64,000 nucleotides of DNA from a virus. Positions within the stretch are counted from its first letter, which is position 1, and each line of letters begins with the position of its first letter. A program made the position numbers and the translations under genes. The stretch lies in UHGV virus genome UHGV-0236300; one strand, given 5' to 3'. The notes beneath the pieces are model-generated. The model saw only the letters and a list, made by a program, of their open reading frames with translations. It was not told where the DNA came from and searched no databases. This document shows, in pieces, positions 1 to 64,000 of the stretch.

Positions 1-60
1 AAAGGGATCTTTATGTTCGACATGAAAGATTCTATCGTTGTTGATGTCTGGAGGTATTAA
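1..60 (+). CDS. 3' end of upstream gene (partial, runs off window start)
   Basis: Frame open from nt 1 to TAA at 58-60; stop overlaps ATG of next gene (TAATG). Confidence 0.3.
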   Translation, partial: KGIFMFDMKDSIVVDVWRY

Positions 61-3000
61 TGCCAATTGCAATGATTGATAACATCGTTGCTTCTGCAAG
101 ATCTTCGAGCTATGACTGGAACGCATCCAAGGCAGCTCTGGCTGACAGCCTGAACACTGTTACCACCAGAACCCTGGATAAGATTTTCGAAGGAAACAAA
201 TCTTACAGGAGTCAGCAAGATAGACAAAAACTTCTCAGATCTTCTGCTGCACCTTGCTCTGTAGTGTATGGGAAGACACGCACATCTGGGTTGCTTGCGT
301 TTTTGGAGCAGGACAGGGACAGAACCCTTCATTGTGCTATTGTTCTTGCCAATCATCCCTTGGAAGGTATAGAAGATATACTTATCGACGGTAATCCTAT
401 TTCCTCGTATGGGGATTTGGTATCGTGGGAGTTACATAACGACAGGAAAACCTCTGATCCTTTCATGGGAACACACTGCCCTTCGTGGTCACCAGACATG
501 ATAGGTAGAGGTATCAGTTGGCTACGTGCCAGCTTTAAGTTTGACCCTAACAAGTTTCCTTTTGGGTTGCCAAACGTTACACTTGTCAAGGTTGGTAAAA
601 AATGTTATGATCCTCGTATCAGTAAAGAGGTGTATACCAATAACGCTGCCTTGGTGATTCTGGACTATCTAAGAACGTACCTTAAATGTCCTGACGAAAC
701 CATCAACTGGGAGTCCTTCAAGGAAGCTGCCAACATATGCGACGAGGCTGTAAAAAACGCGGACGGAACCAGTGAGCGCCGTTACACCATTAATGGCGAG
801 TTCGACATGGACGAAGCACCAGCAAGTATTATGGCAGAGATGCTGAAGGCTTGTGGTGCAGACCTTAGCTATGTGGCTGGCAAATATGGTCTACTGGTAG
901 GTGCATACTATGGCCCGGCAACAATGACACTGAGTGAGGACTGTGTTTGCGGTGAGGTTAAGATCTATCCTGAAGCCTCCTTCGACAAAAGATCAAACAC
1001 AATAACCGGAAGATTCACCAGTCCAACCAAAGGGTATTCTGAAACAGACTTCCCGTCGGTGTTCGTACCTGAATGGGTAGAGAAGGACGGAGAAAGAAAG
1101 ATAATTGATATAGATTATCGTTTTGTTACCAGTCCTTATCAGGCTCAGCGTGTTTCCGCAATATTCTTAAGACGTGCCAGAGCTGGCAGGATTATTGAAG
1201 TAACCTGCAATATGCGGGGTTTTAAATTTAAGCCTGGGCGTTACGTTACGATGGACCTTCCAAGTATTGGTATAGTGGGCCAAGAAATGAGGGTTCTTGA
1301 ATGGGAGTTCACCAAAAAGGGCGGTGTCAAGGTAAAACTCCGTCAAGATGCTAAAGAGTGGAATGATGCCACAGGGCAACTTCCGGATTCTGGAGATGTG
1401 GATATTCCGATATCCCCGTCCGGCGTAGCTCAACCGCAAAACTTCAGATACTCTGTTCTTCAAGCTGGGGAAGTAACTCATGGTGTTTTGGCTTGGGACA
1501 ACGTTGGAACTTATGCTCAAAATATTGTGCAGGTAAGAAAGAACGGAGAGATTATTTGGACAGCACAAACAGTCGAGCAGTTTGTCCGCGTAGAAGGATT
1601 GACCAAAGGGTCATACACAGCAACCGTGGTTGCAACATCTTATAAAGGTGGTGTATCTCCAGAAGCCTACTGCGAGTTCAACATTCAAGCACCTGAAGCT
1701 CCTGTTTCTGTAGAAGTTAAGCAGGGATACTTTGCTATCACCTTGATTCCGCACAGCAGGGACTTAGCAAGTGTAAGCACCCAGTATGATTTTTGGACAT
1801 CTGGTATGACAAGGTTGCCGGACACAAGTGATGCAACCGTTACTTCAAAAGCCACCCGTATGGGTGTTGGTTCAACTTGGACATCTGAAGGTCTGCAGAA
1901 CGATAAGATTTATTATTGGTATATTCGAACCACAAACGCTTTTGGTAGTTCTCAGTTTGTAGAATGCGCTGCACGCTGCTACACCTCTATTGAAGATTTG
2001 ATGCCTCAGATAGATGCTGAATTTAAAAAGACAGAAACTTATAAAGAGTTGATGAGCACTTTAGATTCCTCTATCGAGGAGGTTGAAAATCGTGTCACAG
2101 AGCTTAACAAGTACATGGACGGAAGGGTAGATGAGGCATTCCAACAACTTGGAGATAGGATAGGTGCGGTAGTTACAGAGACAACTCAGAAGTTTGAGGA
2201 TGTCAATGGAAATATCACAGCTCTGGATAGGAAACTTGTTGCTGCACAGAACAAGTTCACCAACGATCTGAACACTGAAAGTGGAAGACTGGCATCCCTG
2301 ATCGAGACAACCAATAAAGCAACCACTGATCTTCTGAACAAAAAGACAGAGGCTTTAGACGAGAAATTGGTTGCAGCCAAAGGGGAGTTGGTAGAACAAA
2401 TAGATGGTGTGGAGAGCGGATACCTTGCCGGAGATAAAACTCTGGATGGCAAGATCAACACCCAGAGAACGGAACTTGATGCAAGCATCCTGAGCACCAA
2501 CAAAGCGACAGTGGATCTTTTGAACAAGACCTCTGAGACCCTGGATCAAAAGATTAGTCAGACAAACGCGACGGTATCTAAAAACTATACCACCCTTGAT
2601 GGTAAGATAACTACCGCAAAAACTGATCTCAATACCTTGATTGCCAATACCAACAAGGCCACCACCGATTTGTTGAATCAGAAAACCTCTGCACTGTCAG
2701 AGCAGATAACCTCTGCACGTGGGGAGATTTCTACCAACAAACAGGCGATTAAGGATTTAGATGGTAAACTGACCTCCACAAAGACAGCTCTGGATGCTAC
2801 AATTTCCGATACCAACAAAGCAACCGTGGATCTTATTAACGGCACAGCGTCAGCTATTCGTCAAGAACTTGCTGTTGCTAAGCAGGAGATCATTGATGAT
2901 GTTGGGGATGTGTCAGAGCTCAGAGCTGCAGTGGCTACAACATCTAAGGCTGTGACCGACTTAGAGGGCAAAGTAAATGCTCAATGGGGCACAAAAATAC

Positions 3001-3899
3001 AGGTAGACTCCGCAGGGAATAAGTATGTGGCAGGTATCCAGTTAGGCATGGAAGGCTCTGGAGGCCAAGTTCAGTCATATTTCATGGTTAGCGCAAACAA
3101 CTTTGCGGTATACAACCCAGGCAATGGGACAGCAACCCTTGCTTTCGCAATCAAGAACAACCAAGCGTTCTTGAAAGACGCTTTTATAGAGAACGGCACG
3201 ATCTCTTCTGCCAAGATCGCGCAAGAAATTTCGTCAAACAACTACGATGGCAATGGGTACCACAAATACGGTTGGTATATTAACAAGAACGGGCACGCCC
3301 AGTTTATGGATGTGTGGGTGAAAGGTAACATTAACGCTAGTGCAGGTAACTTCACAGGGGCAGTTAACGCCACCAGTGGTACCTTCCGTGGGGATGTTTA
3401 TGCCAACAATGGTAGCTTTAGAGGGACCATAGATGCAACAGGAGGTACATTCCGTGGACGTGTAGAAGCTTCCGTTATCCGTGCTAACCAGTTCGAAGGT
3501 GCAATCGTTGCACACAGGACTTACGGAGATTGTGCTCCAGTATATAACTCCCAGCAAAGGGTTTGCCGTTGGAGGTGGAGATACGTAGATAACGTTTCAG
3601 GTCAGGGTAAGAACGTAACATTCTTCTTTAAACTGAATGGTACTCTTGCCAGCTCCCAGCTGAATGCATGGATAGCTGGTCATCAGATCCTTGCTGGCAA
3701 GAAGTATTTTAACGACAACAACGGCATGTGTGCGGTAGGGATAACAGGTCTGGGTGAACAAACTATAGACATTGTTATCGAGATTTACACACCGTGGTCA
3801 ACGTCTAGCGTGACAGGTGTCACAATCTCCTGTCCCACTGTGATCGTTAGTCGTTCTAACTCAAGCTTCCAGGGACCTTGGAACGAGTCTCACGACTAA
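60..3899 (+). CDS. tail tip / central fiber protein, lambda J-like host specificity protein with coiled-coil repeat insert
   Basis: RBS GGAGG upstream of ATG; segments PEAPVSVEVKQGYFAITLIPH and YYWYIRTTNAFGSSQFVE resemble lambda J FN3 region as I recall it; C-terminal GxFRG repeats; terminator follows. Confidence 0.8.
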   Translation: MPIAMIDNIVASARSSSYDWNASKAALADSLNTVTTRTLDKIFEGNKSYRSQQDRQKLLRSSAAPCSVVYGKTRTSGLLAFLEQDRDRTLHCAIVLANHPLEGIEDILIDGNPISSYGDLVSWELHNDRKTSDPFMGTHCPSWSPDMIGRGISWLRASFKFDPNKFPFGLPNVTLVKVGKKCYDPRISKEVYTNNAALVILDYLRTYLKCPDETINWESFKEAANICDEAVKNADGTSERRYTINGEFDMDEAPASIMAEMLKACGADLSYVAGKYGLLVGAYYGPATMTLSEDCVCGEVKIYPEASFDKRSNTITGRFTSPTKGYSETDFPSVFVPEWVEKDGERKIIDIDYRFVTSPYQAQRVSAIFLRRARAGRIIEVTCNMRGFKFKPGRYVTMDLPSIGIVGQEMRVLEWEFTKKGGVKVKLRQDAKEWNDATGQLPDSGDVDIPISPSGVAQPQNFRYSVLQAGEVTHGVLAWDNVGTYAQNIVQVRKNGEIIWTAQTVEQFVRVEGLTKGSYTATVVATSYKGGVSPEAYCEFNIQAPEAPVSVEVKQGYFAITLIPHSRDLASVSTQYDFWTSGMTRLPDTSDATVTSKATRMGVGSTWTSEGLQNDKIYYWYIRTTNAFGSSQFVECAARCYTSIEDLMPQIDAEFKKTETYKELMSTLDSSIEEVENRVTELNKYMDGRVDEAFQQLGDRIGAVVTETTQKFEDVNGNITALDRKLVAAQNKFTNDLNTESGRLASLIETTNKATTDLLNKKTEALDEKLVAAKGELVEQIDGVESGYLAGDKTLDGKINTQRTELDASILSTNKATVDLLNKTSETLDQKISQTNATVSKNYTTLDGKITTAKTDLNTLIANTNKATTDLLNQKTSALSEQITSARGEISTNKQAIKDLDGKLTSTKTALDATISDTNKATVDLINGTASAIRQELAVAKQEIIDDVGDVSELRAAVATTSKAVTDLEGKVNAQWGTKIQVDSAGNKYVAGIQLGMEGSGGQVQSYFMVSANNFAVYNPGNGTATLAFAIKNNQAFLKDAFIENGTISSAKIAQEISSNNYDGNGYHKYGWYINKNGHAQFMDVWVKGNINASAGNFTGAVNATSGTFRGDVYANNGSFRGTIDATGGTFRGRVEASVIRANQFEGAIVAHRTYGDCAPVYNSQQRVCRWRWRYVDNVSGQGKNVTFFFKLNGTLASSQLNAWIAGHQILAGKKYFNDNNGMCAVGITGLGEQTIDIVIEIYTPWSTSSVTGVTISCPTVIVSRSNSSFQGPWNESHD
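2310..2880 (+). repeat. four in-frame tandem repeats (about 155-185 nt) encoding TNKATxDLLNxKT coiled-coil units
   Basis: ACCAA(T/C)AAAGC units at about 2310, 2496, 2649 and 2811. Confidence 0.7.
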
Positions 3900-3904
3900 C
3901 CTTT

Positions 3905-3935
3905 AAAGCCCCGCTTCGGCGGGGTTTATTTTTAT
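3905..3935 (+). terminator. rho-independent terminator
   Basis: GCCCCGC-TTCG-GCGGGG hairpin followed by T-run. Confidence 0.75.
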
Positions 3936-4004
3936 GCTCAGATTGACTATTGTTACAAAATTTGGTAAAATACCTTGTAGAGATTTTCATACCGGAGGAG
4001 TGAC

Positions 4005-5495
4005 GTGGCTAAGTATGGATTGACAGAGGCTGGTTTCGTTATACCAACCCTAAATGACCTAATCGTTGAAACTAAGCAAAGCCTGATCCGTGCTTTTGGC
4101 GAAAACTTCAACGTACAAAGTAACTCAGTTGCAGATAAGCTGACCACTATTTTCAACGAGCGAGAATATCAACTTATTCTTATGGCAGCATCTGTATACG
4201 CATCACAGACGCTATATGGGGCAGAAGGTATTTACCTGGATGAGCTTCTTGGAAGACAGGGTATTTACCGAAGAGGCCGTTCTAAATCATCAGGCACCTG
4301 CCAGTTGACAATCAATACAACTGTGCCGTACAATATGATTTATGATTCCAAAACTTATACGCTGGACAGTGGCAACTTTGTTCTTAGCAACGATGTGCAG
4401 GTGGCGGGAAATCTTATTGCTCACAGAATAAACGCTCCAGACCTAAGAATTGGGAAATACAACTTTCAAATTACCAACCAGACAGACGGAAGTATCAAAA
4501 CAAAAAGTCTGGTTTTAACAGATAAGGCTCTGGACTCTTCTGATTTGCCAAGCTTTTACGGCGAGATTAAGCAATTCATTGTCGATAATACAACCCTGCT
4601 GAATGATGATTTAATTCAGATAGATATGTTGACAGGGACGTTGTGGATAGGGTACAATTCGAATCTTGATCAAGTTGGACTTAATAGCAGGGTAGATTTC
4701 AGAGTATCCCCGATTGTAGGGGAAAGAACTATCACCCTAGATGTTATCGCTAACGAGGCGGGTGAGCTGTCAAGAGAGGCAGAAACCGTGACAACAATGT
4801 CACCTACTCCCAGTGGATTTATCAAGCTTACCAACCGAGAAAGATTCAATGAGGGCAGGGATGTTGAGAAAGACTCTGAGTATCGCCTAAGAGCTTCCAG
4901 CACTAAACAGTTGACATCTAAAGCTACCCGTCCTGCAATCCTTAGCGCTGTAAGCGAGGTGAAGGGTGTTGAGAAAGTAAGAGTGTTCTCTAACAACACC
5001 GATAAAACGGATGCGAAAGGTATACCACCTTATAAGTTTCAAGTGGTGGTGTTTGGTGGTGCAACAGAGGATATCTGTCAGGCGCTGTATCAAACCATAG
5101 CTTGCACAAACAGAACTTATGGGAATATCTTCTACGATATTACCACATCAGACGGTCAGACTGAAAGGATTTATTACTCCAAGGCAAATACCTACCGCCT
5201 AGATGTAAGAATTACCTACTCAGGTGCTGCGCTTTCTACAACCGAAAAAGATGCCATTGTAGAGGCTCTTTTGCAGGTTGTTAACGGACTGGATGTTGCA
5301 GATACATTGTACAATATCCAATTGGTTGGTGCTGCATCGGCTGCTGTGTCAATAGGCAGATTTAACAGACTTGTAATTCAAGTCAAACCTGTGGGGGCCT
5401 CTGATGAAGCTTACACCACAAACGATATTGTTGCAAACATGACTGAGGTGTTTGATCTAGACGAAAGTAATATAACTTTCCAACAAACTATTTAA
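4005..5495 (+). CDS. baseplate J-like (gpJ/gp47 family) protein
   Basis: GTG start 4 nt after GGAGGAG; N-terminal pattern typical of baseplate J family; position in tail module. Confidence 0.55.
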   Translation: MAKYGLTEAGFVIPTLNDLIVETKQSLIRAFGENFNVQSNSVADKLTTIFNEREYQLILMAASVYASQTLYGAEGIYLDELLGRQGIYRRGRSKSSGTCQLTINTTVPYNMIYDSKTYTLDSGNFVLSNDVQVAGNLIAHRINAPDLRIGKYNFQITNQTDGSIKTKSLVLTDKALDSSDLPSFYGEIKQFIVDNTTLLNDDLIQIDMLTGTLWIGYNSNLDQVGLNSRVDFRVSPIVGERTITLDVIANEAGELSREAETVTTMSPTPSGFIKLTNRERFNEGRDVEKDSEYRLRASSTKQLTSKATRPAILSAVSEVKGVEKVRVFSNNTDKTDAKGIPPYKFQVVVFGGATEDICQALYQTIACTNRTYGNIFYDITTSDGQTERIYYSKANTYRLDVRITYSGAALSTTEKDAIVEALLQVVNGLDVADTLYNIQLVGAASAAVSIGRFNRLVIQVKPVGASDEAYTTNDIVANMTEVFDLDESNITFQQTI

Positions 5496-5506
5496 GGCGG
5501 TGAGAT

Positions 5507-6193
5507 ATGGCAGAGATTAAGTCGGATGTCAACCACATCCACACTCTGCCAGATTTTGTTCAGGGAGGTCTTGATTACCTCCCTGGGGATTTTCTGGCTG
5601 AGAAGGTTAATTTAGTCACATTCTTAACCGTGTACCTTAAAAGGTTGGAGAATGTTGATAAAATGCTGGTAGGCTTGGCTGAAGGAAGATTGCTTAACAA
5701 TGCCAGCGGGAGATACCTTGACGAAGTTGGTAATCAACTTGGTATTCTTAGGAATGGTCTTTCAGACGCGGATTTTCGTGCTACGCTGATTATTCAGCAG
5801 GCAGCATCATCAAGAGGTGGTACTCGCGAAGATGTCATCTCCACCTTACGACAGTTGTTCGGAAGAGATAATTTCGATACGTGGAAAGGTGACAATTTCA
5901 GGTTTGACATAAACATTAGAAAAACTTGCTTTGACATATTGCAGTCTATCGACCAAATCTTAGATATGCTGCCATTGCCTTGTCATTTGCGTCTTACGGA
6001 GTCGCAAGGACAAGCTTTTGGTTTTGAAGGGGACTCTACAGCTCTCGGCTTTGGATCAGTGTGGGAAGAAAATCAGTTCGGGGTTGGTGGGCTGGCTACT
6101 TTGTTATATGTTCCTGACGTAAGACCTGATTGGGACACTACAACCATTTATTGTGAAAGTATTACAGTAAACGCAACTAGACAGGAGGGTTAA
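5507..6193 (+). CDS. hypothetical baseplate/tail-associated protein
   Basis: Tightly packed after baseplate J-like gene; stop overlaps next start. Confidence 0.55.
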   Translation: MAEIKSDVNHIHTLPDFVQGGLDYLPGDFLAEKVNLVTFLTVYLKRLENVDKMLVGLAEGRLLNNASGRYLDEVGNQLGILRNGLSDADFRATLIIQQAASSRGGTREDVISTLRQLFGRDNFDTWKGDNFRFDINIRKTCFDILQSIDQILDMLPLPCHLRLTESQGQAFGFEGDSTALGFGSVWEENQFGVGGLATLLYVPDVRPDWDTTTIYCESITVNATRQEG

Positions 6194-8265
6194 TGGCAAC
6201 AGCTGTTTTTAAACCTTACCGTGATTACTCTACAATGGCTGCACGGTTTCATTACCGCACAGTTCAGGATACTGCAGTTCCGGGTAGGGATTATGATCAT
6301 GTTGAGGGCGATGTAACTATCCCGGTTGGGGCAACCAGTATCGAGATCCCTGTAGAAATTGTTGACAAATTGCCAAACAGGTTGCCAAGGAGCTTCTTTA
6401 TGGAGTTTTCATCAAACTCCCAAGGGGTTATGATTGGAACACAAAGAGCGAAATGTACAATAGTTTCAGATGAGAATCTTGACAGAATATCTTGGGATAC
6501 AGTTGAGGAGAGAATGTTTCACCCAAGATACTGGGTTACAACCACACAGCAGACTGAAAGCACCTGTATTGTTGCGGATAATAACTGCTGTATTAACCGT
6601 TTAGTGTCAAGAACATATGGGGGCATGGCTGGGTGCATTTGGGAAACAGTTGACAAGTATGACCATTTCGGCATTGGATTTGATGATCACTACGAGATGA
6701 GAAACACCAAGCTTTGGTTCAGAATGTCAATAACCAATGCCAGCAACTTCTCCACCCCTGAAAAGATGATTATGACTGTAGACCTTGTTGATGGTACAAT
6801 CATCTATGTTCCTTTAGCTCAATATGCTGTCAGCATCTCAGAGGATAAGAATGTTGCAGAAATTCATATTGATTTCGAGGACTGCGTCGGGATGGACCAG
6901 AACAACAACATGATGGGTGTTGATCCTCGGCAGGTGAGAAGGATTCTAATACCACTTATGCCTAAAGATTGGGTAGGTAATAGCACAGACCCGAGAACGG
7001 AAAATGTAGAGTGTGAGTTGCGTCTAGATCTTCTTCAGCCGGACACAGGCTGGAAAATGATGCAACTTAACAATATTCAGGTGAAAGAACACGATGTTGG
7101 GATCTGCACAGCATATGACGATATGTGGAACGTATCCCCTTTAAGGGTGTTGAGCAATATCAAGCGTCTGGGCTATACAGGAACCATAAACCATTATGTT
7201 GGTATGAGCCATTATTATGACTACACATGGTCAGGAACCCAATGGTCTATAAACAAAACAGGAGCTCTAAACGCTGCAGCTTATAAATGGCATGATGATT
7301 TTATGTACAATGCCAAACGACATGACTTCGACGTTATGCAGTCTGTAAGCTTTGAGCTTTATAGCGATGCCTGTCCGTTGGAATGGACCCAGAGAGACTG
7401 GAACGATAACTATGCTAAAACAGGCTATACGCCTTGTAGTTACCTCCTGTCTCCAACCATTGAAGAGGGCATGAATTTCCTTACTGCAGTATTTAAGAAT
7501 TTTGCATCAGCCGCTATGAGAAACAACCTGCCAGTGATTATGCAGATTGGTGAACCGTGGTGGTGGTTCAATACCGATACTCGTAAGCCTTGTATTTATG
7601 ACTACCCTACAAAGCAGGCGTTTTATGATGAGACTGGTGAATATGCACTAGACATTGGGACTATTGACGATCCTAAAACTGGCGGTGTTTATGACAAGTA
7701 TGTAGCATTTTGTCGTGGTAAGCTTGGCGCTCGTATTGCAGCCATTTCAAAGGCAATAAAAGCACACGCTGCATCGGCTCAGATGACAGCTTTACTGTTT
7801 TTCCCCACTATTATGGAAACCGAGCTTACGCAAAAACTGAACCTTGCTGACCAATATAAAAAGGAAGCAGGTGCTCTTGATTTCTTCTGCACTGAGTGCT
7901 ACGATTGGGTGATGCAGGGAGGTATTGAAAAGGCAAAAGAGTCTGTAAACATACCTATCGTTAAGTTAGGTTGGAAACCGTCTGAAATACAATACCTTGC
8001 AGGGTTCGTTCCTAGCAAAGAGCTTGCTCCGGTATATGGCTACGACCCAACCAGGAATTACCAAGAATTTTTATGGAGATGTATTTGCGGAAACATGGCA
8101 ACCATAGAGTATAGATACCCTGAGGTAAAACAGTATGTGTGGGCATACCCGCAAGTAATGTCTGACAGCATCACTGTTACCGCCAGAGATTCTACTGTTC
8201 TGCATATGGGGCAGGTTGCTCTGAAAGGGTATGTAGAAGATGTTGTTCCGCCAGACTTCTCATAA
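6193..8265 (+). CDS. putative tail fiber / baseplate structural protein
   Basis: 690-aa ORF, ATG overlapping upstream stop (TAATG), RBS AGGAGGG. Confidence 0.6.
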   Translation: MATAVFKPYRDYSTMAARFHYRTVQDTAVPGRDYDHVEGDVTIPVGATSIEIPVEIVDKLPNRLPRSFFMEFSSNSQGVMIGTQRAKCTIVSDENLDRISWDTVEERMFHPRYWVTTTQQTESTCIVADNNCCINRLVSRTYGGMAGCIWETVDKYDHFGIGFDDHYEMRNTKLWFRMSITNASNFSTPEKMIMTVDLVDGTIIYVPLAQYAVSISEDKNVAEIHIDFEDCVGMDQNNNMMGVDPRQVRRILIPLMPKDWVGNSTDPRTENVECELRLDLLQPDTGWKMMQLNNIQVKEHDVGICTAYDDMWNVSPLRVLSNIKRLGYTGTINHYVGMSHYYDYTWSGTQWSINKTGALNAAAYKWHDDFMYNAKRHDFDVMQSVSFELYSDACPLEWTQRDWNDNYAKTGYTPCSYLLSPTIEEGMNFLTAVFKNFASAAMRNNLPVIMQIGEPWWWFNTDTRKPCIYDYPTKQAFYDETGEYALDIGTIDDPKTGGVYDKYVAFCRGKLGARIAAISKAIKAHAASAQMTALLFFPTIMETELTQKLNLADQYKKEAGALDFFCTECYDWVMQGGIEKAKESVNIPIVKLGWKPSEIQYLAGFVPSKELAPVYGYDPTRNYQEFLWRCICGNMATIEYRYPEVKQYVWAYPQVMSDSITVTARDSTVLHMGQVALKGYVEDVVPPDFS

Positions 8266-8277
8266 TCAGGAGATAAA

Positions 8278-9318
8278 ATGTCAAAACCTAGTTTTCCATT
8301 AGAGATTTGGGCAGAGGAGGATCAGGTTCTGCCTAACACCCACAGACAGAACAGGCTACGCCCGATTGATGATTTGTGGAGAAAAGGTTGGGATCTTGGT
8401 CAAAAGCCGTCATGTGAAGAACTTAACTATATTTTCAATATGCTCGGGACTTGGGCAAAATATATTGCTGACGAGCAGATCCCTGCCCAAGAGGGCCGTT
8501 ATCTGGTACGTGATAATAACCTGAGCGATCTTTTGAACATTCCTGTTGCCCGTAGAAACCTTGGGATTATCACTAAGGAAGAGGCAGACGCCAGGTATGT
8601 AAAAGTTACAGGCGATACAATGACAGGCCCCTTAGGTTTGCAGCGTATCAACTTTAAAGCTGCCGAGACAGATAAGGCTTGGATAGAGACAACTATTGGT
8701 CCAGATAAGACAACTCTCGACTTTGGGTTAAGTGATAACACTGGGGCGTTTGATGATGGTGGCACATCTACAGTAGATGCGTTTCGTTGGAGATTCCAGC
8801 CAACTCAGCCAGACATTAATCCAGAGTTCACTTTGATGTACCTGAACGCGATCACGGCTAACCGTGCGCTGTTGAAAGTGGTAGGTAATGTTGAAGTTGT
8901 CGATAACATGCGGTGTAACAACCTTACCATCAGCAGCACAGCAACATTCACCAACTGTAATGTGGCTAGTCAGTTGACAGCTGGGTCCGTATATGTTAAT
9001 GGCGGTGCAAGTTGTGACAGTATGGTTGTAAGAAGCCAGCATTGTGTTGTCGGTAACAGAAATGTGGTGCGCTCTGTGAATGGAGTGACGGCTAACGGTA
9101 ACGGAGATGTAACGATCACCATCCCGCAGACAGGGGTACAGGATATCAGAATCGGTGCAAGACTTGTTGATGGTGTTTCTGAATCTCCAGTTCGCAACGG
9201 CTACGTTGTCACAGGTTGGCATTTTGGTGATAAAAAAGAGATGCGTGGTTCAACCTACTGGGCAGGACCTTTACAAAAACTTGTAAATGGTCAATGGATC
9301 ACTGTTAATTATGCGTAG
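8278..9318 (+). CDS. tail fiber protein (paralog A)
   Basis: RBS AGGAG; N-terminus and C-terminus (LVNGQWITVNYA) shared with 10334-11377, central part divergent; followed by Tfa-like chaperone. Confidence 0.65.
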   Translation: MSKPSFPLEIWAEEDQVLPNTHRQNRLRPIDDLWRKGWDLGQKPSCEELNYIFNMLGTWAKYIADEQIPAQEGRYLVRDNNLSDLLNIPVARRNLGIITKEEADARYVKVTGDTMTGPLGLQRINFKAAETDKAWIETTIGPDKTTLDFGLSDNTGAFDDGGTSTVDAFRWRFQPTQPDINPEFTLMYLNAITANRALLKVVGNVEVVDNMRCNNLTISSTATFTNCNVASQLTAGSVYVNGGASCDSMVVRSQHCVVGNRNVVRSVNGVTANGNGDVTITIPQTGVQDIRIGARLVDGVSESPVRNGYVVTGWHFGDKKEMRGSTYWAGPLQKLVNGQWITVNYA

Positions 9319-9332
9319 ATCGGAGGACTAGC

Positions 9333-9917
9333 ATGAAAATACTTCAAGAGTTTAAACTTTACCAACCGGGATCTGGCGAATACTACACCAACAAGGAGAC
9401 CAAGGAGCTGACTCCTCAGGAGGTTGAGGATTACACAGCATACACTGGATATTTTTTACGTAATGATGATGGCGATTGGTATGTGCAATCACGAACACTG
9501 CGACAAGAAAATCCCGGCTGTATCTTCTTACTTGTTGACGAGAAGGGTATTCTTAAGACATCTACAGAAGAACCTGATGCCTTGTGGCCTGCTCCAGGTC
9601 TTCGTGTGGTTATCGCCAAAAAAGAAGAGGTACCAGAAAACATTATGCTCCACCACGACGCTTTGCGTTTAGTTGGTGATGAATTTGTCACAGACAATGA
9701 ATTCTTTGTTCAACAGGCAGAGGGTGTCATAGAGACAGAACTTGCTTGGGCTACTGCTAGAATTGGTGCCTATCAAGACATGATTGACCTTGAATACGAT
9801 CTTACTGATGACCAAAAACGCAACATCAGAGATTTGAAAATGTACAGGGTAAAACTTCTTGAAATAGATACATCTAAAGCCCCTGACATTTTCTTCCCGG
9901 AACGACCTACCCTCTAA
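9333..9917 (+). CDS. tail fiber assembly chaperone (Tfa-like)
   Basis: C-terminal LKMYRVKLLEIDTSKAPDIFFPERP matches the conserved Tfa C-terminal signature; immediately downstream of fiber gene. Confidence 0.6.
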   Translation: MKILQEFKLYQPGSGEYYTNKETKELTPQEVEDYTAYTGYFLRNDDGDWYVQSRTLRQENPGCIFLLVDEKGILKTSTEEPDALWPAPGLRVVIAKKEEVPENIMLHHDALRLVGDEFVTDNEFFVQQAEGVIETELAWATARIGAYQDMIDLEYDLTDDQKRNIRDLKMYRVKLLEIDTSKAPDIFFPERPTL

Positions 9918-9928
9918 GAGGAGGTGTT

Positions 9929-10243
9929 GTGGAGTTGGATTTGGCGGCATTGTACGGTATCTGCATGGGTACCGTTGTCCCGATCTGTGTATGGGCTTTC
10001 AACCAGTGGCACACCAAATGGAAAGGCATTTCCAAGAGGTTGGATGAGCTGGAGAAAGACCTCATTTTAGTGAAAAATAGCATGGTTACAAAAGATAGAC
10101 TTGATTCCATTATCGAGACCCGGTTAAGTAAGCTAGAGGCCGATATTAACGACCTTAAGCAAGATGTCAGGACAGATGTCTCCGGTATCCGAGCTGATGT
10201 ACAAAAGATTTTGCACATGCTTGTAGAGCATAGTAAAAGGTAA
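9929..10243 (+). CDS. hypothetical protein with N-terminal hydrophobic segment and coiled coil
   Basis: GTG start after AGAGGAGG; hydrophobic N-terminus then heptad-like region. Confidence 0.5.
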   Translation: MELDLAALYGICMGTVVPICVWAFNQWHTKWKGISKRLDELEKDLILVKNSMVTKDRLDSIIETRLSKLEADINDLKQDVRTDVSGIRADVQKILHMLVEHSKR

Positions 10244-10333
10244 ACAAAGGTAAGAACGGTAAGGATGCCGTTCTTGCATTTTGTTCTCTAAAGTGTTAAA
10301 ATAGTCCTTAAGGAATTTTCTCAGGAGAATGTG

Positions 10334-11377
10334 ATGACTAAACCAGTTATCCCTCTCGATATTTGGGCCAATCAGGATGTTGTGCTTGAAAATACAGGAG
10401 AGTTGAACAAGTCTCAACCGAACAAAGAAGAGAGATTGAAAGGTTGGGATATGACACAAAGGATAGCATGTGAAGTTGTTAACTTTGAACTCCACATGCT
10501 CTCTGCGTGGCTAAAGCATTTAACAGAAGATGTTGTCCCTGGATGGGATAATAGATTCTTAAGGGTCACTAATAATCTGGCAGACGTTCCAGACAAAGCT
10601 GCTGCACGTAAAGTCCTCAATGTATACTCGCCTGAAGAAATGGATGACCTGTATGTTGACAAGACTGGGGACACAATGACCCAGACTCAAACTTTGGGTC
10701 TTCAAAGAATCGAGTTTGCATCCGCGTCAACAGACAATGCAGCGATATACACCACCATAACTCCAGACAAAACGATGATGGATTTCTGGATTATGGACAA
10801 CATCGGCGGCGCTGACGGCACAGACCTTGATGATCCTTCTCACCAAATAGACGGTTTCCGTTGGAGATTTCAACCTTCTGGTGGGCAGCCTGTGTTTTCG
10901 GCTATGAAGCTTAATGCTATAACTGCCAACCGTGCAAGACTGGCTATCCAAGGGAATCTTGAATGCAATGATGCAAAAAGCTCCTCTGCAAATGCTAATG
11001 CGGTAACGATACCAAGAGCCACTGTTAATGGACAACAATCCTGCGGCAGCGCTCAAATAGGTGGAAGAGTGGATTGTAACGATAACACCGCCAGGGGTCA
11101 ATATGCAACAGTTGGTGGGAGAAACGTGGTCCGCAGGGTAAATGGTAGTAGCGCAGATAGCAGTGGTAACCTTACTATTCCTATGCCTAGTAGGGGTGTT
11201 GAAGATGTAAGGATAGCAAACCGTTTCAGAACCACCTACAGAGAATCAAGAGTATACCCTGGGCATGTAATGTGCTCCGGCAATTACGCCTATAAACACC
11301 CGTATCAAGGCGACTATTGGACTGGTGCCATTCAAAAATTTGTAAACGGTCAATGGATCACTATATCTTATGCTTAA
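10334..11377 (+). CDS. tail fiber protein (paralog B)
   Basis: ATG 6 nt after AGGAG (in-frame GTG at 10331 is too close to RBS); paralog of 8278-9318. Confidence 0.65.
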   Translation: MTKPVIPLDIWANQDVVLENTGELNKSQPNKEERLKGWDMTQRIACEVVNFELHMLSAWLKHLTEDVVPGWDNRFLRVTNNLADVPDKAAARKVLNVYSPEEMDDLYVDKTGDTMTQTQTLGLQRIEFASASTDNAAIYTTITPDKTMMDFWIMDNIGGADGTDLDDPSHQIDGFRWRFQPSGGQPVFSAMKLNAITANRARLAIQGNLECNDAKSSSANANAVTIPRATVNGQQSCGSAQIGGRVDCNDNTARGQYATVGGRNVVRRVNGSSADSSGNLTIPMPSRGVEDVRIANRFRTTYRESRVYPGHVMCSGNYAYKHPYQGDYWTGAIQKFVNGQWITISYA

Positions 11378-11386
11378 AGAGGGTAA

Positions 11387-11653
11387 ATGAAATTAACTCA
11401 GTTTTTATGGGGGTTGGTTGCGGCATCGGATGACCCTACGAAAGTGTCCCAATCTAAGCTATGGTCAAACATAGGCATGGCAGTGATGACTGGGGTGTTT
11501 ATTCATATGGGGTACAATGATACGCTTCCTGAATGGTATGCGTGGATATACGCACCTTCAGTAGCCTGCCCCCAGCTTATTAGCAAATTCATCTCGCTCC
11601 GGTGGGGTTGCCAGCACCCTGACCACGTTAAAAACGAAGAGCAAAAAGCTTAA
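11387..11653 (+). CDS. hypothetical protein
   Basis: RBS AGAGGG; co-directional packing between fiber genes. Confidence 0.5.
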   Translation: MKLTQFLWGLVAASDDPTKVSQSKLWSNIGMAVMTGVFIHMGYNDTLPEWYAWIYAPSVACPQLISKFISLRWGCQHPDHVKNEEQKA

Positions 11654-11662
11654 GGAGAAATC

Positions 11663-13408
11663 ATGGCGCAAGACATGACAAGCTTCGAGCAGGCGGTAGA
11701 TCAAGTAATTGTTGATTCTGAACGTTTGCACTTGGTTGTCAACGGTAACGCTGTGGATGAAGTTGTCGTAGAGGATGGGACCACTATCCCTACGGTACGA
11801 AAAGCCATGCTTGACAACCTTTATTTTAAAACGCCACCGATCCCTTGGGCGTATGGTGCATCCACAACAGTTTTTAACCAGCTGTATGAGTTTAAAGGAG
11901 ATACAGGCCCTCAGTGGTGGTACGCTCCAGCAGCGTCAAAATCTAACCCGGTTAGGATGCCAGCAGATCCTTCACAATCTCCGAACTGGAGATTATACAC
12001 CGACTCTGCAGTAATGGCAAAATACTACGCAAAACTTAACAGCCCAAGGTTCGAAGGTGACCCGAGAGTACCTACACCTCCAATGGATGATAAGTCCGAG
12101 TCTATAGCAAACACAGAGTTTGTTGTTGACTATGTGGATAGCATATTTAAAGCCATAGAGGGGATGAAAGTTACTGTAGGATCTTTGGTGGTAAAAGGTC
12201 TTACAGAACTTGCTAACACTATAGTTGGGGGTACCCTTACCTTACACGGACCTGTTAATGGAGCAGATTCTACTGCACGCTTCAGGAACCTAATCCTTAC
12301 GGCAAATACTTCTACACTGACTTTTGCGTGGAGCGATCCTAAGCATGCAGACTGGAGGAGCACAGAGCTGCAACCTCATGAAGTATCAACTCACAGAGTT
12401 ATAGCTGACACTATAACTTCTGGGAAACCAGTGGCTAATAACAACGATGTGCATTTTGATGGTCTAGGTAATAACTTTTTTGACTACGTGTACATTCGCG
12501 GTAATGCCATGAAGGCAGCCACCGAACCGACATTGCAGGTTGATGGGACCACTAGGGTTAAGAACCTTGAGGTGACAGGCACCGTTACAGGGATAACCTA
12601 CTCTGTAGATGGCACCATGATCTACCCTAGCTATATTGAAAGCACGGGAGATGCACTGATCAATGGAGATTTAGAGGTTGGAGGATCTATAGTCATTCGT
12701 GGCACAGCATCTGTCCAGAACATATCTTTAAATACTCTGAGGGTGAATGAGCGTGCCACTTTTGAAGGAGAAGGACTTACAGCCAACAAAGGTGTAATTA
12801 CCGAGCTGACAACCACCACTTTAACTGCAACAACTGCAAACTCTGAAAACTGCAACGTTACCAGAAACTTGCAGGTAAATGGAGATGTTAGTTTAAACGC
12901 AGCAGGGACTGGCACCACCCACCTTCACAACCTTGAAATATCAGGTACAGTGACTGGGTGGCTGCCAGACTTCTCTAATGTCAACTTTGTCTGTAATGGC
13001 ATTAACTCTAGTGGCAAGATAACCACCTCTCAAGAAATTGAAGCTGGTAAAACTATTACTGCCCCTGCTTTCCATGCAGGGAAGGTGGAGTTTGACTTAG
13101 AGGAGGCTGACGCATCTAGTGGGACATGGACACCTAACGGGCAGGCCAATATGTATGTTGTCCACGCGAAAGGGGATTTTACAATAGGGCAATGGCCTGG
13201 AACATCGGCTGAAGATAAACCTTACCCGTTCACTGCAATCATCTATGTCATTCAGGATGCTGTAGGCCACAACGTGACTTTACACGATAAATATGCCATA
13301 CTGTCGGCTACTCCTGTTATTAACAACAAAGCCAACAGTGTCACCTTGCTACAATTGACATATTGTGGTGTTGGTGATATTGTGGATGTGGTTATTGCAC
13401 AACGTTAA
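11663..13408 (+). CDS. tail fiber / virion structural protein
   Basis: RBS AAGGAG; Thr/Gly/Asn-rich beta-type composition typical of fibers; terminator follows. Confidence 0.6.
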   Translation: MAQDMTSFEQAVDQVIVDSERLHLVVNGNAVDEVVVEDGTTIPTVRKAMLDNLYFKTPPIPWAYGASTTVFNQLYEFKGDTGPQWWYAPAASKSNPVRMPADPSQSPNWRLYTDSAVMAKYYAKLNSPRFEGDPRVPTPPMDDKSESIANTEFVVDYVDSIFKAIEGMKVTVGSLVVKGLTELANTIVGGTLTLHGPVNGADSTARFRNLILTANTSTLTFAWSDPKHADWRSTELQPHEVSTHRVIADTITSGKPVANNNDVHFDGLGNNFFDYVYIRGNAMKAATEPTLQVDGTTRVKNLEVTGTVTGITYSVDGTMIYPSYIESTGDALINGDLEVGGSIVIRGTASVQNISLNTLRVNERATFEGEGLTANKGVITELTTTTLTATTANSENCNVTRNLQVNGDVSLNAAGTGTTHLHNLEISGTVTGWLPDFSNVNFVCNGINSSGKITTSQEIEAGKTITAPAFHAGKVEFDLEEADASSGTWTPNGQANMYVVHAKGDFTIGQWPGTSAEDKPYPFTAIIYVIQDAVGHNVTLHDKYAILSATPVINNKANSVTLLQLTYCGVGDIVDVVIAQR

Positions 13409-13413
13409 TATAT

Positions 13414-13445
13414 CTGACCGCTCCTGACGGGGCGGTTTTCTTATC
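13414..13445 (+). terminator. rho-independent terminator
   Basis: ACCGCTCC-TGAC-GGGGCGGT hairpin followed by TTTTCTT. Confidence 0.7.
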
Positions 13446-13456
13446 TGGAGAACACA

Positions 13457-16400
13457 ATGCTTCCAATCCCTTTGCTAAAACTTGGTCGTCATTTCCTCGA
13501 TAAGAGGGGTGGAGTTAAGGAACTTGCTGTTCTGTCATACCCAATAGACAACAGTGACGGTACAAGCACTACAGTAGCTTATGTAAATAGCTTAGCTATA
13601 CTTTTTGACGATGGTCAGCTTAATATTACTGGCTATAACAAGTTCGGGGAGTGTCGCACTGGGGATCGTAACCCTATAAACTACCCGAGCGAGACGGCCT
13701 GGAATGTTGATCATGTGTGGAGAGCAGACCGTGCGTTTGTGATCCGGACTTTTGATAACCAGTTTTTCTACATCGGCTGCACTGCAGGTCTTATCGGATC
13801 CACTGCGGCAGGTGGTAACGATGTTTGCGTAAACGAGTGGACACCTCTTCCGGAACAGATTGTTCAAGGATTGCACCTTGACACCCACCCAGAGCGCCTT
13901 ATCGAGGTAATGGGCGGTATTAACAACACTGTTTGGGTTATGGCAGAGGCTGAGGGTGACGGCATTTTACACCTGTACGGGTCTGGTAACAACACCTACG
14001 GATCTTTACATGTAGATAAGAACCAGCATGCAACCCCTGTAAAGATTGGTGAAACATCGGAAAATCCTGAAACAGGCCCTTGGAAAAACCCAAGTATCAA
14101 CTGCGAGGTGCATGACAACTCTGTTATTTTCGGTGGGCCCAGAGGTTTTTGGATTGCTGGATACGACTTTCTGAGAAACAACAGTAGAAACGACCTTGTT
14201 TGGCCCCCTGCTCAGATTACTCGCAACGATTTGAAAGGCATTCCTGCAGATGAGGAGTGGAAAGGATTCATGTGTGGTCCGAACGGGGCGATAATTGCAA
14301 CGCAGAGGATGCACAAGCCTAATGATCAGCAGCTTGTTAACGTATTCTACGGGCAAGATGTCTGGGGAGATGATACATGGCGTTCCTTAAATATTACCTA
14401 CACCCATGAAGTAATAATGGCTCGTGGGTACGGAACAAGTGGCATTTTCTTCAATAATGGCACTAAGCAGTATCGCGGATTCTCTCGCAACTTATGTAAT
14501 GATATTGGCGCACAATCTGCAAACAATAACCCTAGGGCCAATTTTATCCACTATCAAGCTCTTGCCACAGCCAAATACGTTGAGCAACGCCTCCCAGTTA
14601 GCTGGACAGAGAGTGTTTATTTCCAGGGCATTCACAGAGAAGGTTTTTTAGGTACCTTTACTGTTGTTAATGGTAAACTTTGGTGGTCAGGCATCCCAAG
14701 GGGAAGTTTTGCAGGCTCTAACAACCTGTTTGGCGGCAGACTTAATAGTCAGGGGTTCACAGAGGTTCCTGAGAATTGGTATAAAAATGTCCCAGTAGAC
14801 AGTTGGGGTGTTGATGATATTTTTGACGTTAACGGTGTTAGCAGTGTTAGCAATATTTACATTGGTGACACGGTCAAGATGAAATTGAAGCCTCAGCCAG
14901 AGGGGGCTACGTTCATTATTGACAAGATTGAACTGGTAAATGCTGCGGGTACGGTTGTTACAGATGCAAATTACCAATTCTCCACCAACTGGAACCACGG
15001 CGGGGCCAACGAAGTTGTTGTTACTCAGTATAACAGGAATGTTAACAGACGTGGCCTGTACTCTGTAAAAATAACCTATCATGACAAACATGGCACAGGA
15101 AGAACTCACACGACAAGGACTTTGAACTGGAACACCATAGTTCCTGCGTATCCTTCTGACGGTAAGTGGCATACCGTTGGTAGAAACAAGCAGTTCCATG
15201 TTAACGATACTGTATACTTCGGGCTGAATGGGACTCAGCCTGCGGTAGAAGGAGATACATCGTATATGGTCCGACTCCACAGAATGGATGCTGGATCAGT
15301 CACCTATGATGTTACCCAAGAGATTTATGATCAGAGACGAAATACCTACAACAACTTAGTGCAGACACAGGCCGTATGGGAGTTCAACCCTAACGGCAGA
15401 GGCGGTAAAATGTTGCAGGTTAACGAGCAAAACGGAACGTCGTTGACTGTCCACGAACACCCAGACCCTTGGCCTGATCCTGGAAAACCTCACCCAGGTG
15501 CTCGTACACTGAAAATTGTCAGCCATGATGCAGGATATTTCGGAATACGCTGGGAAGCCACAGTAAGATATGCCGACGGGACAACAAACAACATAGGGAT
15601 TACACTTGGAGGCACCAGTGAAGATAGCTCTCTGAAAATTGCCTACACCCCTAGGGGCATCTCTATTGATAATATGGATGTTGTTCGCAATGGTTACGGC
15701 GATGTGAATGTCAAAGTTACTCTTGGCGAACATCTTGGTGGGGAAAGGATCATCATGTATGCCTTTGATCATGACCCGCGAACCAATGGAACTTATGCAA
15801 ATCAGGCATGGAGTTACCTGATAAATGCACCTGAGCCGAATACTAAAGAATTCTACTACGGTATGAAGCGAGATGTATGCAAGAAAACAGGAACACATGA
15901 CTGGATTGCTATCTGCGTTAAAGATGAGCGCACAGCTTGGGATGAGCCTGTTAATAGATGGTTCATAGGTATTCCTACCAGAAGCGATAAGTATATCGCA
16001 GAATACATTGTGTGCATGGGCGGTACCAACCTAAATATGTGTTGGAACGAAGATGCAAACAAATACTCTGATTATGACTATATGAGAGATTACTCTTGTA
16101 ATCAGTGGTTTAACCAATCGACAGGGTACCCTCCACGTCAGGCGAGAGTAAATCCTGCAATCTTTACAGATACGCAGGTTTTCTTGACAAAACAGGCTAA
16201 CGAGGTTCAGACCTTCAAGAACAAATACGACCCTAACAAGTGGTTTTATAACTGTTATGGCGCATTTTTCTGGGGTCCTGGCGAACTGCCTAATGGAGGA
16301 TCTTGCTTTGAGGCTGCAACTTACGCCAGTGACAGGTTCATGGGGCAGGTTAAGAAGTACAAGATAATCCCAGGGCCTGAAACTTTAGGCAACGCTGTTG

Positions 16401-19093
16401 ACCCATATATCATCATGACAGCACTGAGATCGAACATGGACGGAACATCCATATCTATGCAAGTTCCAGTAACAAACGGGTACAAACGTGTTGTGATGAT
16501 CATTAAGTGCGACTTAATAGGTAAGCAAGTTCTTGCAGAAAACGGAACCTCAACACATCTATTCGAGACTGCTCTGCATTATCAGTTTGCTGATTCACCT
16601 TTTGCAGGGGATAAGAGAATATCTGATACAGACAATACTCGATGCAAGAAATTTATGCTTGGTGGTGGATGGTGGTGGTATGAATTTGATTTAACAGACA
16701 AATTCACTGACACGTCTAAAGTGGTGACAGGGCTTCGTCTAGATCTTGGCGAAAACATGCACAAAAGTGTTTGTGATGGCACCTACGGTGACCCAACAAT
16801 CTACTTAAAGTATGTCTCTTTTGAGCATCCGGAAGATGTTGTTTACGGTCCAAAACTGAGATTGTTTGGCAGTTGGATTGCAAAAGACAGGGTAGGCATG
16901 GGTAAAAAGGTAAGAGGGTTCTTGGTTGATGCAGGAACAGAAGACATGCTGGTTAATGCAGTGTGGCCTGAATTACCTGGGACTCAGTGGGATAACTCAG
17001 CCAAGTCCATAAACTGGTTCAACATTCACAGAGCTATGTGGACAACTAACTGCTACCTGTGGAAAGAGTTGAATGACGGCGCTTTCGGGTTTACAGGTGG
17101 CAGAAGAATGGCAATCATTTGCTGGACAACGCTGCAAAGATGTTATGACCATGACTACGAGATTGGGGGTAGGGCATGGAAAAATATTAGGGATAGAATC
17201 ATAACTAACTTCGCAGACCCTAATGGTGGTGGAGCGTATGGCTTCGACTGCAGCAGGCTCATCCATTTGAACGGGTCCTCTGCATATAAGAAAGAGGGTT
17301 ACTCTGGATCTATGATTGAGTGGGGCCTGGTGAAAGATGCTCGCGTATTGATGGGTCAACAACTTGCTGCTGCAATAGGACCTAACGCAGTGCAGTCTGT
17401 TAAACCAGCGTGGTTCGATATCCCAATATGGTCATCTGGAACACCAGGAACTGCGGCAATCAACCCTACCACTGGGGATCTGGAAATCTCTTGGGAGGAC
17501 TTGAAGCAGGTTGGTGGCTGGGATAAGACAGGCTACCAGGTACAATGGTGGAGATCTGACGGATCGTTAGCGGCTGATGAGTTTGTTAAGGACAATTTCT
17601 ACACTATGTCCTCTGCAAAAGCACAGCAATTGTTTGGTCAGGCAACTCCGTCAACGATCACCATGTCCATGTGCTGTAAAGACAACAGGACTGGAGCCCT
17701 GGGACCAAGGGTTGCTAAAGTTTTCTCAGGTATTAAATGGAATCTCCCTGTTCAAAGTGTTTCATGGAAGCAAATAGGTGATAACAAGCTGCTGGTTACC
17801 CCTGCTTGTCAGTTCAACGCAACTCTTAACGTTGATCCTGCTGTTGCGGCAAACTCAGCTAAAGCTTCTGACTTCTCTGTGTCTAACACTGCTATGGCAG
17901 ATGTGAGGAAGATTGACACACTGAACGCCAGAATTACCTGTAAAAACACTTATGGCACATTCCAGATCATCAACAACTTCACAGATGCTGATTCTAAGGT
18001 AGTGAGGACAGCAAGCCAGACTATGCAGTTGGGCACTCTGGCATACTCTGCCCTGATCACTGAACAATCTCCTACTCTTCAGGGTGGGGGTGTTGGTAAG
18101 TTGATCACAACACCTGTGTGGAAGCCAAATGAGTGGGTTGTGTTTGATTTGACCGTAGACTTCTCCAGTGACAATAACTGGACATGGGTAAGGAATTGCT
18201 TGTCACAACTGATGGGTGGTCCAAGCTCCGTTAGTGATAGCCACGACTCCACTGACCCGAGTGTGTTCCAGGTAGGTAAAACTCACCCAGAGACTGGAGA
18301 AACGTTGCCTGACAGGAAGTATGCTTTGGTTTGCATCTCTTACGGAAAAGCAGATGTCACCTTCTCAGGGACACACGCTTATAACGGAACTTACAACTTC
18401 TCAAGGAAGTACAGTCTCAAGGCAGGTAACATTATAGATGAAGTTGGTGCGTTGTATAACCCAGGTAACGGCATAGGGATTGTGGGTGGTAAACTGCAGA
18501 TGCAGGAACCTTCTATTACCCCTTCCAATGTGTCTGGGATTAGAAAGACTTGGGAAAGCAGTAATACCAACATTGCAACAGTGGATGCTACCACAGGGCT
18601 GGTAACATTTAAAGCTCCTGGTAATGTCACTATAAAGTTTGTAGCTACTGATGATGCAGGTCGCAAAACGTCTTCAACATCTTTTACTGTCAAACAGATG
18701 ACACCACAGTGGAGAATGTGGATAGGTACAGCAACAAACGGGGCATACCCTAATCCGGCAGGGACTTCTGGTATGAAGACTTTTGCTACAAGCAAGCCGA
18801 TGGAGTACGGCAGCGGTCCTAAGGTAGGGCAGATGGTGTACTTTGGTGCATATATTCCTGAAATTATAGGGCTTCCGAGAAGTCAGCTTCAGTTGCTGTT
18901 TGGGGCTGGTGTTGACGATCTTGCCACTTTCGGGTATAGCGACAACATCGATGCTGCAAGGAGTTCAGGATGGGTAGGGTTCAGAATGGAGTCTGGAAAG
19001 GAAGGCAGGATTCTAGGGACAGCCTCTATAGGTGTTATGTTCCCTGGTGACCAGCAGTATCGTCTGGGAGCCTACGCGACTTTCTCTCTTTAA
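13457..19093 (+). CDS. giant virion structural protein (1878 aa) with C-terminal Ig-like (Big_2-like) domain
   Basis: Single uninterrupted ORF; C-terminal segment NIATVDATTGLVTFKAPGNVTIKFVATDDAGRKTSSTSFTV resembles bacterial Ig-like group 2 domains; last gene of late module. Confidence 0.7.
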   Translation: MLPIPLLKLGRHFLDKRGGVKELAVLSYPIDNSDGTSTTVAYVNSLAILFDDGQLNITGYNKFGECRTGDRNPINYPSETAWNVDHVWRADRAFVIRTFDNQFFYIGCTAGLIGSTAAGGNDVCVNEWTPLPEQIVQGLHLDTHPERLIEVMGGINNTVWVMAEAEGDGILHLYGSGNNTYGSLHVDKNQHATPVKIGETSENPETGPWKNPSINCEVHDNSVIFGGPRGFWIAGYDFLRNNSRNDLVWPPAQITRNDLKGIPADEEWKGFMCGPNGAIIATQRMHKPNDQQLVNVFYGQDVWGDDTWRSLNITYTHEVIMARGYGTSGIFFNNGTKQYRGFSRNLCNDIGAQSANNNPRANFIHYQALATAKYVEQRLPVSWTESVYFQGIHREGFLGTFTVVNGKLWWSGIPRGSFAGSNNLFGGRLNSQGFTEVPENWYKNVPVDSWGVDDIFDVNGVSSVSNIYIGDTVKMKLKPQPEGATFIIDKIELVNAAGTVVTDANYQFSTNWNHGGANEVVVTQYNRNVNRRGLYSVKITYHDKHGTGRTHTTRTLNWNTIVPAYPSDGKWHTVGRNKQFHVNDTVYFGLNGTQPAVEGDTSYMVRLHRMDAGSVTYDVTQEIYDQRRNTYNNLVQTQAVWEFNPNGRGGKMLQVNEQNGTSLTVHEHPDPWPDPGKPHPGARTLKIVSHDAGYFGIRWEATVRYADGTTNNIGITLGGTSEDSSLKIAYTPRGISIDNMDVVRNGYGDVNVKVTLGEHLGGERIIMYAFDHDPRTNGTYANQAWSYLINAPEPNTKEFYYGMKRDVCKKTGTHDWIAICVKDERTAWDEPVNRWFIGIPTRSDKYIAEYIVCMGGTNLNMCWNEDANKYSDYDYMRDYSCNQWFNQSTGYPPRQARVNPAIFTDTQVFLTKQANEVQTFKNKYDPNKWFYNCYGAFFWGPGELPNGGSCFEAATYASDRFMGQVKKYKIIPGPETLGNAVDPYIIMTALRSNMDGTSISMQVPVTNGYKRVVMIIKCDLIGKQVLAENGTSTHLFETALHYQFADSPFAGDKRISDTDNTRCKKFMLGGGWWWYEFDLTDKFTDTSKVVTGLRLDLGENMHKSVCDGTYGDPTIYLKYVSFEHPEDVVYGPKLRLFGSWIAKDRVGMGKKVRGFLVDAGTEDMLVNAVWPELPGTQWDNSAKSINWFNIHRAMWTTNCYLWKELNDGAFGFTGGRRMAIICWTTLQRCYDHDYEIGGRAWKNIRDRIITNFADPNGGGAYGFDCSRLIHLNGSSAYKKEGYSGSMIEWGLVKDARVLMGQQLAAAIGPNAVQSVKPAWFDIPIWSSGTPGTAAINPTTGDLEISWEDLKQVGGWDKTGYQVQWWRSDGSLAADEFVKDNFYTMSSAKAQQLFGQATPSTITMSMCCKDNRTGALGPRVAKVFSGIKWNLPVQSVSWKQIGDNKLLVTPACQFNATLNVDPAVAANSAKASDFSVSNTAMADVRKIDTLNARITCKNTYGTFQIINNFTDADSKVVRTASQTMQLGTLAYSALITEQSPTLQGGGVGKLITTPVWKPNEWVVFDLTVDFSSDNNWTWVRNCLSQLMGGPSSVSDSHDSTDPSVFQVGKTHPETGETLPDRKYALVCISYGKADVTFSGTHAYNGTYNFSRKYSLKAGNIIDEVGALYNPGNGIGIVGGKLQMQEPSITPSNVSGIRKTWESSNTNIATVDATTGLVTFKAPGNVTIKFVATDDAGRKTSSTSFTVKQMTPQWRMWIGTATNGAYPNPAGTSGMKTFATSKPMEYGSGPKVGQMVYFGAYIPEIIGLPRSQLQLLFGAGVDDLATFGYSDNIDAARSSGWVGFRMESGKEGRILGTASIGVMFPGDQQYRLGAYATFSL

Positions 19094-19104
19094 CAAGTAG
19101 TAGA

Positions 19105-19139
19105 TAAAAAAGGGGGGCCAAATGGCCCCTTTCTTTTTA
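19105..19139. terminator. bidirectional rho-independent terminator between convergent gene blocks
   Basis: A-run, GGGGCC-AAAT-GGCCCC hairpin, T-run; sits between + gene ending 19093 and - gene ending 19143. Confidence 0.8.
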
Positions 19140-19142
19140 TAG

Positions 19143-19343
19143 TTAGTAATACTCCCAACATGCCCCATCTTCAGACGGCTTGACGCGCTTACCTTTATGG
19201 TCAACATAGGTATAGCCACAACCTTCACAAATAACAGGTGCTGCATAGCCTTCCTTCCACTGATCCTCAGTGATCAGACCTTCCAAATCTTTGCAGTCAA
19301 AGCCAAACAACTCTTCAGAGCAATCTTTACAAAAATCAGCCAT
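19143..19343 (-). CDS. small zinc-ribbon protein
   Basis: CxxC...CxxC pattern (CKDC...CEGC). Confidence 0.5.
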   Translation of the reverse strand: MADFCKDCSEELFGFDCKDLEGLITEDQWKEGYAAPVICEGCGYTYVDHKGKRVKPSEDGACWEYY

Positions 19344-19346
19344 TTC

Positions 19347-19829
19347 TCAGTCCTCGCATTTAACAAATTTTTCTACAGATCCACCAAGCACAGCTTGTTG
19401 TTTGATGGCACTTTCTTCTTCATAGTGGATAGACTTATGTTCCGTACCTCCGAACTTACCTGTGTGGAAGGTGTGCACCCAAATCTCTTTGGGAAGGGAT
19501 TTATTCTCTTCTTCCACCAATTCCCACATACCCCACAAGTGATCTGTGATATCTTTGATGAAATACCCCTCGCCGAGGTTTGTATTCACACTATAGGCCG
19601 ATTCGTGATCTCCACAAATATAACGGAAGGCAGTGTACTCTTTCCCAGGTGTGAAGTGGGTATCCATCAGTATAGCTGTTAGAGAATTAGGGTCTCGAAA
19701 GCCCAAGAACTTTAGTTTAACAATTTCGACGTTCACACTTGCAAGATTATCCATGACAATCTCCTCTGCTTGGTTGATGAGATAATCATATATAAATCTG
19801 GTGTTGATGTCAAGCTTAATTTTAAGCAA
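19347..19829 (-). CDS. hypothetical protein
   Basis: 160-aa ORF in co-directional minus-strand array. Confidence 0.55.
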   Translation of the reverse strand: MLKIKLDINTRFIYDYLINQAEEIVMDNLASVNVEIVKLKFLGFRDPNSLTAILMDTHFTPGKEYTAFRYICGDHESAYSVNTNLGEGYFIKDITDHLWGMWELVEEENKSLPKEIWVHTFHTGKFGGTEHKSIHYEEESAIKQQAVLGGSVEKFVKCED

Positions 19830-19917
19830 TTTGAGAGGGTATTTTATTTAGAGAGGTAATCACACAGAGGTAGGCAGTTTATGAAGGCACAGGCCTCGTT
19901 TGAGGCCTTAAAACAGA

Positions 19918-20298
19918 TTATGACGATTTGACGTAGCGCTCTGACAAAGCTGGGAAGCCAAAAGCAGCACCTACACTACCGTACGCTATCCACCATTGAA
20001 GTTCATCGTGACACCATTTTCCGATCAGAAAGGTGCTGGGGTAGCGAGTCAGTATTTTGGCATAAGCTTTAGGGTCTGCATCCTCTGGGATAATGATGCT
20101 TGGAACATCTTTGTTATGACCACAGCAGCAGTTTAGAGTTTTCAATCCTGCCGCCCATAGACTCATGATAGGTTTAGCCATGCACTTATCAAGGCACACA
20201 CGTTTTTTGCCGTCACGGAGCTTTTTAGGCACATCAACGATAACATTTGGATGCTTGGCACCTTTCACTTTCCAATTATAAGATTTACACTTGCACAT
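19918..20298 (-). CDS. hypothetical Cys-rich protein
   Basis: 126-aa ORF, multiple Cys/His (CKCK, CLDKC, CCCGH). Confidence 0.5.
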   Translation of the reverse strand: MCKCKSYNWKVKGAKHPNVIVDVPKKLRDGKKRVCLDKCMAKPIMSLWAAGLKTLNCCCGHNKDVPSIIIPEDADPKAYAKILTRYPSTFLIGKWCHDELQWWIAYGSVGAAFGFPALSERYVKSS

Positions 20299-20328
20299 TT
20301 AGTCAGTCTCCATCTAGAAAGCCATACT

Positions 20329-20499
20329 TTACTTAAAGTCTTTGTCACCTATTACGATTTCACGAATCCACTCATTGTGATGCTCAATGGATGTAAGGTG
20401 TAACATAATGCAGTGATTGTCATTACCAAACACGGCTCGATAAGCCTTAGCAGCACCATGATATAACTTCCACATCACGTAATGGTATCTTCGTTTCAT
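20329..20499 (-). CDS. small hypothetical protein (56 aa)
   Basis: Not in ORF track (below 60 aa); ATG overlaps stop of upstream gene (ATGA), suggesting translational coupling. Confidence 0.4.
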   Translation of the reverse strand: MKRRYHYVMWKLYHGAAKAYRAVFGNDNHCIMLHLTSIEHHNEWIREIVIGDKDFK

Positions 20500-20975
20500 G
20501 GTTCTTTCTCCGGTTCAGGATCTGGGTAATCTTCAATAATAAAGGGCCATCCGTTACGCTTAGCGTCAGACTTATACTCAATCTCCTTCATTGCAAACTC
20601 TAACTGATTCTTAGCCGGAATGCAAGCTGGAGAATCATCAACCCAGATGTCTGGGTAGATATCAAACTGCGCCAGATAAGCGGCCTTCTGAACGCCTCCA
20701 GTATAAAACACTCCAACATCGAGCTCCTTGCGCCAGTATTCGATGTCCACGTTGTCTTGAGTGATGAATCGGAAAGTCACAAGATAGACTGTCCACCCCT
20801 CCTTCTTCAGGTCCTTAATAAGGCGGGAGAAGATGAAAGGGCTCGCATTAAACGTTCCATCAAAGTCAATAGCAATGATATGCGTGCCGTGACGAGTCTC
20901 ATATGGATTGCTCGTGGTGAGATTGCTGTAGTTAAAAGGTACTTCTTCTCCGCAGTAGCTGTAGTCCATATTCAC
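20496..20975 (-). CDS. HAD-superfamily phosphatase-like protein
   Basis: Motif IAIDFDGTF (DxDGT) and later DIWVDD. Confidence 0.5.
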   Translation of the reverse strand: MNMDYSYCGEEVPFNYSNLTTSNPYETRHGTHIIAIDFDGTFNASPFIFSRLIKDLKKEGWTVYLVTFRFITQDNVDIEYWRKELDVGVFYTGGVQKAAYLAQFDIYPDIWVDDSPACIPAKNQLEFAMKEIEYKSDAKRNGWPFIIEDYPDPEPEKEP

Positions 20976-21247
20976 ACCTTCTCGTTGATAAATTTACGGG
21001 CGGTTTGGTGAGTTGTTTCTGCTGTCTTCAGAATGATATTAATTTTATTGTCAAGATCATTCATCTCAGCAGTTAATTCAGGAATCTCTCCAGCATGCAT
21101 GGTGAAATCATACATAGACATACCCAGGATCTCATTGATTCGGCGGTTGCATTCTGCAGCACGTTGGTTCATTTTCCAAGCTAACACTAGAGCCTCTTGC
21201 GTAGCCTCTAGTGCAAAGTCTAATACGTCAGCTTCTTCTTTCGTCAT
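20972..21247 (-). CDS. hypothetical protein
   Basis: Overlapping stop/start with neighbours. Confidence 0.5.
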   Translation of the reverse strand: MTKEEADVLDFALEATQEALVLAWKMNQRAAECNRRINEILGMSMYDFTMHAGEIPELTAEMNDLDNKINIILKTAETTHQTARKFINEKV

Positions 21248-21303
21248 CTCAGTCTCTCTTGTTGTATTGTTGATAGGTGTATGAATGCTTTATAACTCAC
21301 CTT

Positions 21304-21870
21304 TTATTCAAACTGCAATAGCAAATCCACCACCGCGCTAGGTCTGTCAACAAACTCACCGGGTCCACATGCCCACAGAGGGTATCCGTCTACATACCGC
21401 CAAATCCAACCTGCAGTGTGGAGTTCTAGCAGGGCAGTACCGTCCTTACTGTCAACCACTCTTTCCCACAGTGTTGGGCAGCGAAGCTTGAGGATCGGAT
21501 CCCCTCCCTTATACCCATCCATGTAGATACCCATTGCAAAGTTCAGCATCATCTTTTTGTGCACTGACCTCTTACTGAGGGTGCTCATCACTTCCTCTTT
21601 GTGGATGTTTGTAAGCTTCTCCTTGGCTACCTGCAGATCGTTGCAGCCATTGTTCAGAAGATCTTCCAGACACTTGACCCGAAGGTCGTGAATATCTTTG
21701 TCGTGCACCGTTGGTACAGGGTCGTAGCGATATAGCACTGTTGATACAAGGTTGCTCGGGTGTGGGTCTGACAGCAACCCATAACCCCAATACTCCTCTG
21801 TATCTGAAAGGACAAGACACCCAATGTCTCTGTCAAGCTTTCCTGTGTTGTAAGCCACATTGACCGCCAT
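21304..21870 (-). CDS. hypothetical protein
   Basis: 188-aa ORF in minus-strand array. Confidence 0.55.
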   Translation of the reverse strand: MAVNVAYNTGKLDRDIGCLVLSDTEEYWGYGLLSDPHPSNLVSTVLYRYDPVPTVHDKDIHDLRVKCLEDLLNNGCNDLQVAKEKLTNIHKEEVMSTLSKRSVHKKMMLNFAMGIYMDGYKGGDPILKLRCPTLWERVVDSKDGTALLELHTAGWIWRYVDGYPLWACGPGEFVDRPSAVVDLLLQFE

Positions 21871-21872
21871 AA

Positions 21873-22118
21873 TTATAGCTCCACTAGCAAAGTGCTCTCA
21901 AAATGCCTCTCATGCAGACCACTATAAGGAACCACTTCCACAACACCGTCGCGGATGTATGGAGTCATCATGGTGACATAATCACCGAACGGGTTGGCAT
22001 TATCACTAACCACGACCACATGCTGCCCCTCCTTGGCAGAGTGCCAGATAGATCTGCACTTCATCATGTGTTCGAGAGCGCCAGGTAAAATCTTGTTACG
22101 TTCTTTACGGGTCTTCAT
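21873..22118 (-). CDS. hypothetical protein
   Basis: Packed minus-strand ORF. Confidence 0.5.
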   Translation of the reverse strand: MKTRKERNKILPGALEHMMKCRSIWHSAKEGQHVVVVSDNANPFGDYVTMMTPYIRDGVVEVVPYSGLHERHFESTLLVEL

Positions 22119-22564
22119 AACAGATATAGCTCCTTATGAAAGTGGGCTTTCAATTTCTCACCGAGAAACTTCTTGATACCTTCCTCTAAAGTGTTTTCGA
22201 TGTAGTCCAGCTTAACTGCTTCGATAGACATATCATAGATCGCCAGCTCTAAGCTGTCAAGTCCCATCATAGCATGAACCATAAGATTTTCATCTTCAGA
22301 TACATTCAGGGGACTTCCTATAACATCTGGAGGCAGAATAGTTTCCCAATTATTCTGGGCGGTAGATCTCCCGCCATCCACCTTACGTCTCAGCTCGAAT
22401 GTATTCTTAGTGTAGAACACTTCATAAGAAACGATACGACTGTCACTCTCATAATAGACGAAGTTCAAGTAGGAGCCCAGCCGTAGTCGGCAAACTTCTA
22501 CCCCAAACCATTGTTTCTTATAAGAATTCAGGCTAATGCTGTCGCATTCACGTTTGCTCAACAC
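22115..22564 (-). CDS. hypothetical protein
   Basis: 149-aa ORF, stop overlaps downstream start. Confidence 0.55.
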   Translation of the reverse strand: MLSKRECDSISLNSYKKQWFGVEVCRLRLGSYLNFVYYESDSRIVSYEVFYTKNTFELRRKVDGGRSTAQNNWETILPPDVIGSPLNVSEDENLMVHAMMGLDSLELAIYDMSIEAVKLDYIENTLEEGIKKFLGEKLKAHFHKELYLL

Positions 22565-22580
22565 GGCCCTCTCCTTCTTG

Positions 22581-22814
22581 TTAATCTTCGTAAATAATGA
22601 TTTCTGCTTTAGGTTTTCGTGCTTTCAGGTCCAGCTCTATCCAGTGCACCATCGCTGTTTCAAGAAAAACAGCCTGGATGCATCCGTCTTCAGCGTGCCC
22701 TACCAGCATAACAAGATCTTCACATTCATCATCTGCATCACGGACATACAAGATCTCTCCAGATTCAAAGTCTTTCACAACCTGATTGCTGGATAATTTA
22801 CGAATTTTTGCCAT
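22581..22814 (-). CDS. small protein, member 4 of tandem paralog family
   Basis: 77 aa; shares MAK...GxxxxV...FxxxxxxL pattern with the three 87-aa genes upstream. Confidence 0.5.
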   Translation of the reverse strand: MAKIRKLSSNQVVKDFESGEILYVRDADDECEDLVMLVGHAEDGCIQAVFLETAMVHWIELDLKARKPKAEIIIYED

Positions 22815-22815
22815 A

Positions 22816-23079
22816 TCAGAAACCCTCTAAAAAGCTCTTGTAGAAAATAATCTCAGTATCCACACCAGTCACGATCTTGTCGTTCCTGATTTCATCTGTA
22901 AGATAGGTGTCAAAACGCAGCACCTGTGTGGTATTGTCACACATCCACTCGGCTGTTACCATGGCAAAAATCTTAGCATCTTCATTATCTGGTGTAAATG
23001 TTACCACCTCACCGCATTTAAACTTTTCGATAGGTTGCGTGTTAGCTTTTGGTTCTGCAATGGTGATTTTCGTGGTCAT
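22816..23079 (-). CDS. small protein, member 3 of tandem paralog family
   Basis: 87 aa; abuts neighbours with 1-nt overlaps. Confidence 0.55.
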   Translation of the reverse strand: MTTKITIAEPKANTQPIEKFKCGEVVTFTPDNEDAKIFAMVTAEWMCDNTTQVLRFDTYLTDEIRNDKIVTGVDTEIIFYKSFLEGF

Positions 23080-23342
23080 TATTCTCCTCCTTCTTTTGAA
23101 TAGCTTGTCTCTCCAAGGATGGTAATTTTGGTGTCAAGCTCTGTAACTTTCATGTTTGGTGGCAGATCGTACAACTCATTATTTTCTAAATCGAACCCCC
23201 ATACACAATGTTCCCCTGTTTTGACAATCATAACTATGTTTTGAATGCCGTCTCCGTCACAACTTACCACGGTCCCACATGGAAAACTGTCTGCACGCTT
23301 TTTGTTCTTCACTTTAGAATTGAATACAATGCTAGTAGCCAT
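23079..23342 (-). CDS. small protein, member 2 of tandem paralog family
   Basis: 87 aa; MATSIVF...GTVV...FDL motif shared. Confidence 0.55.
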   Translation of the reverse strand: MATSIVFNSKVKNKKRADSFPCGTVVSCDGDGIQNIVMIVKTGEHCVWGFDLENNELYDLPPNMKVTELDTKITILGETSYSKEGGE

Positions 23343-23605
23343 TATTGTTCCTCCACCATAACTTCGCCAAGAATTTCTATGCAGGCATCCATTTCTGTAA
23401 CAACCAAGGTGTGAGGTAGTTCTGCAAACACCTTTCTGAACAGGTCAAATACCCCAACATATATGTTTGCAGGATGTGATCTCACAACAAGTGCTGTATT
23501 CACATCTCCAAGTTCATCAACAAACATCACCACAGTACCTGGAGCTACTGAAGACAGATACTTCTTAGTTTTACGGTTGGATGCAAATTTTAACTCTGTT
23601 GCCAT
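23342..23605 (-). CDS. small protein, member 1 of tandem paralog family
   Basis: 87 aa; MATELKF...GTVV...FDLF motif shared. Confidence 0.55.
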   Translation of the reverse strand: MATELKFASNRKTKKYLSSVAPGTVVMFVDELGDVNTALVVRSHPANIYVGVFDLFRKVFAELPHTLVVTEMDACIEILGEVMVEEQ

Positions 23606-23620
23606 AAATAATCTCCTCCT

Positions 23621-25102
23621 TTATTTAACGTACTCGATTAATTCCACAGTTTTCCCAAAGCTCGGGATATAATTTTTATTATACCCTTCAGTGAGAACCC
23701 ATAAAGTATCGTACTTTTTCCACTTGTTGTCAACAGCCTTTTGTTCAAAGTTATGCTCAAAGTAGAGATCGGTAAGGACGATGACATCTTTTGCATTCGG
23801 TATGTTAGCATCCAGATACTCGAACACGCAGGCGGCTGTTGTGCCCCATGTTGAGTGGACCTCATAGTTGATCATCTCATCGATGTTACCGCGAGTGTAT
23901 ACTTTAACCTCTCCAACCTCGGTTGACCAACAGAACATCGTAACCTTAAACTCTTTATACAAATTGCACAACCCGGTGATCTCATTGAACATTTTCTTTA
24001 AAGTTCTTTGTGAGATCGATCCAGAAACGTCTAAAGCCACTACAATATCTATAGTGTTTTCCGGATTACGACCAGGAACAATAACGTGTTGATTCTTGTT
24101 TATAGCTCCAACTTTTCGCATTGTGGTGGTCAAAGACCCAGATCGGCGACCAGGTTTTCTGTAGGTTAACTCAGCCTTTCTTTTAGATAACATACGTTGC
24201 TTAATAATATCTATATAATTGATTACAGGCTTGCCTCTGTTTTTGACAAACTCGCGCACCGCCTCGGGGCAACGACCTCCTGAAGCTTGCATTGCTGCTT
24301 CCAACATGTCACCAGAGTCCTGCATGGCCTGATCTTTATCAGATTGACTGATTACTGGTTGCGGCTGATCATACCCCATAGCCTTTCCAAGATCATCACT
24401 GGTGCCACCGTTCCCACTCATGTGATCATCGGTTTGTCGTTTATCTCCTTGGGAGTTCTCACCTTTACCGTTCTTACTTTTACCGCTATTCTGATCTCTT
24501 TGTTTATCAAGAACTGCATAGACGTTCTCAGCAATCCATCCATGAAACTCCATGTCGCAGTAGCAACTGGCTAAGAAGCCAAAAGGCTTACCTTTTACGA
24601 ACTCAGTGCTTTTCCCCTTCGGGAAGAAAACACAAGGAGGCTTGCTAAAGTCAACCACAAGACCTGTGTTGATAACGTGATCACAAGCAATATTGAACAG
24701 TTCCGGCTCAAAGCTTTTACCACGGACCAGATGATCACAGATAATATGCCCCACCTCATGTGACAGAAGAAAGGCCACCTCTTTCACAGATTTTGGGGAA
24801 TAGAAAACTTCAGCCATCTCAAACTGCTTGTCAGTCAGAGATGCTTTAAGAATGGTTTTACGCTCATCTGCCAACCCCATAATGAACTCAGGACTGTAGT
24901 AGATGCGTTTATGGTCTGTTGCCATAGTGGAGCACCATGTGTGGTTTTCTACGAACTGCAACCCTGACAACAGTGTGCCATAAAACGGCAGCTTTTCAAG
25001 AAGGTACATGCGAGCGGCCTGCAGCATTCGCAAGGCATCATCTTTTTGTGCGGTAATGATTTCTGAACTTCTGCTATCCATTAAAACTCCAGAAGGGGCC
25101 AT
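23621..25102 (-). CDS. VWA-domain protein with N-terminal HExxH metallopeptidase-like domain
   Basis: HEVGH zinc-binding motif; VWA MIDAS-like DVSGSIS; alternative start at 25081 if hairpin 25095-25109 is terminator of upstream gene. Confidence 0.75.
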   Translation of the reverse strand: MAPSGVLMDSRSSEIITAQKDDALRMLQAARMYLLEKLPFYGTLLSGLQFVENHTWCSTMATDHKRIYYSPEFIMGLADERKTILKASLTDKQFEMAEVFYSPKSVKEVAFLLSHEVGHIICDHLVRGKSFEPELFNIACDHVINTGLVVDFSKPPCVFFPKGKSTEFVKGKPFGFLASCYCDMEFHGWIAENVYAVLDKQRDQNSGKSKNGKGENSQGDKRQTDDHMSGNGGTSDDLGKAMGYDQPQPVISQSDKDQAMQDSGDMLEAAMQASGGRCPEAVREFVKNRGKPVINYIDIIKQRMLSKRKAELTYRKPGRRSGSLTTTMRKVGAINKNQHVIVPGRNPENTIDIVVALDVSGSISQRTLKKMFNEITGLCNLYKEFKVTMFCWSTEVGEVKVYTRGNIDEMINYEVHSTWGTTAACVFEYLDANIPNAKDVIVLTDLYFEHNFEQKAVDNKWKKYDTLWVLTEGYNKNYIPSFGKTVELIEYVK

Positions 25103-25109
25103 TGGCCCC
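25083..25109 (-). terminator. putative terminator hairpin
   Basis: GGGGCC-ATT-GGCCCC hairpin followed on minus strand by U-rich tract; overlaps first codons of longest ORF. Confidence 0.45.
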
Positions 25110-25114
25110 TGTCA

Positions 25115-26164
25115 TTATTTAACGTGCTTGAAAATACCAGCCAACTCGGTCATTGTCATGCGAGTGGTCTTCATAAGGTCTGTCATAGCCTTCTCCATGA
25201 TTGGAGATACTACCATGAAGTTACCTTTGGTGAAACCTTTGTTCCAGTCGGTAACTAATAGGGGTTTAAGTCCGGCACCGAGACGTTCACCAGTTAAAGC
25301 ACAACATTTTCGAATGTATGTGCTCTTAAACTGGCTGAATGACAGATCAACTTTCATACCTGCATCGTAGAACGTCTGGCAATAGAAAGTGTAAGCTTTG
25401 GCAATCTCAACATCGTCAGGCAGTGCAGGAACCTCTTCTGTAAGCTCTTCTTCGACCCCTTGAGGCTCTTTTTCCTCTTCGTAAGCCTGTTGCGTCATCT
25501 CTTCAATCTCCTCTACTACAGGCTCGTTTACAATGTCAGAAATGTGCTTGTTGGCTCCACGATTAGCCATGAAGTTTTTAAAATCCTGCATTGGTGACAT
25601 ATCTTCCTCCCATTCTTCGTCAAAGAGTGCTAGTTTATCCTCTTCCGTTCCATATTGCAAGATGAAATCTTCAAAAGTGTAATCACCTTTCAATTTCTCC
25701 ATACGCTCTTCGCTCAGGTGGAGCATCATCTGCTGGACAATTTTTCGATCAGTTTTGTCTTTAATCAAGACTGCGGTCTTTTTATCTACCAGACAGTCCT
25801 TTAGAGAGTTGCATCTCAATCCTACCACACAACAGTTATCAACCGCATAAGGACCTTCATCATCTATCCGCTCTAGAGATGGGTAGAAAGGATTTCCCAG
25901 TCCGTTTTCATCTGTGTGCATGTCGAAAGGTATAAGGGTATAGTCGCATACTCCCTCTCCTAAAAGTTTTTTACCAAATAGGAGATATTCTTCCCATGAC
26001 AGGTTGAACTCTATATCCCGTTTCCGTGCGTTATTCTGTTTGCGTCTGTATTTTTTGAGCAAGCGCTCTAACTCTTCTGGTGTATAATATTTTTCAAGAT
26101 TCATGAGTTGTCTCTTGTTCTCTGTGGGTGGAGAAATCTTACCAAGTGCCTGAGAAGATGTCAA
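25115..26164 (-). CDS. hypothetical acidic protein, possible degenerate HNH/Zn-finger-like N-terminus
   Basis: 349-aa ORF; N-terminal ERIDDEGPY...NCCVVGLRCNSLK loosely HNH-like; Glu-rich C-terminal half. Confidence 0.55.
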   Translation of the reverse strand: MTSSQALGKISPPTENKRQLMNLEKYYTPEELERLLKKYRRKQNNARKRDIEFNLSWEEYLLFGKKLLGEGVCDYTLIPFDMHTDENGLGNPFYPSLERIDDEGPYAVDNCCVVGLRCNSLKDCLVDKKTAVLIKDKTDRKIVQQMMLHLSEERMEKLKGDYTFEDFILQYGTEEDKLALFDEEWEEDMSPMQDFKNFMANRGANKHISDIVNEPVVEEIEEMTQQAYEEEKEPQGVEEELTEEVPALPDDVEIAKAYTFYCQTFYDAGMKVDLSFSQFKSTYIRKCCALTGERLGAGLKPLLVTDWNKGFTKGNFMVVSPIMEKAMTDLMKTTRMTMTELAGIFKHVK

Positions 26165-26177
26165 CCTGAAAAACGTA

Positions 26178-26206
26178 TTGACTTTACTCTAAATCCACGA
26201 TATAGT
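26178..26206 (+). promoter_or_regulatory. sigma70-like promoter
   Basis: TTGACT-17-TATAGT upstream of 26247 in divergent intergenic region. Confidence 0.55.
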
Positions 26207-26246
26207 GCACCCATTCAAAAGAAAACTAACATAGGAGCACTTACTC

Positions 26247-27146
26247 ATGGCAAATCTTAACAGTTTTAGCACCAGGTGGAAACAAGATATCACAACCAAT
26301 CTCTCAGCAGGTGATATCCTTTCTGCAATTTACGAGGCTTTGGATGATAAAGCTACTTCAAAATCGGTTTGTACTAATCCGCTAATCCCTGTAGTGATGA
26401 AGGTAATTGAGCGGAGGTTGGTATCTGGGTCAGATAAGTGGACATACCTTGATAATGGAGGGCATACTTACTCCAACGGATATGTTGATATAAAAGTGGA
26501 ATACGCAGTATCATACCGCCGGAGCGGTTCTGTAACTTTCAACTTCTCTGGAGGTTTCCGATCTCTGGCAACTTCACCTTTTGTTTCCTCAGAGGAGAAG
26601 TATGAGCTGCCATTTCTTTGGATGATGGCTAACGCGACAGGAAAAACCCCCGTTAGCATCCGAGTAAAATACAACTACAACGGATCTAGTAAGATCTATG
26701 CCGAGAGTGTCTCAGCAAGTTTTTATTTTGTGATGGGGGATGGAATCCTCAAACATATAAAGATGTGCGATATGCATGATGTTATAAATGAAGTGACTGA
26801 TAAGAATGTCCTAGTGAAAGACCTCAATAATTTTTATACACCTGGAGACTATTACGTCAACCGCCCACTGTGCATCTTTAATGCCGCACACCCTTTAGGT
26901 GAGTATTTGATCGCCAATAGCGATATTGCCAATAATCGCTTCGAGGTAGCAAGAGTACAGAATGAGGTGTTGACATCTTGCAAGAGCGGTGATAAGTTTA
27001 CCGAAGAAGAGATGGGTGTTTTAGAGATGATGGGATATAAGTGTAGCCTTTGGGTAGATGAGGTGTTTAATGACGGCATCTATGGACAGGATATTTACCC
27101 ACTAAAGAAGTATACTGATTCCAGTTTAATTTACGCGGAGATTTGA
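26247..27146 (+). CDS. hypothetical protein
   Basis: RBS AGGAG; first gene of plus-strand block. Confidence 0.6.
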   Translation: MANLNSFSTRWKQDITTNLSAGDILSAIYEALDDKATSKSVCTNPLIPVVMKVIERRLVSGSDKWTYLDNGGHTYSNGYVDIKVEYAVSYRRSGSVTFNFSGGFRSLATSPFVSSEEKYELPFLWMMANATGKTPVSIRVKYNYNGSSKIYAESVSASFYFVMGDGILKHIKMCDMHDVINEVTDKNVLVKDLNNFYTPGDYYVNRPLCIFNAAHPLGEYLIANSDIANNRFEVARVQNEVLTSCKSGDKFTEEEMGVLEMMGYKCSLWVDEVFNDGIYGQDIYPLKKYTDSSLIYAEI

Positions 27147-27148
27147 CT

Positions 27149-27421
27149 ATGATGAAGTCATGTGGTAGTGTATATTATGTTGGTGAGAATGTTCAGGCAG
27201 ATAGTGTGTGGAAATCCATTAAGTCCACCACCGATGATGCCTTCTTGAGCGGGTTATGTTTCCCCAATCCTGGGGACATTCTCCCTCACCCTGGGGATTT
27301 TGTTGTCAACAAGACAGACGGTTATACCGTGTGCCTGATGGTTGAAAAAATCTTTTTAGACACTAGACACAATCACCGTCTTGTGCTAAAATTTCAAGAA
27401 TGTAAAATGACAGTTGCCTAA
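27149..27421 (+). CDS. hypothetical protein
   Basis: ATG at 27149 preferred over in-frame TTG at 27143. Confidence 0.5.
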   Translation: MMKSCGSVYYVGENVQADSVWKSIKSTTDDAFLSGLCFPNPGDILPHPGDFVVNKTDGYTVCLMVEKIFLDTRHNHRLVLKFQECKMTVA

Positions 27422-27433
27422 GGAGGCCTATCA

Positions 27434-27790
27434 ATGTCTAAAGTTACTTATCGTGCAGCTATTTACTGCAATGAGCAACCAATCAATAGTGATGGTCACT
27501 GCTTTTTTAAAGAAAATCAGTTGGGCTGTATTGCCCTCCCTGATGAAGGGGAAGGTTATATGATTGCATTGACAGGGTTTGAGCCTGAAGCCTTGGAAGC
27601 CAATCTGGACTACCTGGTAGAGAAGGGTGCTGCAGACTTGGTTGCCAATGGCCTCTCCATAAGCCTTGAAGAAGTGGAGCGCTTCATGGGCAATTACCGT
27701 GTAGTGCGTGAGTTTACTGTCGAGGTGGAAACTCCAGAGTGGGGTGGTACTGAAACTAATGCTGAAGAAAAAGAAGAGGAGGCAGAATAA
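27434..27790 (+). CDS. hypothetical protein
   Basis: RBS AAGGAGG; acidic C-terminus. Confidence 0.55.
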   Translation: MSKVTYRAAIYCNEQPINSDGHCFFKENQLGCIALPDEGEGYMIALTGFEPEALEANLDYLVEKGAADLVANGLSISLEEVERFMGNYRVVREFTVEVETPEWGGTETNAEEKEEEAE

Positions 27791-28047
27791 TGAAAGTGCA
27801 AATCTTAACTAATGCCGAGAAGATGTTTATCGAAGATACGCCTTTTGAAACTGGTGAGCTACAGTTTGTATATTTTGTTGACTTAGATAAGGTTTTTCCT
27901 GCGCTGAATCTGGGTTTGGAGAAAGTACCTTATAAAACTCTATGCCAGGTTGTCCGTGCCTTAGCGGCAGATGGAGAGTTCCACACCTTTGAAGATATCC
28001 AGACCTATGGGTATCTTGAACTGCAACGAGAAGAAGAGGTAGACTGA
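27790..28047 (+). CDS. hypothetical protein
   Basis: TAATG overlap with upstream gene. Confidence 0.5.
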   Translation: MKVQILTNAEKMFIEDTPFETGELQFVYFVDLDKVFPALNLGLEKVPYKTLCQVVRALAADGEFHTFEDIQTYGYLELQREEEVD

Positions 28048-28049
28048 TA

Positions 28050-28430
28050 ATGGCCCAGTGGAAGACAACAGTTGACCTTCATGATCAGTGGTTAGGACGC
28101 ATAACTGAAGACGGGAAACTGGTAGAGTGGGACAACAAACATGTTAGCGAGTTGGCAAGTATTGTGGCTGGCAAGTTACGCTCCAAGTTCCCTGAACGGC
28201 TGGATCCTGATAGTTCAAAGTTCGATCCTGAGTTGGAGGATGTTGTATACTACTTCGATACCGTTGATGACTACGACGCGTGGTTTGCAGCACGGGAGCT
28301 TTACCCACAAGGCTCTGCTATGCGCAAGATGGAAGAAGATTATCCTCCGTGTGAGCAATTCAATAGTGCAATGACTTGCCTCTATGATTGGGCAGATAAG
28401 AACCTTGTCTGGATTCGGACTGCATTTTAG
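28050..28430 (+). CDS. hypothetical protein
   Basis: 126-aa ORF tightly following. Confidence 0.55.
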   Translation: MAQWKTTVDLHDQWLGRITEDGKLVEWDNKHVSELASIVAGKLRSKFPERLDPDSSKFDPELEDVVYYFDTVDDYDAWFAARELYPQGSAMRKMEEDYPPCEQFNSAMTCLYDWADKNLVWIRTAF

Positions 28431-28474
28431 TGGGTAGGGATGGCGGCAAGGATGCTGCTTAAGGAGCAGTAGAG

Positions 28475-28744
28475 ATGTTATACCAGCAGTACGAACTTCG
28501 TGCAGAAAAAGAATTAAATTTTGACAAAGATATCCACAGATATTATTATGGGAAAGTTAGAGGGCAAGCAAGAAAGTGTACTCCAACACTCTTTTATGCC
28601 AGCAGACGACTAGCGCCAGAAGAGGCAACAGCAGAAAGGGTTGCATATGGCTGGAGAGTTGCGTATGATATTGACAGATCCGATGTGATGTCTGTTTTGG
28701 AAAACTTTGAAAACACTTACACACAAGTAGAGGACTTTTACTAA
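28475..28744 (+). CDS. hypothetical protein
   Basis: RBS AAGGAG; stop overlaps next start. Confidence 0.5.
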   Translation: MLYQQYELRAEKELNFDKDIHRYYYGKVRGQARKCTPTLFYASRRLAPEEATAERVAYGWRVAYDIDRSDVMSVLENFENTYTQVEDFY

Positions 28745-29928
28745 TGTCAAGAAACGTATTCGAAAGTGGTCAAATCACTGTCCGCGAGTTGCCAGCTATT
28801 ATTCAATTTGCCCAGCGTCATAACCGATCTGTCCTGATTTTAGGACCGATGGGCGTGGGGAAGAGCCAGGTGATGAAGCAGATTGCTGATAATATGTTCG
28901 GTGAGCGAGATGACAACCTGGTTGACGTGCGGTTGTCAGATAAAGATCCTGCTGACTTATCTGGGCTACCTATCCCTGTAGAGTCGGATGGGACTACACG
29001 CACAGTGTTTGCAATTCCAGAATTTTGGCCTGCAGATCCGGACTGGAGCGGAATTATCTTTCTAGATGAGCTTACTCATGCAGATAACTACCTGCAGAAG
29101 GTTGCAATGCAAATTATGCTCGACCACAAGTGCGGCACCTATGCATTTCCTAAGGGCTCTGTTTTTGTAGCTGCAGGTAACCGTGCTACAGACGGTGCTG
29201 TTCTTTCGGCGCTCGAAGCTCCTCTAGCTAACCGCTTTATCATTGTAGAAGTTACAAGCAGTGCAGAGGTGTTTATTGAGGACTATGCATTCCTTAATGG
29301 GGTGCACTCCTCGGTAATTGGATATCTGAAAAGAGTCCCATCAGCCATCGATAATTATGAGGCCATGGCTGAGATTAATTGTCCATCTTTTGCTACACCG
29401 CGATCTTGGGTTGCTGCATCTGACATCCTGCACGATTTTGACAGCGGTATTATTTCTGACGCTATGGCCCGTGTCCTTCTACAAGGTGCAATTGGTCACA
29501 CTGCAGCGGTAGAAATTTGGACCTACCACACCAAGAAACGAAACTTGCCAGAAATCGGTCGGATTATGGCAGGAGGCTGCAAAGAATATGTAGGTCCTAA
29601 GCAGCCAGACATCTTGTGGATTCTGGGGTCTGAAGGTTGTATCGCTATTCGTAATATGATGGAAAATGCAAGTATCTCCGACGAAGATCTCGTCAGCTGT
29701 GTGGCAAACTTCCTTGATTTCCTTTGGGAAAATTTCAAGGATGAGAACCGAGACTTTGTATTCTCAGTCTTTATGGCGATGATGAAACCTAACGCCTTAG
29801 GAAATGCCTTACTTATTGGTAAAGGCAGGGACAAGATCGTTGCTCAGCTGATCAAAGCATACCCAAACCTGATGAAGATTGTAAAAGAGTTTGGTGAAGA
29901 GTTTAGCGCCATTTTAGCTAAAGCTTGA
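28744..29928 (+). CDS. AAA+ ATPase, MoxR/CobS-like (AAA_5 type)
   Basis: Walker A GPMGVGKS, Walker B IIFLDELTHA, sensor region FVAAGNRATDG. Confidence 0.8.
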   Translation: MSRNVFESGQITVRELPAIIQFAQRHNRSVLILGPMGVGKSQVMKQIADNMFGERDDNLVDVRLSDKDPADLSGLPIPVESDGTTRTVFAIPEFWPADPDWSGIIFLDELTHADNYLQKVAMQIMLDHKCGTYAFPKGSVFVAAGNRATDGAVLSALEAPLANRFIIVEVTSSAEVFIEDYAFLNGVHSSVIGYLKRVPSAIDNYEAMAEINCPSFATPRSWVAASDILHDFDSGIISDAMARVLLQGAIGHTAAVEIWTYHTKKRNLPEIGRIMAGGCKEYVGPKQPDILWILGSEGCIAIRNMMENASISDEDLVSCVANFLDFLWENFKDENRDFVFSVFMAMMKPNALGNALLIGKGRDKIVAQLIKAYPNLMKIVKEFGEEFSAILAKA

Positions 29929-29937
29929 GGAGGTTGT

Positions 29938-30318
29938 ATGGCTAAAGTAGGTAAGCGGGGAAACTACCTAGTGGTATTGACCGAGGAGCCGGAGAAGGAG
30001 TACGAATGCAGCTCCACTTGTGTGATCGATATCCGAGAAAAAGATGTGGATGAAATCTGGTTTAAAATACTGGACGCTTGCGACAGCAGTGACTATTTCT
30101 TCATCTATGTCAACGATAAAGCGGGGTTCTTCCATGACGATGGGGAATTACCGTATGAAATCTATGAACTTGTAGAGGCTTGCCATCGTGGAGATGCGGA
30201 GTTGTTTGGTCTACGGCTGAAAAGCGGTAAATTCTTCTATCAAGATGAATGCATGAATCTTCACAACTTCGTAGAGGGGACTTGCAACGATGGAGAGATT
30301 TTGGCACACTACGATTAA
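29938..30318 (+). CDS. hypothetical protein
   Basis: RBS GAGGAGG; terminator follows. Confidence 0.55.
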   Translation: MAKVGKRGNYLVVLTEEPEKEYECSSTCVIDIREKDVDEIWFKILDACDSSDYFFIYVNDKAGFFHDDGELPYEIYELVEACHRGDAELFGLRLKSGKFFYQDECMNLHNFVEGTCNDGEILAHYD

Positions 30319-30329
30319 TTTCTAAGACA

Positions 30330-30358
30330 CACCCCGCTTCGGCGGGGATTTTCTATTT
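30330..30358 (+). terminator. rho-independent terminator
   Basis: CCCCGC-TTCG-GCGGGG hairpin (same 16-mer as at 3909-3924) followed by T-run. Confidence 0.75.
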
Positions 30359-30367
30359 GGAGCTATT

Positions 30368-30868
30368 GTGAAAATTAAAATCTTTGCTATTATTTTGAGC
30401 GCATTTTTATCGCTGCCTGTTGTTGCAGCACCAAAACAAAAAGTATATCACACTTGCAAGCCGTCGGATACTAAGGAAAACATTCTAGCATGCAATATCT
30501 ACAGGGAGGCTAGAGGGGATGGCACGATGGGGATGCTGGCATCCGGATTTGCCACACTAAACAGGAAATCTCACCCCAAATACCCAGACACTATAAGAAA
30601 GATTGTCTACCAACCTAACCAGTTTTCGTGGACAAACCACGGCAAAACTTTTAAGGTGACAGAAAAAGATTCATGGGATCACGCTAAAAGTCTTGCAAAG
30701 ATGCTTCTAAAGGTCTATAATAACAACCATGTTGCATACATGGCTATGGATATAACAGGTGGAGCAACACACTACCATACAACAAAAGTACGACCGAAAT
30801 GGGCAAAAAAGATGCAGAGGACAGCTCAATTCGGGAGTCATATCTACTACAAGGAGCGCAATAAATGA
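30368..30868 (+). CDS. secreted cell wall hydrolase, SleB-like
   Basis: GTG start; N-terminal signal peptide MKIKIFAIILSAFLSLPVVAAP; motif YREARGDG...ATLNRKSHPKYPDTIRKIVYQPNQFSW. Confidence 0.7.
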   Translation: MKIKIFAIILSAFLSLPVVAAPKQKVYHTCKPSDTKENILACNIYREARGDGTMGMLASGFATLNRKSHPKYPDTIRKIVYQPNQFSWTNHGKTFKVTEKDSWDHAKSLAKMLLKVYNNNHVAYMAMDITGGATHYHTTKVRPKWAKKMQRTAQFGSHIYYKERNK

Positions 30869-32847
30869 TTGTAAACAGCAATGAAACTAAAGCGGTGCTA
30901 ACTGGGAATATGGAGGTAACCAGGGGATCAATTTCTCTGAACAAAGAGACTTTTGGGCTAATCATCAAAGGGATTTATGAAGATAAGGTACTGGCAAGCT
31001 GCCGTGAACCGATCTTCAATGCTGTGGACTCCCATGTTGAGTCTGGACGGGGTGATGTTCCGATCATCATTCACTCTCCTACAGACCTTGAACCATACTT
31101 CTTTGTGCAGGACGTTGGATTAGGCATGTCAGAAGAGATGGTCCGTAACACTTTCATGAACCTCGGTGAGTCGACCAAGCGCAACAGCAACGCTCTGGTA
31201 GGCAATAAAGGTGTTGGTTCAAAGGCCCCGTTCAGCATGGTGGACACTTTCGATGTAATCAGTGTGCACAACGGTGTGGAAAGCACATACCTATTGTTCT
31301 TGGACCAGGGTATCCCAAATGTCACCAAGATCCGTGAGCGGAAGACTGAAGAGCACAACGGGGTAAAAGTTCAGTTTCATGTTAAGAAAGAGCATGTTCT
31401 GAAATATCGCACCGCTATTGCATCATGCCTGCGCTATGCAAAATTTCCGTTCACTGTCACCGACCCGATGACGAGCAAGATGCTGGAGGGAGACAAAGTA
31501 GAGGCGCAGTATTATTATGAAAAAGATGGTTGGAAGATGACCATCCTGAAGGGTTATACCAGCTCTGACGAGAGTCGTGTGGTAATGGGTCACCAACCTT
31601 ACCGTTCTAAGTTCCTGGAGACACTAATAGATTATCCTGCAATTTGTGTAGAGATCCCTATCGGAGATTGCAATATTAACCCAGGGCGTGAATGGACCAT
31701 AGAAGGTCACGACGATGGTGGATTCCAAGAGCGTTTGGAAGCTTTTGTCAAAGAAGGCATTCGCCTTCGTGGAGCAGAAGTTGTTGCAGAACTGGAGACA
31801 GCAAAAACATCCTCAGAAGCACGCGAGATGATGAAGAACAGTGGAGTGTTCGGGCACATCTTCGGTAAGAATTTTATGTATGACCGCTGGGAAGAAACAG
31901 GGCTAGGAAATTTGGGGGACTGCGAGATCTTCGCTGGCGGCTTAAATAAAGGCCGCATAGGTTACGCCTGCTACGGAAAGGTAGAATTCTTACGGGGAGT
32001 TTATTTAGTATTTAACGACGGAGACGGCAAATATAACCGGAATAAGTGTAACTACTTAAGCGAGATTACCGGACGCAACGTTTTCTATTGCCGTAACACG
32101 GATCTGGTGAAAGAGTTTAAAGAGGCGGCACACCATCCGTTTTTTGCAGATACGGTCAAATTGTTATCGGAGCTTCCACGCCGACCTACGAAGAAAGGTG
32201 AAACCAAAACCCGTTACGAACCAGGCTATTGGGTTAAAAAACTTGAGAAGGATGGTTACTTCCGGCGTGAGCGTATTACTAAGGCAGAGTTCAGGAAGAT
32301 TAAGCACTGCATACCGTATGAGGGGGATATCCAACGCGGAAGTTGTTGGCTAGGGCAGATGAGCAACATCTACCAGCAAGATTATGACCGTGTGCGTGCG
32401 GCACTCCAGATTCCTGAAGGGGAAGATCTGTACCTGGTGTCGGAATCTCGTCTGCTTTGGACTGATCCTGATTGCCAATATGTTACAGAGAAGAATGTGG
32501 AACATTTGTTGAAAGAGGATGCTTGGAAATTCTTACTAACTCGCGCAGCAAATGAAACTTCATATGACAGCCTGTACAGACAGTTAGGTAAAATTATCCC
32601 CATGCAGGATTTTGGAAGTTATCGGCCACATTTCCACAAGTGGGAAGGTAGCACCACGTGGAAGTACGGTGAGCTAAATCATCGTGCCAAAATCTTAATC
32701 GCCAACCGGGTTAAGTGCGGGAAGGCCTATATTGCAAGATTGGAAAAGAAATATCCACTTTTGAAGCATGTAGGCTTGAAATATTGGGATACTCCTGCTA
32801 TGATTGAATACCGTGAACTGATTGATACAAAGAATAACATCAAATAA
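30865..32847 (+). CDS. GHKL (Bergerat-fold) ATPase-domain protein, Hsp90/HtpG-like N-terminal domain
   Basis: N-box IFNAVDS, G1 box QDVGLGM, G2 box GNKGVGSKAPF with NLGESTKRN between, Hsp90-like; ATGA overlap with upstream gene. Confidence 0.7.
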   Translation: MIVNSNETKAVLTGNMEVTRGSISLNKETFGLIIKGIYEDKVLASCREPIFNAVDSHVESGRGDVPIIIHSPTDLEPYFFVQDVGLGMSEEMVRNTFMNLGESTKRNSNALVGNKGVGSKAPFSMVDTFDVISVHNGVESTYLLFLDQGIPNVTKIRERKTEEHNGVKVQFHVKKEHVLKYRTAIASCLRYAKFPFTVTDPMTSKMLEGDKVEAQYYYEKDGWKMTILKGYTSSDESRVVMGHQPYRSKFLETLIDYPAICVEIPIGDCNINPGREWTIEGHDDGGFQERLEAFVKEGIRLRGAEVVAELETAKTSSEAREMMKNSGVFGHIFGKNFMYDRWEETGLGNLGDCEIFAGGLNKGRIGYACYGKVEFLRGVYLVFNDGDGKYNRNKCNYLSEITGRNVFYCRNTDLVKEFKEAAHHPFFADTVKLLSELPRRPTKKGETKTRYEPGYWVKKLEKDGYFRRERITKAEFRKIKHCIPYEGDIQRGSCWLGQMSNIYQQDYDRVRAALQIPEGEDLYLVSESRLLWTDPDCQYVTEKNVEHLLKEDAWKFLLTRAANETSYDSLYRQLGKIIPMQDFGSYRPHFHKWEGSTTWKYGELNHRAKILIANRVKCGKAYIARLEKKYPLLKHVGLKYWDTPAMIEYRELIDTKNNIK

Positions 32848-32857
32848 GGAGACCAAG

Positions 32858-34063
32858 ATGATTTTCATCTACGAACATTTCAAAACTCGTAAAGAAGCAC
32901 GTGACCGCCGTGCAGAGCTTGAGAAGAAGGGTTTCACATGCGCTATTGAGAAAGGTAACACAACCTGGACACTGGCAGTAGGTGCCCCAGAGTTGTTCGA
33001 TCCTGACCGTGACAGCGTCTGCTACACCCGTGAGGATTTTGAAACCCGTGAAGAGGCCCGTTTATTTCGATATGGGCTGGAAGATAACGGTAAGTACGCC
33101 ATGATCTTAGACTTAGGCGAAGGTTCCGTTAAACGTTGGGGCGTGGTATATCCGCTGTGTGTTGTTCACGGTGTAGGGTTCACTGGGGTAGCAATCAAGT
33201 CAGAAGAACCTTTAGTAGAAGTCAAAGACCCGGTGCTGGAGGTGGTGAGCAGTGTGTCTCAGCAACAGACCCGAAGCATCGAGCCTTTGGTGGTTATTTG
33301 CGGGGAACTCCTCCAGATCACCTGCAACGAAGGTATTTTTGAAATTCGCCGCAGTGAAAGTGAGGAAGTTTACCAGAAAGTCTTCGACCATATCTCTGTT
33401 CAGGAATATGACGAGGCAATTGGTGAAATCCTTGTCTGGCTGGAACGCAAGAATGAGTTCACCACACTTGCAGACAACCTGATCATGAAAGATGGTAAGC
33501 TCTACTACTACGGTGTAGAGATGCGATCCACCATTGCAAAGAAAATTGAGAAAGATTATGCAGACGGAACACTGGATGACCGCTATGTGAAATTCCTCGT
33601 TCGCCTGCTACGCAATCCTTCTGCAAAATCTGTAAACATGCTCTACGATTTTATGCAGGCAAACGACATTCAGATTGCAGAAGATGGTCGAATCATTTGC
33701 TACAAAGGGGTTCAGTTTAACGGCGACAAGTGGGTGGATTGGCACAGTGGTAAAGTCCCACAATACCAGGGGGCTTTTGTATCCATGCCTCGTAACTTTG
33801 TAGAGGATGATCCGGAAGCTGCATGCTCTTATGGCCTGCACTGTGCCAGCAAAGAGTATGCAAAGAGCTACGGAACTGTGATGACGGTTATGGTTGACCC
33901 TGCTGATGTAGTTAGTGTACCTTACCGACACAACAGCGCCAAGTGCCGTGCATGCCGCTACGAAATCGTAGTAGCTCCAGAATCGCGCAAAGATGGCGAC
34001 CCAATTGAGTACGTGGTTGACCGCGACGGTAATACTATCGACATTATCTACGAGGAGGCGTAA
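32858..34063 (+). CDS. hypothetical protein
   Basis: ATG preceded by AAGGAG (track start 32822 overlaps upstream gene without RBS); Cys cluster CRACRYE near C-terminus. Confidence 0.6.
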   Translation: MIFIYEHFKTRKEARDRRAELEKKGFTCAIEKGNTTWTLAVGAPELFDPDRDSVCYTREDFETREEARLFRYGLEDNGKYAMILDLGEGSVKRWGVVYPLCVVHGVGFTGVAIKSEEPLVEVKDPVLEVVSSVSQQQTRSIEPLVVICGELLQITCNEGIFEIRRSESEEVYQKVFDHISVQEYDEAIGEILVWLERKNEFTTLADNLIMKDGKLYYYGVEMRSTIAKKIEKDYADGTLDDRYVKFLVRLLRNPSAKSVNMLYDFMQANDIQIAEDGRIICYKGVQFNGDKWVDWHSGKVPQYQGAFVSMPRNFVEDDPEAACSYGLHCASKEYAKSYGTVMTVMVDPADVVSVPYRHNSAKCRACRYEIVVAPESRKDGDPIEYVVDRDGNTIDIIYEEA

Positions 34064-35433
34064 TGGAAAAAGGGCAGTACGATGTAGGCACAGATGCTGC
34101 CCTTGTTGCAATCATGAGCGGTGAGAATGTCTTCGTAAGTGGACCTGGTGGAACCGGGAAGACATATCTTATCAACATGATCCAGTCCATGTATGGAGAC
34201 TCTTGCATAACGGTTGCCCCGACAGGGGTAGCCGCTTTAAACGTTAATGGAGCAACAGCGCACCGAACTTTCGATCTTGCCGCAGGTGTGAGCATGGAGT
34301 CAGACTGGACAGCAATAAGGGCAAAAACAGCAAAGCCTCTGAAAAGCAAGGCATTTACCATCCTGATTATCGATGAAATCTCTATGATCCGTGCTGACAA
34401 GTTCATAGAGATGGATAGAAAACTCCGCTTTCTTCGGAAAAATGACAAACCTTTCGGAGGCATTCAGGTGTTATTGTTTGGAGATTTCTACCAAGCACCT
34501 CCAGTTGTCTCTTCTATGGAGAAAGAAGCCTACTTCAACTTCTACCACACAGATCTGTGTTGCTATACAGAATCTTGGGAGGATCTTAATCTTCACAACA
34601 TAGCCTTGGTAGACCAGTTCCGTCAGGAATCTGTTCGCTTCGCCACAATGTTGAACTGTGTTCGTGAAGGTCGTCGCATAAAAGAGGTTGTAGCAGAGCT
34701 TAACACTCGTTGCTATCATGGTGGTGTCCCAACAGATGCCTTGACCATCTGTGCCACCAATAAGCAAGCAGAGGAGGTGAACAGACGTTTCTATGATGCC
34801 ATCAAGGCCCCAGAGAAGACCTACATTGGTAAAATGAAAGGTAAGTTCCCTTCCACACTACCTGTGGAGCAGGAAATGAGGCTGAAGATAGGGATGAAGG
34901 TTATGATAACCTCAAACGATGTTGACCCTACTCACAAAGTTCCGTATTATGTTAACGGGACACGTGCCACAGTGGTAAAATTCAAGACCAAATCCGTAGT
35001 AGTTGAGCTAGAAGACGGAACACAGGTTGAAATTGAGCCGAGATTGTGGGAGAATAACGAGTACAAACCTTCCCAGAGGTACAATATTGCCGAAAGGAAG
35101 ATGGAGAAGTTCATAGAGAGGGTTGTGATCGGGTCTTATGAGCAACTTCCTTTGAAATCTGGGTACGCAGTAACATCGCATAAAAGTCAAGGACTTACGT
35201 TAGATTGTTACAACCTAGACCTCGGAAAGAACGGAGCTTTCTCTCCCGGAATGACGTATGTTGCCTTGAGTCGGGTTAAGACGATACAAGGAATAAACTT
35301 GTTGCGTCCATTAAGAGAGGTGGATATTATTGTTGACCCGAGAGTCGTAGAGTTTTATAATACAACTTTCCCTGGCTTAGACGAGAAAGTCAGGAAAGAT
35401 TTTGAAACTAGAGCAGAAAAGGGGGACGTATGA
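34063..35433 (+). CDS. SF1 DNA helicase, RecD/Pif1/Dda-like
   Basis: Walker A GPGGTGKT, Walker B LIIDEISM, C-terminal TSHKSQGLT...YVALSRVK. Confidence 0.85.
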   Translation: MEKGQYDVGTDAALVAIMSGENVFVSGPGGTGKTYLINMIQSMYGDSCITVAPTGVAALNVNGATAHRTFDLAAGVSMESDWTAIRAKTAKPLKSKAFTILIIDEISMIRADKFIEMDRKLRFLRKNDKPFGGIQVLLFGDFYQAPPVVSSMEKEAYFNFYHTDLCCYTESWEDLNLHNIALVDQFRQESVRFATMLNCVREGRRIKEVVAELNTRCYHGGVPTDALTICATNKQAEEVNRRFYDAIKAPEKTYIGKMKGKFPSTLPVEQEMRLKIGMKVMITSNDVDPTHKVPYYVNGTRATVVKFKTKSVVVELEDGTQVEIEPRLWENNEYKPSQRYNIAERKMEKFIERVVIGSYEQLPLKSGYAVTSHKSQGLTLDCYNLDLGKNGAFSPGMTYVALSRVKTIQGINLLRPLREVDIIVDPRVVEFYNTTFPGLDEKVRKDFETRAEKGDV

Positions 35434-35771
35434 GTTTGTGGAGAAATATCGTTAACTACGTGTGTGGCAATCCGACTCCTGAAGAGAAGGATGTTGTGAT
35501 TCACGATTTTACTAAAAGATCTCGTGAAAAAGATCTACTGCTAACAAAGGTGACTGATAAAGATCCTGCAGTAGGGGACTGGGCAGGTTTTGCGTTTACA
35601 TCGGACAAATACACCTTTAACAAAGGTGACTACCTTGTTGTGGATTTTAACGAAGATATTGAGGGTGCTGAACCTTACTATCAAACCCTTATTGTTGCAG
35701 GGTGTGTTGATCTCTCTGCAGGCATGCACAGTTTGATTCTTTTTGAGCTTGACTCTGAAGACCTTGAGTAG
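35430..35771 (+). CDS. hypothetical protein
   Basis: ATGA overlap with helicase gene. Confidence 0.55.
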   Translation: MSLWRNIVNYVCGNPTPEEKDVVIHDFTKRSREKDLLLTKVTDKDPAVGDWAGFAFTSDKYTFNKGDYLVVDFNEDIEGAEPYYQTLIVAGCVDLSAGMHSLILFELDSEDLE

Positions 35772-35788
35772 TAAGATGTGAGTATAAA

Positions 35789-35806
35789 GGGGAGGCACTC
35801 CTCCCC
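35789..35806 (+). other. strong intergenic hairpin (GGGGAGG-CACT-CCTCCCC)
   Basis: Perfect 7-bp GC stem with tetraloop; no downstream T-run, so probably not a plus-strand intrinsic terminator. Confidence 0.5.
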
Positions 35807-35832
35807 ACAAAAACTAAGGAGAGCACCAAACG

Positions 35833-37176
35833 ATGAGTAAAACCAAATTAGAACTTACCTGGATAGGTAAGAACGAGCGCAAAAAGCTAGAGCCTCACAT
35901 TTTGTTAGAAGATTCGAGCAAGTCTTATTACGCCAGTAAAAAGGTGACCGAAAACGATATTTTTGATAATAAACTGATTTTTGGAGATAACTTACTGGCA
36001 TTGAAGGCACTAGAGCAAGAGTATGCAGGCAAAGTGAAGTGTGTTTACATAGACCCGCCATTCAATACCGGAAGGGATTTTGAGCACTACGATGATAGCC
36101 TGGAGCACTCCATTTGGCTGGGCTTAATGCGGGACAGATTAGAAATAATTCGTAATCTGCTAAGCGATGATGGAGTGATATTCGTTCACTTAGATGACTG
36201 CGAAATGGCTTATTTAAAAGTCTTGATGGACGAGATTTTTGGTCGTGCAAATCAGTTAAATACCATATCGATGACTACAAATTGCCCTTCAGGCTTTAAG
36301 GCAACAGGAACTACAGTTTTCTCCACAGCAAACTTTTTGCTTGTATATGCAAAAGATCGTACCAAGAAACCACTTAACAAAATCTATATACCTAAAGAGT
36401 ATGATACGGGATATAACAAATATCTATTAAACCCAGATGACCATTATAAAAGTTGGACGTGGTGCGGTATTGCCGATGCGTTTGCAAAGGCCAATGGCTA
36501 TAAAGATACAAAAGAAGCCAAGAAAAAACTGCCTGATACATTTGATGATGAATTAGCACAATTTGCAATTGATAATGCAGAACGTGTATTTCAATCCGTT
36601 GCAATTGGCGGTGGTGCCAAAATAAAGAGAAAAGAAACTATCGAGAAGTCAAAGAAAGATAGGGATAAGGTTTATGTACATCCAAATGAGGATGTCGAAG
36701 GCTTTTATATCGCAAATGGTAGGCAAATGGTCTTTTATTCCAATAGGCTTTTGGAAATTGACGGCAAGATGCAGCCTGCTGAACTAATAACTGATGTTTG
36801 GACTGACATTAGTTGGAATGGAATAGCAAATGAAGGCGGCGTTAGTTTCAAAAATGGAAAAAAGCCCGAAGCGCTTTTGAAGCGAATTTTCGAAATGTGT
36901 ACGCGAGAAGGAGATTTAGTCTTGGATTCATTCGGCGGTTCAGGAACTACTGCTGCCGTAGCTCACAAGATGAAAAGACGTTGGATCTCTGTCGAGTTAG
37001 GTGATCATTGTCATACCCATATCATCCCGCGCTTGCAAAAAGTGATCGATGGCAAAGATCAAAGTGGTATTTCTAAATCTGTAAACTGGCAAGGTGGCGG
37101 GGGCTTTCGCTATTACAAACTTGCCCCGAACTTAGTTATGAAAGATAAGCTTGACTCAGAAGAAGATTTAGAGTAA
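35833..37176 (+). CDS. DNA methyltransferase, N6-adenine/N4-cytosine class (DPPF motif)
   Basis: Motif IV VYIDPPFNTG; SAM-binding LDSFGGSGTTAAVA; RBS AAGGAGA. Confidence 0.85.
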   Translation: MSKTKLELTWIGKNERKKLEPHILLEDSSKSYYASKKVTENDIFDNKLIFGDNLLALKALEQEYAGKVKCVYIDPPFNTGRDFEHYDDSLEHSIWLGLMRDRLEIIRNLLSDDGVIFVHLDDCEMAYLKVLMDEIFGRANQLNTISMTTNCPSGFKATGTTVFSTANFLLVYAKDRTKKPLNKIYIPKEYDTGYNKYLLNPDDHYKSWTWCGIADAFAKANGYKDTKEAKKKLPDTFDDELAQFAIDNAERVFQSVAIGGGAKIKRKETIEKSKKDRDKVYVHPNEDVEGFYIANGRQMVFYSNRLLEIDGKMQPAELITDVWTDISWNGIANEGGVSFKNGKKPEALLKRIFEMCTREGDLVLDSFGGSGTTAAVAHKMKRRWISVELGDHCHTHIIPRLQKVIDGKDQSGISKSVNWQGGGGFRYYKLAPNLVMKDKLDSEEDLE

Positions 37177-37235
37177 TATTTAAAATATCTAAGGGTAGGT
37201 CTACTCTTCACACAAGATAAGGAGAACACCAAACG

Positions 37236-37478
37236 ATGAAGCGTTATAAACCATACACTTTTGAAATCGATTTCGAACTTGACGATATGCTCACTGTAGA
37301 AGCTCAGGCAGTTGTCCAGTTGCCAGATCCGGAGTGCCGTGATTCTGATGTTGATTATTATGGATTTAGACAGATTACTGATGTGCATGTTTACCACACA
37401 ACGGAGAAGAGGTGGATTTTCACCAGTTACCAAACGATCTGCGCCACTCGATTTACAAACGTGCAGCACGTGAACTAG
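37236..37478 (+). CDS. hypothetical protein
   Basis: 5' leader nearly identical to leader of methyltransferase gene. Confidence 0.5.
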   Translation: MKRYKPYTFEIDFELDDMLTVEAQAVVQLPDPECRDSDVDYYGFRQITDVHVYHTTEKRWIFTSYQTICATRFTNVQHVN

Positions 37479-37539
37479 AGTCCTATCTGGATGCAGCGAC
37501 GACAGCGGCAGCATTTGCTGAAGAAGTAGGAGGCTTCTA

Positions 37540-37938
37540 ATGATTACAGATGTGAAGATTATCCAATACCACCTAACCAAATTAGAAGATGCTGAAAAAG
37601 AGCTTGCAGAAGTTCTGAACAGTGGGTATACTTTACTGACATGCTCCTGCTCAGACACATACATTGTGTGGACACTTGCTAAGAAGGAAGAGCCTGCATG
37701 GATCTTGGTGCCAAACCCAGAGATCGCTAGTGAAGTTGATGGCTACTCCCAAGATAACGGCTTGCCAGAAGGTTGGGAAGTGTGGGAAGGTGGTGAAAAC
37801 CCTGCACCAGGTAAGTGGGTAAAATACAAACTACGTAGCGGTGCACAGTATGCTGACTACTCTGATGACCTAGACTGGAGTCACTCTTCACCAGGATCAT
37901 CTGCAAGTGCATATGATATTGTTGCTTTTCAGGAATAA
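37540..37938 (+). CDS. hypothetical protein
   Basis: RBS GGAGG; 132 aa. Confidence 0.55.
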   Translation: MITDVKIIQYHLTKLEDAEKELAEVLNSGYTLLTCSCSDTYIVWTLAKKEEPAWILVPNPEIASEVDGYSQDNGLPEGWEVWEGGENPAPGKWVKYKLRSGAQYADYSDDLDWSHSSPGSSASAYDIVAFQE

Positions 37939-37950
37939 GGAGAGGGTGTT

Positions 37951-38433
37951 ATGTCAGATTTTATGTGGAAGGTAGGTTATGCCTCTCCTGAAATGTGTGA
38001 GGCTTGTTTTGTGAAAATAGGCCGCGAGGATATTGACAAAGTGATCCTTAAGTTTCGTGATGTGTCTGTAATCGGCAACCGAGTTCTTAAGCACTTAAAG
38101 AATCTGAAGCTCACCAAGAAGAAGTTCTTCGGACTTTTCGAAGAGAAAGTTGATGCTTGGACCCATTGCATTCAGGAAGCTAAATCTCACTACAGTGCTA
38201 TCGTTACTCCGGAACGGGTAGCCAAGATGGAAGGATTCATCAACAGCACGGAGTTTGAGTGCCTAAAGGCTGCCCTTGATAGCTATCCAAAGTGCCTCAA
38301 ACACCTTGACAAGTATGTAGAAAAGGATGGTGAAATGTATCTCACCCTGGACGCATACTATGAGATGCAAGAAATTTTAAATTTAGATTTGACATTGGTA
38401 TCCACCGAGTATACAATAGGTATCCGGGTTTAA
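37951..38433 (+). CDS. hypothetical protein
   Basis: RBS AGGAGAGGG; terminator follows. Confidence 0.55.
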   Translation: MSDFMWKVGYASPEMCEACFVKIGREDIDKVILKFRDVSVIGNRVLKHLKNLKLTKKKFFGLFEEKVDAWTHCIQEAKSHYSAIVTPERVAKMEGFINSTEFECLKAALDSYPKCLKHLDKYVEKDGEMYLTLDAYYEMQEILNLDLTLVSTEYTIGIRV

Positions 38434-38439
38434 CACTAT

Positions 38440-38468
38440 GCCCTGCCCGAAAGGGTGGGGCTTTTTGC
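38440..38468 (+). terminator. rho-independent terminator
   Basis: GCCCTGCCC-GAAA-GGGTGGGGC hairpin plus T-run; near-identical copy at 49441. Confidence 0.7.
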
Positions 38469-38484
38469 ATTAGGAGACAGCAAA

Positions 38485-39249
38485 TTGAAATTTATCTACA
38501 AAGAACACTACCACAAAGGTGTCGTGTGGAGTCTATTTGACGGGTCTGGTGGTGCAGTTATTGACTGGGCAAAAGCTGGGTACCTGTGCCTGTGCTTTAA
38601 TGCAGAAGGTGCTGACCACGGTAGTTATGCAGAGGTGATAACCGATCATCCTAACATTCACTATGTGGATTATTGGATTGATCCATGGTTCCCTCAAGAA
38701 ACTTTTTGCATGTATCCAGCTCCAGACTTTATTCTTGCATTTCCTCCGTGCACGCATTTAGCAGTATCCGGAGCTGCACACTTTAAGAAAAAGCTGGCTA
38801 AGGACCCACTGATCCAAATTAATGCTGTGAAAGATGCTCGGGTTGCAGAAGAGTTGGGAGAGATTTATGATTGCCCGTGGCATGTAGAGAACCCTGTAGG
38901 AGTTATGTCAACACTGTGGCGAAAACCTGATTACCGTTTTCATCCTTCGGATTATGGTGGGTATCTACCAGAGGACGATGTAAACCCATGGTTTCCTGAA
39001 TTTATAGCTCCACGTGATGCCTACCCAAAAATAACTTGCGGTTGGATAGGCAATGGATTTATAATCCCCGCCACAAAACCTGTCCCGCAAATAGTTGATG
39101 TGGTTAGTGGTTATTCCATGCAACACGCTAAGCTAGGTGGAAAGAGTGCAAGGACGAAGATGATTCGAAGCCTTACACCACGTGGCTGGGCAAGAGCTGT
39201 ATTCTTAGCAAACGAGCCTGCAGTAAGGAGAAGAATTAATGGGCAGTAA
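38485..39249 (+). CDS. putative C5-cytosine DNA methyltransferase-like protein
   Basis: Motif I LFDGSGG, PC-type motif FPPCTH, ENV-like HVENPVG; TTG start 8 nt after AGGAG (track GTG 38455 lies inside terminator hairpin). Confidence 0.45.
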   Translation: MKFIYKEHYHKGVVWSLFDGSGGAVIDWAKAGYLCLCFNAEGADHGSYAEVITDHPNIHYVDYWIDPWFPQETFCMYPAPDFILAFPPCTHLAVSGAAHFKKKLAKDPLIQINAVKDARVAEELGEIYDCPWHVENPVGVMSTLWRKPDYRFHPSDYGGYLPEDDVNPWFPEFIAPRDAYPKITCGWIGNGFIIPATKPVPQIVDVVSGYSMQHAKLGGKSARTKMIRSLTPRGWARAVFLANEPAVRRRINGQ

Positions 39250-41317
39250 ATTCATGGCATCTGCATACAACCGTTTCGGTGAGCCAAACCCGAAAGCAAC
39301 TAAGTATAAAAGTGGGGGAAGTGTGAAACGAGACTATCGTGATGAAAAAGAAGTTGAAACTGTAGAGACTGTTTTAGAAAATACTAAAATTGTCCCTGTT
39401 CCACAACAAAATATTGGACTGATGGCTGCACAATATTTTGGTGTACGATCATCGCTATCCCAAGAGGATGGTGTAACTGTTACTGCCACCTACTTTCCGT
39501 ATTATGACCGCTACGGTAATCTATCTGGCTTTAAAAAGCGGGACTGGACAATCCCTAAAGAGCAAAGGGGCCATTTCTCGGTTGTTGGCATAGTAAAGGC
39601 CAACTCCCAGATGTTTGGTCAAAAGCTGTGTGCATCCTCCAACAACCGCAAGCAGATTAACGTTTGTGAGGGGGAAGGAGATGTTATTGCAGCGTGGCAG
39701 GCTGCATATCAGGTACAAGTAAAAGGAATTCTCACCAATACTAAAGCCCCGGCGAAGGTGAAGCAGTGGGCTAAAGAAGTCCAGGATGGGATTGATGCAG
39801 TTATCAACGGCGGTGATCTGGCAGGAAAACCATGCCTGCCTTTTGTCGGAATTAACTGCGGGTGTGCAAACGCCGTAGACACTTTTGCGAACAATGAGAA
39901 ATTTATCCGTAGCTACGGAACAGTAGTCCTTGCAATGGACAACGATGCAGCTAACGAGGTAGAGAAGCAAAAACACGTTATCAAAGGTGTTGAAGCTACG
40001 CATAATATCGCAGCATTTTTGATGGCTGACAACGTTTACCACGTGGAATACCCAGGTGAGGTAAACGACCCTGATGGTGTAAAAGATATTCGTGACATGC
40101 TGAAGGCTAAAAAGCTGGAAGATATTGTCAACATGTTCCGTCACCCAGTCAAATATGTGCCTGATGCTGTATCTGATTTAGAAGACTTCTCCATTGAATC
40201 TCTTCGTAAGAAGACTTCCAATGGCGTGGATATCAGTGCAGAGTTCCCTAAACTGCAGAAGATGCTGAAAGGACTCCACAAAGGCACCTTGATGATGCTG
40301 ACAGGCCCGTCTGGCGGTGGTAAAACAACTGTAGCCAAGAAGCTGGAACATTGCATTGCAAGATACTTGATGGACCCAACATGCCCTAAAGCTGATGATT
40401 ATGAAGAGGATGATCGCCTGTGCCTGATTCACCTTGAAGAGGATCCTGAGGAAGCAATCAACTCTCTGTACGCTAACCAGCTGGGGTTTGATGTTAAAGA
40501 GTTTGTTGAAGACCCCAGTCAGTTCCTGACCGATCAGGAGCACGCTGAGATTCATCAATCTTGGGCCAAGGCCGGAAAAATCAAAGTGTTCAAGCATTTC
40601 GGCTCCATCCCTGTAGATGAGCTGATCACTAAGCTTAAACAAATGGTGTGCCTGTATCACTGCCGTTACATTGTGCTGGATCACTTGTCTATGGTGATTT
40701 CAGGGCTTAATGTTAAGGATGAGCGTAAAGAGCTTGACATGGCTATGACTCAACTAGCCGCGTTCTGTAAGCAGTTTAATGTGTTTATCTTGGTGATTGC
40801 TCACCTGAAGCGCACAGAGATTGTACCTCCGAAGGATAAGGATGGAAATCCGTTACCTTTCTGGTACCCTGTACGAAAAGAGAACCTTCGCGGTAGTGCC
40901 GGATTGGAGCAACTTAGCTGGGTGGTTGTCGGGGTAGAGGCAGAGGAGATGGTGGATCGTTCCCGTGGGCGTGTCCGGCTGGTAGGTCTTAAAAACCGCC
41001 CAGCAAAAACCTTAGGTATTGCGGACACTCTAGTTATGGATCCCCACACAGGCAAGTTCCACGATGCCAGCAATTGGTATTGGGATAAAGAGATGCAGAT
41101 GTTTACAGACGGGGAAGGTGGAGAGGTTGTTTGGAGACCTCAAGCTATGTTTGAGGATCAGGAGCATGCAGTTGTAGAAACACCTGTGGGCAAGGTTGTG
41201 GCTGATAAGGTTATAACTCCTGCTGTTAACCCTGTTGACACACAGGAAGATCTTCAGTATGATGATCCGTCCTCTAACCACGTTCCTGGTTTTGAAGACG
41301 ACGAAACACCTTTTTAA
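39239..41317 (+). CDS. bifunctional primase-helicase (TOPRIM plus DnaB-like helicase, T7 gp4-like)
   Basis: TOPRIM-like EGEGD and VLAMDNDAANE; Walker A LTGPSGGGKTT; acidic C-terminal tail FEDDETPF. Confidence 0.85.
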   Translation: MGSKFMASAYNRFGEPNPKATKYKSGGSVKRDYRDEKEVETVETVLENTKIVPVPQQNIGLMAAQYFGVRSSLSQEDGVTVTATYFPYYDRYGNLSGFKKRDWTIPKEQRGHFSVVGIVKANSQMFGQKLCASSNNRKQINVCEGEGDVIAAWQAAYQVQVKGILTNTKAPAKVKQWAKEVQDGIDAVINGGDLAGKPCLPFVGINCGCANAVDTFANNEKFIRSYGTVVLAMDNDAANEVEKQKHVIKGVEATHNIAAFLMADNVYHVEYPGEVNDPDGVKDIRDMLKAKKLEDIVNMFRHPVKYVPDAVSDLEDFSIESLRKKTSNGVDISAEFPKLQKMLKGLHKGTLMMLTGPSGGGKTTVAKKLEHCIARYLMDPTCPKADDYEEDDRLCLIHLEEDPEEAINSLYANQLGFDVKEFVEDPSQFLTDQEHAEIHQSWAKAGKIKVFKHFGSIPVDELITKLKQMVCLYHCRYIVLDHLSMVISGLNVKDERKELDMAMTQLAAFCKQFNVFILVIAHLKRTEIVPPKDKDGNPLPFWYPVRKENLRGSAGLEQLSWVVVGVEAEEMVDRSRGRVRLVGLKNRPAKTLGIADTLVMDPHTGKFHDASNWYWDKEMQMFTDGEGGEVVWRPQAMFEDQEHAVVETPVGKVVADKVITPAVNPVDTQEDLQYDDPSSNHVPGFEDDETPF

Positions 41318-41332
41318 TGTTTAACCAAGAGT

Positions 41333-41360
41333 GGGAGGGGTAGTACAACCGCCTCCCCTT
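41333..41360 (+). terminator. weak stem-loop after primase-helicase gene
   Basis: GGGAGGGG...CCTCCCC imperfect hairpin followed by TTTAAGG. Confidence 0.3.
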
Positions 41361-41375
41361 TAAGGAGAACTGTAT

Positions 41376-43766
41376 ATGAGCATGTGGTCGTTCGATTTTG
41401 AGGCCTCTGGCTTGCTGGAAGACCCAGATCTTTATTATCACTGCGGTTTGTTTAAAGAGCTGAATAAGAACCGTTTTATGCTGTTCCTTCCCCTAAATGA
41501 CCGCACACACTACTCTGAAGAGGATGTGGAGAAAGCTAAGAACTTCATTCTGGCAAAGAAGACCCTTTATACAGATTTTGAGGCTCGCATAGCAGATTTT
41601 TCAGAGTTGGAAGGCTGGCTTACAGGCAATTCAGACTGGTCACCTACGGCTTTGAACTGTCATAACTGCTACAGTTACGACTTTATGCTGATGGAAAGAT
41701 TATCCGGTATTCATTTTGATATGTTCCGTGATCCTAAATGCATGGGAACTATCAACGACCACCAGGTTAATCTGTTTGATACGTTAGCGATGAGTCGAAT
41801 CTTGTGGCCTGACCGCCCTTTGCCAAAAGGTTGTCCAGACGCAGTATTCAATCCAGTTACCAAGAAAATGCAGCCTGTTGGACCTCATGGTCTTATGGCA
41901 TGGGGCTATGCCCTTGGTAACCAGAAAGTTCAAATCGATGACTGGCGGGAGCTTCCGCTGTGGAAGTATGTGGATCGTGTGTTCGAGGACGTTATCATTC
42001 AGGAGTTGCTCTGGAAGGAGTTGGTAGCGGAATCAAAAGGTGTATTCTACGGCAAATCTGACATGCAGAACTTTATGTACGATCCTGCCAAAGAGAAGCC
42101 GAAAGGCTTCAAGAAGATCACCTGGAAGAACGCATTACGCCGAGGCATGTTACAGCACTTCCTGATGGAGCTGCAGGCTCGACAGGGGGTGTATTTCGAC
42201 ATAGATGGGGCTATTGCTTTACGTGATCGTTGCGATGCGTGGATGAAAGAGATCGCTGATCGTGTTGAACCACAGCTTCCTTTAAAAGAGTTATCAATGT
42301 CTCAGCGGCCTAAGTTCCCTGAAAAGCCGTTTAACCAGGATGGGACAATCTCCAATAATGGTTGGAAATGGTTAAAAGACAAGCTTGGCTATCCTGTGGA
42401 CATGAGTGCTTTAGAATTTAAAGCCCCTCCTAAGCGAGCATTTACCTCCACAGGGGATGTAAGTAAGATGGGGATAAAATGGTGTGAAGAGATGGGCTGT
42501 AAAGACCCCGATAAGATGGCTGATTTCTTGAGGGGGTATATCAAAGGAACTTCTACACCACACCCTTTACCTAAAGAGCTGATGGATCAGGCGATAAGTG
42601 ACCTACAGCAGAAGCGAATGCCTGACTGCAAGATACCCATGAAAATCAGCAATCAGGACGACATCAAGCGATACCTGATCAGTGCTGGTTGGCTCCCAAC
42701 AATGTGGAGAACTAAGGATGTAACTAAGGATAGCAAGAAGAAAGCTTTACCTGATGCAGATGTTGATGCACGAGTATATGCATATATGGACGAGCTTTTG
42801 GAGTCAGAGTATTGTGACCTAATTATCAACTTCTGGAACAAAACTGATGCTAAGTTCCAGACAACTGTACATAAGTTCAGAAGCTTCCCTAACTCTGAAA
42901 GAATTAAAAAGGAAGTGTTCGGGAAAATACGTAGAAAAGCCAGAGCGCTTATTACTTCTCCGCAACTGAAAGATACGTTTGGGCACCTGTGCCCGAATCT
43001 TGAAAAATTGAACGGAGAGATGGCTAAAGATATCGTTTTGTGGTTATCATTGCGAAACCGTAGATCGGTCCTTGATCCAATCAAGGAAGATAAGGTTGAT
43101 ACTGGTCTTCTTAATCATCCACGTTTGAAGATTGACCACAAACTTCCTGCTAAAAGTTCTGGATTAACAAACACTTCCAGACAGAAACATAGTATTTGTG
43201 CAAACATGCCTAAACCATCTCCTAAAGTGGTTATGGGTAAAGAGATGCGTAGTCTGTGGGGTGTTCCTCCGGGATACTTTGAGATCGGTATTGACGGGTC
43301 CAACTTAGAGCAGCTCATCGGGGCCTGGGGTGCCTTTGAGTTTGACAACGGTCTGTATTATGATGTTGTAAGTAACGGGGACGCGCACCAAAACAATGCT
43401 GAGGCATATACAAAAGTAGCAGGTAGAGAGGTGTCCCGTAACGATGGTAAACCTATCACGTATGGGGTTATGTATGGGGCACAAAAAGATAAAGTTGCAG
43501 ATATGCTGGATATCTCTCCCGAACTGGGGCAGAGAGTAATCGATGCTCTCTGGGATGCCAACCCAGGTCTTAAGGGGCGCAAAGAGGATCTGGAGAAATT
43601 CTGGGAAGCAACAGGTAAGAAATTTATCTACTCTTTTGACGGGCATGCTATTTGGACACGCTCTAAACACTCTTTGCTTAATGCATATCAGCAAAATGGC
43701 GGTGCATCACTGTGTGACCTAGTTGGGATACTCATGCACCACCAGATGGTGAAGCGTGGATGGTAT
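41376..43766 (+). CDS. DNA polymerase, family A (exon 1, through motif C region)
   Basis: Motif A GIDGSNLEQL, motif B REVSRNDGKPITYGVMYG, pre-motif C YQQNGGASLCDL; contiguous ORF stops at 43805 shortly after WYDE, but splice donor proposed after 43766. Confidence 0.8.
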
Positions 43767-44641
43767 GATGAGGGTGTTCGTCGTATTATTTATTACCATA
43801 AATAACATTGTGGCTTCGTGCAGTGATGCACGTCGAAAACCTCTTTAATTGACGGGAAGGCTAAGTTGACTTTTACGCCTAAACATGGTAAAAGCTCAAT
43901 ATGCTAATCCGCAGCGAAGACTAAAGGGGTGTAGTTAAAATGGCTAGATCAGTTGATTATCACGGATATACCGTGTTTGATGATGGAACAATACCTTTAT
44001 CGAAACGTGATCATACAACAATGTTTTGTTTTGATAATGGTAGAGGTTACCTTTGCGTAACCATGCTCATCGAGGGGAAGCAGTGCACAAAAGGTGTCCA
44101 CCACTTGGTTGCTGAATGCTTTGTACCGAACCCTGATCCTGAAAAGCTCACATGGGTGAACCATAAGGATGGAAATAAGTACAACAATGCATACTGGAAC
44201 TTGGAATGGACTACCCCTGGCGGAAATATCAAACACGCCTACGATAATGAACTCAGAGTAAGGCCAGTCGGTGAGTATAATGCCAACGCTGTACTGACCG
44301 AGGATGAGGTAACGGAGATTTGTGAACTGTTGCAGAGTGGTCTACGACAATGCGAGATTAGGGATCTTGGGTATCCTTATGAGACGGTTAGGGCCATAAA
44401 GCAAAGAAGACAGTGGAAACATATCTCTAAAAACTACACCTGGTAGTAACGTTCAGAGACTATCGAAAGCATAGCTCCAACATAGTTTGGTGTGAAGAAG
44501 CGAGTAGAGTAGGCCAGCAAGTGCGGTCGAAATGAGAGGTGCCTTGGTGACAAGGCAGTGAGATAGTCCGATCCATACAGGAAACCGTATGGCTGTGCAC
44601 GTAATGGTGCGGGGTAGCTTAACGACCTACCTGAACTATTG
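43767..44641 (+). mobile_element. putative group I intron carrying HNH homing endonuclease ORF
   Basis: Core elements in canonical order: P-like AATTGACGGGAAGG (43847-43860), Q AATCCGCAGC (43906-43915), R GTTCAGAGACTATCG (44451-44465), S GAGATAGTCC (44560-44570); exon 1 ends in T, intron ends in G. Confidence 0.6.
43940..44446 (+). CDS. HNH homing endonuclease
   Basis: Motif VHHLVAECF...VNHKDGNKYNNAYWNLEWTT; RBS AAGGGG; located between intron Q and R elements. Confidence 0.85.
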   Translation: MARSVDYHGYTVFDDGTIPLSKRDHTTMFCFDNGRGYLCVTMLIEGKQCTKGVHHLVAECFVPNPDPEKLTWVNHKDGNKYNNAYWNLEWTTPGGNIKHAYDNELRVRPVGEYNANAVLTEDEVTEICELLQSGLRQCEIRDLGYPYETVRAIKQRRQWKHISKNYTW

Positions 44642-44995
44642 GATGAGTACCAACTTCAAGTGCCTGACACACCTAAGTATAAAACTGTATACACCTTCGA
44701 CACAATTGAAGAGCTGGAAACATTTAAAGCCCAACAAGAGGCTAAACTTCATGTGTTCGACGGTCATAAGTACAAAAAGGCACGCAAAGATGAGGACGGA
44801 AACGAAGTGGTTGACAAGGACGGAAATACGGTATACGATCCTATCTTGAACGATGACGGAAAGCTTGAACTTATCTGGAGCCCTGTGGGCGAAATGGTGG
44901 TGCATTGCTTCTGGCAGGCTTCTAAAATGATGGGCGTTCCGTTCCAGATCACAGGTGAATACTTGTGCGGTCGTAACTGGGGCGATTGTCACTAA
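44642..44995 (+). CDS. DNA polymerase, family A (exon 2, C-terminal segment)
   Basis: In-frame ORF ends GEYLCGRNWGDCH, resembling the conserved Pol A C-terminus; begins DEYQLQV, motif C-like when joined to exon 1; no RBS of its own. Confidence 0.6.
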   Translation, partial: DEYQLQVPDTPKYKTVYTFDTIEELETFKAQQEAKLHVFDGHKYKKARKDEDGNEVVDKDGNTVYDPILNDDGKLELIWSPVGEMVVHCFWQASKMMGVPFQITGEYLCGRNWGDCH

Positions 44996-45046
44996 TGTAA
45001 ACTATCAACACACGGAAGTGTTGTTAGACAAAGAGAGGAGACTTTT

Positions 45047-45331
45047 ATGGTAGTAGAACCAACAAAAACATTTACCTCCATGACTATCCCTGTCATTATG
45101 CAGGTAGAGTGCGTTCAGGTGTCCCAAGTGTGGCCCGGTACTAAAATTCCAACAGGGCCTGATTTCTTTCAGGTCGGCAAAGTGTATAATGTCTGGAAGG
45201 CACCGGATTGTTACCCTTTCATTAAAGATGACCGTGGAATGTTATGGTATCTGGGGAATGATTTGACACTGCATCTTGGAAATGCTATTATTGCAGTGTT
45301 CCGGCTCAACAAGAAGGAGACAGATCAATGA
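45047..45331 (+). CDS. small protein, paralog family B member 1
   Basis: RBS GAGAGGAG; shares FxxGKVY...DDxGxxWY core with next two genes. Confidence 0.55.
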   Translation: MVVEPTKTFTSMTIPVIMQVECVQVSQVWPGTKIPTGPDFFQVGKVYNVWKAPDCYPFIKDDRGMLWYLGNDLTLHLGNAIIAVFRLNKKETDQ

Positions 45332-45555
45332 CAACTTTGGTTAAAGCTACGTTTGTAGAAGAAAAGATGACAGACCTGTCATTCTTTGAAGAAGGTAAGG
45401 TCTACAAGGTTTATTACGATAAGGATCGCAGGAACAATATGATCGAAGACGAGGACGGTATCTCCTGGTATATCTCCCATCTGTCAAATGGTGAGTATCA
45501 TATCTATGGGACCACCCTACTTGCCAAGTTTGCAGTTGTTGAAGAGGATCTATGA
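45328..45555 (+). CDS. small protein, paralog family B member 2
   Basis: ATGA overlap; FFEEGKVYKVYYDKD...DEDGISWYI. Confidence 0.55.
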   Translation: MTTLVKATFVEEKMTDLSFFEEGKVYKVYYDKDRRNNMIEDEDGISWYISHLSNGEYHIYGTTLLAKFAVVEEDL

Positions 45556-45746
45556 AAGTAAAGTATCTGGCTGAAGGTATGAGTAGGTATTTTACCCTTG
45601 GGGAAGAGTATTGGCCCTTCACGGAAAATGGAGATGTATACGTGAAGGATGACCAAGGTGTGCCGTGGTTTCTGCACCCTAATGGGTTGGGATATTCCAT
45701 CTACTGCGGTGCGGTGAACAACACAACCCTTGCAGAGTTTGTATAG
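45552..45746 (+). CDS. small protein, paralog family B member 3
   Basis: ATGA overlap; FTLGEEYWPF...DDQGVPWFL. Confidence 0.5.
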   Translation: MKVKYLAEGMSRYFTLGEEYWPFTENGDVYVKDDQGVPWFLHPNGLGYSIYCGAVNNTTLAEFV

Positions 45747-45756
45747 AGGAGGTAGA

Positions 45757-46128
45757 ATGTTAGTAAAAGGTACCCACACAGTCAAGCAACGTATTGAAGT
45801 TGAGATTGATGATTGTGAGCTGAAGCATATTTTACGGTCATGCTCCAACGTTTTGCTCCTTAGTATTCTTCAGGAGCGAGCGGAGAACGAGTTCTTAAAT
45901 GCACTGGCAGGCCGTCCTGGGGACTTCTGTGTGCGTAAGCGTGAAGATCGTAAGTCATGGTTGTGGGAAATCGATGCCGACTGGGATTACCACAAAAATG
46001 AGGGTATAGATGAGCCTATTCGTGAATTGACAGACAAAGAGATTCAGATGTACAATGAAGTTTGTCATTGGGCAAAACGCCAACAAATTTACCTCGACCC
46101 TGTGTGGATGATTGAAAATAGTCATTGA
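45757..46128 (+). CDS. hypothetical protein
   Basis: ATG 6 nt after AGAGGAGG (track TTG 45730 overlaps upstream gene). Confidence 0.55.
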   Translation: MLVKGTHTVKQRIEVEIDDCELKHILRSCSNVLLLSILQERAENEFLNALAGRPGDFCVRKREDRKSWLWEIDADWDYHKNEGIDEPIRELTDKEIQMYNEVCHWAKRQQIYLDPVWMIENSH

Positions 46129-46204
46129 CAAGAGGTAAGATTGGATATAAGATTCTTCACACAAACAGAGATTTGATTTTTAAATAATTGAGGAGACTGC
46201 TAAG

Positions 46205-46459
46205 ATGCAAATCACTTTGAAGCCAGAATGCGTTGCAAATGACCGAGCTTTTAAAGATTGCACACTCGGTGCAATTTATGAAGCAGAATTTTGTGAGAAC
46301 CCTCTGGTAAAAGCCCTTCTGGAAGAAGGAACCTATTTATCACAAGAAGAGCTTGATGAGTTGGAAAACTCGGCCCAGTGTCTTACCTTTAAAGATGATG
46401 AAGGGGATTCTGTCTGGTGCACTGTTAACGAAGTAGTTTTTGTAAAACCTGAGCATTAA
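46205..46459 (+). CDS. small protein, paralog family C member 1
   Basis: RBS GAGGAG; KPECVANDRAFKDCT...FKDDEGDSVWCT. Confidence 0.55.
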   Translation: MQITLKPECVANDRAFKDCTLGAIYEAEFCENPLVKALLEEGTYLSQEELDELENSAQCLTFKDDEGDSVWCTVNEVVFVKPEH

Positions 46460-46463
46460 TACT

Positions 46464-46491
46464 TGACAATAGAGATGGGGTCTAATATAAT
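46464..46491 (+). promoter_or_regulatory. sigma70-like promoter
   Basis: TTGACA-16-TATAAT. Confidence 0.55.
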
Positions 46492-46522
46492 GGCCCTATC
46501 AAAACGAAAGGAGACCACAGCA

Positions 46523-46795
46523 ATGACCAAACAATATCAACGAATTAAAGCCAAGGTTAAGCCAGACTATCTGGAGAAGGACTCTGCTTTTCGGGACTGC
46601 ACAGCAGACAAAATTTACACAGGGGCCGTCCTGCTAAACGATGAATTTGAAGTGGATGTGCTAGGTAAGGAGGCTACTATCAAGGATGACCAGGGGGATT
46701 ATGTTTGTTGCACCACCAGAGAGCTGGAGGTATTAGAATACTTCGGTGAAATCTTCACCTCTCTTGATGATTACTTAGATGACGAGGAAGCGTGA
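46523..46795 (+). CDS. small protein, paralog family C member 2
   Basis: ATG after AAAGGAG; KPDYLEKDSAFRDCT...IKDDQGDYVCCT paralogous to 46205-46459. Confidence 0.55.
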   Translation: MTKQYQRIKAKVKPDYLEKDSAFRDCTADKIYTGAVLLNDEFEVDVLGKEATIKDDQGDYVCCTTRELEVLEYFGEIFTSLDDYLDDEEA

Positions 46796-47196
46796 TGAAA
46801 AACATTTGGGATATTAATATCTTTGAAGCCTCTGAGCTTGACGGTGCCGATGGAGTTATTATAGTCTCTGATGGAAAGGTAACATTGACCTCTGGACTGA
46901 CCTATGAGGACACTACCTACGCACTGGGAGATCTTGCCTTGTTGAAATCAACAGGTGACTCTCTGGAAGAACGTCTGCAAGGATTTGCCTTTAAAGAAGG
47001 CACAAGCACCACACTGATGTGCACTACACGCACTGTTCAGTTGGGCAACGGGGTCTATATGGTCATTGCAGTGTGCCCCAAATTCAGCAACATCAATAAA
47101 GATGATGCTGACGCTGTCAACGACGTGGTTGTCCTCTTCGTTGGTGACGCTATGGCAGATCTGATGAATGCAGGAGAAGCAGCAAATGAAGACTGA
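46792..47196 (+). CDS. hypothetical protein
   Basis: ATGA overlap with upstream gene. Confidence 0.55.
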   Translation: MMKNIWDINIFEASELDGADGVIIVSDGKVTLTSGLTYEDTTYALGDLALLKSTGDSLEERLQGFAFKEGTSTTLMCTTRTVQLGNGVYMVIAVCPKFSNINKDDADAVNDVVVLFVGDAMADLMNAGEAANED

Positions 47197-47488
47197 AAAC
47201 ATCAACCCAACAGGATTCTTGAAAGTATACCGTGAACTGCTATATACTACAGAGGACAGTGTTCTAGAGTACCCAGAATACCTTTTGCTGTATAAGTATC
47301 TACAAGAAGCTGGTGAAAATCTACCAGTTAGTGCAGAAGGCGGTCCGAACTGGATATACAGCGCATGGAGAAAGGTTGACATTCTCCCAGATCCAGGAAA
47401 AGATATGGTAGTTTGGCAGCTTATCAACAACATCGGGATTCCAATCTTTGATGAAGCTGTTAAAATCTATTTTGAACTTGACGATTAA
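47186..47488 (+). CDS. hypothetical protein
   Basis: ATG 9 nt after AGGAG; short overlap with upstream gene; track start 47168 lacks RBS. Confidence 0.5.
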   Translation: MKTENINPTGFLKVYRELLYTTEDSVLEYPEYLLLYKYLQEAGENLPVSAEGGPNWIYSAWRKVDILPDPGKDMVVWQLINNIGIPIFDEAVKIYFELDD

Positions 47489-47505
47489 TATCAGGAGACC
47501 TTAAG

Positions 47506-47751
47506 ATGGCTGGAGTAGTTGCTCGCGCAGGACAGAAAGTACGTTGTGTTGAAGTTGGTTTCGGCGGCAAAGGTTGCCAGAACCTAACACAAGGTAAGGA
47601 ATACGCTGTTATTTCTGGTGGTGGAGATAAGAGCATTGTGTTCGATGATCATATTCTGGATGCTGAAAACTTTGAAATATTTGACGATGATGGCGATCCG
47701 ATCACCTGCCTGCTGAACGGAAGCTGGGGCACTTTCGAAGTAATTGGCTAA
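47506..47751 (+). CDS. hypothetical protein
   Basis: RBS AGGAGA. Confidence 0.5.
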   Translation: MAGVVARAGQKVRCVEVGFGGKGCQNLTQGKEYAVISGGGDKSIVFDDHILDAENFEIFDDDGDPITCLLNGSWGTFEVIG

Positions 47752-47788
47752 CAAATAGCTGTTGTAATTTACAGAAGGAGATGCTAAA

Positions 47789-48199
47789 ATGGTGTCTCCT
47801 TTATGTTGTTCAAATAAAATCGGAGATTCCACAATGGAACAAATGAACGATCAAGCGTCGGTTGCGATGAACGAGCAAGAACAACCTCAAGAATTTTTCT
47901 TAGGGTTAAGCAAAGATCAAGTGTCTCTTCTGCTGGTACTTTCTTCTTTCATGGGGAGACTTCAGGAGCTCACACAACAACCAGAGGCTGAACAGTTATT
48001 CCAGGCTCTGCGAGAAGAAGAGAAATATCGTCGTTTGGATTATGCCTTAGGTTGGGTAGCTCAACAACGAGATATGCTAATGGCCCTTTCTGGGACGACG
48101 AGTTTTGCAATGGGCCTGTTAGCTCAAGTCCAGGACAAATTAATTCAAGCAGGGTTTGCACATACATCAACCACTAACGAAGAACAAGGAGATAAATAA
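47789..48199 (+). CDS. hypothetical protein
   Basis: RBS AAGGAG; stop overlaps next start. Confidence 0.55.
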   Translation: MVSPLCCSNKIGDSTMEQMNDQASVAMNEQEQPQEFFLGLSKDQVSLLLVLSSFMGRLQELTQQPEAEQLFQALREEEKYRRLDYALGWVAQQRDMLMALSGTTSFAMGLLAQVQDKLIQAGFAHTSTTNEEQGDK

Positions 48200-49425
48200 T
48201 GAGCGTTATCCAACAATTTGCTAACCCGATGAATCCGCGTGAAACTGTTTTACTGGCTCACGGTATGATTAAACGTGTCAGCATCAAGCCCATTAAAGGT
48301 GCTGATCCTACAACAGGTATTAAAACCACTGTGTGGCAAGGTAAGAAAATTGAATCCAGCCACACCATCTCTTTACTGATTTCTGAACTGGACTCCTCTG
48401 ATAACCTGCTCCAAGGTGGTGAAGAAGTTTGGATCAGCATGGGTGATAAGCTGCTTAAGCCTGGTCATCAAGACTCCGTCTCTGTTAAAATTGATGACAA
48501 GTGGGAAACAGTAACGCCAGGATGGATCGTAAATATCCCTTTAAAGGCAAATGAGCATAACGGTAAGACCTACTACAAAGGCTCACTGGCTAAAATGGTT
48601 AAGTTGGGGGCAGGAGAGGCTCCATCAGCTCCACAGCAACAAAAACAGCAACAAGGCACACAATCACAAGGCCAGAAGCAGAAACCTCAGCAGAATGCCA
48701 ATCAGGACGTTTTACGCATCTATGGTGATGTGACTCAGATTGTTGGTAACGTGGTTACTGTCAATGACCACAAGATTGGCGAAGGTGCTATGGTTGTCTC
48801 CGATGAGCAGCTTAAAGACCTGGTGGTTGGCGGTCGTGTTGCAGCTATTGTTGACAAAGACACCGGGAATATTATCAGCGGCTTCAAGGCCTACCCGCCT
48901 AAAGCAGAGAACGGTACACAAGGTTCTGGTGGTAAGCGTAAATCCTCTTACGACCCCATCGGTGTAGAGACAGGGCACAGTATCAATGCATTGCAGATCA
49001 TCCTGGATCGCGGGTTTAAGATTGACAGCCCTTTAGATGTGGCTAAAACACTGCACGTGGTCACCATCGAGCTTAAGAAAGAGTACGCTCAAGCCACTAA
49101 CCGAACTGAAGATGAAGTAGGTGCCAGTGTTGGTAATGCGGTATTGAACGCTTGTCGCCGTATTGACAAGAAAACGAAAGTTGATGATTTTGCAGTAGCA
49201 ATTACTGCAGAGGCAAAAGATGTCTTGACTAATCTTGCTGAACCGTTGTATGATTGGATCAAGAACGGTGCTGGAGCCACTGACCATCAAGAGCCTCAAG
49301 CTGCCAAACAGGAAGCCGCCCCACAGCAAAACACTGTAGACGCTCCTCCTGTAGATGATGCGGAAGACGACCCGATGGATCAGAATCCGGCACAGTACGC
49401 CTTTGATGATGACATACCTTTTTAA
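48199..49425 (+). CDS. SSB-like single-stranded DNA-binding protein with acidic C-terminal tail
   Basis: C-terminus ends DDDIPF (canonical SSB partner-binding tip); Q/G-rich linker; terminator follows. Confidence 0.5.
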   Translation: MSVIQQFANPMNPRETVLLAHGMIKRVSIKPIKGADPTTGIKTTVWQGKKIESSHTISLLISELDSSDNLLQGGEEVWISMGDKLLKPGHQDSVSVKIDDKWETVTPGWIVNIPLKANEHNGKTYYKGSLAKMVKLGAGEAPSAPQQQKQQQGTQSQGQKQKPQQNANQDVLRIYGDVTQIVGNVVTVNDHKIGEGAMVVSDEQLKDLVVGGRVAAIVDKDTGNIISGFKAYPPKAENGTQGSGGKRKSSYDPIGVETGHSINALQIILDRGFKIDSPLDVAKTLHVVTIELKKEYAQATNRTEDEVGASVGNAVLNACRRIDKKTKVDDFAVAITAEAKDVLTNLAEPLYDWIKNGAGATDHQEPQAAKQEAAPQQNTVDAPPVDDAEDDPMDQNPAQYAFDDDIPF

Positions 49426-49440
49426 CATCTAGTTAACATA

Positions 49441-49470
49441 GCCCTACCCGAAAGGGTGGGGCATTTTTGT
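49441..49470 (+). terminator. rho-independent terminator
   Basis: GCCCTACCC-GAAA-GGGTGGGGC hairpin plus T-run. Confidence 0.7.
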
Positions 49471-49487
49471 ATAGAGAGGACTGAAAA

Positions 49488-49904
49488 ATGACATTAGAAG
49501 ATATCATTGTTAAACCTGAGAACTATGACCAATACAATCTATCAACCCAATCTGTGGACCTTGGATGCGCCACTGTCAGTGCGTGGCTGGTTAACGGAAA
49601 AGAGTTGGATAAATGCTTAGAAGCTCACATGACTGTGAACAAGTTCCTTGATGAAAATACTCACTGGCTGGAAGGTGCAGGTGTATACGCTTCGTGGCTA
49701 GAGAGTATGGGATTTGACTACCAATCTGAAGAGGGGTGGTGGAGCTATCTGGCTATCTGTCCAGAGACATTGCAATGCTTCATGAAATATTCTGAAGATT
49801 TGGAGTACCGGGCGGTGGTTGACAGTGCTATTGCTCGTTATAGCCGTAAACCTTTTTCCCACGACATTAAAACTGTGGAAGAATTTGTTGAAGTTTTCTG
49901 TTGA
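49488..49904 (+). CDS. hypothetical protein
   Basis: RBS GAGAGGA. Confidence 0.55.
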   Translation: MTLEDIIVKPENYDQYNLSTQSVDLGCATVSAWLVNGKELDKCLEAHMTVNKFLDENTHWLEGAGVYASWLESMGFDYQSEEGWWSYLAICPETLQCFMKYSEDLEYRAVVDSAIARYSRKPFSHDIKTVEEFVEVFC

Positions 49905-50000
49905 CACAGGTTGTAAGGTGTGCAATTATAACCTTGTAGAGCTGGAGGATGTGATGAACGAAGAAAACTGGGATGTGTAACTAACAGGAGGCCACTGCCC

Positions 50001-50198
50001 ATGATTTATCGAATCCGTGTGAGAGAAGATGCACCAGGTTGTTACTTTGACTGGCGTGGGTGGTGGTTTCTCCACCCAATGGATGGACTCACAGATAGAA
50101 TGCTGGATGCTGCCCTTTACACAGATACCGACATAGAGTATAATCTTTACTTGAAAGATGGTATCGATAACGGCCTGTTTGAAGCAATTCCTGCGTAA
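50001..50198 (+). CDS. hypothetical small protein
   Basis: RBS CAGGAGG. Confidence 0.5.
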   Translation: MIYRIRVREDAPGCYFDWRGWWFLHPMDGLTDRMLDAALYTDTDIEYNLYLKDGIDNGLFEAIPA

Positions 50199-50263
50199 GA
50201 GAATGTGATCGCCATGTTTTATGATCTTCCTGTAGCACCACCTATTGATCCTGGAGAACTACG

Positions 50264-50689
50264 ATGATTTATGAAATGCCAAAACTGATTCGTGACGATG
50301 CACGAAACGCCCACACCTTTATTATGGGCAAGCGCATGGATATTATTTGTCACAAAGACTTCTGGGAAGGGAGCTACTTCACAGAATATTTTGGAAAAAT
50401 GGATGATGGCCTACTGATCCAGTTTTACACCGATGCGGAAAACAACATTAGTTGGGAGTTCGAGACCGAAGATATCCATAAACTTTTCACCTTCCTTGGT
50501 ATTAAGATTAAGGCCAAGTTTGAAGAGGGAGAGTGCGACGATTGTGGATTTTATGAGGTAACAGATTTCTATCTTCCGAGCGGTAAAAACCTTTACTATG
50601 AAAGCCACTTCGGTAACTCCAATATGCCACAGTGCTGGACTGAGTTTTTTGAAATTGTGGAAGAGGAGCTGGAATATCGTGATTATTGA
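50264..50689 (+). CDS. hypothetical protein, translationally coupled to macro-domain gene
   Basis: RBS GGAGAA; stop overlaps GTG start of next gene. Confidence 0.55.
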   Translation: MIYEMPKLIRDDARNAHTFIMGKRMDIICHKDFWEGSYFTEYFGKMDDGLLIQFYTDAENNISWEFETEDIHKLFTFLGIKIKAKFEEGECDDCGFYEVTDFYLPSGKNLYYESHFGNSNMPQCWTEFFEIVEEELEYRDY

Positions 50690-51137
50690 TACTGTAGAGG
50701 GAGATTTAATCTCCCTTTTTAAGAGCGGTGCTGGTCACCTGATCCACGGTTGTAACTGCTTCCACACAATGGGTAAGGGTGTAGCAAAACAGATTGCCCG
50801 TGAGTTCCCTCAAGCATTGGAAGCTGATAAAATGACTATGCACGGTTGCCTAAGTAAACTGGGCGCGTTCTCCCGCTGGGAGCACTTATCTCCGAGAGGT
50901 ATTGTCTACGGAATAAATCTGTATACTCAGTTCTACCCAGGGCCTAATGCTGAATATTTCTCAATACTGAAAGGATTTGAGCGAGTCAATGAAGTATTTG
51001 AGGGGTCGATTTTACCATTCTACATCCCTAAGATCGGGTGCGGCATAGGCGGTTTGAAGTGGGAACATGTAGAGGACATTATTAACCTTGCCACTTTTGA
51101 TATAGATATTATCGTGGTGGAGTACAAAGAGTGTTGA
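50679..51137 (+). CDS. macro-domain protein (Poa1p-like ADP-ribose processing family)
   Basis: Motif LIHGCNCFHTMGKGVAKQIAREFP resembles Poa1p-type macro domains as I recall them; GTG start 10 nt after GAGGAG. Confidence 0.5.
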   Translation: MIIDTVEGDLISLFKSGAGHLIHGCNCFHTMGKGVAKQIAREFPQALEADKMTMHGCLSKLGAFSRWEHLSPRGIVYGINLYTQFYPGPNAEYFSILKGFERVNEVFEGSILPFYIPKIGCGIGGLKWEHVEDIINLATFDIDIIVVEYKEC

Positions 51138-51162
51138 CAGCTATATTTTAAGGTGGTATAGT
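51134..51162 (+). promoter_or_regulatory. sigma70-like promoter
   Basis: TTGACA-17-TATAGT. Confidence 0.55.
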
Positions 51163-51191
51163 CACCACAACGATTAAGACAGGGGAGCACT

Positions 51192-51386
51192 ATGGAGACT
51201 AAAATCTTAATTCTAGCTGTGATAGATACAACAGAAGGAGCCATGTTTGAATCTGCAGGAGGGTATTTCTACCTGCCCTACGGAAAAAGAACTTCCGAGC
51301 CGAGTAAAGATTCAATCCTCAAAGTGTTCCCGTGTGCTTTCTGGCTGGAGATTCTGGTAGAAGATTGCAGAGGCTTGGGGAGATAA
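51192..51386 (+). CDS. hypothetical small protein
   Basis: RBS AGGGGAG. Confidence 0.5.
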   Translation: METKILILAVIDTTEGAMFESAGGYFYLPYGKRTSEPSKDSILKVFPCAFWLEILVEDCRGLGR

Positions 51387-51388
51387 TT

Positions 51389-51583
51389 ATGAGAAACAAG
51401 AAAGAGCTTTACTCTGGCGAGTGGATAAACGATCAACAGGTAGGAGAGGTAACCTGCTTCCGTTGCTTTACTCGGTACAATCTTAAAACTGCACCAAAAA
51501 GTGTTCCAAAGACTGACGGTTATTACATAAAAGAACCTCATTGCCCGAAGTGTAAATGCCGAGTATACTGGAGTAACCTGTAA
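51389..51583 (+). CDS. small zinc-ribbon protein
   Basis: ATG after GGGGAG; CFRC...CPKCKC. Confidence 0.5.
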   Translation: MRNKKELYSGEWINDQQVGEVTCFRCFTRYNLKTAPKSVPKTDGYYIKEPHCPKCKCRVYWSNL

Positions 51584-51587
51584 AAGG

Positions 51588-51615
51588 TTGACATCTGAAA
51601 ACTGCGGTATATAAT
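51588..51615 (+). promoter_or_regulatory. sigma70-like promoter
   Basis: TTGACA-16-TATAAT. Confidence 0.55.
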
Positions 51616-51646
51616 ATAAACATAAACTAGCAGAGAGGGATAAATT

Positions 51647-51838
51647 ATGGTAATTTTTAATCGAGACGGTATCATAGTTAGACAGCACCCATTCCTTGAA
51701 TACTATCAGGTTGAGCAATGGTGTTACGGTGATTGCAGTCATTCCTATGGGCAAAGTTGGGGATATCGCACAGTTTTTGAATCAACAGATCTTGATAAAG
51801 TAAAACAGAAAGTCTTAGAACTTCTTAACAACAAGTGA
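51647..51838 (+). CDS. hypothetical small protein
   Basis: RBS GAGAGGGA. Confidence 0.5.
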   Translation: MVIFNRDGIIVRQHPFLEYYQVEQWCYGDCSHSYGQSWGYRTVFESTDLDKVKQKVLELLNNK

Positions 51839-51848
51839 GTATTATACT

Positions 51849-52181
51849 ATGGTAACATTAGAAAGACGTAAAGCTATCGCCGCCACACTGGCAGACATCT
51901 TTTGGGATTGCAATTTAAAAGATACCCGATATTGCGGCGCATCTGTAGATGTATTATTCCCACGGCCCACCATTGTTGCAATGGGTAGCCTGCTGGGTGT
52001 AGTTGCAGGTGCATGGGATAAGGAAGGTGGTTTCTATATCTGGCAGCCTGACTACGGGACCTGGAAAGAAGTAAGGGGTGCTGATGACTTTGGGCCTGCA
52101 GTTGCTAAGATGGATGGCTGGGAAATTTATGTTGGAAACGACATGAAGCTGAAAGGTGAGATTGTTTACTGGTTACCTTAA
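51849..52181 (+). CDS. hypothetical protein
   Basis: 110-aa ORF in co-directional array. Confidence 0.5.
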   Translation: MVTLERRKAIAATLADIFWDCNLKDTRYCGASVDVLFPRPTIVAMGSLLGVVAGAWDKEGGFYIWQPDYGTWKEVRGADDFGPAVAKMDGWEIYVGNDMKLKGEIVYWLP

Positions 52182-52201
52182 TAAAACGCAGGAGATAAAG
52201 T

Positions 52202-52447
52202 ATGAACAAAGGGTGGACATTTGTAGACGGCGTTAAAAACATGCCTCTAGGAAAGTATATTGTAGCCATGGCAGATGAGAATGGCAAGGTGGATTTCGGA
52301 GTTTGCGAGATTGTTCTTGCAGGATCTGGTGACTATGCCCACAAAACTGGGATAATTAACGGTCATTTCTACTTTGATTACAACCCTGTTGTGGCGTATA
52401 TGGCTATGCCAGAGTTAGAGCTCCCAAAGGAGGGTGCAGATGTTTAA
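52202..52447 (+). CDS. hypothetical protein
   Basis: RBS AGGAGA. Confidence 0.5.
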   Translation: MNKGWTFVDGVKNMPLGKYIVAMADENGKVDFGVCEIVLAGSGDYAHKTGIINGHFYFDYNPVVAYMAMPELELPKEGADV

Positions 52448-52637
52448 GCTTAAATCTGCATGGAACATTGCTGTGGGTGATGAGATCCGCATCCCTGGTG
52501 GGAAGACCGTTATGAAGATATCTCGTATTGAATACGAAGGCGACCGTGTATTCCACATCTTTGCAGAAGATGGTCGGGAAATTTATGTACAAGCGGGCTC
52601 TCACATCTATATCCGTAAGAAAGGGGATGACAAATGA
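52434..52637 (+). CDS. hypothetical protein
   Basis: RBS AAGGAGGG; short overlap with upstream gene. Confidence 0.5.
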   Translation: MQMFKLKSAWNIAVGDEIRIPGGKTVMKISRIEYEGDRVFHIFAEDGREIYVQAGSHIYIRKKGDDK

Positions 52638-52963
52638 CAGAGATCATTATTTCAACTGCAGGGTATGTATTCCTGACAATCATTGCTCTGACCATTTTGG
52701 TGGCGGTATATGGATTTGTTATTCTACCTATTCTTGAGACAATTAGTTTGTGTCGGTGTTGGAGAAAGGCTTACGGTCCACAGCCGTGGAGGGACTGGCC
52801 CCACCTGGTTCGCATAGCGTTCTCTTATGCTTATGATCACGCCAGCAGTGCATGCATAACCGGGTATCACGCTCACAATTGGAACTGGGAGGGGTTGGGT
52901 AGATGGAATGTTATAAAGACCATACCTCTACGTATGCACAAGCCTAAAAACAAAGACAGTTGA
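52634..52963 (+). CDS. hypothetical membrane protein
   Basis: ATGA overlap; hydrophobic N-terminal segment. Confidence 0.5.
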   Translation: MTEIIISTAGYVFLTIIALTILVAVYGFVILPILETISLCRCWRKAYGPQPWRDWPHLVRIAFSYAYDHASSACITGYHAHNWNWEGLGRWNVIKTIPLRMHKPKNKDS

Positions 52964-53008
52964 TACTTGAAAATCCCTGGCACATCAAGTATAAGGAGGA
53001 TTTCTAAA

Positions 53009-53116
53009 ATGGACTTCCTCCTTTTGATATTTTACCTGGCCGGATATTTTAAAATTCTTAGAAAATCAGAAAATGGATCGAAAACTAAAATGGATTTTTC
53101 AAGACAGGCGCGATAA
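53009..53116 (+). CDS. small hydrophobic peptide (35 aa)
   Basis: Not in ORF track; ATG 7 nt after AAGGAGGA; RBS lies in GGAGGA...TCCTCC inverted repeat. Confidence 0.35.
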   Translation: MDFLLLIFYLAGYFKILRKSENGSKTKMDFSRQAR

Positions 53117-53274
53117 GATGTGCTGCTCATTCTATCGTTCGCACCGTACTTTAAGTTACTATTCCAGATTTTCCGCACATACTCTCACCCTTCTACCAGA
53201 ACTTTCCCAGCTTACCTTTGACCCTTTATAACAATAAACCCATTATTCTCAGTAGGTTTTGATACATCTCTCTC

Positions 53275-53440
53275 AGTACTCGATCTGTTTTTCGTTTCAA
53301 AGATTGAATTTTCTGAAAATTTTTCTCGATAAATTTCTTAGTACTCGATCTGTTTTTCGTTTTCTGAATCAGATTTTCTGGAAATCGTTCCGGAGCTCGA
53401 CCTGAAATTTTTGGGGACGAAATCGATTTTTCGTTTTCGG
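53275..53440. repeat. direct repeats (23-bp iterons, each with a GATC site) in non-coding DNA
   Basis: AGTACTCGATCTGTTTTTCGTTT at 53275 and 53340; degenerate copies at 53392-53440. Confidence 0.6.
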
Positions 53441-53565
53441 AAATGGATTTTTAAAATTTGTATATGGAAATACTTAAGGAGGTATTATTTTATATAGAAT
53501 TGTCACGGTAGGTAATTAGCATGCTAACTAAATTTATGAAATGCGAAAAGTTCTCATTTAGAATT

Positions 53566-53584
53566 TTGAATGATAATCATTCTC
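53566..53584 (+). promoter_or_regulatory. Fur-box-like operator (copy 1)
   Basis: TTGAATGATAATCATTCTC matches 16 of 19 positions of Fur consensus GATAATGATAATCATTATC. Confidence 0.45.
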
Positions 53585-53698
53585 GTTTGCAGAATAACGG
53601 GCACCCCCGGTGATTGTCTCCCGGCCCCTGTTGCCCCGGCTTGTTATTATAGTATCACACAGGACAAAGAAAGCAAGGATTTTTTGCATAAATTTTTA

Positions 53699-53720
53699 AA
53701 TGATAATGATAACCGTTCTC
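53699..53720 (+). promoter_or_regulatory. Fur-box-like operator (copy 2)
   Basis: GATAATGATAACCGTTCTC matches 16 of 19 Fur consensus positions. Confidence 0.4.
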
Positions 53721-53941
53721 ATTTTATGCAGCGCCCATCCCCGGTGGTTGTCTCCCCCGTCACCGGTGCCTGCCGTCCTTTCGATAGGTATATTGTGCCA
53801 CCTGGCGGGGCCGCTGTCAACACTTTTCAAAAAAATTCTAACCTGATGCGCTAACCGTTGCAACCTGGCGGGGCCAGCCTGGCAGGGCTATGCTATAGGG
53901 TAGGCAACAACTGAAGAGGAGGTACAAAAATAAAAGGTAAT

Positions 53942-54103
53942 ATGATCCCTGGAAATGTAGCGATTAATGACGCTGAGGCTATCGCCCTGGTTGAAAAGGC
54001 TATGGCGGGAGCGTTGGAACATAAAGAAGAGTACGAAAAAATGATGGTTAACCTGGCAGGGGCGGCGGCTGGAGAATTCTGCCCAAAAAATAATTCTAAC
54101 TAA
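53942..54103 (+). CDS. small hypothetical protein (53 aa)
   Basis: Not in ORF track; ATG after GAAGAGGAGG. Confidence 0.45.
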   Translation: MIPGNVAINDAEAIALVEKAMAGALEHKEEYEKMMVNLAGAAAGEFCPKNNSN

Positions 54104-54186
54104 TGGTTGACAGCTCGGATAGTTCTGTTATTCTTATCCTCGCAAGGTGAACAACACCACACTAATTAACAGAGAGGATAAAAATC

Positions 54187-54384
54187 ATGAACGCCTACGG
54201 AATTAAAGTACGTCGCAACACTCGCCAGGCCGTCACCGATCAAATGATTTGCCAGGTGGACGTAACCATCAACAACGGGCAAGGCCTTTATAAATTCCGT
54301 CGCGGTCAGAGCTACACCCGGCAACAGCTTAATCGTTGCGCCCTGACAAAAGGCCAGATCAACCACTGGTTTAATAAAAAATAA
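54187..54384 (+). CDS. hypothetical small basic protein
   Basis: RBS GAGAGGA. Confidence 0.5.
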   Translation: MNAYGIKVRRNTRQAVTDQMICQVDVTINNGQGLYKFRRGQSYTRQQLNRCALTKGQINHWFNKK

Positions 54385-54387
54385 GTA

Positions 54388-54416
54388 TTGACATACAGTC
54401 TGACACCAAATACACT
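54388..54416 (+). promoter_or_regulatory. sigma70-like promoter
   Basis: TTGACA-17-TACACT. Confidence 0.45.
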
Positions 54417-54448
54417 AAAAGCACAAAAGACACTAAGAGGATAAAATC

Positions 54449-54847
54449 ATGAAAACCACTACCTTTAATTTTGATAATGCGGACTTTTCTTTTTCTGATG
54501 TCAAGAACTGCCGCCGTGATCGTGGATTTTACAAGGCCTATAATCTGGTGGGCCTGGACGATGACAATAATTTGCACGAAGTAGCTGAGATCCGGTATTA
54601 TGCCGCCGCCAGCGGGAACACTCAATACTGCGTTTTTTGGATTCACGACAACAAGAACAATAAGTACGGTTATACTGGCGGGAAGGCGAGCGGTCACGGT
54701 TACGATAAAGCTAATGCAGCACTTGAGAGCGCATTAAATGCTATGGGGATCACTGCCAACGGCTGGATCTATGAAGAAGAGTTTTTGTCGGCACTTGCTA
54801 ACCACCTGGGCTATAAAAAGCACATTGTAACATGCGCCCACGAATAA
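54449..54847 (+). CDS. hypothetical protein
   Basis: RBS AAGAGGA. Confidence 0.55.
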   Translation: MKTTTFNFDNADFSFSDVKNCRRDRGFYKAYNLVGLDDDNNLHEVAEIRYYAAASGNTQYCVFWIHDNKNNKYGYTGGKASGHGYDKANAALESALNAMGITANGWIYEEEFLSALANHLGYKKHIVTCAHE

Positions 54848-54853
54848 AAATTG

Positions 54854-54881
54854 TTGACACGCTGCAAAATTCAAGTAAACT
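54854..54881 (+). promoter_or_regulatory. sigma70-like promoter
   Basis: TTGACA-16-TAAACT. Confidence 0.45.
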
Positions 54882-54929
54882 AATCACAAAAGGCGGGAAT
54901 GTTTCCCGCCAACACAAAGGAAAAAGATC

Positions 54930-55334
54930 ATGAATAAGAACGTACGCCGCATCATGAATGAACTGGCAAACGATGAAAAAATTATTGATATGCATTTGGT
55001 GAACATTTGCCGCCGTTGTGTAACATATAACAACCGCGCCGCAAAAGCGCGTGAGATGAACGCAAAAGGCACCTTAAAGCCCTTCCAGGTGGTGGTAAAG
55101 GCCATCAAAGATGTAACTAATACGGCAAACCAGGTACAGGGGAACACCAACGAGAGTACCGATATTGATCCGGCTTACATCATGAAACGGATCCGGACCT
55201 GCAAGAACAAAGAGCAAGTGTATAACGTCATAGACTGGTTGGATTCTATGGGCGACGTGGTGTACAATAGGTTTTCTGCAGCTATCGAGATCCAGCTTGA
55301 CAGGTTGGACGGGAAAGTACTGAAAACTTATTAA
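54930..55334 (+). CDS. hypothetical protein
   Basis: RBS AAGGAAA. Confidence 0.55.
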   Translation: MNKNVRRIMNELANDEKIIDMHLVNICRRCVTYNNRAAKAREMNAKGTLKPFQVVVKAIKDVTNTANQVQGNTNESTDIDPAYIMKRIRTCKNKEQVYNVIDWLDSMGDVVYNRFSAAIEIQLDRLDGKVLKTY

Positions 55335-55335
55335 G

Positions 55336-55381
55336 TTTATTTTTAGATGGCCTTGACTCCAGGGCCATCAATAAAGTAAAC
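55336..55381 (+). repeat. conserved intergenic cassette copy 1 (T-run plus GATGGCC...GGCCATC hairpin with embedded TTGACT)
   Basis: 46-bp sequence identical to 55957-56002. Confidence 0.7.
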
Positions 55382-55414
55382 TAGTCTCAACTAAGCGAAA
55401 AAGGGGGCTTTAAG

Positions 55415-55534
55415 ATGAGCACTACACGCCAATACACAAAGGTAACTATTATCGTTTGCGTTGTCGGTTACATCCTGGCGCAAATGTTAATGAGTAGCGC
55501 CAACAGTTTTGCAAAATTTTTCTTAAATTTTTAA
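55415..55534 (+). CDS. small hydrophobic peptide (39 aa)
   Basis: Not in ORF track; ATG after AAGGGGG. Confidence 0.35.
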   Translation: MSTTRQYTKVTIIVCVVGYILAQMLMSSANSFAKFFLNF

Positions 55535-55562
55535 TTGACAAGCTAACCCAAATCAGTATACT
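55535..55562 (+). promoter_or_regulatory. sigma70-like promoter followed by conserved ACGTAAACGGGAAAACTTCCC element
   Basis: TTGACA-16-TATACT; downstream 22-bp element 55567-55588 duplicated at 57426-57447. Confidence 0.6.
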
Positions 55563-55613
55563 TAAGCACGTAAACGGGAAAACTTCCCAGAACACACAAA
55601 AGGAGAAAACACC

Positions 55614-55946
55614 ATGACTACTATGACCGCCGCAGAAAAAGCTATTCAGGTTGCCGCACTGAAAAAACAGATCGCAGACCTTGAGAACAAGATCGATAAC
55701 TTTGAAATCGACGAGGACAAGTACGACGAAAACTATGATGAATGGTTAGACGAGGTCTACGGCGAAATCATGATCGGAAACATTTCTTTTCTTCCGTCGC
55801 GTATCCTCAAGGAGCTAGATCCTATCGCTTACCGCTGCGGATTTAGCGACTACATCGACAGCCTGGATATTGAGGACGATGAAGAGTACCAAGAATTGCA
55901 AACAGAGTTGGAAGAAGCAAAAGAAGAGCTTGCAGAACTGGAATAA
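55614..55946 (+). CDS. hypothetical acidic coiled-coil protein
   Basis: RBS AAGGAGAA. Confidence 0.55.
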   Translation: MTTMTAAEKAIQVAALKKQIADLENKIDNFEIDEDKYDENYDEWLDEVYGEIMIGNISFLPSRILKELDPIAYRCGFSDYIDSLDIEDDEEYQELQTELEEAKEELAELE

Positions 55947-55956
55947 AACGAGTAAA

Positions 55957-56002
55957 TTTATTTTTAGATGGCCTTGACTCCAGGGCCATCAATAAAGTAA
56001 AC
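55957..56002 (+). repeat. conserved intergenic cassette copy 2
   Basis: Identical to 55336-55381. Confidence 0.7.
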
Positions 56003-56041
56003 TTTACACTGTTAACACTGAACTAATGAGGAGTTAAAACC

Positions 56042-56287
56042 ATGGCAGCACTAATCACCAAATATTATGCGCCTACCAACACCAAAAGCGCCCGTATCAT
56101 GGTAAAAGGCTTCGGACGTAAAAAGGTCTACACCTGGGATTATGCCTTAGATATGGAAGACAACTACACCAACGCAATGACCGATTTTATTAATGATCTG
56201 AATAAACAGATCTTAACCGACTACAAAGTGACCGATATTGCCTACGTCGGGGAAGGCGGGATCTGTTTTGTGGGCATTGTGAAATAG
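56042..56287 (+). CDS. hypothetical protein
   Basis: RBS GAGGAG. Confidence 0.5.
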   Translation: MAALITKYYAPTNTKSARIMVKGFGRKKVYTWDYALDMEDNYTNAMTDFINDLNKQILTDYKVTDIAYVGEGGICFVGIVK

Positions 56288-56330
56288 TTATTTTTTCGGT
56301 GGTCCTGGCTGCAGGGCCATCTATAAAGAT
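56288..56330 (+). repeat. conserved intergenic cassette copy 3 (diverged)
   Basis: TTATTTTTTCGGTGGTCCTGGCTGCAGGGCCATCTATAAAG, variant of the 55336 and 55957 cassette. Confidence 0.55.
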
Positions 56331-56362
56331 AATTTATTAACACCATGAAAGGAGAAAGTAAC

Positions 56363-56716
56363 ATGATCAGCGGTGCAAGTTTTATCATTGGCGCTATTGC
56401 TACGGCTTTAATTGTAAACAAGATCCAGGATAAAAAGGAAAGAGGAAGCACCGCCCTTGCAGAATATCCATTTTGGGCATTCAACGATAACGAAGATTAT
56501 ATTATAAAGTATAAAAATAAAGAAGGTGACCAAGTAACACCGCGACCGATCCCGGCTTACAAGATGCAGGAAACACTATACCGCCTGGAGGCGGGGGGCG
56601 CAAAAATTGTGGACTTTTGGGGATACGATCACACAGATCAGGAAGTTATAAAGCGCCGTATCCGGGCTATTCAGGCCAATATTGAAGTTAGCAAGGGGGG
56701 AATATATGAAGATTAA
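56363..56716 (+). CDS. hypothetical protein
   Basis: ATG after AAAGGAGAA (track start 56345 contains the RBS). Confidence 0.5.
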   Translation: MISGASFIIGAIATALIVNKIQDKKERGSTALAEYPFWAFNDNEDYIIKYKNKEGDQVTPRPIPAYKMQETLYRLEAGGAKIVDFWGYDHTDQEVIKRRIRAIQANIEVSKGGIYED

Positions 56717-56903
56717 TTTTGAGAAGATTGTAAAGCGATCTCATGATTCCGAAGAGTTGCCGGAACGCCGCCAGCGTAACAATAAACTGAATAAGCCAAA
56801 AAGATTTGGAAAGATCTGGCGAAATCATTATGATCGTAAATTGCCTGGCCTACTTTTGGAACGTGAACGACAGGCAGAACGATACCGCCATAAAGACAAA
56901 TAA
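56706..56903 (+). CDS. hypothetical small basic protein
   Basis: ATG after AAGGGGGG; overlaps upstream stop; terminator follows. Confidence 0.5.
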   Translation: MKINFEKIVKRSHDSEELPERRQRNNKLNKPKRFGKIWRNHYDRKLPGLLLERERQAERYRHKDK

Positions 56904-56911
56904 CAACCAAC

Positions 56912-56940
56912 GCCCCGCCATTGTGCGGGGCTTTTTATTT
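56912..56940 (+). terminator. rho-independent terminator
   Basis: GCCCCGC-CATTGT-GCGGGGC hairpin plus TTTTTATTT. Confidence 0.75.
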
Positions 56941-57083
56941 CTATTCTACGAATAGCGCCCCTGGTTGGCCCTGTAAGCGCCAAAAAGGCCCCCACCTATG
57001 CAATCGCCCCTTTAACCTGAAAACATCGCCCAGGGCCGTTTTATGGCGTTAAAAATATTATTGGCAGTGATTTTATTTAAAGC

Positions 57084-57111
57084 TTGACATCTTAAACAGG
57101 TTAGCTATACT
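57084..57111 (+). promoter_or_regulatory. sigma70-like promoter
   Basis: TTGACA-16-TATACT. Confidence 0.6.
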
Positions 57112-57143
57112 AACCACATCAAAGAGAGAAAGGAGTAAACGCC

Positions 57144-57404
57144 ATGCGTAAATTAAAAAATTTTGATAAAGTTGATGTTATCCTGAATAATTTTTACTAC
57201 TGCAACAACAAGGCCATTTGGTGGCGTGATAGTTCCACCGATAAAGTCAAGGCGCGCTTTCTCCAGGGGCACTGGCAAGGCCGTCCAGTGATTAAAATCA
57301 TGGGGCAATTGGTAGCGTTTAAAAATTGCCGCCGTGTTGATGACGTTGAAGAGATTTTAAACATTTTGCGCCACAATAATTTAAAAAATAGTGTTGACAA
57401 GTAA
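57144..57404 (+). CDS. hypothetical protein
   Basis: RBS AAAGGAG. Confidence 0.55.
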   Translation: MRKLKNFDKVDVILNNFYYCNNKAIWWRDSSTDKVKARFLQGHWQGRPVIKIMGQLVAFKNCRRVDDVEEILNILRHNNLKNSVDK

Positions 57405-57421
57405 ATCTCGATAAGTATACT
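57394..57421 (+). promoter_or_regulatory. sigma70-like promoter followed by conserved ACGTAAACGGGAAAACTTCCC element
   Basis: TTGACA-16-TATACT overlapping end of upstream gene; element at 57426-57447. Confidence 0.6.
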
Positions 57422-57478
57422 TAAACACGTAAACGGGAAAACTTCCCGCCACTAACAAAGAAAATAGGAGAAAATATC

Positions 57479-58102
57479 ATGACCACCGTTAACATTACCA
57501 CAGGTTGCAATTTATCTTTCGACGTGCTGACCGACGAACAAAAAGAAAAAGCTATTGAAATGGTCCGCGAAAGAGAAGAACACAGCGGAGAGGATTTTTT
57601 CGCAGAAAGTGTAATTGAATATTATAAAGAACAAGTTTTTCCAGAGTACGGCCTTGAAGATACCGAAGTACATTGGTCCGGCTTTTGGTGCCAGGGTGAC
57701 GGCGCGTCAATCAGTGCTGAAAACGTGGATTTAGAAAAATTCTTGCGTAAAGTAAAGGCCCTGACCAAGTTCCGATCAATTCGTCACTTGTTCGGCACAA
57801 TGCACGATGGCGAGTTATCAGCCAGTATTGAACGCGACAAGTACAGCCATTACAGCCATGAAAACACTGTAAGCGGATACATTGATACCACCTGGCTAGA
57901 TCTGACCGCCAAACAAGAAAACAAAGTGGAAGACCTGGAAGAGCTGATCACCGAGACGGTACGGGAGCTATCCCGCAAGGTTTATGTAGACCTGGAGGAG
58001 TCCTATCTTGAACAGTTTACTACCGAAAACCTGATCGGCCTTATTGAAGCCAATGATTGGCGGTTTGATGTGGATGAATATGGTGAGATGAGTTTTTCAT
58101 AA
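57479..58102 (+). CDS. hypothetical protein
   Basis: RBS AATAGGAGAAAA. Confidence 0.55.
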   Translation: MTTVNITTGCNLSFDVLTDEQKEKAIEMVREREEHSGEDFFAESVIEYYKEQVFPEYGLEDTEVHWSGFWCQGDGASISAENVDLEKFLRKVKALTKFRSIRHLFGTMHDGELSASIERDKYSHYSHENTVSGYIDTTWLDLTAKQENKVEDLEELITETVRELSRKVYVDLEESYLEQFTTENLIGLIEANDWRFDVDEYGEMSFS

Positions 58103-58110
58103 ATAAAGTG

Positions 58111-58138
58111 TTGCAATAATCTAAAAACCTGCTATATT
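58111..58138 (+). promoter_or_regulatory. sigma70-like promoter
   Basis: TTGCAA-16-TATATT. Confidence 0.4.
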
Positions 58139-58157
58139 TAAAACTCAAGGGGGTGAG

Positions 58158-58457
58158 ATGACTTGCCTCCCACAAAACAAAGAGGAAAACATCATGAAAC
58201 GTCTTGACCAGCTCAAACTAGTTCAGTACATGGCTTACAGAATTCTTGAAGTCCAAAAAGGTAGCAAAAAAGAAGTTTGCGAGAAAGCGTACAAGATCTT
58301 TACTCGCAAAAAAGACGATTGGATGTTACGCCAGACCAAAAAAGCCGATATCTTGGGGTACCTGGAAGAAGAGATCCGGCTTGAAGAACAAGAAGAGATC
58401 CGCCGTAGTGAGGCAGATTATCAGGCAGCTTGGGAAAACTGGATGAGCAACAAATAA
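58158..58457 (+). CDS. hypothetical protein
   Basis: ATG after AGGGGGTGAG; alternative in-frame start at 58194 after AGAGGAAAA. Confidence 0.5.
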   Translation: MTCLPQNKEENIMKRLDQLKLVQYMAYRILEVQKGSKKEVCEKAYKIFTRKKDDWMLRQTKKADILGYLEEEIRLEEQEEIRRSEADYQAAWENWMSNK

Positions 58458-58522
58458 TACAACAGGTTGCATGGTCAGGGGCGATAAAGCCCCTTGATCA
58501 CATAAAAATTATGCTATCCCTT

Positions 58523-58551
58523 GTTGACAGGGATCGGCAGTTTTGCTATAT
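58523..58551 (+). promoter_or_regulatory. sigma70-like promoter
   Basis: TTGACA-17-TATATT. Confidence 0.55.
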
Positions 58552-58601
58552 TCTTTTTTGAAGGGAAGTTGTAAGAAAATTAACTAAGAGGTAAAAACAC
58601 C

Positions 58602-59021
58602 ATGAACATTAAATCTGATAATCCGGCATATAGCTTTGATAACGCTTTTTGTCACGGTCCGGCGGCGAAAGGATTCGAAATCGATGGTAAACTAATTATT
58701 GTCAATGTTGACGGGGAAGAGGTTGCAGTATATCCGGTGGCAGACGTTAAAAGCCGTCTACAATGCCGCATAGATGTTACCGCCTATCAGCTTGATCCGG
58801 TCCGGGTAGTTGCCCTGGTCCTGGAAGAAGAAATTAAAGCAATGCACCACAGCAACAAGTTTATTGGTGACGCTCAAGATAATATGCAGGTATGCCGCTA
58901 TAAAGTTAATGAAGTGCTTAAAGAGTACGGCTATAAGGATTTAATGATCAAGCGCGATGAAAAATTCCGCTACCGTAACGACCTGGCAAATCGGATTTTT
59001 GAAATATACGAATCATTATAA
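58602..59021 (+). CDS. hypothetical protein
   Basis: RBS AAGAGGTAAAAA; terminator follows. Confidence 0.55.
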   Translation: MNIKSDNPAYSFDNAFCHGPAAKGFEIDGKLIIVNVDGEEVAVYPVADVKSRLQCRIDVTAYQLDPVRVVALVLEEEIKAMHHSNKFIGDAQDNMQVCRYKVNEVLKEYGYKDLMIKRDEKFRYRNDLANRIFEIYESL

Positions 59022-59040
59022 TTTCTTAACTGAATTATCA

Positions 59041-59067
59041 AGGGGCTTAAAGGCCCCTTTCTTTTTG
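59041..59067 (+). terminator. rho-independent terminator
   Basis: AGGGGC-TTAAAG-GCCCCT hairpin plus TTCTTTTTG. Confidence 0.75.
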
Positions 59068-59929
59068 TCTGCTCTTCTCCTACCATAAACGGCCCTACCT
59101 GGCAAGTGGAATAATTGACTAGCCATCAATCCCACATACTGTACAAATATACATGGAAAATAACTATTGCATAATCTTTCATTGTGTGGTAGCAGGGCCA
59201 TTTTTACCCGTTTTCTCTCCCAAAAGTGCACGTAATGCCGCTATTGCACAAATTTTAACCTGATGCACATCTCCAATATCTTGTCAACAACTAAAAATCT
59301 TTATAAGTCATACACTTACACAGCATCGAAAGCGTGTTCTACGCGAAAAATCGAGTATAACTATAGCCGCCAGATCTCAGAATTCACGTACGCACGCCAT
59401 TCTATAGTCTGCAAAGTATTTATTCCAACCACAGAATAACGGAATAGTCAATACCTGCATAAAATAATTATTCGTGTAAACTGCATAACATAAATCAGCT
59501 CAGGTGTCAACATTTTTCGTAAACAGTTCGAAATTGTCACGATAAGTTATTATACACAGAGAAATCTTTAGTCGTCTAATGTTTACTGTACATTACTATA
59601 CTGACTGGAATCATTAGATGACTAAGAGAAAGATAAGAAATAATTAATAATGTAATTGTTTTACCTGTAACAATAAGGCAACTATGCAAACGAATGGCAT
59701 GGCGCGACGGAGTCGCGACATAATATAAAAGCAGTAACAATCACCCCCGTGATAGTTTTTCTGCAATCTATTATTCAGATCATAGTTGCCTTGTATTTAG
59801 TTAATCATGACATAACAAGCAAGGCAACTATAGATCTTCTAATAGTTGCCCTGCTTTTATATTATGTCATAGATTGTTATCTTGTTAATTGTTTTCATGC
59901 AAACGAATGTCATGGCTTATCATCTCTGT

Positions 59930-60100
59930 GTAAACAATTTGGGCGTAAACTATTCAGATGAAAACTATTCAGGCGTAAACAGTCTATGCGTAAACAGTGA
60001 GATATGGAATAGTAACAGCCGTTATTGTGTCATATTGTGTCATTGTGTCAAAGGTAAAAGTGTCAAAAGTGACAATTTTGTCACATTGTGTCAGACAAGT
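59930..60100. repeat. iteron array: GCGTAAAC direct repeats, then TGTCA/TGACA repeat cluster
   Basis: GCGTAAAC at 59943, 59973, 59988 (and 60310); AAACTATTCAG x2; ATTGTGTCA x3 and TGTCAAAAGTGACAATTTTGTCACATTGTGTCA at 60024-60096. Confidence 0.65.
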
Positions 60101-60622
60101 TTTTCTCCTCTTTGTCAAGTGCCGCATGAAAAATTTACAAACTGGTATGGTAGCATTTTTGCGGCCCTGTTTACATTCAGGAATGTATGTATAATCCTTG
60201 CTGTGTGGGCGTTTAGACGTCTGGACGGTCAGAAGTCAGCAGGTCAATATCTAATCTATTGGTTGCTAACTATATCCCACACAAATAGTAAGAAATATAA
60301 TTGTTATGTGCGTAAACAGTAACTCATGTTATCAATCCCTGTATGTATCGCCAGTGGTGCGCATAATGGGTATTATGTTAAATTGCCCGTAATGATAACC
60401 ATTCTCACAATGATAGGTATTCTCATTCATCCCCACAAGATAGATTGCAAATGTTGTGCCACTGTGTGAACGGCCTCACCTATTAATTTGCCTCACTGCC
60501 TCGATATTTGAGAATTATTATAAAAAATGAGAAGTATTCCCATTCCGTCCGCCTGGCAGCACTCCTGTAGGACAAGCACAACATCGGGGTATAACTGGAC
60601 CTGTTCAGATATTTCTGGCTGA

Positions 60623-61163
60623 CTCTTCAGGCCTGTGTGGGAAAAGCCAACCTCTCCGGCGGCGGGGAGGGGGGTCAATTAAAAAATTTACGTGGTGTAT
60701 GAAGCGCTCTTCAGGCAAGGTGTGTATTATGGGATGAAACCCTCTTCAGGTGATGATATTTGTGGGGGGATATTTGCTGGAAAGCCAGATATGACGGGGC
60801 TCCCGGCGGGGATGGGGTAGTACAGACAGGGAAAATGTGGGGATGTGGTGGGAGTAAATTGATCAAGTAGGTAGGATATGGAATATGTTACAAGTATGTT
60901 AAATATAGAGGTAGGATATTTGTGAGATTTGTGTGTAAAATCAAAGACTTAGGTGGTGTTGTGGTATTTTCTATAAATAATTCAAGTTTAATAGGTGATA
61001 TTTGTCTCCATCCACTTTGTGTGGTAAACAGCTCCTAATTGAATTGGTTTACAAGTGTATATAAAGTATACAAATTAAAGATATAAGAAACCCCCCTCCC
61101 CCTTCGGCTACCATTCACCTTTTCCTCTGACTGGTACTTAAACACTTATTCAGACTCTTCAGG
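60623..61163. repeat. dispersed CTCTTCAGG motif copies in G/T-rich non-coding DNA
   Basis: CTCTTCAGG at 60623, 60708, 60742 and 61155 (fifth at 61815), each followed by GT-rich tract. Confidence 0.55.
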
Positions 61164-61526
61164 TTATCACCCCTATACTATATGGCAGTGACTGGTGTCC
61201 TCCGGCCCCTCTTTCGCCACCCGTCCGCTTCGCCATGCTAATGCCATAGCCAAAGGTTCGGTTGTTCACCCTGTTCACTCAGGTGTATCTCCATACCCCT
61301 TCAAACCGAAGAGAACAGAAAACCCGAATTACTCGGTAAAAGAAAAGAGAAGAACTTAATTTTATCAAGATAGGCAAGAATGTCAAGGGATGACTGCTCA
61401 CTAAACAAGCAAACAGTCATGTGTGGTAGGTAAGTAACTGGGTTGGTAGGAAATTTAGTTGGAAGATGTTATAGGTGCCTCCAGAACCTTAGCTGGGCAG
61501 CTAAACCTGCAAAGCAGACTTGTGTG

Positions 61527-61742
61527 TCAGTCCAAAGGTTCATCTACTACTTCACTGAAATCAATGTTCAGGGTCTCTTCCCAACCATCAATCTCAGCAC
61601 CAGAGTAGAGATCTTTAGGGTCTACATCAAGGGCTTCCGCAACAGCATCTATATTTAACACTTCTGGCAGGTAAGATTCATCGAATTCAAGGTAAATCAG
61701 GCCACGAGTGTTGTCAGTCCCACCAAATATTTCTATTTTCAT
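61527..61742 (-). CDS. hypothetical small acidic protein
   Basis: ATG 5 nt after AGAGGAG (track start 61808 lacks RBS). Confidence 0.5.
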   Translation of the reverse strand: MKIEIFGGTDNTRGLIYLEFDESYLPEVLNIDAVAEALDVDPKDLYSGAEIDGWEETLNIDFSEVVDEPLD

Positions 61743-61862
61743 GAAATCTCCTCTGGAAATGAGAGTGTGAACAGGGTTTATACGTTCCAATACGCTGGAA
61801 TTATGCACGTTTGCCTCTTCAGGCCATGCTTTAGCATGATAAACTTATGTGGGCTCGGTGCT

Positions 61863-62048
61863 TCATAGTCTCCCACCTCTGAACTCTTCGTGCTCGGGCA
61901 TAATAGAGAACCAGATGGCTATGATATCTTCCCACGTTAGGTCATCAGCCTCAGGATCCACCTGGGACGGAGATAGAGAATCCTCAGAATTGAAGTTTTC
62001 CTCTATCACTCCTTCAGATGTCTCTGTAGATGCATGTGTGTTGGTCAT
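61863..62048 (-). CDS. hypothetical small acidic protein
   Basis: Minus-strand ORF consistent with neighbours. Confidence 0.35.
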   Translation of the reverse strand: MTNTHASTETSEGVIEENFNSEDSLSPSQVDPEADDLTWEDIIAIWFSIMPEHEEFRGGRL

Positions 62049-62546
62049 GTTCCACCCGTGAGTATTCCGGCAACATGTTTAAAAAATAAGACTTTATCAA
62101 CATATGGCCGGAACGTGTCGATGCCATAAGCATATTCCTGCAACAGCCGCTATGGACGTAATGATCATCAGGATCACCACTAAAACCTCTGACAATGTTT
62201 TCATTGTGTATTCCATATTATCCAAACAATGTGTGGATACTATCACAGGGGCGGTAATGTGTCAACAGAAGCGCCGCGAGGGTTTGGTTAAAATCCGAGC
62301 GTATGGTGATTTGGGTCAAAACGGGCGTGCGTTCTCGCTACGCTCGAAATAGAGAGTTGTTTGTAGGATGACTTTAAACGCTCTGTAAGGAGATTAATTG
62401 TCTAAGGTATGGAATCGTGCACCAGATAAAGAAAAGGACGCCACAGAGCGTCCTAGGTGCCTTAAATTTGATATTTTGCTATACCCATGAGGGCTTGTCT
62501 AGGTTGGAGTAACTGAAGGGGGTCAAAAGGTGACTGTCAAAATCTT

Positions 62547-62789
62547 TCAAACTGTCCAAGTCTTTTCCTCGTCCTGACACCATCTGTGCCTGCATTTATT
62601 GTTGTAGTGCATGGAATGCATAGCGTTCTGCAACTTAATAGGTACAAGTGATTCAGGAGTAGATAGAATTGTTGGGTATGCCAGGACTATCTCGAACAAT
62701 GGAAACACATCGAAACTGAAGTCTATTTCTGCTGAGGTTGCTGGCATATAGGAGTATTTAGCTGTCGTTGTAGACATAATCCACCTCAC
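62547..62789 (-). CDS. hypothetical protein
   Basis: GTG start overlapping stop of upstream gene (GTGA); alternative ATG at 62777. Confidence 0.45.
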   Translation of the reverse strand: MRWIMSTTTAKYSYMPATSAEIDFSFDVFPLFEIVLAYPTILSTPESLVPIKLQNAMHSMHYNNKCRHRWCQDEEKTWTV

Positions 62790-63112
62790 ACAGGCTTGAT
62801 AATACCTTCACCGAATAACTCTTCATATTTAATCTTATCAGGATCCCACTCCTGGATAATTTCGAAGACAATATCCAGCCCAGGGATAATCACTTCTCCG
62901 GTATCAAGTCTGGCAAGAACAAAACCGGAAGGTTGAATGGTTTCCCAGTTGCGACGATTAGAATAGAGAACTTCGAAAATATCGCCAACCGCAATCTGCT
63001 GATCAAGGTGCTCAAGATTCTCTTTCATATAAACGCAGCGTATTTTCCGTGCAGGCCACAGGCCCCCTGCATCACGTTCATTTAGCTCTTTTACAGTAAT
63101 CGGCATTAGCAT
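62786..63112 (-). CDS. hypothetical protein
   Basis: 108-aa minus-strand ORF. Confidence 0.5.
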   Translation of the reverse strand: MLMPITVKELNERDAGGLWPARKIRCVYMKENLEHLDQQIAVGDIFEVLYSNRRNWETIQPSGFVLARLDTGEVIIPGLDIVFEIIQEWDPDKIKYEELFGEGIIKPV

Positions 63113-63165
63113 TTCTGATCTTCTCCATAGATAGTAAAAAGAGGGGCCAAGACCCCTCCTCGTTG

Positions 63166-63471
63166 TTATTCTGCAGAGCGTTTGAACAGAATGTCTGCTT
63201 CAGACATGTGCTCAACCTCTTCTTCGATTTTAGCTCGACGTTTTTCAGCTTCGTAGCGGATATCGAATTCGGTAGCCACCAATGACTTGATAAACTTAGG
63301 AGAATACAGGTGATCCTGTTTCTCGACAAGAATAATATCCTTGATAGCGTCTTTCAGATCTTTAATCTGAAGCTGAAGTTCCACCAGCTCTTCAATTGTT
63401 TTACGGAGGCGATCACGCTCTGCAGTGTCAGAAGGCAGAGAGGTGAACAGTTCAACTTTAGATTTAGCCAT
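63166..63471 (-). CDS. hypothetical coiled-coil protein
   Basis: ATG after AAGGAGAC; charged heptad-like sequence. Confidence 0.55.
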   Translation of the reverse strand: MAKSKVELFTSLPSDTAERDRLRKTIEELVELQLQIKDLKDAIKDIILVEKQDHLYSPKFIKSLVATEFDIRYEAEKRRAKIEEEVEHMSEADILFKRSAE

Positions 63472-63499
63472 AGTAAGAGTCTCCTTATATTGTTTTAAA

Positions 63500-63751
63500 T
63501 TAACGTTCTACAAAAATACCGTTCAGTTCAATAACCAGGAATTTCTGGTCTTCACTATCGTCACGTGCCAGCACCTCACAGACGTAACGGTCATCTCCGT
63601 CATCATCACAGTCAAACACAAGGCTGAGGACTTTATCATGATAAACCTTCGCCACTACCGCCTCGTAAGTGTTGCCGATTGTGAATCCAAGATAATCCCC
63701 GATGCATTTGACAACAACATGGTCGCCAGCATTTAAGTCAATCTTCGTCAT
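63500..63751 (-). CDS. hypothetical protein
   Basis: ATG 8 nt after AAGGAG (track start 63817 lacks RBS). Confidence 0.5.
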   Translation of the reverse strand: MTKIDLNAGDHVVVKCIGDYLGFTIGNTYEAVVAKVYHDKVLSLVFDCDDDGDDRYVCEVLARDDSEDQKFLVIELNGIFVER

Positions 63752-63878
63752 TACTGTGCTCCTTGGGTGATAATACGGTATGTAAAACTCTAACCAGAGA
63801 TGTGAATAACGCCCCAAAACACACCGATAGCGCTAAAACAGATAAGGCCATCATTAAAGCTTCAGTAAAATCAGTCAT
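63738..63878 (-). CDS. small hydrophobic protein (46 aa)
   Basis: Not in ORF track; ATG after AAGAGGTGAGGA; single hydrophobic helix; stop overlaps downstream start. Confidence 0.4.
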   Translation of the reverse strand: MTDFTEALMMALSVLALSVCFGALFTSLVRVLHTVLSPKEHSNDED

Positions 63879-64000
63879 TCCTCACCTCTTGTTAGTCACT
63901 ATACTATTATTTATCTTTGCCGTCAAGAACTTTTTTAAATCTCTCAGGAATATCTCCTGTTCTTAGATAGTTCATGACCTCACAAGGTTCCCACTTAAAC

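Follow-up and report, generated by a model that had tools for sequence, protein, structure and literature searches.

The locus described here lies in a 64,000-nucleotide stretch of the virus genome UHGV-0236300, and this whole stretch is referred to below as the window. Judged from sequence, positions 30865-34063 comprise the rIIA gene and the rIIB gene from a Vequintavirus (rV5-like myophage of E. coli), and both are carried on the plus strand within the following block:

30332..30347, plus strand: GC hairpin (CCCCGCTTCGGCGGGG) with a T-run after it, resembling a terminator; EdH4 has an annotated terminator at the equivalent place
30368..30868, plus strand: SleB/CwlJ-type cell-wall hydrolase, 166 aa (Pfam Hydrolase_2, E 2e-19; PHROG endolysin family, E 1.7e-27)
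30865..32847, plus strand: rIIA, 660 aa (phrog_612, BLASTP against T4, ECP26 annotation and identity to EdH4)
32858..34063, plus strand: rIIB, 401 aa from the ATG (phrog_609, BLASTP against T4, ECP26 annotation and Foldseek)
34063..35433, plus strand: Pif1/Dda-like SF1 helicase, 456 aa (Pfam PIF1, E 1.8e-33; PHROG Dda-like helicase, E 7e-111)

The hairpin was taken as the upstream boundary of the hydrolase-rIIA-rIIB-helicase block. Both rII open reading frames were present where the original prediction had placed them (30865-32847 and 32858-34063), and the layout that it had described around them held as well. The predicted ATGA coupling between the hydrolase gene and rIIA was read directly from the sequence (ATG at 30865-30867, TGA at 30866-30868, with AAGGAG 8 nt upstream). 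The upstream gene encodes a probably secreted hydrolase, as proposed, with a signal-peptide-like N-terminus in addition to the Hydrolase_2 match, and an SF1 helicase of the Pif1/Dda type followed directly downstream, its start overlapping the rIIB stop by 1 nt (TAATG at 34061-34065). The rIIA stop was separated from the rIIB start by 10 nt. AAGGAG lies 6 nt upstream of the rIIB ATG at 32858, and relatives in GenBank have rIIB annotated from this same start; an alternative TTG start at 32822 would give a protein of 413 aa. By themselves, the hydrolase and helicase genes flanking the pair gave no indication of defence evasion.

At the nucleotide level the DNA was 99.9% identical to that of phage ECP26, in which the two genes are labelled "rIIA protector" and "rIIB protector". 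In EdH4 (Vequintavirus murica), RIIA and RIIB were each 96.8% identical to the window proteins at the amino acid level and of identical length, both genes were 91.6% identical at the nucleotide level, and the flanking hydrolase and helicase genes were as in the window. Relative to EdH4, rIIA carries 21 substitutions and rIIB 13, and all of them lie outside the GHKL motifs and the signature residues of rIIB described below. Both rII genes are labelled 'hypothetical protein' in the EdH4 GenBank record. The rIIA-rIIB pair is well known, and many public genomes, including dozens of near-identical Vequintavirus genomes, already carry its annotation, which makes the locus an ordinary one. The two genes form a textbook pair, Benzer's rII locus, which was discovered about 70 years ago. 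In the rV5 reference genome, rIIA is the conventional opening point (PMC4591320).

The identity of the first gene was established by a match to phrog_612 ('RIIA lysis inhibitor') at E 2.1e-123, in which residues 1-658 of 660 were placed on profile positions 1-724 of 725. A BLASTP comparison with T4 rIIA (E 4e-21, 28% identity) covered the N-terminal 198 aligned positions only, and T4 rIIA gave no alignment with the approximately 450 C-terminal residues of the window protein. The 660-aa product, which had been put forward as an unclassified Hsp90/HtpG-like protein, is rIIA. Its features are as follows:

30865..31449, plus strand: rIIA residues 1-195, Bergerat-fold (GHKL) ATP-binding domain (HATPase_c_3, homologue alignment and TRAP1/Hsp90 motif alignment)
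31003-31029, plus strand: N box, E48/N52/D55 (invariant residues in the alignment)
31111-31125, plus strand: G1 box, D83xGxG (invariant residues in the alignment)
31159-31185, plus strand: lid, NLGESTKRN (S103-K105 invariant)
31201-31218, plus strand: G2 box, G113xxGxG (invariant residues in the alignment)
31720..32847, plus strand: rIIA residues 286-660, lineage-variable C-terminal region, mixed alpha/beta and helical (AF2 model, Pfam and comparison with T4)

The three Bergerat boxes and the NLGESTKRN stretch that had been reported for this protein were all present, beginning at residues 50 (IFNAVDS), 82 (QDVGLGM), 99 (NLGESTKRN) and 113 (GNKGVGSKAPF). Pfam HATPase_c_3 was matched at E 1.8e-8 and above its cut-off (34.9 bits against 25 bits), and residues E48, N52, D55, D83, G85, G87, S103-K105, G113, G116 and G118 were invariant in 23 homologues with identities down to 18%. 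Chance can be excluded for these predicted GHKL motifs.

When the rIIA family profile was compared with PDB chains, the Hsp90 family alone appeared among the best 60 sequences listed (E 1.6e-8). This E value was obtained with the family profile only; searched as a single sequence, rIIA gave no better than E 0.1, to TRAP1. The motif order of the ATP domain and the lid were common to rIIA and the Hsp90 family (TRAP1, HtpG, GRP94 and Hsp82), in which the corresponding motifs read REplfNAvDA, DfGlGM, tlGeSTK and iGakGiGSKapF, at an identity of just 15%. An Hsp90-type N-terminal ATP-binding domain is present in rIIA, and the fold is Hsp90/MutL/MORC-like. There was no Pfam HSP90 match at E<=0.1, and the Hsp90 C-terminal dimerisation domain was not found. 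In NCBIfam the HSP90 model scored 17.9 bits, its cut-off being 455, and the matches obtained there, to sacsin, HSP90 and restriction-enzyme GHKL models, were all sub-threshold. rIIA further differs from Hsp90 in having rIIB as its partner, where Hsp90 has co-chaperones, and in being a phage accessory gene.

The C-terminal region of rIIA was modelled confidently by AF2 (pLDDT mostly 80-95). Its 375 aa had zero Pfam matches at E<=0.01 and, up to E 1, matched just DUF7003 (E 0.047, under cut-off). rIIA is a GHKL ATPase of two domains, Hsp90-like in its make-up; its predicted ATP site is intact and its C-terminal region is specific to its lineage. The view that GHKL genes are uncommon in phages had to be given up, as homologues were found in 2,644 of 50,697 phage records (tblastn with the N-terminal 285 aa as query); the rIIA/rIIB pair is common in large phages.

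The 401-aa protein, previously considered to be of no known family, was identified as rIIB by its match to phrog_609 ('RIIB lysis inhibitor', E 3.6e-61) and by BLASTP against T4 rIIB (37% identity over 204 aa, E 7e-39). Four further RIIB PHROGs also matched, and a Foldseek comparison with viral models returned rIIB proteins from >20 phage groups. Sequence search against PDB chains gave nothing significant. The protein is divided as follows:

32858..33160, plus strand: rIIB residues 1-101, a SPOR-like pair of beta-alpha-beta-beta units in tandem
33161..33349, plus strand: rIIB residues 102-164, poorly conserved linker and short beta unit (pLDDT; gappy, variable alignment columns)
33350..33982, plus strand: rIIB residues 165-375, conserved core domain

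In Pfam, no HTH was found at the rIIB N-terminus and SPOR was matched instead, with half of the profile covered and a score under cut-off when the full protein was used. The linker was predicted to be disordered over approximately residues 102-142 (pLDDT 23-28 for residues 100-142), and the short beta unit corresponds to residues 144-164. Neither a signal peptide nor a conserved transmembrane segment was found in rIIB, whose most hydrophobic stretch of 19 residues (95-113) falls where the sequence is not conserved. The N-terminus of T4 rIIB, in contrast to the SPOR-like repeats of the window protein, is an HTH (residues 7-50, HTH_7 and HTH_28, E ~6e-5). Because the window rIIB does not begin with an HTH, any argument for DNA binding that is based on T4 rIIB is not directly transferable to it.

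The core carries a family-wide signature made up of N253-P-S, G277, K283, D294, R312, C323-S-x-G-x-H328, Y334, P348, D350 and K362-x-R364-x-C366-x-Y368, and the T4 core has the same invariant signature residues. The elements NPS, K283, D294, R312, CSxGxH and KxRxCxY were all present and were 87-100% conserved across 148 representatives and T4. As to the Cys cluster noted earlier for this protein, rIIB contains 10 Cys, of which C323 and C366 alone are conserved across the wider family, as is H328. Searched alone, the core had zero Pfam matches. rIIB homologues carry the precomputed label PF26926. Taken as a whole, rIIB consists of a conserved core of ~210 residues behind a swappable N-terminal module.

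The order and orientation of the two genes are the same as in T4, and the neighbours differ, being topoisomerase gene 60 and denB in T4 and the hydrolase and helicase genes in the window. In RB43, the core fold of rIIB was recognised (Foldseek E 3.7e-16) within a 'RIIA-RIIB membrane-associated' fusion (UniProt Q56C47, 1,049 aa), a single polypeptide as opposed to the two genes 10 nt apart seen here. rIIA matched the N-terminal end of the phrog_609 profile (1,055 positions) and rIIB the C-terminal end, probably because the profile reflects an RB43-type fusion. A Pfam scan of ten long rIIB-core proteins found no GHKL fusion and one acyl-carrier-like PP-binding domain. The adjacency of the genes, the RB43 fusion and the shared phrog_609 profile together suggest that rIIA and rIIB act jointly.

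T4 rIIA and rIIB are protectors from prophage-induced early lysis and act against RexAB; with this pair, large phages can multiply in bacteria that have the lambda RexAB suicide defence. The same activity has been demonstrated in EdH4, whose orthologues are 96.8% identical. When RIIA or RIIB of EdH4 was knocked down by CRISPRi-ART, infection of Rex-free E. coli was unaffected and the EOP on cells carrying lambda RexAB was reduced (Adler et al. 2025, PMC11879866). In five phages including EdH4, knock-down of RIIA or RIIB did not inhibit infection without Rex (PMC11879866). Transposon libraries of T4 showed rIIA and rIIB to be non-essential, which agrees with an anti-Rex role (bioRxiv 10.1101/2025.11.20.689424). 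Against the PADLOC defence-protein models, rIIA had marginal matches alone (E 0.005-0.008, 12.7 bits) and rIIB had zero matches. By analogy with EdH4, the Vequintavirus rIIA-rIIB pair is very probably an accessory counter-defence pair that is dispensable on naive hosts and needed where the host has the lambda RexAB abortive-infection system, and probably related systems. The original prediction was thus confirmed in its observation and partly supported in its interpretation. Its hint at counter-defence agrees with the need for the EdH4 orthologues only when lambda RexAB is present. Its assignment to replication was not sustained, because knock-down of the same orthologues had no effect unless RexAB was present (PMC11879866).

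As for how a counter-defence pair of this kind might work, rIIA may be an ATP-driven dimerising clamp, like other ATPases of the Hsp90/MutL/MORC class, and would function in complex with rIIB; some phages encode both as one polypeptide. The complex would stop an infection-derived signal from triggering membrane depolarisation by RexA/RexB. It could do so by masking the phage replication or recombination DNA-protein intermediates that are thought to activate RexA, or it could act at the inner membrane.

A bolder version, which we consider unlikely, would make the rIIB core an enzyme or a metal-dependent sensor instead of a passive 'protector' or a transcription factor. This core would then be regulated or loaded by rIIA, acting as an ATP-driven clamp of the Hsp90 type, and the swappable N-terminal module (SPOR-like in the window, HTH in T4) would take the complex to cellular targets that differ by phage group. 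The evidence for an enzyme or sensor is the near-invariant Cys323-x4-His328 ... Lys362-x-Arg364-x-Cys366 arrangement together with R312, D294 and D350; thousands of phage lineages share this conserved Cys/His/Lys/Arg constellation, for which there is no solved structural analogue.

It is very improbable that rIIA and rIIB instead set the time of lysis together with the coupled, secreted SleB-type hydrolase, with the SPOR-like repeats of rIIB recognising peptidoglycan. The ATGA coupling does join the pair to a Hydrolase_2 gene that is annotated as an endolysin in several records, and the PHROG category of both families is 'lysis', with the label 'lysis inhibitor'. This label is historical, however: the 'r' denotes the rapid-lysis plaque type, and lysis inhibition in the strict sense is brought about in T4 by rI, rIII and the holin and is not known to depend on rII. 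The SPOR-like character of the rIIB N-terminus would fit peptidoglycan recognition, but the match extends over half of the profile and is under cut-off on full rIIB. Moreover, rIIB is without a signal peptide or conserved transmembrane segment, and peptidoglycan is therefore out of its reach. EdH4 knock-downs also had no plating defect when Rex was absent (PMC11879866).

A replication-module chaperone or DNA clamp of the Hsp90 type, in which rIIA and rIIB would fold or assemble the replisome or handle replicating DNA, was the framing first proposed for this locus and has very little probability left. Five phages, one of them the near-identical EdH4, tolerated the knock-downs when Rex was absent (PMC11879866), and both genes were non-essential in the T4 transposon libraries (bioRxiv 10.1101/2025.11.20.689424). 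The surroundings do favour such a role, as the locus sits among genes for a MoxR-like ATPase, the Pif1/Dda helicase, a methyltransferase and a primase-helicase, and T4 rIIA adjoins topoisomerase genes. The Hsp90/MutL/MORC-like fold of rIIA and the suppression of DNA ligase mutants by T4 rII mutations also count for it, but rIIA has no Hsp90 C-terminal, Toprim or nuclease domain.

The idea that rIIA provides the ATPase subunit for a split topoisomerase or a MutL-like repair enzyme whose partner is encoded nearby is effectively refuted, given that Toprim, DNA_gyraseB, the Topo VI-B transducer and MutL_C were not found in Pfam (E<=0.1 for full rIIA, E<=1 for the C-terminal 375 aa), that the rIIA sequence profile preferred Hsp90 exclusively among the best 60 PDB sequences listed, and that the neighbours are rIIB, the hydrolase and the helicase, with rIIB and not a GyrA or Top6A-type subunit as the adjacent gene. 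Pfam thereby bore out the description of the 660-aa protein as a GHKL ATPase without a topoisomerase, MutL or kinase partner domain. The outcome that the original prediction had named as refuting it, a C-terminal region that proves to be a standard topoisomerase subunit, did not arise in this Pfam search.

The rII module has been termed 'poorly understood' (PMC8594841; PMC11879866). The usable starting points that this analysis offers for the old question of mechanism concern the rII family and not specifically the locus at 30865-34063. They are the complete Hsp90-like two-domain GHKL module of rIIA, the Cys/His/Arg/Lys signature of the rIIB core and the rIIB N-terminal module, which varies by phage group.

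Two open reading frames, one for a 660-aa protein and one for a 401-aa protein, were found where the original prediction had placed them, and the ATGA coupling to the upstream gene was read at 30865-30868. The block is laid out as follows.

30332-30347: terminator-like hairpin (GC-rich with a T-run), upstream of the hydrolase gene and ahead of the whole block, coinciding with an annotated terminator in EdH4
30368-30868: hydrolase gene, with TGA at 30866-30868
30865-32847, plus strand: rIIA ORF, 660 aa
32858-34063, plus strand: rIIB ORF, 401 aa

The hairpin has a perfect 6-bp GC stem, a GNRA-like loop and a T-run, and fits a terminator whichever strand is read. The hydrolase TGA overlaps the rIIA ATG at 30865, and 10 nt separate the rIIA stop from the rIIB start. 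Translation of rIIB begins at ATG 32858, with AAGGAG 6 nt before it (GenBank relatives use the same start), and its stop shares one base with the start of the helicase gene (TAATG).

The two proteins are almost certainly rIIA and rIIB. The 660-aa protein matched the PHROG family "RIIA lysis inhibitor" along practically its entire length (E 2.1e-123, residues 1-658 on profile positions 1-724 of 725), and its N-terminus also matched six more PHROG families labelled RIIA or RIIB. The 401-aa protein, originally called unknown, matched five "RIIB lysis inhibitor" families (best E 3.6e-61). Direct BLASTP against the T4 proteins (AF158101) aligned rIIA at 28% identity across 198 N-terminal positions (E 4e-21) and rIIB at 37% across 204 residues (E 7e-39). 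When the predicted rIIB structure was compared with viral models using Foldseek, rIIB proteins of T4-like, N4-like, PhiW-14, Caulobacter, Microcystis and other phages were matched. Together these matches identify the supposed Hsp90/HtpG-like ATPase as rIIA and its neighbour as rIIB.

Regional DNA was 99.6-99.9% identical to Escherichia phages vB_EcoM-ECP26, B9-1 and S127 BCL3 and shared 90-97% identity with over 100 further rV5-like phages (genus Vequintavirus, subfamily Vequintavirinae). In ECP26 the genes are annotated as "rIIA protector" and "rIIB protector", with "cell wall hydrolase" on one side and a RecD-like helicase on the other. The rV5 genome was opened at rIIA by convention (PMC4591320), and the rV5 reference record and those of many relatives begin there at position 1. 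The original observation was real and its interpretation right in part, but the pair is already known and annotated.

All four motifs quoted originally are present in rIIA, at residues 50, 82, 99 and 113, and Pfam HATPase_c_3 was matched above cut-off. Across an alignment of 23 homologues (identity down to 18%), invariant residues were found in the N box (ExxxNxxD; R47, E48, N52, D55), G1 (D83, G85, G87), the lid (S103, T104, K105) and G2 (G113, G116, G118), together with G166, and in the following domain (Y246, R275, E276). Judged by sequence, the ATP site is intact. When a profile of this alignment was searched against all PDB sequences, every chain among the 60 best matches listed belonged to the Hsp90 family (TRAP1, Hsp90, GRP94 and HtpG; E 1.6e-8 to 8.5e-5). 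Some HtpG alignments reach profile position 321, whereas isolated Hsp90 N-domains align over about 160 residues only, which by sequence comparison makes rIIA a two-domain module (ATP-binding plus transducer/middle) typical of the GyrB-Hsp90-MutL-MORC class. The last 375 residues have a confident structural model, gave no match in Pfam and could not be aligned to the T4 protein. Toprim, GyrB C-terminal, MutL C-terminal, HisKA and Hsp90 C-terminal domains were not detectable; the reported lack of a topoisomerase, MutL or kinase partner domain is therefore upheld, and the Hsp90-like wording fits the fold, although the protein does not belong to the Hsp90 family proper.

The predicted rIIB model (mean pLDDT 72; core 80-95) contains the following parts.

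Residues 3-42 and 54-101: N-terminal beta-alpha-beta-beta units
Residues 100-142: disordered linker
Residues about 165-375: conserved core

The two units are copies of an internal repeat (score 44; shuffles averaged 19.4, sd 3.9, and 0 of 500 reached 44), and residues 1-101 (window 32858-33160) make up a tandem SPOR-like pair, whereas T4 rIIB has a helix-turn-helix in this place. A common rIIB core appears to be joined to differing N-terminal modules across phage groups. The core matched no model in the Pfam-A copy searched, from which PF26926 is apparently missing; this label is precomputed on all rIIB homologues found, so a Pfam family covering the core apparently exists. P0239, a distant 445-aa protein, has the core at residues 30-231 and a PP-binding domain at its C-terminus (E 2.6e-13; phosphopantetheine-attachment, acyl-carrier-like), an unexpected partner for the family.

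The view that such ATPases are uncommon in phages is contradicted by tblastn with the N-terminal 285 aa of rIIA: homologues were found in 2,644 of 50,697 phage records, whose organism names have more than 80 distinct first words, mostly host genera. The rIIB core (165-375), searched using phmmer against 1.84 billion representative proteins, matched 7,596 clusters at E ≤ 1e-3, 6,108 of them also at E ≤ 1e-10.

Joint function of rIIA and rIIB is supported by four observations. The genes adjoin in all relatives examined; Escherichia phage RB43 encodes a 1,049-aa "RIIA-RIIB membrane-associated" protein with the rIIB fold (Q56C47, BFVD match) that looks like a full-length natural fusion; rIIA aligns to the N-terminal end and rIIB to the C-terminal end of the PHROG RIIB profile phrog_609 (1,055 positions), which an RB43-type fusion would explain; and RIIA and RIIB knock-downs yield the same Rex phenotype (PMC11879866). 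The proteins probably form a complex. P0072, a 330-aa metagenomic relative (7 member sequences, 38.7-kb contig), is a natural deletion in which rIIA residues 1-66 (68% identical) run in frame into the last ~260 residues of rIIB, resembling Benzer's r1589 fusion. P0005 (498 aa, 3.3-kb ENA contig), with TPR repeats joined to rIIB residues 182-401 at 99.5% identity, is most likely a chimeric assembly and not a genuine fusion.

Anti-Rex-type counter-defence is very probably the role of the pair in this phage. T4 rIIA and rIIB counteract lambda RexAB, and large phages widely carry the module, which is "poorly understood" (PMC8594841). Adler et al. knocked down RIIA or RIIB in T4, MM02, EdH4, SUSP1 and N4; Rex-free E. 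coli infections were unaffected and plating was lower on cells expressing lambda RexAB (PMC11879866). T4 transposon data concur (10.1101/2025.11.20.689424). The proteins of EdH4, a Vequintavirus, equal the present pair in length and are 96.8% identical, with 0 substitutions within conserved motifs. A requirement conditional on RexAB has thus been demonstrated in a near-identical orthologue, and this is the strongest available functional evidence for the locus. Elsewhere, T6 RIIB, which is toxic if expressed by itself, also sets off a CARD/gasdermin defence system (PMC10312443), and Iyer et al. treated rIIB as a transcription factor.

It is improbable that the pair truly controls lysis together with the coupled SleB-like hydrolase, since rIIB lacks an export signal and knock-down had no effect in the absence of Rex (PMC11879866). 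A core replication chaperone, as placement in a replication module might suggest, is contradicted by dispensability in orthologues and in T4 (PMC11879866; 10.1101/2025.11.20.689424). A role for rIIA as a topoisomerase or MutL subunit is ruled out, both defining domains and partners being absent, and a host-type defence protein was not supported.

For counter-defence, an ATP-driven rIIA-rIIB clamp complex can be proposed tentatively. ATP binding would dimerise rIIA, as in Hsp90, MutL, MORC and GyrB; rIIA would partner rIIB early in infection, and the two would block RexA/RexB activation or membrane depolarisation. The complex may work at the inner membrane. T4 rII proteins were recovered in membrane fractions in older work; no conserved transmembrane segment was found in the sequences and alignment of the present proteins. 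Alternatively, it may mask or remodel the DNA-protein intermediates of replication/recombination that are believed to activate RexA; the DNA-clamp relatives of rIIA, the helix-turn-helix of T4 rIIB and the DNA binding of RexA (10.1101/2023.08.31.555690) fit this variant. The present analysis does not separate the two variants. Any wider interest concerns the still unsolved mechanism of rII proteins as a family more than this locus.

Downstream, the Pif1/Dda-like helicase (34063-35433) is a single intact 456-aa ORF, for which the near-identical ECP26 record (8764-10132) has two annotated CDS ("RecD-like helicase", "helicase"); that record may carry a frameshift or sequencing error, or the difference may be real. 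Upstream, GC skew and AT skew go negative across 20001-26000 and an ORF at 25115-26164 lies on the minus strand, which places a divergent junction near 26.2 kb, shortly before the rII block. Sixteen "Campylobacter phage" records (MG0656xx; stated host C. jejuni, 135-143 kb) are ~92% identical to the region, which suggests mislabelled or contaminating E. coli phages.

Follow-up and report, generated by a model that had tools for sequence, protein, structure and literature searches.

The methyltransferase locus

The DNA analysed here, referred to as the window, is a 64,000-nucleotide stretch of the virus genome UHGV-0236300. It belongs to an rV5-like Vequintavirus, and 117 phage records are 90-98% identical to it over positions 34000-39300. 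Within this region a methyltransferase gene, M, is situated between two genes for hypothetical proteins, U upstream and D downstream, and is bracketed by the two copies, L and R, of a direct repeat (Table 1). Gene U has no Pfam match; its homologues were found by tblastn in 116 Vequintavirus records only, all at an identity of at least 90%. The frameshift in gene D of the window results from a 2-nt insertion (CA) at about 37396-37399. Outside Vequintavirus, tblastn gives weak matches to gene D, of 34-40% identity, in Erwinia and Cronobacter phages.

Table 1. Features of the methyltransferase locus, in window coordinates.
Feature	Position	Strand	Comment
Gene U, 113-aa hypothetical protein	35430-35771	+	From the open reading frame list; last 26 nt form the start of the left repeat
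Left repeat, L	35746-35835 (start approximate)	+	U 3' tail, stop codon, promoter-like element, hairpin, Shine-Dalgarno leader, ATG of M
Promoter-like element in L	35749-35777	+	TTGACT-17-TAAGAT
Left hairpin	35789-35806		GGGGAGG-CACT-CCTCCCC
Leader of M	35806-35835	+	CACAAAAACTAAGGAGAGCACCAAACGATG, including the ATG of M
Homology to chromosomal E. coli type III mod	35820-37153	+	94.3-94.5% nucleotide identity; reaches 37162 in some strains
Gene M, 447-aa methyltransferase	35833-37176	+	Beta-class N6-adenine, type III Mod family, without the C-terminal domain
Right repeat, R	37148-37238	+	U-tail copy, stop codon, promoter-like element, decayed hairpin, leader, ATG of D
Promoter-like element in R	37151-37179	+	TTGACT-17-TAATAT
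Last codons of M, DSEEDLE and stop	37154-37176	+	Derived from the 3' end of a U gene, not from mod
Decayed hairpin copy in R	37193-37209
Leader of D	37211-37238	+	CACAAGATAAGGAGAACACCAAACGATG, including the ATG of D
Gene D, 100-aa hypothetical protein in relatives	37236-37538	+	Frameshifted in the window

Apart from M, nothing is encoded between the repeats: there is no transposase, endonuclease or integrase, and no inverted terminal repeats are seen around the segment. A transposon, a homing-endonuclease element and an integron-type element were rejected on these grounds, on the lack of Rfam matches, and because a duplication of 92 bp does not fit a target duplication of the transposon type.

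In each copy of the repeat, the 3' tail of U and a promoter-like element are accompanied by a GC hairpin and a ribosome-binding leader. The hairpin that the initial annotation had placed against the first leader is present, and the surrounding 64 nt fold at -14.6 kcal/mol. It was rejected as an intrinsic terminator of the + strand, where no T-run follows it; a terminator scan flags it on the - strand only, where no gene ends. A search of positions 35300-37700 against Rfam found no known RNA family at E ≤1. The promoter-like hexamers of L and R score 9/12 each, which is the chance level for the region. Strong promoters (10-11/12) are found at 54854, 55535 and 57394, with the same layout of promoter, hairpin and A/C-rich leader.

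The direct repeat

The near-identity of the two 30-bp leaders was described in the initial annotation exactly, in both sequence and position. The leaders are the ends of a larger direct repeat of about 92 bp, the two copies of which are 74% identical (mean 49%, maximum 57% over 300 shuffles) and share perfect blocks of 13, 10 and 8 nt. A BLAST search of the phage collection likewise aligns the right copy with the left copy, or the only copy, in other phages, with 75-77% identity and E values from 1e-6 to 2e-5. The last codons of U, ELDSEDLE and stop, recur as the C-terminus of M, KLDSEEDLE and stop. The extension of the repeat into both coding regions had been overlooked, as had the nature of M as a truncated host restriction-modification gene.

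The leaders might be alike merely because both are strong translation-initiation regions, M being an old resident of the phage. Both copies do contain a Shine-Dalgarno sequence and a start codon, and A/C-rich leaders precede other genes of the window too. However, the motif AAGGAGARCACCAAACGATG, with up to three mismatches allowed, occurs at two sites only in 64 kb, the two leaders, where 0.01 would be expected; it is thus no generic ribosome-binding consensus. The homology moreover runs over 92 nt and includes coding sequence and the hairpin. Chance or convergence is hardly credible as an explanation.

The host parent of the methyltransferase

M matches PF01555 (E 8.2e-43, residues 68-394), and its best PADLOC model, as for type III Mods, is MTase_III (PDLC03636, E 7e-205, profile positions 2-445 of 575). 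The translation contains YIDPPFNTG and then DSFGGSGTT, so that motif IV (DPPY/F) precedes the TRD and motif I (FxGxG) follows it. The resulting order of NTD, MTase (DPPF), TRD and MTase (FGGSGTT) is that of the EcoP15I Mod (4ZCF) and the H. pylori Mod (6K0W).

The gene corresponds to the first 440 or so codons of an E. coli type III mod gene. The full-length host gene encodes 568 residues and was found by megablast in 25 of 5,426 complete E. coli genomes, always on the chromosome. It is followed by a REase_III gene (PDLC03648, E 9e-191) and lies in an island with DrmD-like SNF2, AbiD and mad1 genes and with remnants of an integrase gene and of ardA. The top structural matches of the predicted E. 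coli protein are the type III Mods 6K0W and 4ZCF, with full-length alignments (E ~1e-19); like the EcoP15I Mod, with which it aligns throughout, the parent is complete. Residues ~443-540 of the E. coli protein form a confidently predicted alpha/beta domain that is missing from the phage copy. Unlike type III Mods, M ends at the MTase/CTD boundary and so lacks the full Mod architecture with its Res-contacting C-terminal domain. It also has no res partner: the adjacent gene in the phage encodes the 100-aa hypothetical protein. In EcoP15I, Res is contacted extensively by the CTD of ModA, and the dimer forms through the NTD and MTase domains (PMC4490356). Between M and the E. coli gene dS is 0.19-0.25 and dN/dS is 0.07-0.13. 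A copy from the same mod family on contig L029, which is unrelated, was truncated independently and ends at the same domain boundary. The homologue in Campylobacter phage CPt10 was rejected for comparison of the C-terminus because it is a pseudogene.

The transfer might have run in the opposite direction, E. coli having taken mod, or its 5' part, from a phage. The high identity (94.5%) and the integrase and ardA remnants in the island are in keeping with such a course. Nevertheless, the 568-residue form is the norm of the family, since the bacterial homologues have 570-600 residues and dozens of them, 56-75% identical to the E. coli protein, align along its full length. Furthermore, the E. coli gene has a res partner, and the end of the phage form is derived from the phage gene U. 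A transfer from phage to host is accordingly very improbable.

Distribution of the methyltransferase gene among relatives

The initial annotation had proposed comparing related genomes for the presence or absence of M between the repeats. A synthetic empty site, composed of the upstream gene, one leader and the downstream gene, matches 29 of the 117 related records uninterrupted, in one piece and at 93-97% identity, with a single repeat copy kept. M itself is found at an identity of at least 90% in 87 records; the next best phage matches are about 40% identical, and no copy more than ~41% identical was found outside Vequintavirus phages. The absence of M from 29 relatives and the lack of a closer copy elsewhere are further arguments against an old resident gene. 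The proposal that M was gained in the manner of a cassette is thus upheld insofar as M is a horizontally acquired accessory gene that 29 of the 117 relatives are without. On the records compared, it is a standing presence/absence polymorphism, with about 75% of the records having M and about 25% lacking it.

The locus with M has two layouts. Layout B, which is that of the window and includes the long right repeat, occurs in 11 records; in layout A, found in about 75 records, M is present with only a remnant of ~13 nt on its right-hand side. Sequence resembling R at 88% identity or more is confined to the 11 B-type records, and no empty-type allele with an R-like module was found among the records. 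Other genera of the Vequintavirinae offered no informative homologues to give polarity as outgroups, there being none of U outside Vequintavirus and weak ones of D. Two divergent metagenomic vequintaviruses were used as stand-ins, L028 (B-type, 87.5% identical to known phages) and L031 (empty). R is orthologous in the window and L028, where its hairpin is intact, and its nearest match (76-81%) is the one copy present in L031. L028 and all B phages have the hexamers of R, with a variable spacer between them.

If the cassette-like gain or loss raised in the initial annotation is taken as an active process, the repeat copies would be substrates of ongoing excision and re-insertion, as with the PeSL mini-circles of T4-type phages, and empty sites would be deletions from one repeat to the other. 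The empty sites do carry exactly one copy of the repeat. A second cassette in the window (55332-56003), with 51-nt repeats that are 98% identical, is present or absent among close relatives, so a cassette process does operate in these phages. In the window and its close relative ECP26, the last 12 nt of R together with the first ~150 nt of D show 1-3 differences to the empty-type phages ECP32 and HMD-6 and 6-8 differences to other B phages, indicating that an exchange ended inside the leader. The near-identity of the last 20 nt of L and R is common to the window and ECP26; in seven other B-type relatives that were read, the right copy is CACCGAATGATG or CACCGAATAATG where the window has CACCAAACGATG.

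Several observations argue against such an active cassette. The copies have diverged to 74% identity, and no perfect block exceeds 13 nt. The 15 empty alleles that were read are without exception of the left-copy type from end to end, with no left/right hybrid, so that any crossover would have to be confined to the last 5-13 nt. Empty alleles are equally frequent among A-type relatives, which are without the long R. They fall into two discrete leader classes, which argues for few origins and for spread of the allele by ordinary recombination in the flanking genes, and they are scattered among A and B types in the trees of both flanks. Ongoing movement between the repeats is therefore unlikely. 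The connection drawn between the repeats and the gain or loss of M stands in that the repeat appears to be a by-product of insertion; it is not supported for current movement in and out, given the 74% identity and the missing hybrids.

Probable capture of the gene at the U-D junction

The data are probably best explained as follows. An rV5-like coliphage captured a shortened E. coli type III mod gene at the junction of U and D, where it would serve as an anti-restriction self-methylase, and recombination in the flanks has spread the alleles. As parts of this explanation, and with the same degree of confidence, the repeat would be an old duplication dating from the capture (dS about 0.2) rather than a pair of active recombination sites, and M would have been reassorted among lineages mainly via homologous recombination in the flanking genes.

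The insertion point is the module at the U-D junction, with its U 3' tail, promoter-like element, GC hairpin and ribosome-binding leader. The left join may be attributed to a match of 15 out of 17 nt between the translation-start region of the host mod (GAGCACAGAAATGATGA) and the ancestral leader of D in the phage (GAGCACC-AAATGATGA). A, B and L028 share this junction exactly, with a single ATG straight after the phage leader. The right join of layout B would likewise have used a match of 12 out of 16 nt, between mod codons ~435-440 (AAGTTTGGCTTGGAAG) and the 3' end of U as it reads in divergent relatives (GAGCTTGGCTCTGAAG). At position 37154 the host gene runs on with GLEVINKEYN..., and M switches to the tail derived from U. 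The U tails of the divergent phages L028 and L031 (GAAGAAGATTTGCAGTAA) are closer to this tail of M than is the window's own U tail.

As the right join maps upstream of the left one in the phage, the sequence between them would have been duplicated, giving the ~92-bp repeat. The duplication would sever M from the remainder of mod and supply it with the stop codon of U, while leaving D with its own copy of the regulatory module. One feature is not predicted by this simple model: the right-copy leader of B phages (CACACAAGATAAG...) has 12 consecutive bases in common with the native leader of the E. coli mod gene. This may be a coincidence, the R of L028 reading ACACAAACTAAG.

In layout A the right join would be situated 19 nt further into mod, which is there joined straight onto the D leader. 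These 19 nt (TGATCAATAAAGAGTACAA) are missing from B, and A can therefore not be derived from B. A as a deletion derivative of B was also rejected on the ground that the apparent remnant leader of A consists largely of mod coding sequence absent from B. Without its 11-nt deletion the A junction reads in frame into D; the deletion would thus have created a stop codon that prevents fusion of M to D.

It is possible, if rather doubtful, that A and B are separate acquisitions of the same host mod at the same leader. Their right junctions differ, and deletion alone derives neither from the other. The tree of M is star-shaped around the E. coli gene; only one substitution is common to the A, B and L028 lineages, and three are common to A and B. 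The truncated copy on contig L029 is a third case. However, the identical left junction in A, B and L028 speaks for one event, a single capture needs one fewer illegitimate event, and recombination between phages could have erased the common history.

Comparison with known systems

Phages have orphan DNA methyltransferases that originate from host restriction-modification systems and serve anti-restriction self-methylation. M is like them in being solitary, without a nuclease partner, and carried by a lytic phage, and in being close to a host restriction-modification methylase, under purifying selection and variably present as an accessory gene. It differs in three respects: a donor gene with 94.5% identity in DNA can be pointed to, within a defence island of the species that the phage infects; the capture junctions are readable base by base; and the copy is a type III Mod that has lost its C-terminal domain. 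The locus is a good example of this known kind of captured anti-restriction methylase.

The repeat module also bears comparison with the promoter-early stem-loop (PeSL) cassettes of T4-type phages and the modular shuffling that they mediate (Arbiol et al. 2010, PMC2839356; Comeau et al. 2014, PMC4122927). Like PeSLs, it is ~90-100 bp long, combines a putative sigma70-like element with a GGGG...CCCC stem-loop and flanks a variable gene. A single module remains at the empty site of relatives, as with ORFan192 of RB49 when compared to phi1, and the stem-loop lies downstream of the putative -10 element, as in one PeSL subclass. In contrast to PeSLs, the U-D module is present in two copies in 64 kb, without a dispersed family; its promoter part has a weak score and reaches into the end of the U coding sequence; and the two copies, which have diverged by 26%, resemble a one-off duplication. 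The phage itself, unlike the hosts of PeSLs, is not T4-type. The cassette at 55332-56003 is a closer PeSL analogue than is the M locus. The other promoter-hairpin families, at 53-58 kb, have sequences different from that of the U-D module.

Predicted function and implications

M would methylate the DNA of the phage at the sites recognised by the cognate type III system of the host, and progeny would thereby escape that system. By analogy with EcoP15I, in which the C-terminal domain contacts Res, loss of this domain would leave a pure methylase. The function of M is likely self-methylation that evades the cognate host system. In the phenotyping of the BASEL collection, the Vequintavirinae were very sensitive to the restriction-modification systems used there (PMC8594841), and any protection by M is thus expected to be narrow.

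The loss of the C-terminal domain might itself have been selected, M forming heterodimers with the host Mod or competing with it for sites and so acting as a dominant-negative inhibitor as well as a methylase. With 95% identity to the host Mod and the dimerisation surfaces of the NTD and MTase domains still present, M may form such heterodimers. This additional role is quite improbable. The truncation of the L029 copy at the same boundary and the A and B junctions, which are perhaps separate captures, are consistent with selected domain loss.

No earlier description of the origin or polymorphism of the rV5 methylase was found in the literature searched. The identification of M as a truncated mod gene explains why annotation of the rV5 methylase matches only the amino terminus of bacterial methylases. 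The locus is a rare case of a defence gene whose transfer from host to phage can be retraced base by base: the donor locus, the homologies at both junctions, the duplication and two different ways of repairing the 3' junction are all legible from the sequence. If A and B were separate captures, host defence methylases would have been captured repeatedly through chance homology between their start regions and phage leaders.

Vequintaviruses with and without M are predicted to differ in host range on those E. coli (25/5,426 complete genomes, ~0.5%) that have this type III system. The difference falls among therapeutic and typing phages that are otherwise nearly identical, and the pairs ECP26/ECP32 and Murica/LL12 are natural, isogenic-like representatives with and without the gene. 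Capture by short homology at regulatory junction modules, known from T4-type phages, would also shape the genomes of Vequintaviruses.

Origin of the methyltransferase gene

The methyltransferase gene M of this rV5-like Vequintavirus comes from a host type III mod gene, of which it is a copy truncated at the 3' end. Bacterial homologues, mostly 570-600 residues long, cover 96-99% of its product at 56-77% identity; the top bacterial match, from E. coli, has 567-568 residues and is 95% identical. The E. coli mod gene matches positions 35820-37153 at 94.3-94.5% DNA identity, reaching 37162 in some strains and no further. It is found on the chromosome in 25 of 5,426 complete E. coli genomes. In the two strains examined, 2014C-3011 and SMN152SH1, it adjoins setC inside a composite defence island (see the table), whose DrmD-like SNF2 protein was recognized with an E value of 1e-208. 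PADLOC found a pair in this island, consisting of a full-length MTase_III (PDLC03636) and REase_III (PDLC03648). The phage protein fits PDLC03636 only over positions 2-445 of 575. The direction of transfer was from host to phage, since the long form is the family norm and has res as its partner, and the phage form terminates in sequence of phage origin.

The AlphaFold model of E. coli Mod (mean pLDDT 78) has a confident alpha/beta domain at about 443-540, and its closest structures, aligned over the whole length, are the type III Mods 6K0W and 4ZCF. In EcoP15I, one Mod protomer contacts Res extensively through its C-terminal domain, and Mod dimerises through its N-terminal and MTase domains (PMC4490356). 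Judged by position, the phage protein would keep the N-terminal domain, the MTase domain and the TRD, and lack the Res-contacting C-terminal domain.

Another mod-family copy, of 444 residues and 81% protein identity, occupies positions 5001-6335 of a 38.7-kb Logan contig (SRR16894903) and ends at the boundary between the MTase and C-terminal domains. Its neighbours are nrdD, nrdG, phoH, clpP and dam-like genes, and in a megablast comparison with known phages the contig had no match outside the methylase. This is apparently an independent capture of a Mod without the C-terminal domain.

Structure of the repeat

The initial annotation placed M between near-identical 30-bp leaders, the first abutting a GC hairpin. 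The positions of both leaders are exact, and the hairpin was confirmed, the surrounding 64 nt folding at -14.6 kcal/mol. The repeat is real, but its true length is about three times greater. The left copy (L) and the right copy (R) are 74% identical globally, where 300 shuffles averaged 49% and did not exceed 57%, and R pairs with left or single copies in other phages at 75-77% identity (E values of 1e-6 to 2e-5; BLAST, 2.3 Gb of phage DNA). The leader core AAGGAGARCACCAAACGATG occurs at only two sites in the 64-kb window with up to three mismatches, where 0.01 are expected, and was therefore ruled out as the generic ribosome-binding consensus of the phage.

Features of the methyltransferase locus and of the host island
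Feature	Position	Description
U	35430-35771	upstream gene
L	35746-35835	left repeat copy
L and R, part 1		last codons and stop: of U, ..ELDSEDLE* (L); of M, ..KLDSEEDLE* (R)
L and R, part 2		sigma70-like TTGACT-17-TAAGAT or TAATAT element
L and R, part 3		hairpin, intact in L, decayed in R
L and R, part 4		leader
Hairpin of L	35789-35806	GC-rich
Leader of L	35806-35835	ahead of ATG of M
M	35833-37176	methyltransferase gene
R	37148-37238	right repeat copy
Leader of R	37211-37238	ahead of ATG of D
D	37236-37538	downstream gene
Host defence island	1129-10478 of the E. coli loci	mad1-like HTH gene, DrmD-like SNF2 protein, AbiD, hypothetical gene, methyltransferase, 912-aa helicase, ardA and integrase remnants

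In the left module, a -35/-10-like pair is followed after about 11 nt by a G-run/C-run hairpin and then by an A/C-rich Shine-Dalgarno leader. The same layout is found at the window promoters 54854, 55535 and 57394, which score 10-11/12. With scores of only 9/12, the hexamers of the L and R modules form no more than a putative promoter. The hairpin was rejected as a canonical terminator, there being no T-run on the plus strand, and no Rfam matches were found in the module region. The left module resembles the PeSL subclass in which the stem-loop is situated downstream of the -10 element (PMC2839356). In the single module of phage ECP32, 12-13 consecutive A residues immediately precede the hairpin (about 2945-2960 of the extracted locus), where all other phages have three; the stretch has either truly expanded or been misread as a homopolymer in sequencing.

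Alleles in related phages

In 117 records of rV5-like Escherichia phages (genus Vequintavirus), the counterpart of window positions 34000-39300 is 90-98% identical, with the gene order rIIB, PIF1-like helicase, U, methyltransferase, D, two small genes, Dcm-like gene and primase-helicase. M is present at an identity of at least 90% in 87 records; the next-best phage matches, in Campylobacter phages, are about 40% identical. Presence or absence of M among relatives, which the initial annotation had proposed to compare, does vary: a synthetic empty junction of 646 nt, made of U, one leader and D without M, matches 29 of the 117 records unbroken at 93-97% identity. Reading of 24 loci defined three allele types. 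E is empty, with a single module and a 60-nt intergenic region. B, the window layout (11 records), has an M of 447 residues followed by the long R. A (about 75 records in all, including rV5, Murica and FFH2) has an M of 441 residues and a gap of only 13 nt between its stop and D.

Sixteen GenBank records (MG0656xx) named 'Campylobacter phage' are at least 90% identical to E. coli Vequintaviruses across the locus and comprise forms with and without M; one was seen marked UNVERIFIED. They are probably mislabelled coliphages and raise the record counts slightly. The 264-residue product of 38455-39249 is called a Dcm-like C5 cytosine methyltransferase by several depositors and has no Pfam match at E <=0.01. 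HeinrichReichert carries a homing-endonuclease gene between this gene and the primase-helicase, and the window has no such gene.

Capture junctions

The E. coli mod gene is preceded by ..ACACAAGATAAGAGCACAGAAATGATGAGC, and a divergent metagenomic vequintavirus of the empty type (L031; U 85% identical) has ..AAGGAGAGCACCAAATGATGAAACGT ahead of D. At this left junction the mod start and the L031 leader match at 15 of 17 positions, with GAGCAC(AG/C)AAATGATGA in common. Every phage M starts at the second host ATG, directly behind a phage-type leader. On the right, mod homology in B ends at AAAGATAAG(C/T)TTG and is followed by a copy of the U 3' end, the hairpin and the leader; at the breakpoint, mod AAGTTTGGCTTGGAAG matches the U end of L028, a divergent metagenomic B-type vequintavirus (GAGCTTGGCTCTGAAG), at 12 of 16 positions. 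A keeps 19 nt of mod past the B breakpoint (TGATCAATAAAGAGTACAA) and joins them to the final ~13 nt of the D leader (TCAAATGATG vs ancestral CCAAATGATG). An 11-nt deletion within this kept sequence creates the stop codon of A; if the missing bases are put back from E. coli, M runs in frame into D (..KEYNQMMKRYKP..).

Because A holds host sequence absent from B, B cannot have been its source. A and B were either captured separately, or B came from an A-like precursor through a single additional exchange, again at short homology, with an empty-type genome. In the M tree, the A, B and L028 lineages radiate like a star from the E. coli sequence and have almost no substitutions in common, which fits one capture or two. 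In both cases the phage map would place the right join, in U, upstream of the left join, which lies in the leader, so that the segment between them would be duplicated, giving the long repeat. The repeat thus appears to be a scar of capture.

The native E. coli mod leader (about 5990-6020 of the 2014C-3011 locus) has 12 consecutive bases, ACACAAGATAAG, in common with the B-type right-copy leader ahead of D (37210-37238) and not with the left-copy leader ahead of M. The orthologous right-copy leader of L028 reads ACACAAACTAAG. The match may be fortuitous, or may have been left by a more complex event, for example one with a circular intermediate or a swap of leaders at the ATG.

Age of the duplication and possible movement of the gene

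The duplication is old. The divergence of L and R (26%) is in the same range as dS among phage M lineages (0.18-0.50). The R copies are nearest (76-81%) to the single module of L031, retaining its GAAGAAGATTT tail and AAATGATG start, both altered in the modern left and single copies. An R orthologue whose hairpin is intact also occurs in L028, which is only 87.5% identical to all known vequintaviruses.

The cassette-like gain or loss by recombination suggested in the initial annotation holds insofar as M is absent from relatives that retain one module. However, the repeats do not appear to be its present movers: all 15 empty alleles read have a left-type module over the whole length, in two leader classes (AAGGA-AGCACTAAACG and CTGAGGAGAGCACCAAACG), no empty allele among the records has an R-type module, and A-type phages lack the long R as a recombination partner. 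Repeat-by-repeat excision may occur, but nothing here requires it. In each flank tree, empty alleles are scattered among A and B alleles through all three clades. YN3 (B) and YP-6 (E), as well as ECP26 (B) and ECP32 (E), are neighbours in the left-flank tree, and rV5 (A) lies beside HeinrichReichert (E) in both. Most simply, the presence or absence of M is an old polymorphism that ordinary homologous recombination has reassorted, acting in U and the helicase gene to the left and in D to the right.

Exchange at the leader has left one sign, at the end of R, whose last 12 nt read CACCAAACGATG in the window and ECP26 and CACCGAAT(G/A)ATG in the seven further B-type phages examined. Over the stretch from these bases to about nucleotide 150 of D, the window and ECP26 have 1-3 differences to the empty-type ECP32 and HMD-6, and 6-8 to other B phages. 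A crossover must therefore have ended within the leader, which also accounts for the near-identity of the two leaders in this window. Gene D of the window also has a 2-nt CA insertion at 37396-37399 (TTTACCACACAAC vs TTTACCACAAC in 15/15 relatives compared), which shifts the frame and leaves an ORF of 80 rather than 100 residues; either D is truly inactivated or the short CA repeat was misread in sequencing.

Active gain and loss of a PeSL-like cassette is more plausible at 55332-56003 than at the methyltransferase locus. Here an ORF of 110 residues (55614-55946), with its own promoter-hairpin (55535-55600), lies between 51-nt repeats (55332-55382 and 55953-56003) that are 98% identical; each is a GATGGCC..GGCCATC hairpin whose loop contains a -35 TTGACT. 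A junction built to mimic the deletion gives one ~700-nt match in ECP26 (the closest relative of the window), ECP32 and magaca; the ~620-nt insert is present in FV3, Murica, rV5_ev147 and others. The surrounding early region (50000-58600) has 64 sigma70-like promoters, with 32 expected, and several promoter-hairpin repeat families, for example 55535/57394 (66 nt, 80% identical) and 53266-53451. The region appears to be hyperplastic and made up of small ORFs.

Probable function of the captured gene

Between M and E. coli mod, dS is 0.19-0.25 and dN/dS 0.07-0.13, which indicates purifying selection on M in the phage. Host-derived phage methylases and the shuffling of junction modules are already known; the new elements are the identified donor, the base-level junctions, the type III Mod without its C-terminal domain and the population polymorphism, of which no prior description was found in the literature searched. 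By analogy with known phage orphan methylases, and given the purifying selection, M most likely methylates phage DNA at the sites that the cognate host type III system recognizes, and progeny would thereby be pre-protected. Vequintavirinae are generally RM-sensitive in the BASEL data (PMC8594841), which fits a methylase that would guard only against its own parent system, present in about 0.5% of complete E. coli genomes.

Follow-up and report, generated by a model that had tools for sequence, protein, structure and literature searches.

A DNA polymerase gene that seems to end inside its own active-site motif, with a plausible remainder lying downstream in another frame, could be a gene that has come apart or one whose halves are rejoined as RNA. 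Such a gene lies in the 64,000-nucleotide stretch of viral DNA analysed here (the window). An earlier sequence-only reading proposed that a group I intron, with an HNH homing endonuclease gene in it, interrupts this family A (Pol A) polymerase gene, and the reading frames it listed, 41376-43805 for Pol A, 43940-44446 for the HNH protein and a downstream tail in a different frame, are all where it put them. The covariance model, covariation and homology to PHROG 59 described below bear out the proposal, and we hold it very probable that the interruption is a splicing-competent group I intron whose removal joins position 43799 to position 44642. The parts of the locus are as follows.

41376-43805, plus strand: Pol A open reading frame as found in the ORF list, 809 aa, C-terminus ...GWYDEGVRRIIYYHK followed by the stop
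44639-44995, frame different from that of the Pol A ORF: tail ORF, 118 aa, C-terminus ...GEYLCGRNWGDCH
41376..43799, plus strand: Pol A exon 1, 808 codons, final residues ...RIIYYH, final base U43799
43800..44641, plus strand: group I intron, IA2-like, 842 nt, beginning AAAUAA and ending ...CUAUUG with terminal G44641
43803..43805, plus strand: in-frame UAA stop, intron nucleotides 4-6
43940..44446, plus strand: putative HNH homing endonuclease ORF, 168 aa, in the P6a loop
44642..44995, plus strand: Pol A exon 2, 117 codons and a stop, DEYQLQV...GRNWGDCH

Over 41376-44995 the window shares 95% identity with Escherichia phage FV3, and dozens more Vequintavirus (rV5-like) genomes match the same region at 91-95% identity; judged by this similarity, the source is an rV5/FV3-like E. 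coli phage. The host gene encodes a T7-type family A DNA polymerase with motifs A, B and C and the catalytic Asp/Glu. A phmmer comparison of the spliced product with T7 DNA polymerase (E=1.4e-13) runs from motif A through HDE, across the exon junction, and pairs ...iyyHDEyql with AWVHDEIQV. The Pfam profile PF00476 (DNA_pol_A) scores 31.8 bits, slightly under its 34.3 cutoff, and joining the exons stretches its coverage from profile position 261 to 348.

The end of exon 1 was set by intron-less alleles together with exact protein look-up. In the intron-less vequintaviruses NHEP1, EI-SP-GF, JeffSchatz and rV5_ev156 the DNA reads ...TATTACCAT/GAYGAR... (here and below a slash marks the junction), and when 43799 is joined to 44642 the window yields the RNA ...UAUUACCAU/GAUGAGUACC, the junction-spanning peptide ...IIYYHDEYQLQVPDTPK and, in frame, a product of 925 aa that reads ...KRGWYDEGVRRIIYYH/DEYQLQVP.... 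A 179-aa peptide spanning this junction is 100% identical to a contiguous 537-nt stretch in NHEP1 and about 98% identical in several further intron-less phages, and 300 nt of in-silico spliced junction find a contiguous 98% match in EI-SP-GF. The intron-less pol CDS of JeffSchatz is 2778 nt, or 925 codons plus a stop; the window's own 925-aa product occurs exactly in ENA/Logan assemblies (3 contigs, the longest of 136,810 bp, in an unannotated entry), and the protein that this junction gives for phage EmilHeitz is identical to GenBank QXV77979.1. The splice sites thus lie after U43799 (...UACCAU/AAAUAA) at the 5' end and after G44641 at the 3' end, and the intron sits between the His and Asp codons of what the T7 alignment identifies as a canonical HDE motif C.

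The sequence-only reading chose the same 3' site but put the 5' site after U43766, 33 bases too far upstream, which would make the same intron 43767-44641, the product about 914 aa and motif C YDE. There are reasons to have looked there, as GATGAG is indeed present at 43767-43772 and 44642-44647, at both of the proposed junctions, and U43766 with G44641 satisfies the U...G rule and keeps the frame. Yet GGUAU/GAUGAG offers neither P1 nor guide pairing, whereas CCAU/AA pairs with UUGUGG in 13/13 homologues, and P1 with its U.G pair places the site after U43799, in agreement with the intron-less alleles, every one of which retains the 33 nt encoding DEGVRRIIYYH. Public sequences speak the same way: exact look-up in a collection of 15 billion sequences found 925-aa versions of the protein and no 914-aa version. 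When the spliced protein was set against intact Pol A, as that reading had suggested, the junction fell across His/Asp-Glu, with the HDE of T7 DNA polymerase aligned to YYH/DE and WYDE aligned with 'W-DGD', 11 residues before it. We give the upstream site practically no chance of being correct; the upstream GATGAG is exon 1 sequence coding for the DE of WYDEG, and its recurrence at the 3' junction is unrelated to splicing. A different 3' site, after G44617 and in frame with U43799, was considered and rejected: G44617 sits in the co-varying P9.2 stem, and no intron-less allele matches the product ...YYH/LNDLPELLDEY.

As to the nature of the intervening sequence, a search of the entire 64-kb window at Rfam gathering thresholds gave no match, while RF00028, the group I intron model, is the only Rfam match at E<0.01 in the window. 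The covariance search foreseen in the sequence-only reading therefore did return the expected family, at 31.1 bits in the window, with E=8.6e-6 on the 1.2-kb region. The score lies under the RF00028 gathering score of 50 because a 529-nt insert in P6a breaks the alignment, which fails past the Q element, where the ORF follows. A natural ORF-less allele in phage SYGMH1, in which the 14-nt hairpin CAUCC-GAGA-GGAUG stands in for 528 nt, scores 75.6 bits (E=2.8e-19) over the full model, and it is by way of this allele that the element is assigned to RF00028; the two introns are 97.8% identical over their shared parts only, which make up 37% of the window intron.

The pattern of substitution among relatives provides an independent test. 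The comparison covered 13 homologous introns with their ORFs removed, the homologues being drawn from 12 further phages: Vequintavirus (three intron forms), Avunavirus Av-05 and TH18, Certrevirus CR9, PBES02 and phiTE, Seunavirus PVP-SE1 and SSE121, LTH01, the Aeromonas phages phiA009 and 4L372D, and Pseudomonas phage SPA01. Across the nine helices scored (P1, P2, P3, P6, P7, P7.2, P9, P9.1 and P9.2), 99.1% of 587 cells are paired, compared with 33-42% once the 3' strands are shifted one to three columns out of register; 22/47 pairs show compensatory change on both sides, and 0/500 shuffles matched the observed values. P4, P5 and P8 had been misaligned by MAFFT and were scored by a separate script; P4, P8 and the closing stem of P6a, all scored apart from the nine helices, likewise co-vary. 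The core helices P3-P8, including the P3/P7 pseudoknot, are kept by compensatory change. The RNA elements are these.

43796..43813, plus strand: P1 hairpin, exon CCAU (43796-99) and intron AA (43800-01) with UUGUGG (43808-13)
43806-13, plus strand: internal guide CAUUGUGG, part of the P1 hairpin
43817..43832, plus strand: P2 hairpin, CGUGCA-GUGA-UGCACG
43840..43845, plus strand: P3 5' strand CCUCUU, partner GAGAGG at 44534-44539
within 43850..43913, plus strand: P4, UG[A]CGGG (43850-56) with UCCGCA (43908-13), enclosing P5 and its extension
43859-61 with 43903-05, plus strand: P5, recovered together with its extension by the MFE fold
43866-43899, plus strand: P5 extension hairpin, from the MFE fold
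43914..43916, plus strand: P6 5' strand GCG, partner CGU at 44450-44452
43920..43936, plus strand: P6a 5' arm, part of a long-range stem closing the ORF loop
44458..44462, plus strand: P7 5' strand GACUA, in the R element, partner UAGUC at 44564-44568 in the S element
44463-65 with 44501-03, plus strand: P7.1, UCG with CGA and an inner hairpin, assigned by inspection only
between P7.1 and P7.2, plus strand: linker GUAGAGUAG, which includes GUA
44512-28, plus strand: P7.2, GGCC[A]GC-AAGU-GCGGUC, 3/4 scored pairs compensatory
44540..44557, plus strand: P8 hairpin, UGCCUUG-GUGA-CAAGGCA
44573-92, 44596-611 and 44613-31, plus strand: P9, P9.1 and P9.2 hairpins, 97-100% of cells paired
44642..44645, plus strand: P10, exon 2 GAUG with guide CAUU (43806-43809)

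At the 5' end of this structure the six pairs of P1 are kept in 13/13 homologues, with the U43799.G43810 wobble at the 5' splice site invariant. P10 forms 4/4 pairs in 13/14 homologues and 2/4 in SPA01, and the guide CAUUGUGG pairs without a break to the 8 nt of the ligated exons, CCAU/GAUG. All six pairs of P2 change on both sides among homologues while 100% of its cells pair; P3 likewise pairs in 100% of cells, with compensatory change in 3/6 pairs, and the same full pairing is found in P7, which forms the pseudoknot with P3 and in which one pair changes from U-A to C-G in 3 sequences. The fourth pair of P4 goes from G-C to U-A in 8/14 sequences. P6 as scored (43913-16 with 44450-53) has 2/4 compensatory pairs; A43913 more probably belongs to P4 as its final base, which leaves P6 three pairs, and since the A43913-U44453 pair is invariant the covariation result does not change. 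A hairpin occupies the P8 position in 14/14 sequences with stems unrelated in sequence, and P9, P9.1 and P9.2 together contribute 7 compensatory pairs. The P, Q, R and S strings picked out by the sequence-only reading, with the ORF between Q and R, were correctly identified: P AATTGACGGGAAGG (43847-43860), Q AATCCGCAGC (43906-43915) and R GTTCAGAGACTATCG (44451-44465) hold as given, and for S GAGATAGTCC only the end coordinate, 44570, needs correcting, its actual span being 44560-44569. The P and Q strings both fall inside the P4-P5 segment 43850..43913, and the listed sequence elements are far beyond chance. Subgroup IA2 is characterised by P7.1 and P7.2 between P7 and P3', with a G-U-A linker (PMC3428280); P7.1 and P7.2 with their GUA-containing linker therefore place the window intron in that subgroup.

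The long-range stem P6a carries the ORF out of the core. ACUA (43920-23) and GGUGUAGUU (43928-36) pair with AACUACACC (44432-40) and UAGU (44444-47) at a duplex energy of -17.3 kcal/mol; an equivalent closing stem of different sequence is found in 10/10 ORF-bearing homologues, and in ORF-less alleles a hairpin of 14-15 nt takes the position of the closing stem. The P6a 5' arm lies between a Shine-Dalgarno-like AAGGGG and the AUG of the HNH gene, and it may limit translation of the endonuclease. A promoter and terminator scan of 43700-45100 returned sites no more often than in shuffled sequence.

The two-step scheme of splicing proposed here follows the established group I pathway. The pre-mRNA would fold into P1-P9.2, and an exogenous guanosine would attack after U43799, held in the P1 U.G wobble pair. 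The freed exon 1 would stay on the guide CAUUGUGG, which would align exon 2 through P10, and attack by exon 1 after the terminal G44641 would join CCAU to GAUG, giving the 925-aa polymerase with its intact HDE. Guanosine-dependent self-splicing is predicted here, the evidence being the RT-PCR reported for the orthologous intron of phage CB7 (PMC7344957). Translation of unspliced RNA would end at the UAA three bases into the intron, and the resulting 809-aa product would be without the Asp-Glu of motif C, so splicing would be obligatory.

It is worth considering whether the gene might instead be interrupted and never spliced, the 809-aa and ~117-aa polypeptides being translated separately and assembled after translation. 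The idea has a precedent in the NrdA of Aeromonas phage Aeh1, split by mobE into separate polypeptides (PMC7344957), and it would sit comfortably with the many GenBank records that list the two pol pieces as separate CDSs. Moreover, one HNH-associated interruption in phage CB7 has been reported not to splice, and splicing can therefore not be assumed for every such element (PMC7344957). On the other hand, a full catalytic core kept by compensatory changes across several phage groups would be unexpected in dead spacer DNA, and the CB7 intron that is orthologous to the one described here has been reported to splice (PMC7344957). Exon 2 is also poorly equipped for life on its own, with no in-frame ATG, no Shine-Dalgarno sequence upstream and, as its only in-frame start, a TTG within the 3' tail of the intron, and the split would part the His from the Asp-Glu of a single active-site turn. 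Separate translation thus seems to us very unlikely, and we favour a spliced intron.

The intron's passenger is homologous to known HNH proteins. The 168-aa protein matches PHROG 59 (HNH endonuclease) at E=1.9e-38, and its nearest solved structure is that of I-HmuI (1U3E, E=3.9e-5), in an alignment that covers the block ...VHhLVA...vnHKDGNKyNNaywNLeW; the protein accordingly carries an I-HmuI-like HNH catalytic block. The enzyme would nick or cut intron-less pol alleles of co-infecting phages, by analogy with I-HmuI, I-TslI and I-PfoP3I, and repair of the cut allele would copy the intron in. A decaying intron is an alternative to such homing, one in which the ribozyme splices but the HNH gene is inactive and the element, no longer mobile, passes by vertical inheritance only. 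The Pfam HNH_3 match is indeed weak, 20.9 bits against a cutoff of 24.8, and there are ORF-less derivatives (328, 276 and 317 nt), as befits the usual cycle of gain and loss of homing endonuclease genes. But the ORF in the window is intact at 168 aa, protein identity runs at 96-99% among many isolates and at 72% against the Av-05 copy, frameshifts are absent, and the conserved His/Asn block aligns with that of I-HmuI; intron-less alleles with an unchanged target sequence, such as the JeffSchatz type, moreover co-exist with the intron. Loss of mobility is in our estimation improbable, if less so than separate translation of the polymerase, and the element is better regarded as a presumptive mobile group I intron that would spread by homing.

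The distribution of the element among phages is patchy. It is missing from roughly half of the 115 records of close relatives, and 33 records hold at least 80% of the 842-nt element; ORF-less forms of 276-328 nt (276, 317, 324 and 328 nt) are found in other records. Presence and absence are thus polymorphic among phages that are more than 90% identical, an indirect sign of mobility and homing. Homologous introns are found at the same H/DE site in polymerases only 27-60% identical to that of the window, and their cargo varies: the P7.1 region of PVP-SE1 houses a LAGLIDADG gene, and P6a of phiTE, CB7 and 4L372D a shorter HNH gene. These features might be drawn together in a single account, quite possible in our view though we advance the whole of it only tentatively, in which one intron lineage locked to the His/Asp-Glu of motif C has moved among the Pol A genes of several groups while swapping endonuclease cargo, with its own sigma-70-like promoter, the element TTGACT-17-TAAAAG at 43866-43894, in the P5 extension and with the P6a stem, beside the ribosome-binding site, able to limit translation. 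The groups in this account are four Vequintavirinae genera, Aeromonas Plateaulakevirus, Pseudomonas Pakpunavirus and possibly the T7-like PhiI and W31; the cargo is two HNH types in P6a and LAGLIDADG in P7.1. NHEP1-type intron-less alleles have five synonymous changes in the target site, which can be read as possible 'escape'. Both the lineage account and these target-site changes are seemingly unpublished.

The element is an ordinary one of a known class, already annotated in near-identical phages, and its biological weight is small: it is a textbook mobile group I intron, as we read it, in a phage replication gene. Its value lies rather in annotation, as many rV5/FV3-like records give an 809-aa 'DNA polymerase' and a 118-aa 'hypothetical protein' in place of the one true product, a 925-aa enzyme whose HDE is intact. 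The case also illustrates how the default threshold of RF00028 misses ORF-bearing introns, and the locus, with its intron-plus, ORF-less and intron-less alleles, offers clean material for studies of homing in coliphages.

Among known relatives the closest is that of Escherichia phage EmilHeitz (Bas49, MZ501062), a record from the BASEL collection in which the pol CDS is a two-piece join (QXV77979.1) with the same junction as in the window and a 'putative homing endonuclease' inside. HeinrichReichert, WalterGehring, AlexBoehm, FV3, APECc02 and others also carry the intron; these sister vequintavirus introns are 94-98% identical, in the same position and with no difference of substance, and in the records of FV3, APECc02, CM1 and others the exons are separate CDSs or 'hypothetical protein'. 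The rV5 genome paper mentions terminase introns only, and our literature search found no paper on this intron specifically in Vequintavirus.

Further afield, the intron of Pectobacterium phage CB7 (with ORF CB7_50) is flanked by the pol pieces CB7_51 and CB7_49 and shares 95% identity with the copy in phiTE; its splicing was reported from RT-PCR and Sanger sequencing (PMC7344957). These Certrevirus introns occupy the H/DE site as in the window and agree with its intron in P1 and in the guide, and their 3' half is homologous. They differ in their HNH ORF, which is of another kind and shorter (about 127 aa), and in a larger P5 region, and there is a second pol intron upstream that the window does not have. 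Group I introns with nicking HNH enzymes are also known in the Pol A genes of the Bacillus phages SPO1 and SP82 (I-HmuI, I-HmuII) and of cyanophage Pf-WMP3 (I-PfoP3I). The Pf-WMP3 intron has been described as IA2, and all three are inserted at Pol I position 674, in the fingers subdomain (PMC3428280), rather than at 881 as here, with HNH similarity to the window protein only in the catalytic block (residues 34-100).

The insertion point itself recurs in distant phages. Position 881 of E. coli Pol I is the motif C His (His881-Asp882-Glu883), which corresponds to H/DE here. The pol introns of the T7-like coliphages PhiI and W31 are IA2 introns at Pol I position 881, with an HNH gene in P6a (I-TslI in W31) (PMC3428280). 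Although PhiI and W31 are podoviruses and the window phage is an rV5-like myovirus, their introns, compared by description only, resemble that of the window in host gene family, subgroup, ORF family, P6a location and insertion point.

The intron that interrupts the Pol A gene in the window, a group I intron at 43800-44641, has the same insertion site in related phages, and what differs from one phage to another is the endonuclease gene it carries and the loop in which that gene is housed. In phiTE, CB7 and 4L372D the HNH gene within the P6a loop is shorter and looks unrelated to its counterpart in the window. In some relatives (Av-05, record L008; SSE121, L011; TH18, L010; phiTE, L016; and CB7, L020) the polymerase is interrupted again ~350 nt upstream by a second HNH-containing element, which leaves the gene in three pieces; at this upstream site the window polymerase is uninterrupted.

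Features of the intron and of the polymerase gene in the window and in related phages (L-numbers are sequence records; a slash within a sequence marks the site)
PVP-SE1 (L007), 1773-2366: LAGLIDADG gene in the P7.1 region; P6a is an intact hairpin
phiTE (L016), 902-1285: shorter HNH gene in P6a
4L372D, intron position equivalent to the promoter-like element of the window: TTGACA-17-TATAAT
CR9, same position, promoter-like element: TTGATA-17-TAATAT
SSE121, same position, promoter-like element: TTGATA-17-TAAAAT
PVP-SE1, same position: promoter annotated there
Window, 43388/43389: empty site for a 323-aa insertion, at Pol A codons 671/672 (...SNGDAH/QNNAEAY...)

Within the P5 extension of the window intron lies a sigma-70-like element, TTGACT-17 nt-TAAAAG (43866-43894), which fell below the pass mark of a simple promoter scan of 43700-45100. 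At the equivalent position, the ORF-bearing homologues have sequences much nearer the consensus than the window copy, and this suggests that the endonuclease gene has a promoter of its own, carried by the intron.

A 276-nt variant of the intron that contains no ORF is present in vB_EcoM_12A_SA_NWU (L005, 787-1062), as well as in PDX, navn, RudolfGeigy and O157 typing phage 5. Its P2-P8 core is divergent, with shorter P5 and P7.1, an altered P7 and ~84% identity over the portions that still match, yet over its final ~80 nt, which comprise P9.1, P9.2 and the 3' tail, it matches the FV3-type intron exactly. The combination of such a core with an identical 3' end suggests recombination inside the intron.

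The polymerases of VB-EcoM-WM (L003) and NHEP1 (L004), and probably that of Mangalyan, contain an in-frame insertion of 323 aa. Its sequence runs CYSGDT...VAVCGN, followed by Cys, with LAGLIDADG-like blocks, and by appearance it is an intein. As NHEP1 has this insertion and lacks the group I intron, the two elements assort independently.

Sixteen GenBank records (MG065635-MG065690) titled 'Campylobacter phage', with C. jejuni as the listed host, are 85-93% identical to the window polymerase region (41376-44995), which belongs to a vequintavirus of E. coli, and the intron polymorphism of the vequintaviruses recurs among them; the host label looks doubtful. An entry named 'hypothetical protein HVZ79_22845 (plasmid) [Escherichia coli]' belongs to the protein cluster of the 809-aa exon-1 product (window 41376-43802), as do fragments of the product from several assemblies of E. 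coli, so bacterial genome submissions do contain Vequintavirus DNA.

The intron-less alleles fall into two classes. JeffSchatz and rV5_ev156 match the window exons without a difference for 20 nt or more to either side of the insertion site. NHEP1 (2781-2800) and EI-SP-GF (L017), set against window 43790-43799 and 44642-44653, differ by a single synonymous change 10 nt upstream of the site and by four others in the first four downstream codons (GAC GAA TAT CAG). This is what endonuclease-resistant targets or co-conversion tracts would be expected to look like.
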